A stretch of 64,000 bases of DNA from Lingula anatina (taxonomy: Eukaryota; Animalia; Brachiopoda). Below the pieces are notes generated by a model. The model saw only the letters and a program-made list of their open reading frames with translations, was not told where the DNA came from and did not search any database. Shown here one piece after another: positions 1 through 64,000 of this stretch; the stretch's first letter is position 1; each line of letters opens with the position of its first letter. The position numbers and the translations under genes were made by a program. The stretch is from contig CM120643.1 of the NCBI GenBank assembly GCA_051362555.1, forward strand, positions 7,378,001-7,442,000. The letters are read 5' to 3'.

Positions 1-430
1 TCTTATCTTAAAGTTAATACTGACATCAAACTGTTGATATGGTTTTCTGGGGGTGTTCCTTTCTTTTGAATGGCATCTTATGTCAGATTTGATATCATTG
101 ACCAAAATATCTCACAACAGAAGACTGGATGTTTTTATCACTCAGTGACATATTTTTTTAATGACTCAAGCCAAAAAATTAATCAGCACTCAAAAATAAC
201 AATGATAAAAAATATTCCATATTAAGTAGCAACCCTGTATGCTTAGGCTATATTAGATGCGCGTTAATTTTTTCTAAAACGTTCCAAATTTTTTTCCCAA
301 TTTCAAGTATATTTTCTCAATGCCTGGTAACGAAGGTGTTGCAATTGGCTTCCTAACAGAGTGCAGCTTTGTCGTGTTACGTGTAAAATATTTGATTGTG
401 CCCTATTAACATATCGTCTAGCTAATCATT

Positions 431-730
431 AGGGCCCGCTGGGAGGAGGGGGAGGGGTTAGTGATCACAATTCACGGCCGCGGAAAATATCATCAAATCA
501 CAAATTACAAATAACATAAATTGAATTAGAATTTTATTCATATCTCATTGAAAATGCGAGTCCGGCGAGCTGAAAATAACTATCATCGAGTAGGCCTATA
601 ATAACTTCGTTCCACTAAAAGGACGAGGGATAGAAACCCGCAATTCACGATTCCCAGGAATGGGGTGCTTCACATCTCGGGGAATGATAAGTGGCTGTTA
701 CGGGTTAGGAAAATACCCAACGGGGCCTTC
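431..730. mobile_element. Short non-autonomous inverted-repeat element (MITE-like); related copies at ~30871-31155 and ~50985-51240
   Basis: Imperfect terminal repeats agggcccgctggg...cccaacggggcctt. Internal motifs (aattcacg, ggtgcttcac) recur in the other two copies. Boundaries approximate. Confidence 0.5.
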
Positions 731-1372
731 AGTCCTTGTCTTAACTAAAATGAGGATTTAATCAATGTCTATAATATTTCAAAACATTATTTAAAGCAAC
801 TAAAATTAATGATCTGGAGAAAAAATACGTCACGAAGGATTTTCAGCTTTTAAAAGTAGCTGCAAGTTATTTGTTGCGTTATTTAAGATAAACATTCTAG
901 ACATTTTCTGAGACGTTAAATATTAAACTTGCTTCCAAACAAGTAGGCCTACCTTATTTTTCTAATTTATTGAAAATAAACTTATAGGCAAATGTGAGAT
1001 GGAGTTGCGAGTGACAGTAGAGAAGGTCTAAAAATGAGTCTGCATTTCGTGTTTTGAATATGATTAGCACAGTGCTGAGCTAACTTATGCAACAATTTTC
1101 GTGTGCATTTAAAGACTCATGATCACTAAAGGAAGAGCGAGAGACAAAATGTAGTTATTATTCATCTATACAACGTACCTCCGACCGTGTTGGGAGTTCG
1201 ACCCCCTTGAGGACTCAGATGATAGCTGTCGTCAATACTGCTTTTAAATAGCGTAACAAACGCGATCGTTCTTTGTTCTCATATCATAAACAGGAATCTT
1301 TCTTTAAAAAATTATTAAAGACATCCTAACATTTTATACATATCTGTGAATATCTAGTGAAAACTCCATCTG

Positions 1373-1375
<3 letters not shown>

Positions 1376-1404
<29 letters not shown>
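1376..1404. repeat. (CT)n microsatellite
   Basis: Directly visible. Confidence 0.95.
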
Positions 1405-1407
<3 letters not shown>

Positions 1408-2391
1408 GTCTCTGGCCGAATTCACAACCAGTTGATCCTCGGACCAGAATTTATGATAATTAACTGTTATGACTGATAAATGAAACTACATATTTTTCAT
1501 TCGCCCGCATCTTCCGTATCTTTAGGAAAAAAATATATTGAAAACGCATCTGTAAAGATTAACTCTGAAGAGATGAAAAAAATGCCCGAGCTTTCGGCTT
1601 GTGAATCTTCTTCAGGTACCAAAACAAGAATAAACAAGCAAACTACTGGTATAAGTGGCGTATGATACATGTAAAAGGGACACGAAGTTAGAAGTGCGTG
1701 ATAAAGGTTAACGTCTTGAAGATTACATAATAATAAAACAAGACTAATATTCGTTGAGATATTCATTGTCTCTATAAAGTCCTTTTTTGAAGTGTCTAAT
1801 ATTTTTATGAACTTCTTCTCGACAATCCGTCTTGGTTTTTGTGTCGCGTATGTGTCCATTTAAAATGGTGACTGTTTGTACTGTGGTGGTTCTTGATGCG
1901 AGTTTTAAGGGCGTAAGACAGCTTTTTTCTATCGTTTTCACTTTTAATTACTATTAGTTCTATTACTGTACATAGATACCAATTATCTGCGCTTTAAGCT
2001 TGTACTTTTTATTACAGATACAAGCAAGGCAAGCAAAAAGTCTCTGGCAGTGAATTGTGCACTGTTGCTGCTACCACTCCTACATAAAGTAGATATTGCA
2101 AACATACATCAGCACATGAATCAATAAGATATCAGACAACTTTCACGGAAAATAAACTGAAATTAAAGCTGGATATTCTTTTATTTATTATCATTTCGCA
2201 TTGACGTTAAATCTCGACACGTACGTCTTCATCACCATCATACTTCAGTCGCAGTCCGAAGCGACGACGTTCACACAGTGCACATCAAAACCATAAATAG
2301 GAGTCCTTACGTAGGAAACCACGCGCTAGAGAACGGGTTTAATTAAGGCATTCTTGTTGGCGGTATTGTCACTGATTTATAGAATCATGAA

Positions 2392-3083
2392 TAATTCACA
2401 ATGTGCTGTACATAAACTCCACACTGTTCAAAATGAAAATAGTTACTAGCCCAGGATGTATTAACTGCCATATGAAAGAAACAATGATACATCGTTTTGT
2501 GGAATGTGTACGCGCAAGAAACTTTTGGATTGCATTTGAAAACTGGTGGAACACTCCGAATAATACCATTCACTTTAGAAAAAATGAAAAAACTATAATG
2601 TATGGCTGTTTGTCTAGCGACCACTGCGCAAAAGCTTTAAATTTCTCTATTATTGTGGCTAAACAGTTTATAAACAAAAATTCAGAAAATCCATCAGTCT
2701 ATGATTTTGAACTGTTTCTGGATTTCCTCAGTCAAAAGAAGAAAATAGAAAAATACATTGCTATAAAGACAGGTAAAGAAGATTGGTTTAAAACAAAATG
2801 GAAACGCATTCCATTACCATAACGTGTTAAAATGTCCACCTCTAGTATGTTATAATGTTGCCGATATGTAGCACACAACAAGCATGTATACGTGTAGTAT
2901 GTATGGATGGATGAGTGAGTGAAAGTATTTCTATATATTTATGTTCTCTTTAATTTATCAGTATTTAATTACCGTAATTATCATCAGTACTATATGCATT
3001 TAATTTTTATCTGTTTAAATATTTCATTATATATGTATATTTTCTTTTTTTTTATTTGAGTGAATAAACGCATTAAAAAAAAA
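2392..3083 (+). mobile_element. 5'-truncated non-LTR retrotransposon (L1/Tx1-like ORF2 C-terminus, 3' UTR, poly-A)
   Basis: ORF 2403-2822 has a zf-RVT-type motif (C..C...ET..H.FVEC..ARNFW). AATAAA at 3063, poly-A to 3083. 13-bp TSD atagaatcatgaa at 2379-2391 and 3084-3096. Confidence 0.9.
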
Positions 3084-3586
3084 ATAGAATCATGAACAAA
3101 TCTGGATGACTCTATCTATAACAAAGTAATTACTACCTAAAAATAAAAAATTACTTTTCAGAATAATACAAGAAAAATTAATGAAAAGAACAAAGACAAA
3201 AATTTTTTAATTAAAAATGGAATCTGAACAACAAATACAGCTTCAAGCAAATGGAAATGAAAATAGAATATACACACCCTTGACTTTCGAGTTAAGCTAC
3301 AAATAATTTTTTAAATAATGTCGGTACCTTGTCAATGTATGGCAGGACTACGTGAACACCCTCCCCTACACATACACTAAACACACACACGCGCGCGCGC
3401 ACACACACACACACACAGGCTCATCGTCGAAGAGGGGGAGAACCAAATTCAATCATTGAAGTTGTACATCGGGTCACTATTTGTCCTAAGTAAATCATCA
3501 TAAAATAAACGAATCAGATCAAAATTACAATAAAGCGCGGAATGTGCAGACCAGCATAATCAACACCTGTGGGTTTGGATACAAAA

Positions 3587-5275
3587 CTGCTCTTCCCCGT
3601 TGCCAACGCTCTCAATTCAGTTCTATCTTTTAAAATAAAATGTTTATTGTATATAAAAAACGTATAAAACAACATACTTCAGTCGATAATCTAGCAGTGT
3701 TTGATACTGTGCATGAACCCAAATATGCTGTAGATGTAGCATTATCAAAATAGAAATACCATATCTTCTTGAACATGAAAAGTCACATTAGAATTCTCCC
3801 CCCCCCCCCATCCCACCAATACGCCTTATTTCTATTGATACCATACAAACTCACAAACTCAGCGTGTGTAGGGTTGTGAAAACTAAAGTAGATCAAAAGT
3901 TCACGGATAGGATATGCCATGTAAGGATTCATAGGGGAGATAGGTAATCTCCTTTTGCTCTTTTTTTTTAACCTGTCAATTTTGAGAAGAAATACAGTGA
4001 ATCGGTGTCTCTCATTGCACTTAGTCAATGTAAATTCAAATATGGAAAAAACATCTTTCCTTTATCACGTAATTCGTCAGATGTAATAAAATACAGCATT
4101 TCCCTAGAAAACCTTTACCCCCTCTTGTGAATGCAATGTGCCGTCTGCAGAGCTCAGCGTCTGCTACCTCGTTGGATGCTTCGCGGTTCCCGGGAGCTGA
4201 ACAGTTAACGCGGTCCAAAAAATTTTAGGGAGAGTCAAATGAAATATAGAGGGACCGTGGCATCTATAAAGTTCTACATGGTGAAGCTGGAGATGTGGGC
4301 TAGTTTTACTCTTTTCTTTCAAAGTTTGCAATATACTCTGGCTTTCAGTACCCGCATGCAACCAAAATATTTGCTGGTATCTTAATACATCTCCCACTTG
4401 TGTCTCCCCTCTAAAACGGTCCACACTAAAAAATCAATAATCGTATGGCATTTTTATACAGGCAATTGACCTACTTTTATACCCATGCAGCTATCGACGT
4501 GTTTTATGGCTGTGAAGTGAAAACGTGATACACGTCTGTGATATAAAAATTATTTCTAATTACATAATTTACAAACAGTGCATTTGGAATAAAGGTGTCC
4601 AGATTTGTGAGCAAAAGATGACATTGCTATTTGAAAATAATGAAAAAATTGGAGACAAGCCTAAATCAGAAAAAATGCATTTTTTTCTCTTATATGCAAA
4701 TTAGGTTCCTTGAAGTAATATAAGACTGGCCGGAAGTGATGTTCAGAGATTTGTAACGATGATGATCTTGATGGCCTTGATGATCTTAATGGTGGTTCAA
4801 AAAATATTATCAAAGTTTTCAGTTGTCATCTGGTGAGAAAGAAATTTTCTGCACTAACACAATCATTCCACGAGTGAAAAATAATTAGTAAACGCGCCTC
4901 AGAGATGCGCTGCAGACGTCACGGCTTTTGGGCGAAAATCACACGCGACATTTCGTCAAAAGTATTTGATATAGGTAAAAAAACTGTGATTGAAAATGGA
5001 TATCGGCAAAGCATTAAAATTTTGACAGTATCTCTGTTTCTTTGTGTTCGACAAGGATGAATTTAATTAGAATACCCCCTCTCTCTCTTTTTAAGCGAAT
5101 ATAAAGGAGAAAGCCGAGCGAAAAAAATAATGCGCATAACATATTATTAACAGTCAAAATATTCAGAAGTAAAAAAATTCAGAGTTAAAAATCTTGTTGG
5201 CCACTACAGTTCCTCTTCATAGAGGATCACATGCAAAATTTTAAGGCAACTTGTGGCCAATTGATATTGTAAAGT
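3587..5275. repeat. ~1.7-kb diverged direct repeat, copy 1 (copy 2 at ~32411-34080)
   Basis: Collinear similarity throughout, e.g. ctgctcttccccgtt, gcagagctcagcgtctgc, cccgggagctgaacagttaacgcggtcc, tatatgcaaattagg...ccggaagtga. Confidence 0.85.
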
Positions 5276-5826
5276 AAATGACTAACACTTTCACTAACTG
5301 CAGATAAAGATTATAACGGAATCAAACAAGTTAAAGGACAGGGAGTTATTGAGTGTTGCGCCGACTGACAACTCACAACGTAAATAACAACAATAACAAC
5401 AACAACAATCTACACGCAATATGGTAACGTGCATATCGGTAACGCAGTGGTGGATTTAGAGGTTTCTGAAAAATATATCGCACCAATATTCCCCTCTTGA
5501 AATTAGAATGTTGTCTAACCTTTGTATATTTTTTACTGGAAAATCTACTTATTGATATTATTCCATTTTTTCATAAAAATTATTTGTTTTTCTTATAAAA
5601 ATTAAAGTGAAAGGGAAAAGATTAGAGGGAGAAAAATTGAACATATACGCTTTCCCCCCACAAATATCCTTTATTACAGTGAAATAATGAAGAACATACA
5701 TACTATTGGCATGCATGTACCAAAAACAAAAAGATTTTCACTAGTATCTAAAAATGAAAATCAATAAATCTTCATACATAAAGAACAATGCACCACCTCC
5801 AAAAGAATTAACAAAATTTCAAGTAT

Positions 5827-8312
5827 TAGTCGAGTAGCCAGAACGCTAACCCTGCAATGTTTTTTCCTGCAAACTTTTTTTGCTGAAATGCATTCCTTAG
5901 GTTGAGAGAAGCAAAATTAGCTTGGTTGCTATTTCCGAGACATTGAGCATTTTTCAATATGGCCGTCAATTTATGAGGAAAAACGACCAGAAGTCACCGG
6001 GTAAACTTCATTGACAGCTTTTTTGAACGTGTATTCAGGAGAGTCAGGAGAGCACAACAGTGCTAGTGAATACACTTAAGCCCGTTACATATAGCAGAAA
6101 AGCCAAAATGGCCGTCAAAACATATGACAGAAAGTTAAAAAAGCTTATCCTTTTTTTTTTTTGTAAACTTTTAAAATATTTTAACACCTATGGGTAAAGG
6201 CATTTTTGTTGTTTAATAATGAATTTTATTATAAATAATCCAAGCAGGGGTATACAAACCCAGCGGTTAGGGCCCATGAGGTCAGCTATTCTTGATGTGA
6301 CATAGTTCAGGGATATGCGAGGGCTACCCATCGACATCATGTATTTGAAATGTTATTTTTGCCAATATATACTTACAGATAATGGAAGCTTTGAGATAGG
6401 AATGTATGCATTTTCTACTTGTATTTTAGATATAATCAGGAACCTGGTTGAATGCCACAACATGCCAGGCTCTGTTAGCGATATACCGTTCACATTTGGT
6501 ACAAATGATCCAAGTGTATCTGGAGTCCAAAGGGTGATTGTCCTACCCCGGCCTGTCTATTCTCCGGATATGAATCCGATTGAACACTTATGGTACTACA
6601 TATATCTTGGTCGTCCGTTGGCCAAGGCAGCAACTGATCCAGGCACTACGACAAGGCTGGAATAGGATTCCGCACGACACCATCCCATCCAATTTGCCCG
6701 AGCATGCGCCAACAGATCGCCGCCTGCATCGAAACAAGCGGAGATTGTACCCGCTATTGACCGTTGTGACTTTGTGTTGGGCTGGTACCATTTTTGTTTT
6801 GAAACTATTCATGAAACTTAAGATTTTTGGTTCTGTATACCAATGTCCTAAGCAAATGATTTATATGAAAATAATCCAGTTTACAGCTTCAAAATAACAA
6901 TTATTTTGAAAAATATGGCCTCCAAGATTTTAATGGCTGTCAGCATATAACCAAAAGATTTGTAAGATGTTTTGTTTATTGACTCAAAAAAATGTAAAGT
7001 GAAAAAAGTGCAGTAATAAGAAAAATTAGAAATGCTGTTATATACTGATGAATTATTCTTACCCGTGCCAATCTCAATAAAAGAATGGAAAGTTTTAAAG
7101 CTACATTTTATGTACATACTGAAAAAAATACGATAAAGATATAAAATCAAAATATTAAGGTATGATCAACATAAAAACAAAAACGAAAAAAATACAAGGT
7201 TAATATTTTGACAAAAGTTCAATTAAATTACATTCCCCTCCCCACCCCCCGTCCCCACCAACTTGGTTGGACTCCATGTAAATGAGTCCCGATTTTGGAC
7301 TCCCTGTGCCCAAATTCCTGCAGAACCTGTTGGCCCTTGATAAACTTTTCCATCAGATTGAGCCTGTATTAAAAAGAGAACTTACGTAATGGTCAGCCCT
7401 ATCAATGATCCTCTTTTATAAAGTCTGAGTATAACTGTACCTTTCAAATACACTTTGTCAATAAATAAAATGGTTTGATATATATTATACGCTGAATTGT
7501 CAGTTAAAAACGTAATTTAACTGATTTTTTTTTTACCTTTTTGGGCATGTTTTAGTGGTCATTTGAAATGCAGAATACCATGCACTTTAAACCCGACTCT
7601 TTGCTATGTTACATAATTATCTATTTATAATATAATGATATTATATTTTTTTATATCATTGATGGCCATTTTGAATTTAGAAAATTGATCAATGTGCCGT
7701 ATGTAGCCACTGCCAAGAAAGCCCAAATTAAATGAGCTTTTATACCCCTAAAGTATTAAATTCTTTTAAAAATTTCAGGGAATAACATTCTAAGTATTTG
7801 ACTATGGGACCCGGGGAAGTAGCAAACAGACTCTTGGGTGGGGGTTATTGAACTGTCATATAATCTTATTCCAAGAGTTTAGGGTCATGACTAACAAAAT
7901 ATTATAATTAACATAAATATAAAAGGGGATATGGTTTTAATAAAACTAAATATGCAAAAAAACAAACTGATTCTGCAGCTTTTATCATTTTCTGCCTTAC
8001 GTTTTGACGGCCATTTTGGTTTTTTGCTAAGTGGTACGCGATTTAGCTTATTCACTAGTACTGTTGTGCTCTCCTGATAGAATACATGTTCAAAAAAAGC
8101 TGTCAATAAAGTTTACCCGGCGACTTCTGGTCATTTTTCTATTTTTCCTCATAAATTGAAGGCCATATTGAAATATGCTCAAGGTCTTGGAAATAGCAAC
8201 CAAGCTAATTTTGCTTCTCTTAGCCTGAAGAATTCATTTCAGCAAAAACAGTTTACAGGAAAGAACATTGCAGGGTTGGACTATTGGGCCTATGGGGGTG
8301 GCGACTCGACTA
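5827..8312. mobile_element. Non-autonomous DNA transposon with long TIRs, Academ-like (TAG...CTA termini, 3-bp TSD)
   Basis: Termini tagtcgagt...actcgacta. About 320 bp of imperfect TIR (5827-6145 vs ~7975-8312). TSD tat at 5824-5826 and 8313-8315. Confidence 0.8.
6520..6839 (+). pseudogene. Tc1-family transposase C-terminal fragment inside the Academ-like element
   Basis: PVYSPDMNPIEHLW matches the Tc1 SPDLNPIE.LW motif. A frameshifted continuation reads QQLIQALRQGWNRIP. Confidence 0.8.
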
Positions 8313-8567
8313 TATGACATTACAGTATGGACAGACCTCTATTCAAACAAATAAAAAATACATCAATACAACAATTTTAAATATCTAATTTCCTTGATCT
8401 GAAAACAGTAAAGGAACGAATCTGACAAACTACACTGATATCATTTCATTTCCATTTCTTATTCTTTATTTCACAATACATGCTAACAGATTTACCATCA
8501 TTTTAATATAAACAACTAACAAAATTGTTAAGTTGCAAAAAAATGTCAAAAGAACATTTACATACGC

Positions 8568-8840
8568 AACTAAAAAAGCACTCGGAGAGCGCAGACCTCT
8601 GCCACTAGTAAAGTCTCTACCCAATGCCGTTTCACTCCTAAATTTTCATTCTATAATGATTAAGTTTTTTTATTTTTGATTATTAATTGATCTGGATCAC
8701 CACCAAAAACTATTCATCTGTTCTTTGGCCCACTTCTGACAGTTCCTGAAAATTTCATCAAAATCGGTCCATAGCTTTTTGAGTTACGTGGATGACAGAC
8801 ATACAGGGGTGAAAACATAACCTTCTGGGCGGAGGTAATT
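8568..8840. mobile_element. Short Helentron/DINE-1-like (HINE) non-autonomous element
   Basis: Starts aactaaaaagcactcggagagcgcagacctctgcc. Has gacagaca microsatellite and ends in a hairpin-like ataaccttc...ggcggaggtaat. Confidence 0.55.
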
Positions 8841-11698
8841 AGTTCAATAATGAGACGGTTAACATGCCAAAGAATTGAAAATAGCATAGGTGACAGCAAT
8901 GTACAGACATGGCTGAAAATCATATTTAAGTGAATGTTGCAATGGTGTGGGACAAATTTTCTTCCAGCCTTCTTAAAGCTTTTATATTTGCACAACATTA
9001 ATAAAATTTCCATCTGAGGAAGTCTATACAAATGTCACATGACATACAGTTTAAAGCCAGAAGGAAAAAGCATTATTATGTCTTGTATATTGTAAAATTA
9101 AAATTTATCTTCTACCCTTTTCTGAACCAAGACAGCAGTTCTTGGAATGTTGAGTACACCAAGCAAGCCAACACAGATGTATTTCTAGGATAAAGTATTA
9201 AAACAAACTGCAAAGTGCTGTTTTTGATTTTCATCTGGATTCTTAATTTCAACTCCGCTGTTACATTAACTAGGCTGTATCATTTTCCTCACATTTTTAA
9301 ATACAACAAAAATATCATTATTACGGGTCAGATTATACTTGTCATGGAACTTTTTCCTTGGTTGTATTTGCCTTAGCACTTCTTTTAATTCAGTCCCTTA
9401 ATCCAGTTAATATATGTGCTAACTACTATGTAACAATACAGTCTCATGGTTATGTCTTGCAATCTGTAAAGCCTACAGATTAATCAAGATTTTAAAAATC
9501 TGTCAACTGATTTCTTATTGTTAAATTAGCAACAAATAAACCAAATATTGGTATGAGAGTTCTTTGAGGAATATTTTATGTGCAAGCATGTGGGCTAAAG
9601 TTTCTGCAAACAGAACATCAGCACAAACACTATATTCAAACAGGAGGACTGACTCTTTAATAGCGTAACATTTTATCTGGAATTGGAAAGCTTCACCCAT
9701 AAAACAACAAATATATTATATGGGTTTAATATAACATTTCATAATAAAGTTCCATCATAACTACCAACATCTATTCTGCTTTGTGCGAGACATATTTCCT
9801 CTCGACACATGGATAAGACAAAGTGCTGCTCTTGGTGCTGTCTTTCGCTGCCTGCATTTTCATGGTAAGGGTACTCTAAAAAAGAATATAACAGAAAAAA
9901 CTGAAAATTACATTGGAAAGACTAGCAAATCCAAGGACTTAAAATAGTTAAACGTTAATAATTTTGTCAAATCTTGTCTAATATTTCTGAAATTTGTACA
10001 AATGATGCTTAACAATAATAAAAATCTGTGATTAGATGATCTGTTGACTGTATCTAATGAAAAGTGTTTTTTGGGACAACATATTTAGGACAACTGAAAT
10101 TTACATTGAAAAGACTGGCAAATCCCAAGACTTAAAATAGTTAAATGTTAATAATTTTGTCAAATCTAATCCAGTGTTTCTGAAATTTGTACAAATGATG
10201 CTTAACAACAATAAAAACCTGTGATAAACTGATCAAATGACTGTGTCTAATGAAAAGCATCTTCTTTCGACAATATCCTTGAAAAAAACTGAAAATTACA
10301 CTGAAAAATCTGGCAAATTCCATGGCTTAAAATAGTTAAATGTTAATAATTTTGCAATGTGATTATAAAATAAAATAGCAAATGTGATGATTTGAGGTTG
10401 TTTGTGTAGGAGGTTGCAAATTACCTATAACTGTTATCTGAAAAACAATATATACCCATACAAGGCTTCTCCTTACTATCAATGCCAGATGCAGATTACT
10501 CCTTACAATGGGTTTCTGGAATGGGTTGCTGTTAGCACAACATTTGACAATGTCCTAAATCTCGCCACATATCATGTATTGTACACATGGATAAGACATA
10601 GTGCTGCTCTTGGTGCTGTCTTTCACTGCCTGCCTTTTCATGGTAAGGGTACTCTGGAAAAAGAAAAATATAACTGAAAAATCTGAAAATTACATTAAAA
10701 AGACTGGCAAATGCAATGCCTTTAAATAGTTAAACGGAAATAATTTTGTCAAATCTAGTCCAATATTTCTGAAATTTGTAAAAATGATGCTTAACAACAA
10801 TAAAAATCTGTGATAAGATGATCTGTTGACTGTATTTAATGAAAAGTGTTTTTGGGGACAATATATTTGGGAAAACTGAAATTTACATTGAAAAGACTGG
10901 CAAATCCCAGGACTTAAAATAGTTAAATGATAATAATTTTGTCAAATCTTGTCCAATATTTTATGAAAATTGTACAAATGATGCTTAACAACAATAAAAA
11001 TCTTTGATAAGCTGATCAAATGACTGTGTCTAATGAAAAGTGTTTTTTTGGACAACATATTTGGGACAACTGAAATTTACATTGAGAAGACTGGCAAAAC
11101 ACAGGAATTTAAAATAGTTAAACGTTAATAATTTTGTCAAATCTTGTCCAGTGTTTCTGAAATTTGTACAAATGATTCTTAACAACAATAAAAATCTGTG
11201 ATAAGCTGATCAAATGACTGTGTTTATTGAAAAGTATCTTCTTGCGACAATATCTTTGAAAAACTGAAAATTACATTGAAAACACTGGCAAATTTAATGG
11301 CTTAAAATAGTTAAATGTTAATAATTTTGTAATGAGATTATAAAATAAAATAGCAAATGTGATGACTTGAGGTTGTTTGTGTAAGAGGTTGCAAATTACC
11401 TATAACTGTTATCTGGAAAACAATATATACCCATACAAGACTTCTCCTTACTATCAATGCCAGATGCAGATAACTCCTTACAATGGGTTTCTGGAATGGG
11501 TTGTTGTTATCACAATATTTGACAATGTCCTTATTCTTGCTACATATCATGTATTGTACACATGGATAAGACATAGCGCTGCTCTTGGTGCTGTCTTTCA
11601 GTGCCTGCCTTTTCATGGTAATGGTACTCTGGAAAAAAGAACAATATAACTGAAAAAACTGAAAATTATATTGTAAAGACTGGCAAATGCAATGACTT

Positions 11699-14600
11699 AC
11701 AAGGCAGCAAAGCTGTCAAATGTACAGACAAAAAGCAGGAAATAACTATGCACAAATTAGGCTACTGTCAATTCTGATGCAAAAGTACATTATGTTAAAC
11801 TGCAAATTCAACCTCAAGTTTTAATTATACTCAACAGGTAATACCAATGTAATTAAAATGTGTAACAAGCATAAGGCTTCAGGCCCATGGGATTTCAAGT
11901 TCACACTTTGCAAATATATAATTTCCAGAAAAAAAGCCAATGAGACTGCTTTTTCCAACTCAGGCTGCATTTTAGTCCTGTATTTCTTTTTTAAAAGTTT
12001 TGCAATCATAAGTAACATGGTTTTCCCATAATGGTCATCATAACAGCAGCACCCAAAATTGTGTTTTCTTTTATTCTGATGCAAATATAACATAATGGTT
12101 AACCGTCAATTTTTAATAATAAAATATACGTATCATGGATTTTCAGAAAATGTGACTAGCATGGGTCTTCATGAAACTTCAAAGTCACAACTTGAAAATG
12201 CCAAAATGGCCTATCTGTTTTTCTTATATTGTGTTTACAGTGTTGCATATATGCTGAAAAGTGAAAAAAAAGCATAACTACTAAAATAGTGGCCCAATCA
12301 TGCTGATTTTCAAATTTGACCTGTGTTTTAGTAAGATCGATTACTCCTGTGAGTTTCATGACAACAAGCCTATCGGTTTTCCTTGAAATGTGTTTACAGT
12401 GTTGCATATATGCTGAAAAGTGAAAAAACAACATAACTTCTACAATAATGGCCCGATCATGCTGATTTTCGAACTTGAACTGCGTTTTATGAATATTCAT
12501 CAGCTCTGTAAATATACAGCCAAAAAGTAAAACTGCCTTCTACTTATCGTGTTTACAATGAAAGTGCACGGCGCTGGCAACAGCGACAGTGACGACGGCG
12601 ATGACAGACACAGGTGATGGCAATATGTACAGACACATCTGTACATAGTTACTGTACAGTTTGAGAACAGTAAGTGACATGGTTTTTCTTAAATGGTCAT
12701 CATGGGTGCAGTACCCAAAATGGGTTTTTTCAAATTTTGATGCAATATTACATAATGTTAAACAGCATAATGACCATCAATTTTTAATAATAAAATATTA
12801 GTATCATGGATATTCAGAAAATGTGACTAGCAAAGGTCTTCAGGCCCATGGAATTTCGAAGTCACAACTTGAAAATGCCAAAATGTAAACAAGACAGCAC
12901 TGTTCTGAAATGTTTTTTTTTTTCCATTTTTAATTTTTTTAACATAAAACAAAATTAACAGGTTACTGCCATTTTTATACGATCAACTAAGGAAATTGAT
13001 AAGATGGGAAAAATATCAATACAACAGTGTTAAATGTCCAATTTCCTCCATTCTGAAATTCTGAACATAGTGAATGATTGAATCTGACAAACTGCAATGA
13101 TATGAGTTTATTTCCATTTTTGAAACTTTATTACACAATACACGATAACAAGTTTACCATCATTTTTACATAATCAACTAATAATGTTGTAAAGATGCAG
13201 GAAATGTCAACCAAACACTTTTACATGTCTTATTAGTTAAATAATGAGACTGTTAACATGCCTAAGAATTGAATCTGAGGAAATGTGAAACAAGACAGCT
13301 CTGTTCTGTCATGGGTTTATTTCCATTTTTAACACTTTTTTTAACATAAAACAAAATAAACAGTTTACTGCAATTTTTATACAATCAAATAAGAAAATTG
13401 ATGAGATGGGGAAAATATCAATAGAATAGTGTTAAATGTCTAATTTCCTCCATTCTGAGATTCTGAACATGGTGAATGATTGAATCTGACAAACTACAAT
13501 GATATGAGTTTATTTCCATTTTTGACACTTTATTACACAATACACGATAACAAGTTTACCATTATTTTTACATAATCAACTAACAATGTTGTAAAGATGC
13601 AGGAAATGTCAAACAAACACTTTTACGTATCTTATTAGTTCAATAATGAGACTGTTAACGTGCCTAAGAGTTGAATCTGAGGAAATGTGAAAAAACAGCA
13701 TAACTTCTAAAATAATGCCCCGATTATGCTGATTTTCGAACTCAACCTGCGTTTTAGTAAGATTGACCACTCCTGTGAGTTTAATGACAAATGGCTTATC
13801 TGTTTTTCTTATATTGTGTTTACAGTGTTGCATATATGCTGAAATATGAAAAAAACAGCATAACTACTAAAATAGTGGCCCGATCATGTCGATTTTCGAA
13901 CTTGACCTGCGTTTTAGCAAGATTGACCACTCCTGTGAGTTTCATGACAACAGGCCTAACTGTTTTCCTTAAAATGTGTTTACAGGGTTGCATATATGCT
14001 GAAAAGTGAAAAAACAACATAACTTCTACAATAATGGCCCGATCATGCTGATTTTCGAACTTGAACTGCGTTTTATGAATATTCATCAGCTCTGTAAATA
14101 TACAGCCAAAAAGTAAAACTGCCTTCTACTTATCGTGTTTACAATGAAAGTGCACGGCGCTGGCAACAGCGACAGTGACGACGGCGATGACAGACACAGG
14201 TGATGGCAATATGTACAGACACATCTGTACATAGTTACTGTACAGTTTGAGAACAGTAAGTGACATGGTTTTTCTTAAATGGTCATCATGGGTGCAGTAC
14301 CCAAAATGGGTTTTTTCAAATTTTGATGCAATATTACATAATGTTAAACAGCATAATGACCATCAATTTTTAATAATAAAATATTAGTATCATGGATATT
14401 CAGAAAATGTGACTAGCAAAGGTCTTCAGGCCCATGGAATTTCGAAGTCACAACTTGAAAATGCCAAAATGTAAACAAGACAGCACTGTTCTGAAATGTT
14501 TTTTTTTTTCCATTTTTAATTTTTTTAACATAAAACAAAATTAACAGGTTACTGCCATTTTTATACGATCAACTAAGGAAATTGATAAGATGGGAAAAAT

Positions 14601-15827
14601 ATCAATACAACAGTGTTAAATGTCCAATTTCCTCCATTCTGAAATTCTGAACATAGTGAATGATTGAATCTGACAAACTGCAATGATATGAGTTTATTTC
14701 CATTTTTGAAACTTTATTACACAATACACGATAACAAGTTTACCATCATTTTTACATAATCAACTAATAATGTTGTAAAGATGCAGGAAATGTCAACCAA
14801 ACACTTTTACATGTCTTATTAGTTAAATAATGAGACTGTTAACATGCCTAAGAATTGAATCTGAGGAAATGTGAAACAAGACAGCTCTGTTCTGTCATGG
14901 GTTTATTTCCATTTTTAACACTTTTTTTAACATAAAACAAAATAAACAGTTTACTGCAATTTTTATACAATCAAATAAGAAAATTGATGAGATGGGGAAA
15001 ATATCAATAGAATAGTGTTAAATGTCTAATTTCCTCCATTCTGAGATTCTGAACATGGTGAATGATTGAATCTGACAAACTACAATGATATGAGTTTATT
15101 TCCATTTTTGACACTTTATTACACAATACACGATAACAAGTTTACCATTATTTTTACATAATCAACTAACAATGTTGTAAAGATGCAGGAAATGTCAAAC
15201 AAACACTTTTACGTATCTTATTAGTTCAATAATGAGACTGTTAACGTGCCTAAGAGTTGAATCTGAGGAAATGTGAAAAAACAGCATAACTTCTAAAATA
15301 ATGCCCCGATTATGCTGATTTTCGAACTCAACCTGCGTTTTAGTAAGATTGACCACTCCTGTGAGTTTAATGACAAATGGCTTATCTGTTTTTCTTATAT
15401 TGTGTTTACAGTGTTGCATATATGCTGAAATATGAAAAAAACAGCATAACTACTAAAATAGTGGCCCGATCATGTCGATTTTCGAACTTGACCTGCGTTT
15501 TAGCAAGATTGACCACTCCTGTGAGTTTCATGACAACAGGCCTAACTGTTTTCCTTAAAATGTGTTTACAGGGTTGCATATATGCTGAAAATTGAAAAAA
15601 CAGCATAACTTCTACAATAATGGCCCGATCATGCTGATTTTCGAACTTGACCTGCATTTTATGAATACTCATCAGCTCTGTAAATATGAAGCCAAAAAGT
15701 AAAACTGCCCTCCACTTATCGTGTTTACAAGGAAAGTGCACGGCGCCGGCATCGGCATCGGCGACGGCGACGGCGACGACAGACGCAGGTGATGGCAATA
15801 TGTACAGACACATCTGTGTCTGTACAT
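11699..15827. mobile_element. Helentron-like (HINE) element with internal repeats and a 1586-bp tandem duplication, inserted into the satellite
   Basis: Starts acaaggcagcaaagctgtcaaatgtacagaca and ends with (gacggc)n plus the hairpin tgtacagacacatctgtgtctgtaca. The flanks rejoin to the satellite sequence gactta|aaatagttaaacg. Same family as 61168-63207. Confidence 0.75.
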
Positions 15828-18800
15828 AAAAATAGTTAAACGATAATAATTTTGTCAAATCTTGTCCACTATTTCTGAAATTTGTACAAATGATGCTTAA
15901 CAACAATAGAAATCTGTTATAAGATGATCAGTTGACTGTATCTAATGAAAAGTGATTTTTGGGACAACAAATTTGGGACAACTGAAATTTACATTGAGAA
16001 GACTGGTAAAACACAGGACTTTAAAATAGTTAAACGTTAATAACTTTGTCAAATCTTGTCCAATATTTCCGAAATTTGTACAAATGATGCTTAACAACAA
16101 TAAAAATCTGTGATTAGATAATCTGTTGACTGTATCTAATGAAAAGTGTTTTTTGGGACAACGTATTCGGAAAAACTGAAATTTACATTGAAAAGACTGG
16201 CAAATTCCAGGACTTAAAATAGTTTTAAAAACGTTAATAATTTTGTCAAATCTCGTCCAGTGTTTCTGAAAATTATACAAATGATGCTTAACAACAACAA
16301 AAATCTGTGATAAGCTGATCAAATGACTGTGTCTAATGAAAAGTATCTTCTTACGACAATATATTTGAAAAAACTGAAAATTACACTGAAAACACTGGCA
16401 AATTCCATGGCTTAAAATAGTTAAATGTTAATAATTTTGCAATGTGATTATAAATAAAATATCAAATGTGATGACTTGAGGTTGTGTGTGTAAGAGGTTG
16501 CAAATTACCTATAACTGTTATCTGGAAAACAATATATACCCATACAAGACTTCTCCTTACTATCAATGCCAGATACAGATAACTCCTTACAATGGGTTTC
16601 TGGAATGGGTTGTTGTTATCACAATATTTGACAATGTCCTTAATCTTGCTACATATCATGTATTGTACACATGGATAAGACATAGCGCTGCTCTTGGTGC
16701 TGTCTTTCAGTGCCTGCCTTTTCATGGTAATGGTACTCTGGAAAAAAGAACAATATAACTGAAAAAACTGAAAATTATATTGTAAAGACTGGCAAATGCA
16801 ATGACTTAGAACAGTTAAACGATAATAATTTTGTCAAATCTTGTCCACTATTTCTGAAATTTGTACAAAAGATGCTTAACAACAATAGAAATCTGTTGTA
16901 AGATGATCAGTTGACTGTATCTAATGAAAAGTGATTTTTGGGACAACAAATTTGGGACAACTGAAATTTACATTGAGAAGACTGGTAAAACACAGGACTT
17001 TAAAATAGTTAAACGTTAATAACTTTGTCAAATCTAGTCCAATATTTCTGAAATTTGTACAAATGATGCTTAACAACAATAAAAATATGTGATAAGCTGA
17101 TCAGTTGACTGTGTCTAATGAAAAGTGTTTTTGGGGACAATATATTTGGGAAAACTGAAATTTACATTGAAAAGACTGGCAAATCCCAGGACTTAAAATA
17201 GTTAAATGATAATAATTTTGTCAAATCTTGTCCAATATTTTATGAAAATTGTACAAATGATGCTTAACAACAATAAAAATCTGTGATAAGCTGATCAAAT
17301 GACTGTGTCTAATGAAAAGTGTTTTTTTGGACAACATATTTGGGACAACTGAAATTTACATTGAGAAGACTGGCAAAACACAGGAATTTAAAATAGTTAA
17401 ACGTTAATAATTTTGTCAAATCTTGTCCAGTGTTTCTGAAATTTGTACAAATGATTCTTAATAACAATAAAAATCTGTGATAAGCTGATCAAATGACTGT
17501 GTCTAATGAAAAGTATCTTCTTGCGACAATATCTTTGAAAAACTGAAAATTACATTGAAAACACTGGCAAATTTAATGGCTTAAAATAGTTAAATGTTAA
17601 TAATTTTGTAATGAGATTATAAAATAAAATAGCAAATGTGATGACTTGAGGTTGTTTGTGTAAAAGGTTGCAAATTACCTATAACTGTTATCTGGAAAAC
17701 AATATATACCCTTACAAGACTTCTCCTTACTATCAATGCCAGATGCAGATTACTCCTTACAATGGGTTTCTGGAATGGGTTGTTGTTATCACAGTATTTG
17801 ACAATGTCCTAAATCTTGCCACATATCATGTATTGTACACATGGATAAGACATAATGCTGCTCTTGGTGCTGTCTTTCACTGTCTGCTTTTCCATGGTAC
17901 TCTGGAAAAAGAAGAATATAACTGAAAAAACTGAAAATTACATTGAAAAGACTGGCAAATGCAATGACTTAAAATAGTTAAACGATAATAATTTTGTCAA
18001 ATGTAATCCAATATTTCTGAAATTTGTACAAACGATGCTTAACAACAATAAAAATCTGTGATAAGATGATCAGTTGACTGTATCTGATGAAAAGGGATTT
18101 TTGGAACAACAAATTTGGGACAACTGAAATTTACATTGAGAAGACTGGCAAAACACAGGACTTTAAAATAGTTAAAAGTTAATAATTTTGTCAAACATTG
18201 TCCAATATTTCTGAAACTTGTACAAATAATGCTTAACAACATTCAATATCTGTGATAAGCTGATCAAATGACTGTGTCTAATGAAAAGTATCTTCTTGCG
18301 ACAATATCTTTGAAAAAACTAAAAATTACACTGAAAACGCTGGCAAATTCCATGGTTTAAAATAGTTAAATGTTAATAATTTTGCAAATTGATTATAAAA
18401 TAAAATAGCAAAGGTGATGACTTGAGGTTGTTTGTGCAAGAGGTTGCAAATTACCTATAACTGTTATTTGGAAAACAATATATACCCATACAAGACTTCT
18501 CCTTACTATCAATGCCAGATGCAGATTACTCCTTACAATGGGTTTCTGGAATGGGTTGTTGTTATCACAGTACTTGACAATGTCCTAAATCTTGTCACAT
18601 ATCATGTATTGTACACATGGATAAGACAGTGCTGCTCTTGGTGCTGTCTTTCACTGTCTGCCTTTCCATGGTACTCTGGAAAAAGAAGAATATAACTGAA
18701 AAAACTGAAAATTACATTGAGAAGACTGGCAAATTCCAGGACTTAAAATAGATAAACGTTAATAATTTTGTCAAATCTTGTCCACTATTTCTGAAATTTG

Positions 18801-19434
18801 TACAAATGATGCTTAACAACAATAAAAATCTGTGATTAGATGATCTGTTGACTGTATCTAATGAAAAGTGATTTTTGGGACAACATATTTGGGAAAACTG
18901 AAATTTACATTAAAAAGACAGGCAAATCCCAGGACTTAAAATAGTTAAACGTTAATAATTTTGTCAAATCTTGTCCAGTGTTTCTGAAATTTTTACAAAT
19001 GATGCTTAACAACAATAAAAATCTGTGATAAGCTGATCAATCATCTGTGTCTTTTTTAAGTGTCAAGTATATTGGAAATTGATAATCAGAATAGTGAGAA
19101 TTAACCAAAAGAAATATTTCAGTACTGCAATGTATTATTTACTTTTAAAGAAAACAGCAAATGTGATGATTTGAGTTTATTTGTGTAAGAGGTTGCAAAT
19201 TACCTATTAATGTCATCTGTAAATCAATATATACCCATTCAAGACTTCTTCTTGCTATCAATGCCAGATGCAGATTACTCCTCACAATGGGTTTATGGAA
19301 TGGGTTGCCGTTAGCAAAATATTTGACAATGTCCTAAATCTTGCCACATATCACGTATTGTACACATGGATAAGACATACTGCTGCTTTTGCTGCTGTCT
19401 TTCACTGCCTGCTTTTTCATAGTAAGGGTACTCT

Positions 19435-19775
19435 CAGACATGCTGAAACTGTCGGTCCGAGCGGTCATGACCGGCAAAATTTGTCTGGACTGATAAAAAA
19501 TTGGACTTGGTCGGTCCAAAGGAGTTTTAAGAGGCGCCATTTTGAATTTTCAGTCATCGTTCGATGTACTTCAAGAATAAAATTATATAAAACCCAAAGC
19601 ATTTTCCATTTCAAACTGACCACATTCACAAACAAAGTGAGCTACCTAATTGCAGTATCCGTCTCAAAAAAAATTGGGTGATTTCCAGTCTGGCAAAAAT
19701 CCATTCAGTCCGGCAAATTTTTCATTACTGCCGGTCAAAATGTCCAGCCATTCTGAAAAGTTTTCAGCATGTCTG
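19435..19775. mobile_element. MITE with CAG...CTG termini and 6-bp TSD (hAT-like)
   Basis: TIR cagacatgctgaaa / tttcagcatgtctg; tactct duplicated on both sides; interrupts a satellite unit A. Confidence 0.75.
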
Positions 19776-20374
19776 TACTCTGGAAAAAGAAGAACATAAT
19801 TGACTGAAAAAACTGAAAATTACATTGAAAAGACTAGCAAATCCCCTATAAATTACCTATAACTGTCATCTGGAAAACAATATATACCCATACAAAACTT
19901 CTCCTTACTATCAATGCCAGATGCAGATTACTACTTACAATGGGTTTCTGGAATGAATTGCTGGTAACTGTGACCTTGAAATTGATCTTTACACTGGCAA
20001 ACAATGTTAGTTTTAAAAATATTAGACATGATCCTGTCTACCACTTCCTTGGTAGAATATCCTCCCAGTGTGGCAAGGTGGTTTGACTATTGAAATAAAT
20101 ATAAAACCTTAATTAGTATAGCAGATTTATATATATACATACAACAAATGATAAGTGTTCAGATTAAAATATATTTAATTTAATCATTTATCAAATAACC
20201 ATTTAAAAAAAATCAACTTTATAATTTATTCCATAGGTAGCTTCAGCACAACAATCACTACATTAATCATACTATTATTTTTTTAAAACTTACCAGTAAT
20301 TACATTTTATGCTTATCTTTAAGTGTGTTTTCAACCCTTGCCACATCTTCTCTAGTCTACATAGGAAACTTAAT

Positions 20375-20838
20375 TATATTTTAGCAGCTTTTTCAGCTTT
20401 TGCAGCAGCAATTTTCACCTTGATTGCTTTATTTCTATCAGGTCCATGGTGACAGTCCATGATGATTTCACTGAAAATCATAAAAGGTATCAAATTCTTA
20501 CTGTCCAAATGAAGTATCTTGTCTTTGATTCCATCTTATCATTTTGGTTGAGAATTTCCAGTCTCATCTTACAAATTGCACCATTCCATCATATTTATAT
20601 AATATTAATCAGCAAAACATGTTGTATTTTGCATGCAGATCTGTGGATTGTTGCTTACCAGAAAACACAATGTCCTCAAATTTCTCTTCCACTGCCAGGG
20701 CCTCCCGACACCAGTTTACTCTTTTTGGACGGTTGATCAATCTTACAAGTTGACAGTAGCCTTAACTAGCTTTCCCACTCTTCACCCAGCCAATCGTCTT
20801 TCTAAATCTCCACACAGCGCTGGATGATACAAGCAGAT
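20375..20838 (-). pseudogene. Degenerate transposon-protein fragments: Tc1-like N-terminal region plus CaRF-like motif
   Basis: Minus-strand peptide VSSSAVWRFRKTIGW...YCQLVRLINRPKRVNWCREALAVEEKFEDIVFS resembles Tc1 sequence upstream of the first catalytic D. Downstream IPFMIFSEIIMDCHHGPDRNKAIK resembles the CaRF-like family. Stops present. Confidence 0.55.
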
Positions 20839-21024
20839 CTGTTAAAACAAACAAAAAAGAGGAGGATCTATATGAACTTTCAGTCAATAAAATTTTTTCT
20901 TCATATATACAAGTGATTATTTTTTACAAATTAAATCAATACAACTAGGTAAGGTATTGCAAGTGCAGGTACATGTACTTTGACAATTATAATAGTCCAA
21001 AAAAGAAAAACATCTTTGACTGCA

Positions 21025-21262
21025 TTTCAAGAGATTTAGATCGATCCATCTGGATCGACCCAACTCCATGGGGGTTCAAGCTAAATTGCTGTCAGCCGAG
21101 CGTGCACGACAGTTAATTACCCCCGTACAGCTTTCAGTAGGCGGGACAGACATTTAAGCCGGTTAAGCTGACACCAATCTATTTAAGCCGGTTAAGCTGA
21201 CACCAATCTAGTGAGACTCCCCAGGGGGATAGATTGATCTAAATATCTATGGGAATGGGGTC
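21025..21262. mobile_element. Small palindromic repeat element; second copy at ~55415-55625
   Basis: ttagatcgatc...gattgatctaa inverted ends. Shared interior (gggggttca, gctgtcagccg, gtgagactcccc) with 55432-55610. Confidence 0.6.
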
Positions 21263-21764
21263 TTTTACTTATGACTTCAATCAAGTATGTGTGACTAGAA
21301 TACTTCCACAGTCCCTCAGCACTGAACCCCAAAAAAATCTGTCTTTAAAACAAATATAATTTTGCAACAGTTGTTAAACTGTGATATTTTCCATTAATAT
21401 GTCAAATGTTCAGTTTTCATTCCACGTTCATTCTTTTACCCTCCCTCTGCTGCTACATGTTGCTGTGGATGGCAGTGTGACAGCAGCCCTGGTGCTAGCT
21501 GTTGTTGTTGTTGCAGTTGGACTGTCACTTGAGATATCATTATCATCATCATCATCTTCATCATCATTGCCTACTAATTAATTAATTTTTTTTTTTTTTT
21601 TTTTTTTTTTACAAAACCCACCAAGAGCAGGGTGGCCTTATGTCCCACGCGGGACGAAGAGCAATGATGATGACGACCAAGAGCAGGCAAATCTTCTAGA
21701 TCAATTGTGTATAGTGGTTCTGTGAATCCACAGATCGCAGTGTCTAAGCACAATATTTGACAAT

Positions 21765-22001
21765 GGGAGCATTCACATCAAAAGTGCTGAGGTCTAGTAA
21801 GGCTGCGACCTAAATATGGCATCCCTGCAGGGGCACAGTAACTATCTCGGCTCAATTCTACCGGTCGAGGGACAACGCGTGGGGAGGCATGTGAGAGGCG
21901 GAGAGACCACTACAGGATAAGCGGTCTTCCTTTCATGTAGGTCCGCCATATTTAGGTTGAAGCCTTACTAGACCTCGGCTCTTCTCGATGTGAATGCTCC
22001 C
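21765..22001. mobile_element. MITE with 3-bp TSD (PIF/Harbinger-group-like), related to 28259-28803
   Basis: TIR gggagcattcacatc / gatgtgaatgctccc; TSD aat at 21762-21764 and 22002-22004. Confidence 0.8.
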
Positions 22002-22559
22002 AATGTCCTAAATCTTGAAACATCCCACGACTTAAAATAGTTAAACGTTATTCATTTTGTCAAACCTTGTCCATTATTTCTGAAATTTTTAAAAATGATG
22101 CTTAAAAAGAATAAAAATCTGTGATAAGCTGATCAAATGACTGTGTCTAATGAAAAGTTTCTTCTTCGGACAATATCTTTGAAAAAACTGGAAATTACAC
22201 TGAAAACACTGGCAAATTCCACGACTCAAAACAGCTAAACGTTAATAATTTTGACAAATCTTGTCCAATGTTTCTGAAATCTATACAAATGATGCTTAAC
22301 AACAATAAAAATCTGTGATAAGCTGATCAGTTGTCTGTGTCTCATTTTAAGTGTCAAGTTTATTGGAACTTTATAATCAGAAGTGTGAGACTTAACCAAT
22401 TTGAAAAGAAATATTTCAATATTGCAATGTAATATTTACTCTCAAAGAAAACAGCAAATGTAATGATTTGAGTTTGTTTGTGTAGGGGGTTGCAAATTAC
22501 CTATAACTGTCATCTGGAAAACAATATATACCCACACAAGACTTCTTCTTGCTATCAAT

Positions 22560-23272
22560 GGCAAATGTGATCCATGACAGCCAACCTGCTGAGAGTGAAT
22601 GGCACCCTATGTGGACAAGTTGGGAATGCTGGAATTGATAACAGGTGACTACAAACATCTTTTTCAATAGAATTATATGAATCAGCTTTGAAACAGTTTT
22701 ACAAATGGACCAATATCTGTACTTTAAAGCTGGAACATAATTTTATATCATGTTTTCAAACAAAGAAGTTGGTATTTTCTGGTCAAATGCACCCATTACT
22801 CGTCTCCAAATTCCAGAGTTTACTAAATTGATAAGCAATCTCCACAGCTTCAGTAAGGTCGTTACCCACTACCTGACAACCCATTTCTTTAATATCCATC
22901 TTCATTCTAAGCAATACTTAGTACACCCTTCCTCATTACTGTCATTGCTACAGTCATTGCTGTGGTAGCATCTCCAAGTTAAGTTGATACAGCAACAATA
23001 TTACCACACACAAACATATATGGCTGATATGTGTGATCCACAGGAAGACAATACAAAACACATCTTTAAAACAATCTACTTTATTTTCAAGTGTCTTAAA
23101 ACTGTTCCTTCACTTTCTTTGACAAAGCATTAAAATACCTGGGTAATTTACATTAAAATTCTTACATCACTAGCAGCACAAATCCACCTAATTATCAGAG
23201 ATTCCATTGAACAAGATGAAAACCTTGCTGAAAGGCTGTGATTAAGCAGCATTACAGATTCAAAAATTCACT
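22560..23272 (-). pseudogene. Degenerate coding exon containing an LDL-receptor class A (LDLa) repeat; possibly part of an LDLa-LRR-7TM (GRL101/RXFP-like) receptor pseudogene
   Basis: Minus strand ~23030-22915 reads FVCGN..CINLTWRCYHSNDCSNDSNEEGC (one frameshift). This keeps the LDLa spacing C-D-x3-D-C-x-D-x-S-D-E-x2-C with acidic residues mutated. The receptor assignment is inference. Confidence 0.5.
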
Positions 23273-23375
23273 GAAAAAAAGTGAAATATGTAAAGATCCA
23301 GAAGGCAATGAGATTTATTATGAAGATTTATGAAACTCATGTTGTTATCTGACCATCTTGAAAATAAGCCTGTGG

Positions 23376-25116
23376 TCATTGTGTTTTATTATTTTTATTT
23401 TAGTATAGTCCTATGCCTCCTAGTACAGTGTAGTAGTCTGCAGTCATTGTGTTCCATTGTGGCAGTATAGTCCTGTCTCTCTTAGCACAGTGTAGTAGTC
23501 TGGAGTCATTGTGTTCCATTGTGGCAGTATAGTCCTGTGCCTCCTAGCACAGTGTAGTAGTCTGGAGTCATTGTGTTCCATTGTGGCAGTATAGTCCTAT
23601 GCCTCCTAGCACAGTGTAGTAGTCTGGAGTCATTGTGTTCCATTGTGGCAGTATAGTCCTGTGCCTCCTAGCACAGTGTAATAGTCTGGAGTCATTGTGT
23701 TCCATTGTGGCAGTATAGTCCTGTGCCTCCTAGCACAGTGTAATAGTCTGGAGTCATTGTGTTCCATTGTGGCAGTATAGTCCTGTGCCTCCTAGCACAG
23801 TGTAGAAGTCTGGAGTCATTGTGTTCCATTGTGGCAGTATAGTCCTATGCCTCCTAGCACAGTGTAATAGTCTGGAGTCATTGTGTTCCATTGTGGCAGT
23901 ATAGTCCTGTGTCTCCTAGTACAGTGTAGTAGTCTGGAGTCATTGTGTTCCATTGTGGCAGTATAGTCCTATGCCTCCTAGCACAGTGTAGTAGTCTGGA
24001 GTCATTGTGTTCCATTGTGGCAGTATAGTCCTATGCCTCCTAGCACAGTGTAGTAGTCTGGAGTCATTGTGTTCCATTGTGGCAGTATAGTCCTGTGCCT
24101 CCTAGCACAGTGTAGTAGTCTGGAGTCATTGTGTTCCATTGTGGCAGTATAGTCCTGTGCCTCCTAGTACAGTGTAGTAGTCTGGAGTCACTGTGTTCCA
24201 CTGTGGTAGTATAGTCCTGTGTCTCCTAGAACAGTTTAGTAGTCTGGAGTCATTGTGTTCCATTGTGGCAGTATAGTCCTGTGTCTACTAGAACAGTGTA
24301 GTAGTCTTGAGTCATTGTGTTCCATTGTGGCAGTATAGTCCTGTGCCTCCTAGTACAGTGTAGTAGTGTGGAGTCATCGTGTTCCATTGTGGCAGTATAG
24401 TCCTGTGCCTCCTAGTACAGTGTAGTAGTCTGGAGTCATTGTGTTCCATTATGGCAGTATAGTACTGTGCCTCTTAGTACAGTGTAGTAGTCTGGAGTCC
24501 TTTTGTTCCATTGTGGCAGTATAGTCCTGTGCCTCCTAGTACAGTGTAGTAGTCTGGAGTCATTGTGTTCCATTGTGGCAGTATAGTACTGTGCCTCTTA
24601 GTACAGTGTAGTAGTCTGGAGTCATTTTGTTCCATTGTGGCAGTATAGTCCTGTGTCTCCTAGAACAGTTTAGTAGTCTGGAGTCATTGTGTTCCATTGT
24701 GGCAGTATAGTCCTGTGCCTCCTAGTACAGTGTAGTAGTCTGGAGTCACTGTGTTCCACTGTGGTAGTATAATCCTGTGCCTCCAAGTACAGTGTAGTAG
24801 TCTGGAGTCATTGTGTTCCATTGTGGCAGTATAGTCCTGTGCCTCCTAGTACAGTGTAGTAGTCTGGAGTCATTGTGTTCCATTGTGGCAGTATAGTCCT
24901 GTGTCTACTAGAACAGTGTAGTAGTCTTGAGTCATTGTGTTCCATTGTGGCAGTATAGTCCTGTGTCTCCTAGTACAGTGTAGTAGTCTGGAGTCATTGT
25001 GTTCCATTGTGGCAGTATAGTACTGTGCCTCTTAGTACAGTGTAGTAGTATGGAGTCATTTTGTTCCATTGTGGCAGTATAGTCCTGTGCCTCCAAGTAC
25101 AGTGTAGTGTGGAGTC
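23376..25116. repeat. 62-bp minisatellite, ~28 copies
   Basis: Unit gtcattgtgttccattgtggcagtatagtcctgtgcctcctagcacagtgtagtagtctgga repeats head to tail with point variants and no spacers. Confidence 0.97.
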
Positions 25117-26931
25117 AGATGATGGACTGGAAAAGACATAAAAATTCAACAATCAGGCTTTTCCTCAAGATCAAAAATATTAGAGTGCATAATAAAAATT
25201 TTAGTAGGTTTATTACATCAAATTAACTGCAAAGAAATATATTAAAAAATAAACTTTCCAAATAAAGTATTGTTGTAAGTCAAGGCAGAAGCATACACTG
25301 TACCAGTACTGATATTAAAGAGGTGGGTTTATAGTGCTTTCTGAAACTCAGGAGGGTCGTGCTAGTTCACGTAAGTGGACACACCATGGGAAGTTTGTGT
25401 TATTCATAGTTCAGTTCATATATTACTATTTCGACAGATGACTCCATAGGAAAAAGGAGAAGTCCCACTTATAATTTATATTAGAAGACTGAAGGCATAA
25501 CGTCAGTTCTCCAATTAATTATCTCACCTTCATAAGCCACTGGGTAATTACAGAAGAAAAGAGAATGGAAAAGTTGAAGTAGATGACGGCTTGCAATCGT
25601 GTCAGTTCTCCAAAAGCACTTTTAATTTGCAGCATCAAGGTTCTGCAGCACATTGTAAAATCTTCACCAGCACATTGCATCGTGATGTGAACAGTGAACA
25701 ACTGACACAGTCGATACCATATGTATCCGTCACTTAAGATGTCTCATCCTGAATTCACCGTTTAAGTTTGTCAATAGAATCTATAACAAAACCATCTAAG
25801 AAAAGTGTCCTGATGTATGGTGAAACTCAGTGTGCAGAACGTTTGATGAAAATTCCGAGTTTTCAGCGTCACCCTTTGCCTAGTTTACGCCACATAAAAA
25901 TTGTTTAGTATAGATGGCGCTATGCAAGAGGTGAGACTTAGGATTTGTAAAGGACTGCGGCCAGTTTCACCGCCTGCTTTCTAAGAAACTCGTGCGAGGA
26001 GGGAGAGAGTTCTGGAACCGCAAAAGATATGACCAGGGACCAGGCACTGTGATATATATTGCGATATTTAGTAGAAAGACTCAAGGTCGAGAGCTTCAAC
26101 GAAGTGTCAATCTGATTGGTTTAAAGTTAAGGAAACAATACAGGAATTCTTTTATACAATGATTATTTCTGTTTATTGTTTTAATACAAGCAAAGAGATA
26201 ATGTCTACACAGTCGCTGGTAAGTTTTATTTTTTATTCAAAACTGAAATTCTGTAGCAAGTTCAATGTAAGCCCACACAGCGCCTTTTTACCTGTTCATG
26301 ATTTTTTATGTGGTTAATTTTTATTCTTAAAAAAATTCATGTCACACGTTTTGCTGATCATTCTGATAATGGTACAAATGCATACATCACAAACTACCAA
26401 ATAAAGATACAGAACTCCATGATTTGTATCTTGTTTAACATGATTTCAACAGTTATTATCCCAGTGATCAATTTGAATGTCTGTAGTGTAAATATCAAAA
26501 AGATATATTGATAGGATTTCTTTCTGTTTTATTTTATTTATTCTTTTTATTTTGAACAGCCATGGCCACAGTCAGAATTGTTTTAAAAAACAATTTATTG
26601 AAAGCAAAAGTGGTGGGCAGGGGAACTGCCCTCGGGGGATGGGACCCCCAGCGAGGAGTGAACCTGTGAAGGTTCACCGATATGGGAGTCCCATCTCTCA
26701 GGGCAGAGTATCTCCTGCCCAAGGGCTCAAATATGGTATGGAAATTCATTAAGCCACAAAATGTAAGTATGAAACTTTTTTTTTTTTTACAAAAATAATG
26801 ATCTGAGGTAAAAATGATAATCTTTCAAATTGAAAAGAAAATTTAAAGTCCAATACGTTTAAGTGTTTATTTATTCATACCTTCATTCATTTCTTCTGGT
26901 GTATTTGATTTATCATTTATTGTATATATAT

Positions 26932-27104
26932 CTGGGTTAGCGCTAGCAATTTTTTCGCTTAGCCAAATCATCACTTTTTTTGTCAATTTGTTATCCAAAT
27001 GGTGTTAATTTGACTAAAATGAGTCAAATTAAGCCCTTTTTGTTTAGCCAATTTAAGTCAGTTTTAGCATTTGGCTAAATTGGCGAGTGTTAGCGCTACC
27101 CCAG
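26932..27104. mobile_element. MITE inserted in a (TA)n run
   Basis: TIR ctgggttagcgct / agcgctaccccag; tatata on both flanks. Confidence 0.6.
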
Positions 27105-28258
27105 TATATATATATTAACATTTTACTTTTCATTTTAGACATTAACATATCATCAAGTAATTTATTTGTTTGTTTGTTTTAGTATTTTTGTTTGTTTGTT
27201 CATTCGTTCATTCATTCATTCATTCATTCATTCATTCATTCAGCCTTGGGTGTGGCTGGACATGGGAGCCTGAACCCTTTAGGAACAGGTGCCTCCAGGT
27301 GACCACCAAAGACAGCATGTAAGTGACCTGTACTTGGGGAGAACTGGACATGGAAATAAAAGGTGCTTGATCTTATAATTCTCTCTCATATAACCAATGC
27401 AAATCAAAGGTGAATTAACCTTTAAATTTTATGCATAACATATTGAAATAATTATGATTTGATCCAACAATCCTATAAAGTATAACCTATGGGAAGAAAT
27501 GATGAAATGGTCCATTTTGGACTGTATTTTAATCTATATATAATAACTTGTGAATAACAAATAAATGTGTCATCCTATTCCAGAGTGGAACTACACATAC
27601 AAGCCTGAAGTCCACACCAGAGGTAAGTCTACAACATTGCTCTATTCAATCAACTTGATGCATTTTTTAATCTTTTAGCAAGGATTTATGAAATACAATT
27701 ACAACAACACCCTGACTCTCAGGGTGCAAGTCTGGACCCTCAGGGGCTGTTGACAATGAATTTGGAGACCTAGCTAATGTGCACTAACTCCATGGAAACT
27801 CTCACTGAATACAATCAGATTAACAGACTAACATGCTTCTTTTTGTCTCCAACATACTCCAACATACTCACATAAATGGTATTCCTTAAAATTCAATTCT
27901 GTTCTTTCAGGTGATACCAAGGAAGAGAATAATGTAGCAGTTGTTAAGACCCTAAGCATTAAGGAACTAGGTAAGGCTGGAATCTTTGTAAAATGATTAT
28001 GAATTTTAATAAACTTGCACGCACACATACACTAACAAACACACATACACATGCACATACCCACTGCAAGAATGTTGCTCAAGAAAAGTCTGCTCTTTAG
28101 CATACTAAAAAAGGTAATTCATTTATTTTTAAGTCAATTAAATCTTTGTATGTGACTTCATTAAATTGTAATAGGCCTACTGAATCCTTTTTGAGCATAC
28201 ACAGATATGGAATGTCAAGTTTTTATTTGATATCAATTTTTCTTTAGCTGATATCAAA

Positions 28259-28803
28259 GAGCGCATTCTCAACGAATTAAGCCAGGCTTTACAAAGCCGG
28301 TGACCTAAAAATGGCGGACGTACATGAAAGAAAAACCGCCTAATCTTTTAATAGTCTCTCCGCCTCTCACACGCCTCCCCACACATCGTCCCTGCGGGGT
28401 ACAGTAATTAAATCTCGGCTCCAAACATTAATATTTCCGTGAATATCTCTGGTGATATTATCTCCGTAGATAGTCGATTCATTGCTGCTCTACGGGCCAA
28501 ATTATTCCCTTTTCGTCTCTGTTTTCAAAGATAATAGAACAGAAGAGCTTTTTTCCTTCGATCGCCTTCAGCCGCCATGCTTTCTTCACCACGAGTTTAA
28601 CTGATGAGCATGCGCACTTAATATTTCTCAGGTTGCTTCCGCATGGCGAACGGAGCCGAGATTTAATTACTGTACCCCGCAGGGACGACGTGTGGGGAGG
28701 CGGAGAGACTATTAAAAGATTAGGCGGTTTTTCTTTCATGTACGTCCGCCATTTTTAGGTCACCGGCTTTGTAAAGCCTGGTTAATTCGTTGAGAATGCG
28801 CTC
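28259..28803. mobile_element. MITE with ~150-bp near-perfect TIRs and 3-bp TSD, inserted into an exon
   Basis: gagcgcattctcaacgaattaa...ttaattcgttgagaatgcgctc; TSD aaa. Removing it restores the exon gatatcaaagacacaaagagt (DIKDTKS). Confidence 0.9.
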
Positions 28804-28928
28804 AAAGACACAAAGAGTGATGCTGAAGGCAGCAAGGAGAGAGGTAAGACAGTAAGGTCAATTAACAGGTGTTCATTTAACACACTTTAAAATGTAAAAA
28901 CAAACACAAACAGGCTCTCAGGCACAAA

Positions 28929-29092
28929 CAGGGCCAGATTGAGGCCATCTTCTGGGTCTACTGGAAGATGGTCATAGTTTTTTTTATGTTTTCGGGTACT
29001 TATTTTTTAGTCAGAAGATGGTCTATAATGGAGGATGGATCAACAAACATAATTTTCAAGACTTTCAGAATATATCTCTGGATCCACCCCTG
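28929..29092. mobile_element. CAGGG-type MITE with 5-bp TSD
   Basis: caggg...cccctg termini; TSD acaaa; same family as 31273-31451 and 45713-45880. Confidence 0.75.
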
Positions 29093-29326
29093 ACAAACAC
29101 TGTTTAATTTTAAATCTTTGAATGTGTCTTTGACTATGGAAAATAATGTATTGAATCCTTGTTGTGCACAGGCATGGGATGTGTAATTTGTGTTCCATTT
29201 TTTCCTTCAGTTGATGTCAAAGACACAACAACTATGACAGAGGACGTGAAGGAGAGAGGTAAGACAGCAGGGTCAATAGAATAGGGATCTATTTATTACA
29301 CTGATGACGTGGTTGTGCATGTACAT

Positions 29327-29363
<37 letters not shown>

Positions 29364-30263
29364 GGTACTGTACTTGTATGCATGTTGCACAAGCTAAGTC
29401 TGGCCTTTGACAGACTTAAGAAGATACTTTATCTTCTGAAAATTGATGTTTTTGTTGTGTAAAGATTGAACACACATAATGTTGATTTGAAAATTCAATT
29501 TAATTCTGTTCTTTCAGTTGATACCAAACTGAAAGACAAGAACAATGTAACACCTGTAAACCCACTAAGTATGGAGGAGATAGGTAAGAGAGGAATCTCA
29601 GTAAAATAGTTATGATTTTTAATATACTGTACTTATGAAACATGCATGCACACACACACATACACTAACAAACACACACACACACACACCACAAGCATGT
29701 TGCTCAAGCAAAGTCTTGAGCATAATTAAGAAGATAATTTTTTTTTAGTCATTTAAATATTTGACTATGTCTTCCATATTAAAATTGTAATACTGAATCC
29801 TATTTGAACATGCACAGATATGGAATGTTAAGTTTTTATTCAATATCATTTTTTCCTTTAGCCAATATCAAAGACTCAGAGATTGTGTCAGATGCTGAGG
29901 GCATCAAAGAAAAAGGTAAGACAATAAGCTTAGGACAATCTAACAGGGAATTAATTTAACACACTTAAAAATGTAAACACACACAGATGGACTTTAGGGG
30001 GGAGACTCTCACACACAAACACTGAGTTTAAATTCACTGTTCAGTGATCTAAATTTTGAATGTGTCTTTGACTATGTTAAATAATGTATTGAATTCTTGT
30101 TGTGCACAGGTATGAAATGTTTAATTTGTTTTCCTGTCTTTCTTCAGTCAATATCAATGACACAACAACTGTGAAAGCAGACGTGAAGGAGAGAGGTAAG
30201 ACATTAGGGTCAATAGAATAGTAGGGTCAATATTTATTACACAGATGGAATGTGATTGTGCAT

Positions 30264-30299
<36 letters not shown>

Positions 30300-31272
30300 C
30301 TAACGTTGTGCCAACACGGTTTGTGCTTTTGGCAAGTTTAAAATAATATAGGGCACGAACATAAATGGTTATTCTTATTATTATTCTTCTTCTTATTATT
30401 ATTATTATTAATTAAATAATTCTAAACACTTCAGACATTAAGAAATGAAGAAAAGTCAGTTTTTTTAAAAGAATTCATTTATTAAACATTTACAGAGAAG
30501 TTGATTTTGTTTGTCTCTTTGTTTTGATGTATCATAACTAAGTAAGCTTTCAGTTTTTTAGAGGAAAACTATGTCAAACAGCTGGTAAAACTGTAAATTA
30601 AAGCAGCAAATTAATTATATCACAGCAGCCAGGAGCTGGTGGTTGAAGAGTTACTGTCAACATCTATTTACACCTAACTGAATGTACGTTTTAACTGAAT
30701 TACATTGTAATATTTTCATCTTTTATTTTTCAGGGTCGTCAGTGCAGAACTATATGTATCATTGCCTCTGTAGCAGCCAGTTAAAAACTGCAAAATGTCA
30801 TTCTCTTAATTTAACGATAAAATATTAAATTTTTGTAATCAGATGAGTTTTGTTTTTCTTTTCTTAATTGAGGGTACCATTAGGGAGGGGTGATCATAGT
30901 TCATGGGAAATAAAACCATTAATTTACAAATCACAGTAAACAAAACTTTATGCATATCTCACCAATAATGCTAGTTGAAAACTGTGAAAATTACGAATTA
31001 CCAGGTATAAGGCTTAGTTTCACGAAGGGCAAAGAATAAAAAGCCGCATTTGCGAGTCACAGGAATGAGGTGCTTCACGGAATATTGACATTTCACGCAT
31101 CTCAGAGAAATAAAAAGTGGCTTTCACAGATAACAAAATACCCAGTGGGGCTCTTTTAATTAAAAAAGTTTGAAAAAGCAAAATAAACCAATTTTTGTAT
31201 AAAGGCATTTGGGATGTGATGCAAGAAACCAGCACTTGACTTTTTTTTTTACAATAAATGAAACACTATAGT

Positions 31273-31451
31273 CAGGGGCGGATTTAGACCGTCTCCTGGG
31301 TCTTCCGGAAGACGGTCAGAATTTCAAGTCTTTTCAAGATTTTATATAGACGGGTATCTAACTTTTTCTGTCGGAAGACGGTCAAAAATGAGGATGGATC
31401 AACAAAAATAATTTGGAAGACTGTCAGAAAAAATCTCTGGATACGCCCCTG
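31273..31451. mobile_element. CAGGG-type MITE with 5-bp TSD
   Basis: caggggcggat...atacgcccctg; TSD atagt. Confidence 0.8.
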
Positions 31452-31539
31452 ATAGTAATTACCTCATTCCAATAAAACAACATTTGATTTCTGATTTAAG
31501 TTTTAAAGTTTGAGGTTTATCTCAAATTTTTTATCAAAT

Positions 31540-31718
31540 TCTCTTTTTATTTCATTTATTAAAGTTAAGAAATAATCAATACATGGTACAAATTTTTAAC
31601 TATATTTAAATATATACATAAATACTCATACTCACACACATGTACCCTATCATACGGCTCAATTACTGGTAACTTCTCTTTTGATTTTATATTCTAGTAT
31701 GTCCATGTTTAAATACAA

Positions 31719-31790
<72 letters not shown>

Positions 31791-31850
31791 TCTTAGGAAT
31801 TCAACTTGCAAATAAGGATCCCGTTTTAGTTTTTTTTTATACATAATTAT
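31540..31850 (-). mobile_element. Probable LINE 3' remnant with inserted (TA)n
   Basis: Minus-strand peptide YKKKLKRDPYLQVEFLRVL..LNMDILEYKIK resembles L1/Tx1 ORF2 ends. It is followed by a GT-rich UTR and aataaa. (TA)n at ~31736-31785. Confidence 0.4.
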
Positions 31851-31854
31851 AATA

Positions 31855-32270
31855 TTATTGAGAGCATTTTAACGTTTGAGCATCTGGTGGCTACAGTGGA
31901 GGAATGGGAAAAAAACTTATCGATGTTATTAACACCACCAGTAAAATAATTGGGAGAGAACTCCCCCAACTGGATGATATCTTGAAAGACAGAATGGAGA
32001 AAACAACAAAACAAATTATGGGGATCCCACCCATCCAGCAAGTTATCTTTTTAAATTCTCACCCAGCAATAGCAGACTGCTGACTTTTAAGGGCAGTAAA
32101 CGGTTTTAAGTAGGTCTCTCTATTTACAGTATTTTAATTAAACTTTTAGGCCTAGTTCATAATTTTTTATTGTCCAGTGTTTTATTTTAGTTTTATCTCT
32201 CAAAGGATAACAAATGCCTATATTTATATTTTAATATTTTTATTGGCTGAATAAATTCTTACTTCTTACC
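31855..32270 (+). mobile_element. Rex1/Babar-type non-LTR retrotransposon 3' fragment
   Basis: Frameshifted peptides IESILTF, INTTSKIIGRELPQLDDILKDR and DPTHPASYLFKFSPS match the Rex/Babar RT C-terminal pattern. aataaa tail near 32250. Confidence 0.7.
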
Positions 32271-32410
32271 ATACTTGTACTATTGCTATAGCCATGTTAC
32301 ATGTATTATCATAAAAAATATTGTAAATAGCGGCAACAAGTTCTTTTTCTAACACAATCCCTTTGTTGTCATTTTTCAAAATGATTAAAGGATTTAAAGT
32401 ATTTTACAGA

Positions 32411-33900
32411 CTGCTCTTCCCCGTTTCCAACGCTCACAATTTAGGTCTATCATTTAAAATCAAGTCTTTTATTGTATAAAATATAACATGTATAAAGCCA
32501 AAGACTTCATCCAATAAACCAGCTGTGCATGAACCCAAAATTATGCTATAGTATAATCAAATAGAAATATCAAGACTTCTTGAACAAGATTGATCACATT
32601 AGAAATCTCCCCCCCCCCCCCCCTTCGTCATCCTGCCCCCTTTCTACTGATACCATACAAACAAGCCACCTTCCAAACTCAGCGTGGGTTGGAGTGTGAA
32701 GTAGGTCAAAAGCTCGGATATGCCATGTAAGGGTTTTTGGGGGAGATAGGTGATGTCCTTTTGCGTTTTTTTTTTGTTTTTTTTTATTCTGCCAAATTTG
32801 AGAAAAATATCAGTATCTTTCATGGCAATTAATCAGTATAAATTCAAATAAGTCAAGTTTCTTTCCTTTATCACGTAATTCGTCAGATGAAATTAAAATT
32901 AAATACAACAAAGTCCTAGAATACCTTTACCCCTCTTATGAATGCAATGTGTCGCCTGCAGAGCTCAGCGTCTGCCACCACGGTGGATGATTCTCGCTTC
33001 CCGGGAGCTGAACAGTTAACGCGGTCCGAAAAATTTTAGGGAGAGTCAGATGGAAAAAAAAAGAGGGATCTTGGTATCTATAAAGTTCTACTTGGTGAAA
33101 CTGGAGATTTGGGCTAGTTTTAATCTTTTATTAAAAGTTTGCAACATACTCTGCTTTTCAGTGACCCTATGCAACCAAAATATTTTGCTGGCATCTAGAT
33201 ACATTTCCCCTTCTGTCTCCCCCTAAAACGGTCCACACTCAATTATTAATAATCGTATGGCAATTTTATACAGGCAATTGACCTACTTTTATACCCATGC
33301 CGCTATCGACGAGTTTTATGGCTGTGGAGTGAAAATGGGATACACGTCTGTGATCTAAAATTTATTACTAATAACATAATTTACAAACAGTGTGTGCGGG
33401 TCAAAAGTGTCCCAATTCGTGAGAAAAAGGGAACATTACTTTTTGAAAATAATGAAAACAATTAGAGACAAGCAAAAATTAGAAAAAAATTCATTTTTTC
33501 TCTTATATGCAAATTAGGTCTCCTGAAGTTATATAAGACTGGCCGGAAGTGAGGTTGATATCAGACATTTGTAATGATGGTGATCTTAATGGCCTTGGTG
33601 ATTTTAATGGTGATTCAAAAAAATCTTATCAAAGTTTTCAGTTGTTATCTGGTGAGAAAGAAAGTTTCTGCACTAACGCAATCATTCCACCAGTAAAGAA
33701 TAGATAGTAAACGCGTTTCAGAGATGCACTGCAGACGACACGACATTTGGGTGAAAATCGCACACCTAAGATATTAGGCCTAGGTTTAAATTATGATATA
33801 TAGGTAAAAATGCATGTCTAAAATTTCCATTAAATTTTTGACTGCATTTCTATTTATTTGTGTTCGACAAGGGTGAATTTTATAGGGATATTGTCTTTCT

Positions 33901-33956
<56 letters not shown>

Positions 33957-34080
33957 CGAAAATTGGGCATAACAGTCAAAATATCCAGAAGTAAAAATAT
34001 TTCAAAATTTAAAATCTTCTTGGTCACTACGATTCCTCGTCGTGGTGGTTCACGGGGAAATTTTTAAGATAACTTGTAAT
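32411..34080. repeat. ~1.7-kb diverged direct repeat, copy 2 (contains a ~53-nt poly-T at 33902-33954)
   Basis: Collinear with 3587-5275. Confidence 0.85.
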
Positions 34081-34322
34081 TGTATAAATTGATAACGCGC
34101 TTCTTAATAATGTTCGTGATTAACAAGTAAATTACGCTCAAACTTAAAATCGCCTTGCGTCTAAATTACATTTTTCATTAGACAACTAACTTTTTGGATT
34201 GTGTCAGAATGAGTTTTTTTTGTCTACTCTTACTGTTTAAGTGCAGAAAATAGGCTCACCTTTTTGTTGTAAATAAACTCAAGATTGATAAAGCAACAAG
34301 TCAAGTTGGAAGCATTTGTTTA

Positions 34323-34571
34323 TTTTTTTTTTTTTTTATTATTGACACAATACATCACGAATACATGACAATACAAAAACAAACAAACACTCGCTCACAC
34401 ACTCACACATAAAATATATGTTATACTATATAACACTTTTTAATTAATTACATCGTCGTACGCTAAATATTCAAATTGAAAATAACTTAATTATATTTGA
34501 ATTGTACTGACAGATTGACTTATCTGTTTTCACCAGATATCTAAGCGATGAAATCAAACCTCCTAATGTTG
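34323..34571 (-). mobile_element. 3' end of the L1/Tx1-like LINE whose upstream part lies at 63557-64000
   Basis: Minus strand reads (P)TLGGLISSLRYLVKTDKSICQYNSNIIKLFSI*, continuing ...YIYIRRCSQGKPT from 63557. Followed by a GT-rich UTR and poly-A (poly-T at 34323-34337 on +). Confidence 0.85.
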
Positions 34572-35011
34572 CAGCCCGGGAGCCACCGGTCTGCCGCTAG
34601 GTGGCTTTTAACCAAACCGGAAGTTCTAGAATTTGAATTGCGTGCATTTTTGTGAAATTTATAGGGTGTCAGAAACGGTAGAATATCTCGAGTACTAAGG
34701 GTATGAGAGTCTTATTATGTATACTATGGAATCCCAGGAGGGCCAAGTGAAATTAAAAAAAAAAAATTAAATTGAAAAAAAAAAGTGAAATTAAAAAAAA
34801 AAAAAATTAAATTGAAAAAAAAAAATTTTTTTAAACTTTAATTGAAAAAAAAAAAAAATGCAATATCGCGCGATCTCCCGCGAGATCGCGCGTAATCCTG
34901 CGTGGCCACGTGAAATCCCGCGATACCAAGCAAAGTTTATTTCAAAAGGAAATCAAGAAAAAGAGAAAAAAAAAATCACGATATCTCACGAGAAATTGCG
35001 AGAATAGAAAC

Positions 35012-38000
35012 ATGGCGGAGGAAGCCACGATGTGTTTAAAATGCCAACATTGCACGGACTATGAACAACAGGCTCACATTCCCATTTGTAAATCATGCGG
35101 ATGTGATAAAATATTGCACGTAAGTTGTTTTCTCTTTATTCTTTATGCAGATGATAGTGTGACGTATAGTATTATTAGTGAATCAAGGACGAGTCGGAGT
35201 GTCCTCTTGAGTCTTATTTCTTTACTATTACTAGTATTAGAACACCGGTTAAATAAATATGCCGCCTTTCCTGACACAGTGACACTGACTGGTTTTGCAA
35301 ACGTCTTCATTAGGCATTAAACTTATATTACATACATGTACATAAATTTACAGTATTTTTCATTAGACTTCCTCGAAACAATTATTAAACCACACGTGTA
35401 CAGTTCCCGTTAAGGATAGGAAGGTTGAAAGTAATGCTTTTCATTTGTAATTTACGTTTGTAGAGTGTCGTCGGTGCTTGTAACAAAAGGCAATGTCAAT
35501 GTCCAGGATACCGAAAAATTAGAACCATCAGACATTGTGTCAACTGTGGGCACTTGCCCATGGATCACGACTTCAAATTTGGTGAGCAAATTCAGTGTTT
35601 GACTTTTTCAACATGGATCTACCAAGTTATTTGTGTTAAAATACAATAAGAATTGAAATAGTTTCATATATGATATTAATTGAAATATTTCTTAATTCTT
35701 GGGCTTCAATTTGTCAATTCAAATAATAGTTATTTTATGAGAGCATGAAACAGAAGTTGATTTAATTAAGAAAATATAAAATATAAATCATAAAATTGAA
35801 TTAGGTGGATTTAGCCTGTATAATTTATCTTAAATGTTGAAGCACACATCTCCAGTGTTATTATCAAAGCTTATCTTTGGGCTACAAATTATGAAATATC
35901 ACTGTAATTCTGACTGTTATTCATATGTAATTGGCACTGGAAGAGAAATCTCAGAAAAAATTCACATCCATTTTGTAATAAACAAAAGAGCATACTAAAT
36001 GAAATTGCCTTATAATGTATGTGTGCTTAATTGTATGTCTTATAAGTCATCTATAGTCTGTCATTGCTTCATGTAAAAAATTCATTTTATTTTTGAATTC
36101 CAGATTTAAAGGTTTTCCTCAACAATCTAGTGGAACGTAATAAAAGCAATGCTTTGATATTAGAATATTTAAAGGACATTGGTATTACCTGGAGGTAAAT
36201 ATTTTTGTGTAGAATTCTTTGTGGCAACAAATGCTTATTTATAATTGCTTTTTTGTAGAGAAATCTTTGTGTCAATCAATGTCATGTTTAATTCTTATTG
36301 TTAGTGAAGCTCATTGCTTATTGCCCACGTCAAGTCTTTTCTTGGTGACAAACTTAACTATTAATTGGACAGCTGCTGACATCACTGGATAGGTTTTTTT
36401 TTTTTAATGATGGCTTGGACTCCTGGAATTTTTGTTGAAAATTACAAGTGGTGATTTTAAATGGCATGAATCCCCAGAAAAGTCTTGGCCCGTGTTATCA
36501 TTTTCATATAGATTCCCATAAAAATCTGCAAAATCCTATTGCATGAGGGGTGAACTTTAAAGTTGTCAGCTCACTGAATATCTTAAAGCGGGTAATAAGT
36601 TCAGAAAGGATCTAATTATAATTAATTTTTTTTTCACTGTCAGTGAAAGAACCCTCAAGAGAAGGTTAAATGTTCTTGAAATCAAGCGACATGAACATGT
36701 CCCTGTCCAAGAATTAAGGGTAAGCGATAATTTTGATGCTGCCTACTTTGAATCAATCTGTATGTTGAAATAATATCTGTAGTATTTTGATCACTCAAGT
36801 CTTAGAATAGAGGAGATGGCATAAATACACCAACCAACCAGTACAGTACTAGTATATAGATATGTCTGATAGAGAGTCTGTTACAATCCAAAACTTAATC
36901 CCCCTTGTACAAATAAAATAAAAATATTGACATCTTACAATGATTTATATTTCCAATCATAATTTAATAAGGTTAAATACATAATAAATGGTCATTTTAA
37001 TGTGTGAGTCATATCTTTTTATGTAGGATATTATTCAACAAGAAGTCGTTGTTTGTGGGGGACTGGCAGGTGTAAGGCGAATATATGATCAGTGTCGCCA
37101 GAAATATCACAAGAAAGTAAAAAGGTTAGTTAAGTAAAGGAATAATTTTTGCAATTAAGCAGTTAATTAAAAAATGAAAGTAATAATCTATATTTGTTTC
37201 ACTTCTATTAAATTATATTATTCTGTTACTCTATCCTAAGAATTGATGTGCAAGAGATATTGCGTGAAGTTGATCCTGAAGGTCGGAAACTAAGGATACG
37301 AAGGGCTTTAAATCGACGAGTTTTTAAATCACAGGTAAATATTATTTTTATGTATAGACACAGAGACCTATCTGTCTTGATCATTTAAGCCATGCACTTT
37401 CAGCGATAACACAATATGTGGAAAACTATTTAGTCTTAAACCCTTTTCTGGTCACAAAAAATTGCCAAGTCATCATACTGTCAGTTTCAACTAACTTAAG
37501 ATTATAGAAAGATAATTGTATGATGGAGCCACTTATCAGTAAAAGTTGTTTGATTCGTTCATTTGAGGAATGTATCAGTCAGATTGTTCACATGTATATT
37601 CTTTCAAAATGACATTTAATTTTATGTTTTCATATGATGATATCAACTATTTCTTTTCAGGGACCAAATTGGATTTGGTCTGTGGATGGTAATGACAAGT
37701 TGCAGTTCTTCCATATTTACATACATGGATGCATTGATACATTTTCACGCAAGATTTTGTGGTTACATGCCAACACTACAAATAAGGATTCTAAAGTAGT
37801 GGCTAAATATTTCTTTGACACTGTGAAGACTTTAAAAGGTAAGAATCATTTAATCCTTAGTTAAAGTGGTAACCACTACAGAATAATCTTGCTTTCAACA
37901 TTTTCAATGCTTTTCCATATTTCTGATATTATTAATTCCAAAATCCTGAGTTTATATAATTGATTTTACCCTACTTAGAACTGTCCACATACTCACACAT

Positions 38001-39694
38001 GGCACCACAAAACCAACCAGCAGGCAAACGGCATTGCTTCTACGTTGATCCACCAAAATTGAATTACTGCAGACACTGTGCAGATACATGTATATAATGT
38101 ACTGTTTTAAGTAAAAGCCAATTTGAAAAATTCTATCCCTTATCCAACAAAACACTACCTGGTTTAAAAGAGTTTACTAGTATTATCCATTTCTGATTTT
38201 GCCATTGTAATATACTAGTTTGGGGTATATTTCAACACTTCTTAAACATCTGTGCTAATAGTTACCGTTTTTTAATAGTCTGCCCTAATAGAACTAGAAG
38301 TGACCCAGGGACAGAGAATGTAGACTTAATTGAATGCCAAATGTTCCTAAGAAGAAATGGCAGTGATCAGCATGCTTTCTCCAATAGTCACATCATGGGG
38401 CCTTCACCACTGAACCAGGTATGTAAATTTCTTATTATATTTACCCATTTGTCACAAGGATGTCTATTAAAGCCTGTAGTTCGATCACGCACTATTCTGA
38501 TGTCATGCATTTATTTCAGAAAATAGAGTGTTTCTGGTCAACTTTCCTAAAGAGAGTTTTAATCCGTTGGCAGGAAGAATTAATGGTAAGTTTATTTCTT
38601 TTTGGTAGTTTCTGCTTTTCCCAGTCATTTAACTCCCGTATATTCTAGGATTCATTAGGATAATGGAGAGTTTCTTAAACATCCCACTAACAACATGTTT
38701 ACGACAAAATATGTTTTTGATAATAAACTGGTTATTATAAGTAAGAAAAGGCATTTCCATTACTCATGGATAAAATGGTTTATATTATTAAAGACTATTT
38801 AGTTCAGAAACTCCCAAACAGCATTTCTTCCAAAATGTGCACAGATTAAAAAAAATTGGTAGGTCATACTTATTATGATTAAGGAATGTTTCCTTATATG
38901 ATGATAATAGTACCTTAACAGTGATTTACAAATAAATAAATAAATAATAATAGTAAATATTATGGTTTATTTGTCAAATTAGTTTCTAGTTATGTAATAT
39001 CATAGAATGACTGATAAATTTACAAGTATTATACTTTTCAGGGTTTGCACAGAGATGGTTGGTATGACAGACACAGTTGCATTGACAAGTGGTGCATGGT
39101 ATTTGTTTACTTGCCTCTGATACAACATGATATAGATGCATTTCAACTGTGGTGGAACAACCACAAAATAAGACACCAAAGGCAGGTGTGGTTACCCACT
39201 GGTGCTGCTCCAAATGACATTTATGCATTTCCACATTTATATGGTAAATTTGGCAATTTCAGTTACATGTTTAGCATATAAAAGATTGAAATATTTAAAA
39301 CTTAAAACATTTTTGTAATAATCTTTTACTTTCAATATGAACATGTAGTCAATTTAACACATCACCATGTTCTTGTGGCATTGGCTATGTGACTAAATGG
39401 AACAACTGGCTTAAGGTAAATCAACCTACATATTTTATGCAATATATATTTGCAGGCGGTCACCAGTGTGGATTCACTGTCAGTGATAGAGATTTGGCAG
39501 AAGTTGCACGAGAAAAAACACTGAACTATGAACAATTTGCTCGTGTGCCACAGGACTTCTATAATGAAGCAACTAACTTCACTGCCACTAACCACTTGAC
39601 AATTGAAATATCCACTGCAGCAGAGTGTTATATTCAACTAAGGAGACACTTCATCCTAGAAAGATCTGCATTACAGTCATCTATATATGTGTAA
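35012..39694 (+). CDS. DDE (integrase-core) transposase, 11 exons, ~469 aa, apparently intact
   Basis: Exons 35012-35119, 35464-35581, 36104-36194, 36644-36719, 37027-37124, 37241-37334, 37661-37838, 38279-38418, 38520-38585, 39042-39243, 39456-39694 (1410 nt, all GT-AG, in frame). Motifs: SERTLKRRL (HTH-like), VDPEG, GPNWIWSVDGNDKL..IHGCIDTFSR, RSDPGTEN, NQKIECFW, WNNHKIR. Confidence 0.93.
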
Positions 39695-40989
39695 AATGTA
39701 ATATTAATGTTTCTGCACCAACCTGCAAATTCCAAATTGCTGTACAGGAAAAAAGAAAATAAAGAATCACAAAAGAGGTTATTTTCCTCTTTTTGATACA
39801 TTAATACAATGTGCAACAGGCTACACAACCCATTTTTATGAAACCACAAGACTAAAAGGTAAATTGGTTTTCCCTTGATGGTGTTATCTCTTTATGCGCA
39901 TGGTGATCCTGGTGTCACACCTATGTCAGTACATAAAAATTCAACCACTTTTAAATAAACTTGACAATACATATAATTCAAAGTCTCTATCCCAGCATAG
40001 CTGTCAAAACTACAAAAAAAAGGATAAAAAAAAATGCACAAAGTAGGTAACTGTCAATACTGATGCAAAATACAGTATGCTTAACAGAAAGTCGACAGCA
40101 TTGCAAATATATGTCTGTTAGGAATATGTTACTAGCAGACCCATGTCACTTTAAATTCACAGTTAAAATATACCAGCAAGAGAAATATGAACATTCAAAT
40201 AAAAATGCATAAATTTTAGAAAAAAAAAAGCAATCAAGCTGGGTTCCCAATTTGATCAGTGCTTAAGGATTATTATTGGACTTTCAAACTAATATGTCAC
40301 TGTTTTTTCTTTATAATGTTACTATTGGCAGTGCACAATTTTTTTTTTTGCCAAATCTGATACAATTTTACGGAATGATACAACCTTGAACTGTCTAACA
40401 TAATAGTATAATGTATAAAAGGTCACTGCCATTTGACTTCATGCCTTTGGGGGTTAAATCCCTGAATAAAAATGCCAATATTTAAAAAATATAGAACACA
40501 CATAGAAGGCAGTCAAACTGGTGCAAGTCTAGGTACAATTCAGACCAAGAACCCTTTCAGTAGGTTTGACAGCCACGAGTAGCATGACTTTAATGGCCAT
40601 TAAGGTGAGAGTGACCAAAATTTATTTTCCCTCACTTTTGATCTATATTACATAATGCTTAAGAGCATAATCACCACCAATTCTTAATTATGCAATGCAG
40701 TTAAAATGGTATTTATAAAAAAATTAATTAGCAAAGGTATTCAGGCCCATGATATTTGAAAATTCCACTATGTACACAAGTGAGAACTATAACTAATGAG
40801 TTTACTTCCATTTTCAACAATTAAGTAAATAATAAAAACGGCACAACTTTAATAAAATTGTCCAATCATTTTTGATTACCAGTTTACGCCTTCCTATTCA
40901 AGTTCAGTAGTAACAATGGGTGTATCTCTGCTAATTTTGGTGCATTTTACATTTTATTTTCACGTCTGAATATTGGATGTTGAAATATT

Positions 40990-41462
40990 TGATACAGAAC
41001 AATGCCCGAGCCCTAACGAAAAAAATAAAAAATAATACAAAAAAACCTGCAGTGTTGCACATGCAAAGCTCTACAAAATGAAAAAAAAAAAAAAAACAAG
41101 GTCTCTAGCAATGATGGTTCCAGAATTAGAGAGTTTTTAGTTTGGCATCTAATAGCCACTACTCGACTGAAAATGCCCCAATTGACCCCAAACTCACAAA
41201 GATGAAAGATTACCCTAAGGGTAACACCTGCCCATTATATTATAGATTAGATCTGTGTAGTTTCTGAAAATATGCAATAATAACTGTTTTTCACAAGAAA
41301 GTTAGCAATTTTAGAAAAATGTGACCTGTTTGACCTTGAAATAATGTTCTAGGAGGAGAAGCGGTAACGGTGACTTGTAGTTCACGACACCCTGCAGAGC
41401 CATATGAGATAGGTCGGGACAAAAGCCATGAATACTGCCAGCGTACATGCTGGTGGTACTAA
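40990..41462. mobile_element. Truncated Helentron-like remnant between the two convergent genes
   Basis: Similar to 42800-43518 (ctaggaggagaagcggtaacggtgactt; gccagcg...gctggtggtac hairpin). Confidence 0.55.
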
Positions 41463-41472
41463 AGAGTTGTTT

Positions 41473-58055
<16,583 letters not shown>

Positions 58056-58200
58056 GCTTTTTTTTCTCGCACTTTCTCGCGAGATTTCGTGTTTTTTTTT
58101 TCAATTTCATTTTGAAAATGAAACAGATTGATCTCTCGGGATTTCGCGCGACCACGCGGGATTACGCGCGATCTCGCGAGATTACACGCGATCTAGCAAA
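58056..58200 (-). promoter_or_regulatory. Putative CpG-rich promoter inside the right TIR; mirror copy at ~34860-35011 on +
   Basis: TCTCGCGAGA palindromes at 58075-58084 and 58172-58181 lie just upstream of the kinase ATG. Variants (tctcacgaga at 34984, cccgcgagatcgcgcg) lie upstream of the transposase ATG. Confidence 0.55.
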
Positions 58201-61167
58201 TTTCGCTTTTCGTTTTTTTTTTCGTTTTTTTTTTTTTTTTTTTTTTTCAATTTCGCTTTTCGTTTTTTTTTTTTTTTTTTTTTAATTTTTTTTTTCGCTT
58301 GGCCCTCCTGGGATTCCATAGTATACTGTCATCTTTAGAAATAAATTTCAAATGATGTGAGATGTTCCTCGAGTTGATCTAAACCATATTTTGTGTTCAA
58401 AAGTGAATTTGAAATCGAAGTTTTACCAAAGCTGTAACTGGAGTTCAACTTTACCTCTAATGCTTGCATTCTTAGAGAACAGGTTCCAACTTCGAATTAT
58501 CAGTAAGTTGTGGCAAATTTATTCAGCTTTCTGCCAATGTAAGCATGTAAGGAACTTTACCGTTATCCAGGAATGGCACAAATCAATTCACACCCGTGTA
58601 TGTAAAAAAATCGTACTTGCAACAACCGTAAGCCAGCCTCGTTTTGACTTAGTACATTCTTGTTATATTCTAACCTCGTTTTGAATTCCCCACCCGCACA
58701 ATATTTTCTATATAGAGAAGAGAAGCTTGCACAGGAAGAATGGAGGAAATGAACATTTCATTTCTTTTGGCAAATAAGCATTTATCTATTACACGAGGCC
58801 ACCCGCTGCCAGTTTCTTTTTATTGAAAGACTAATAAAAACAAAACAAACAAGACTTTTATCAACTGAATTTTTTTTTTTTTTTACATATGAACAACTAT
58901 ATAATATTTAAAACATAATATCATCAACAAAAATATCAATATTGTGACAGCCAACAGGAATTAAAGCTGATGCAAATATACATGTATATTTGTGGCAAAA
59001 ATTATTTTTTACTTTTGCAACACATTGATATGGCAATTATATTTTACACTTCTTGATCATAACATAGAGTTATAGCCACAGGACACACTACTCCTTTTAA
59101 AAACAGGATCAATATAAACAATATATATAATTTCATAAATTTACCTGGAATCAGCAATTTATTTCACTGATACCAGTTAGTCCTGTACCAGTCTATATTT
59201 TCATTTGAATTTATTTTGTAAGTGTCATAGTGGTGATTTCACAGCCAAACTTCATTTAAAAACTTGCACATTTAATTATATTACATGAAACTGTTAATGT
59301 ATTTTATTCATTAGAAATAACTGTAACCAAGTTTTAAAAGCATGTTTTCAGTTTTAAAAGGATTAATTAACTTCTGAGCTTCTGTCATAATTGCCAGGAA
59401 TGGCAAAATGATTAATCCTGGTCCCTTTCATGTTCTTCAAGCCTAGAAAAATATTAGATTAAAACATTAAAAAGTTTGAAAAGGTAACATTCAAAAACAT
59501 TTTTACCTGCATATATCTTTACACACACACAACAACAACAACAACAACAACACACACTAAAATCAGCATAAATAATAAACCACAATCTTGATAATAGGGA
59601 AGCTGGTATCAATCAATTTATCTAAAATAGTACTCTAAAAGTGTATCAATATTGAAGTCTACAAACTACAGTGTTCACAACTATAATACACTATAAAACA
59701 AAGGAGTTTTGTTAATATAATGTTCTTTTTTTCATGAAACATTTTCCCCTCACATACTTATAACCCATGTGTTGTGTGTGTGGGAGATTTTAAACAAAAC
59801 TAAACTGTTCCTTCTAACAAAAAATTGCCTATGATATGGCTATCACAATTTGAAAACATATACACAATGTTATAGCACTTGGCATTTTATGATGCACAGT
59901 ATGTATGTACGTATGCAAATGGTCAACAAATGGGGGTAAAAATGTAATAAAACTTATTTTGACTAACAAGTTTTCCCCCATATTGATATTGTACATTTGT
60001 ACCCTGCCAAAGAAGCAAACATGTTAAAAGTCAAAATTTGTTATTCATATTTTTGAAAAGATGCTTGTGGTTGGTTTTCAATTTTGTATCTTTCACAACT
60101 ATAATTTACAAGCATGTGTGGCCCCACACTCACCCCATGCACACACATGCAGGGCAGATAACATTGCTTTTCACTGACATCAACATCCAACATAAATAAA
60201 TCGACTTTCCCACACCTTGGACAGGGACCACAAGGAAAACACATGGGTAAATGTCCTAGCTAAGCTTTCTCTTGGGCATGATATATTATTCAATTTATGA
60301 TAAAATAAAAAATATGTTCAAGTGATATATACCAATAAATTGATATGAAAAGCTACTTACTACTTGGCAATGTACATGTATATTCAGCTGTGGAACACTG
60401 ACATCTTAATTGTTATAATACAAGCCTTTGAACTGTCAACACTTTAGGTCACTGAAAGTATAAAAAGGTAGATAAAATATTGAACCTATTATTTATTGGG
60501 CATTCTTGTACATGATAATAATAAATAACTGATAAATATTTTCTATCAGTTTATACAAGTTTCAATCCTTTTTCATGGAAATTTCAAAATATTACTTTTT
60601 TTGTTTTTTTTTTCATCTTACTTAAATCAAAATGCAAATAAATAGCATGAAAAGGATAATGCAGAATATCTAAAAAATGGCTTTTACATCCTCAAAAGTG
60701 ACCTATCCCCCTCTCATAATATATCTATCTATACAGAATCAAGTATACTACATGTCATTTCGCGGGCCATTTCTGTTAATAAACATCAAAGCACAAAAAA
60801 AAAGCATAAGAAGGCAAATTCTCAATATTTTATTGTGACATTCATACAAGACATGAGGCAAGACTGCCCCCACATTCACTCTACTGTGATCGCCCCAACC
60901 ACACACACTGTGATTTCATGAAGTATTTAATCTAGTTAACTTCAAAACACCAAAAAATTGCATGAAAATGCAAAAATTCAATATTAAACTTCGACATTCA
61001 TTCAAGATGTAACACAAGACTGCCCATGTAGTTACTCGGAACATTGCAAAATATACTACCTGTCGGAAATGTAGAAAATCGATAAGTTACAGGTTAGGTT
61101 CCTACCTAAATTTTTTACCTGTTCAAAAACATATGTCAAACTATTAAAAAAACTGAACAGATAAAGA

Positions 61168-61599
61168 ACAAGGCAGCAAAGCTGTCAAATGTACAGACAA
61201 AGAACAGAAAATAAAGATGCAAATAAGTGAAAAATTAAATTTTCACAAAAAACTGTTAAATTGCCAGAAAAATTTACCAAACAGACTGCGTTGCCTATTG
61301 AAGCTGTATGTTAGACCCATGTTTCTTTCCTGTAAGTTTGAGAACAGTAAGTGACATGATTTCCCTTAAATGGTCATCATAGGAGCAGTGCCCAAAATAG
61401 GGGTTTCTTCAAATTTTGATGCAACATTACATTATGTTTAACAGCATAATGACAATCAAATGTTATTAATAAAATATTAGTAACATGGACATTCAGAAAA
61501 TGTGACAAGCAAAAGTCTTCAAGATCATGGAACTTTAAAGTCACACCTTGAAAATGCCAATATGTAAAAAATTAAATTTTCACAAAAAACTGTTTAACT

Positions 61600-61634
<35 letters not shown>

Positions 61635-63109
61635 AAACAGACTGCATTGCCTACTGAAGCTGTATTTTAGTCCCATGTTTCTTTCCTGTAAGTTTGAAAA
61701 CAGTAAGTGACATGATTTTCCTTAAATGGTCATCATGGAAGCAGTGCCCAAAATGGGAGTTTCTTCAAATTTTGATGCAATATTACATAATGTTTAACAG
61801 CTTAATGACCATCAATTTTTAATTATAAAATATTTGTATCACAGATATTCAGAAAATGTGACTAGCAAAGGTCTTCAGGCCCATGGAACTTCAAAGTCAC
61901 GCCTTGATAATGCCAAAATGTAAACAAGACAGCACTGTTCTGAAATGGGTTTATTTCCATTTTTAACACTTTTTTAACATAAAACAAAATAAACATTTTA
62001 CTGCCATTTTTATATGTCCAACTAAGAAAATTGATGAGATGGGAAAAGTATCAATAGAAGTGTTAAATGTCCAATTTCCTCCATTCTGAGATTCTGAACA
62101 TAGTGGATGATTGAATATGACAAACTGCAATGATATGAGTTTATTTCCATTTTTGACACTTTATTACACAATACATGATAACAAGTTTACCATGTTTTTT
62201 ACATAATCAACTAACAATGTTGTAAAGATGCAGGAAATATCAAACAAACACTTTTAGGCATCTTATTAGTTAAATAATGAGACTGTTAACATGCCTAATA
62301 ATTGAATCTGAGGAAATGTGAAAAAACAGTATAACTTCTTAAGTAATGGCCCGATTATGCTTATTTTCGAACTCAACCTGCGTTTTAGTAAGATTGACCA
62401 CTCCTGTGAGTATAATTACAATTGGCCAATCCGTTTTTCTTATATTGTGTTATCAGTGTTGCATTTATATTGAAAATAGTGAAAAAACAGCATAAATTAC
62501 CTAAAAGTGACCCGATCATGCTGATTTTCGAACTTGACCTGTGTATTATGAATATTCATCAGTTCTGTAAGTTTCAAGTCAAAAGGTAAAATGGTGTTCC
62601 ACTTATCGTGTTATCGGTGCTGCATATATGCTGAAAAAAGTGAAAAAACAGCATAAATTCCCTAAAAGTGACCCGATCATGCTGATTTTCGAACTTGACC
62701 TGCGTTTTATGAATATTCATCAGTTCTGTAAGTTTCAAGTCAAAAGGTAAAATGGTTTTCCACTTATCGTGTTATCGGTGCTGCATACATGCTGAAAAAA
62801 GTGAAAAAACAGCATAAATTCCCTAAAAGTGACCCGATCATGCTGATTTTCGAACTTGACCTGCGTATTATGAATATTCATCAGTTCTGTAAGTTTCAAG
62901 TCAAAAAGTAAAATGGTTTTCCACTTATCGTGTTATCGGTGCTGCATATATGCTGAAAAAAGTGAAAAAACAGCATAAATTCCCTAAACGTGACCCGATC
63001 ATGCTGATTTTCGAACTTGACCTGCGTATTATGAATAGTCATCAGTTCTGCAAGTTTCAAGTCAAAAGGTAAAATGGTTTTCCACTTATCGTGTTATCGG
63101 TAAAAGTGC

Positions 63110-63140
<31 letters not shown>

Positions 63141-63207
63141 CGGCGACGGCGACGACAGACGCAGATGATGGCTATATGTACAGACACATCTGTGTCTGTA
63201 CATAAAA
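61168..63207. mobile_element. Helentron-like (HINE) element with a 161-bp satellite-like array
   Basis: Same termini as 11699-15827. 161-bp period (62521, 62682, 62843, 63004), (gacggc)n microsatellite and terminal hairpin tgtacagacacatctgtgtctgtaca. Confidence 0.8.
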
Positions 63208-63556
63208 ATCATTGTTATCTGCATTTGGCACAATTCAAAAGAACGTGTTTACATTTGGGTTCTGTGTGCCGCCATTTTGGAACACGACAGTAACTTGATA
63301 GAAGATTCAGTGAAACCGATACCTAAACACTACTATGGTATATAAAATATAGCTTAAGAACATACTTTATCGTTCTGTCAAGTGCATTAGTAAAATTATC
63401 AACATATCAGCGTATAAACGTCTGTTCATCTTACCTGTCTCTATGCCTGCTTCTCCCGCCATATTTAGGACGGCCGCCACTTCCAAGTTTTGAAAACGAG
63501 GCCAAATCTAATATTCTCCAAAATAACCGTCATATGAGCCGGTGGCTCCCGGGCTG

Positions 63557-64000
63557 TTGGTTTACCCTGTGAACATCTTCTTATATAGATATAAAATTTA
63601 AATTGCAACATAATGAGATCAATAATTGAAGAGAGGCTCGTAGAGCCGACTAAGCAATTCCTTTTTGAGACAGGTAGAGTAACTTGAGTATTACATAATA
63701 TATATTCTACCAAGTCGGTCAATAATTTTTGGGTAACCGCACAATTCCAGAATAAATGCTCTGTTGTTTCTTCAGCTCCTTTGCAAAGAGAACATATACT
63801 GTTGTCGACCATTTTATATTTGAAAAGCAGTGAATTTGTGGTAAGAATATTATGATTAATTCGAAATTGGAACCAGTGAAGCTTTGAGTCTTTTGTTATT
63901 GTAAAAGGAAGTTCAAAAATCTTCAGGCATTCATTTTCCTCCAAATTTAACAACTCCTTCCATTTATTCATACCTTTTGACATCTCAAGAACACCTAATT
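63557..64000 (-). mobile_element. L1/Tx1-like LINE ORF2 C-terminal region (zf-RVT); runs off the window edge
   Basis: SKLHWFQFRINHNILTTN...CSLCKGAEETTEHLFWNC...KFYIY. The listed ORF tail AREPPAH... is read-through into the inserted element. Confidence 0.9.

What the first reader, a model, noticed from the sequence alone, without database searches (positions are those of the whole stretch)
34725..58320. 23.6-kb IS3EU-type transposon carrying an apparently intact spliced protein-kinase gene opposite an intact transposase
Seen: perfect 23-bp terminal IRs, a perfect 6-bp TSD, an in-frame 11-exon DDE transposase (+) and a convergent in-frame ~16-exon kinase (-) retaining GxGx[17 protein letters not shown] and APE. 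Known: IS3EU elements have TAY..RTA ends, 6-bp TSDs and a second, poorly characterised ORF. Inference: here the second gene is a signalling kinase that moves with the element. I do not know of kinase cargo described for this superfamily, but could not search. It may be a kinase-bearing mobile system that regulates transposition or acts on the host, and a route for kinase-family expansion.
Basis: partly seen in the sequence, partly recalled or inferred. Interest (0 to 1): 0.92.

Follow-up and report, generated by a model that had tools for sequence, protein, structure and literature searches.

The report
Brachiopod transposon carrying its own kinase
A 23.6-kb cut-and-paste transposon, probably from the brachiopod Lingula, carries an intact classical protein-kinase gene facing its transposase gene; related elements hold a ubiquitin ligase or another kinase in that position, so this little-studied group likely keeps a protein-modifying enzyme as a standing partner.

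Summary
In detail: perfect 23-bp terminal repeats, identical 6-bp flanks, an 11-exon DDE transposase (469 aa) and a convergent 17-exon kinase (727 aa), both stop-free. Database proteins labelled Lingula anatina match both models at 99.6%.

A kinase partner is not new: rust-fungal IS3EU elements carry an opposite-strand alpha-kinase (PMC12730594). What differs is the class, a classical Ser/Thr kinase with predicted Ig-like domains.

I took 81 loci with related transposases (61 clusters). Of the 30 clusters with at least 1.5 kb downstream, the convergent gene is a HECT ligase in 16, a classical kinase in 2 and uncalled in 12. One of those kinases shares three intron phases with this gene.

So the kinase is very probably the element's own second gene. 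It is not a MAP3K1 orthologue, as RefSeq names it, and not a recent host capture.

Not shown: a second kinase-bearing copy in this genome, RNA support for the full splice, kinase activity and substrate. Verdict: new variant of a known kind.

The parts
34719..34724 (.). Left target-site duplication (6 bp, palindromic)
   Evidence: identical to 58321-58326
34725..34747 (+). Left terminal inverted repeat, 23 bp, TAYGG-type start
34725..35064 (+). Left subterminal region, 73% similar to the right end; A-tract, CpG-rich block (putative promoter) and first ~20 transposase codons
   Evidence: score 154 vs shuffle maximum 28 without the A-tract; CpG o/e 2.27
35012..39694 (+). IS3EU-type DDE transposase, 469 aa; exons 35012-35119, 35464-35581, 36104-36194, 36644-36719, 37027-37124, 37241-37334, 37661-37838, 38279-38418, 38520-38585, 39042-39243, 39456-39694; D204-D263-E304; Cys-rich N-terminus
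41473..44603 (-). Kinase domain exons 14-17 (44603-44429, 44221-44104, 43700-43596, 41913-41473); classical Ser/Thr kinase with all catalytic motifs
42062..43517 (.). Repeat-derived insert in kinase intron 16, bounded by a 14-bp inverted repeat; related repeat DNA also at 40870-41459
44863..47546 (-). Kinase gene exons 7-13 (47546-47475, 47373-47290, 47107-47050, 46373-46269, 46013-45921, 45346-45080, 44898-44863): linker and a region predicted to be Ig-like
   Evidence: Ig is a lead only (score 0.83, 10 of 10 best family hits in the Ig clan; no Pfam hit)
47720..52431 (.). Nested 4.7-kb element in kinase intron 6: CAC-type 13-bp inverted ends, matching 3-bp flanks, no Pfam hit
52632..52709 (-). 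Kinase gene exon 6 (acidic Ser-rich linker), between the two long introns
   Evidence: present in P0002
56360..58055 (-). Kinase gene exons 1-5 (58055-57923, 57589-57492, 57155-57060, 56766-56578, 56395-56360): Cys motif shared with the transposase start, basic stretch, beta-rich domain of unproven fold
58000..58320 (-). Right subterminal region with CpG-rich block (putative promoter) and the kinase start codon
   Evidence: CpG o/e 2.65
58298..58320 (-). Right terminal inverted repeat, 23 bp
58321..58326 (.). Right target-site duplication

Best explanation
This is a complete IS3EU/GingerRoot-type DNA transposon with an intact DDE transposase and an intact classical Ser/Thr kinase facing it; the kinase is very likely the element's own second gene and likely helps the element persist by phosphorylating a nuclear target such as the transposase or a host silencing factor. 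Shown: the ends, the flanking duplication, both open spliced frames, the catalytic motifs, both genes starting inside the two homologous ends, and the same position being filled by a HECT ligase or another kinase in relatives. Inferred: each CpG-rich end is an inward-firing promoter; the transposase binds the ends and inserts the element with a 6-bp stagger; the kinase (no membrane segment, basic stretch near its N-terminus) acts inside the cell. My odds: kinase belongs to the element about 0.85; it acts on transposition or silencing about 0.5.
For: (1) The kinase start codon lies in the right subterminal repeat, homologous to the transposase start in the left one. (2) Relatives have the same convergent layout: HECT in 21 of 81 loci (17 of 61 clusters), classical kinase in 3 of 81 (L021; L036/L056; 2 of 61 clusters). 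L041 holds its HECT gene between perfect 16-bp ends; L021 has a left end 4 mismatches from this one over 19 nt. (3) L056's kinase has introns in phases 2, 0, 0 like this gene, two at the same codon, and one last exon for subdomains VII-XI. Its transposase (L036) is the nearest row to this one by tree path. (4) No host-type orthologue: apart from the two self-matches, the best 150 hits among 1.84 billion representatives are 25-40% identical, with one 52% hit over short stretches. (5) Fungal IS3EU elements carry an opposite-strand alpha-kinase. (6) Large insertions sit only in introns while 17 exons stay open. (7) Transposase fragments about 95% identical are annotated on two further contigs of the same species.
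Against: No second kinase-bearing copy is seen among this species' database proteins, and the genome could not be searched. In L021 and L036/L056 the right end is off the contig, so those kinases are shown adjacent to a transposase, not enclosed. One origin of the three kinases is unresolved (one clade in 28% of bootstrap trees, AU p 0.49, long-branch warning). Their transposases fall in two places (0% of bootstrap trees as one clade, AU p 0.18), and the window-L036 branch is weak (87/29 and 87/48). The N-terminal module of the HECT genes does not detect this protein's N-terminus (HMM score -0.5, below shuffles; hhalign probability 0.2%). RefSeq splits the gene in two. No substrate evidence exists.
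Confidence: 0.65

Rival explanations
1. The kinase belongs to the element by descent but works for the host, or this copy has been domesticated, for example in immune or stress signalling through the Ig-like region, and no longer moves.
For: Only one kinase copy is annotated. Long nested insertions have piled up in its introns. Both gene bodies are CpG-depleted (o/e 0.34-0.44), as expected by recalled knowledge for long-expressed, methylated invertebrate genes.
Against: The ends and the 6-bp duplication are perfect and the transposase is intact, which points to a recent insertion. Near-identical transposase pieces lie on other contigs.
Confidence: 0.17
2. One-off capture of a host kinase gene by an IS3EU element (Pack-type), now a neutral passenger.
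For: GingerRoot elements capture host fragments with introns (PMC6839031, passages). The gene is intron-rich, and most relatives carry HECT, not a kinase.
Against: The captures described there are 84-1,654-bp fragments 79-98% identical to a parent gene, mostly in elements without a transposase. Here the gene is whole, has no close parent among database proteins, begins in the element's own end, and has counterparts beside related transposases.
Confidence: 0.1
3. Composite structure: two inverted IS3EU left ends happen to bracket a resident host kinase gene and supplied it with a new first exon.
For: The right end resembles the left end through the first ~20 transposase codons; the 6-bp flank is a palindrome.
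Against: Long end-to-end similarity is also seen in a HECT-bearing relative (L041, about 470-500 nt). The flanks are identical direct repeats and by eye read as one interrupted sequence.
Confidence: 0.08

Closest known systems
IS3EU/GingerRoot superfamily (Repbase; PMC10045372 passages and supplement alignment passages; PMC6839031 abstract and passages; PMC8232023 passages)
   Same: TA..TA ends, 6-bp duplication, integrase-like DDE core whose motifs match the IS3EU-1_CGi and IS3EU-1_DR rows printed by eye, two proteins.
   Different: 23.6 kb with 28 exons; second gene is a classical kinase; end similarity runs into both coding starts.
TET+ IS3EU families of rust fungi (PMC12730594; passages, section 4.1 in full, two supplement rows)
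   Same: TAYGG..CCRTA ends, 6-bp duplication, a kinase gene opposite the transposase.
   Different: Their kinase is an alpha-kinase (unrelated in sequence to classical kinases; recalled) and they carry TET/JBP. Here the kinase is Pkinase-type with no alpha-kinase or TET hit.
HECT-ligase-bearing IS3EU relatives (loci; also earlier unchecked scan notes)
   Same: Related transposase (up to about 42% identity), convergent second gene, long similar ends in L041.
   Different: Enzyme is a ubiquitin ligase with a predicted ubiquitin-like N-terminal module and UBX; homology of that module to this kinase's N-terminus was not detected.
MAP3K1 (RefSeq name of XP_013415561)
   Same: Ser/Thr kinase domain.
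   Different: No other Pfam domain; best solved-structure matches are STK11, STK24/25, ULK2, ASK1 and RAF, none close (E 1e-25 or weaker). The name looks like a best-hit label.

Membership tests
IS3EU/GingerRoot | TA..TA termini (TAYGG..CCRTA) with terminal inverted repeats | tested here: met
   definition
IS3EU/GingerRoot | 6-bp target-site duplication | tested here: met
   (one site; palindromic)
IS3EU/GingerRoot | Integrase-like DDD/E transposase with intact triad | tested here: met
   rva_4 E 9e-35; D204, D263, E304 conserved
IS3EU/GingerRoot | Transposase groups with Repbase IS3EU entries in a tree | not tested
   only compared by eye with alignment rows printed; no tree included Repbase entries
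IS3EU/GingerRoot | Two proteins, second gene opposite the transposase | tested here: met
   definition
IS3EU/GingerRoot | Dispersed copies with different flanking duplications | tested here: inconclusive
   transposase fragments on two more contigs; no DNA or flanks available
Fungal alpha-kinase-bearing IS3EU | Second gene is an alpha-kinase | tested here: not met
   Pkinase and PK_Tyr_Ser-Thr, no alpha-kinase family at E up to 10
Classical (ePK) Ser/Thr kinase | Gly loop, VAIK Lys, helix-C Glu, HRDxKxxN, DFG, APE, subdomain IX Asp, XI Arg | tested here: met
Classical (ePK) Ser/Thr kinase | Measured phosphotransfer activity | not testable with these tools
   needs an assay
MAP3K1 orthologue | SWIM and RING domains, about 1,500 aa, high identity to animal MAP3K1 (features recalled) | tested here: not met
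Pack-type gene capture | Gene fragment 79-98% identical to a host parent, usually without transposase | tested here: not met
   whole gene, intact transposase, no parent among database proteins; the genome itself was not searched
HECT-type IS3EU second genes | Shared ubiquitin-like N-terminal module | tested here: inconclusive
   best alignment lands on residues about 97-129 but is not significant

The most novel reading that the evidence does not exclude
IS3EU is a two-gene system whose partner position has been filled at least three times by unrelated protein-modifying enzymes (HECT ligase, alpha-kinase, classical kinase), all acting on the transposase or on host silencing. The classical-kinase versions form a mobile kinase lineage that has seeded orphan kinase genes across animal genomes, where they are mis-named as MAP3K-like host genes.
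Probability: 0.3. Interest if true: 0.8.

Novelty: new variant of a known kind. Interest (0 to 1): 0.55.

Why it matters
The second IS3EU protein is called poorly characterised in print. Finding a ligase in most relatives, an alpha-kinase in fungi and a classical kinase here points to one testable idea: these elements bring their own enzyme to modify the transposase or the host's silencing machinery. An intact element with a conventional kinase is the easiest version to test, because kinase-dead controls and phosphoproteomics are routine. It also warns that some orphan 'MAP3K-like' genes in invertebrate annotations may be transposon genes.

Tried and rejected
Whole-genome copy search: no genome held. 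RNA evidence: no runs were obtained, so splicing rests on sequence and database models.

Homologue searches with the last kinase exon and with residues 40-450 returned only the self-match. The single-sequence fold of the 727-aa protein was uninformative (pLDDT 32). Exon 12 against solved structures gave one chance hit.

The eye-level resemblance between the kinase N-terminus and the HECT genes' ubiquitin-like module failed both tests. That module itself folds at pLDDT 92 with ubiquitin-like top matches, none at E of 0.001 or better. Atlas hits for residues 1-185 were unnamed clusters at 0.86-0.87, a lead only.

The transposase plus kinase residues 60-180 complex job gave no verdict and is not evidence either way.

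Viral collection: nothing usable (L081, a 10-residue match, was dropped). The genome behind L082 had three rva_4 matches and no kinase hit in the four loci checked. Rfam: 0 matches in the window. Pfam on 82 flank and intron frames: nothing over a cut-off. The bacterial promoter scan is irrelevant here. The first kinase tree timed out. The Kojima 2019 review is not held.

Rejected: MAP3K1 orthology, alpha-kinase identity, and chance origin of the ends.
Full report
Observation. The element runs from 34725 to 58320 (23,596 bp). Its ends are a perfect 23-bp inverted repeat, flanked by an identical palindromic 6-mer. The 23-mer occurs nowhere else in the window and never twice in 100 shuffles. An 11-exon transposase (469 aa, +) and a 17-exon kinase (727 aa, -) are stop-free with GT-AG introns throughout. 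The transposase is Pfam rva_4 with D204-D263-E304 conserved in 55, 54 and 51 of 55 aligned rows. The kinase has every classical catalytic motif.

Independent gene models. The protein collection holds both proteins, those with a name under the label Lingula anatina. P0006 is 469 aa with 2 substitutions. P0002 is 727 aa, colinear, with 3 substitutions; it carries no species name itself but clusters with the named 513-aa model. RefSeq places transposase and kinase on one 868-kb contig but splits the kinase into 222-aa and 513-aa models, so the join across introns 5 and 6 is unconfirmed. The small differences suggest the window is another allele or copy. Two transposase fragments about 95% identical lie on two other contigs, so the family has several copies. 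No second kinase copy appeared in three searches. The genome and RNA runs were unavailable.

The two ends are 73% similar over about 340 nt. Without the A-tract the match scores 154 against a shuffle maximum of 28 and covers both start codons and about 20 codons with a Cys motif. Both ends are CpG-rich (o/e 2.3 and 2.7) while the gene bodies are depleted (0.34-0.44), which fits inward promoters (inference). The kinase protein has no membrane segment (maximum 19-residue hydropathy 1.25) and a basic stretch at about 60-90. Residues 275-440 look Ig-like, as a lead only. A 4.7-kb nested element and other repeats enlarge its introns without touching exons.

Relatives. A scan of metagenome contigs confirmed 379 relatives of the transposase among 595 candidate stretches and kept the best 80. 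One more came from the genome collection. These 81 loci form 61 clusters at 90%. I scanned opposite-strand downstream frames with Pfam: 132 of 153 long frames, leaving out L046 as a duplicate of L045, then 128 of 314 further frames plus 6 others. Local profiles were run over all frames. HECT ligase was found in 21 loci (17 clusters; three are weak in Pfam at E 0.007-0.01 but strong with the local profile). A classical kinase was found in 3 loci (2 clusters: L021 and L036/L056). No alpha-kinase hit appeared in the frames scanned. Of 30 clusters with at least 1.5 kb downstream, 16 are HECT, 2 kinase and 12 uncalled. L041 encloses its HECT gene in perfect 16-bp ends, though its flanks differ, and its ends are similar over about 470-500 nt. 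L021 shows a left end like this one. No kinase locus shows its right end.

Origin of the kinase. L021's kinase is 32% identical and has no intron in the domain. It ranks 8th of 425 domain hits for this kinase, and this kinase ranks 1st of 430 for it, in a set made of this kinase's own best hits. They pair in trees with weak support (84 SH-like; 63/72). L056's kinase shares intron phases 2, 0, 0, two at the same codon; whether host kinases often share these was not tested. One origin for all three kinases is neither shown nor rejected (AU p 0.49). The kinase-linked transposases fall in two places (AU p 0.18 for one clade). A swap of second genes between lineages is therefore plausible but unproven. 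The HECT genes' ubiquitin-like module does not detect this protein's N-terminus.

Mechanism. Shown: structure, intact frames, recurring layout. Inferred: the transposase mobilises the element through its ends and leaves 6-bp duplications. The kinase is transcribed from the right end and phosphorylates a nuclear target that favours the element, either the transposase or a silencing factor. The main argument is that three unrelated protein-modifying enzymes occupy the same position. No substrate evidence exists. Host domestication is the main rival.

Literature. PMC12730594 (passages, section 4.1 in full, two supplement rows) states that TET+ fungal IS3EU elements have transposase and alpha-kinase genes in opposite orientations. 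PMC10045372 (passages and supplement passages) gives TA..TA ends and 6-bp duplications. PMC8232023 (passages) says IS3EU encodes two proteins and is poorly characterised. PMC6839031 (abstract and passages) describes fragment capture, with no mention of kinase in the main text. PMC10853768, PMC9587614, PMC11645255 and bioRxiv 2021.09.26.461848 (passages) add nothing on element kinases. Searches turned up no paper on a classical kinase or a HECT ligase in IS3EU; most listed papers were seen only as listings. Repbase entries, the Kojima 2019 review and unread supplement parts could hold such a description. Earlier unchecked notes of this scan report HECT, alpha-kinase and one Ig-plus-kinase IS3EU; these are leads, not support.

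Verdict. A real, intact element and a new variant of a known kind: kinase cargo is in print, while the classical-kinase form was not found in print. Interest 0.55.

Noticed in passing
window 38520-38585 (transposase exon 9): RefSeq isoform X2 (P0003) and P0007 lack residues 302-323, the in-frame exon holding catalytic E304: a possible splice-made inactive or repressor transposase. X2 and X3 also differ from X1 at four last-exon residues, hinting at a second nearby copy in that assembly.
   Followed up: partly
window 47720-52431: Nested 4.7-kb element with CAC-type 13-bp ends and matching 3-bp flanks, CpG o/e 0.94, no Pfam hit; EnSpm/CACTA-like by recalled features.
   Followed up: partly
window 33902-34724 and 58321-58760, minus strand: The flanks read by eye as one decayed frame through the insertion point, followed by a 53-base A run; the element may sit in an old retro-copy. 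One weak PHD hit (E 0.003, under cut-off).
   Followed up: partly
L060:7473-8885 minus: Convergent gene beside an IS3EU transposase with a repeat linker and a C-terminal domain of about 120 aa with no Pfam hit: possibly a fourth kind of partner.
   Followed up: no
L056:1254-2718 minus; protein P0085: This element-linked kinase has HQD in place of HRD and lacks APE; an axolotl protein among the hits (P0085) shares HQD and DLG and is its highest-identity row at 29-32%.
   Followed up: no
L026:296-3180; L047:6398-9902; L050:4461-7965: Short IS3EU copies with both ends and a deleted or truncated second gene; L026 has a matching 6-bp flank.
   Followed up: no
window 9896-19052, 23402-25108, 62314-63101: Tandem arrays of 194, 402/160, 62 and 161 bp units, unrelated to the element apart from short repeat matches in its intergenic region.
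   Followed up: no
window 5848-8277 and 28282-28781: Two further inverted-repeat pairs (136 nt at 91%; 85 nt at 100%); the first encloses Tc1/mariner-like fragments by eye.
   Followed up: no
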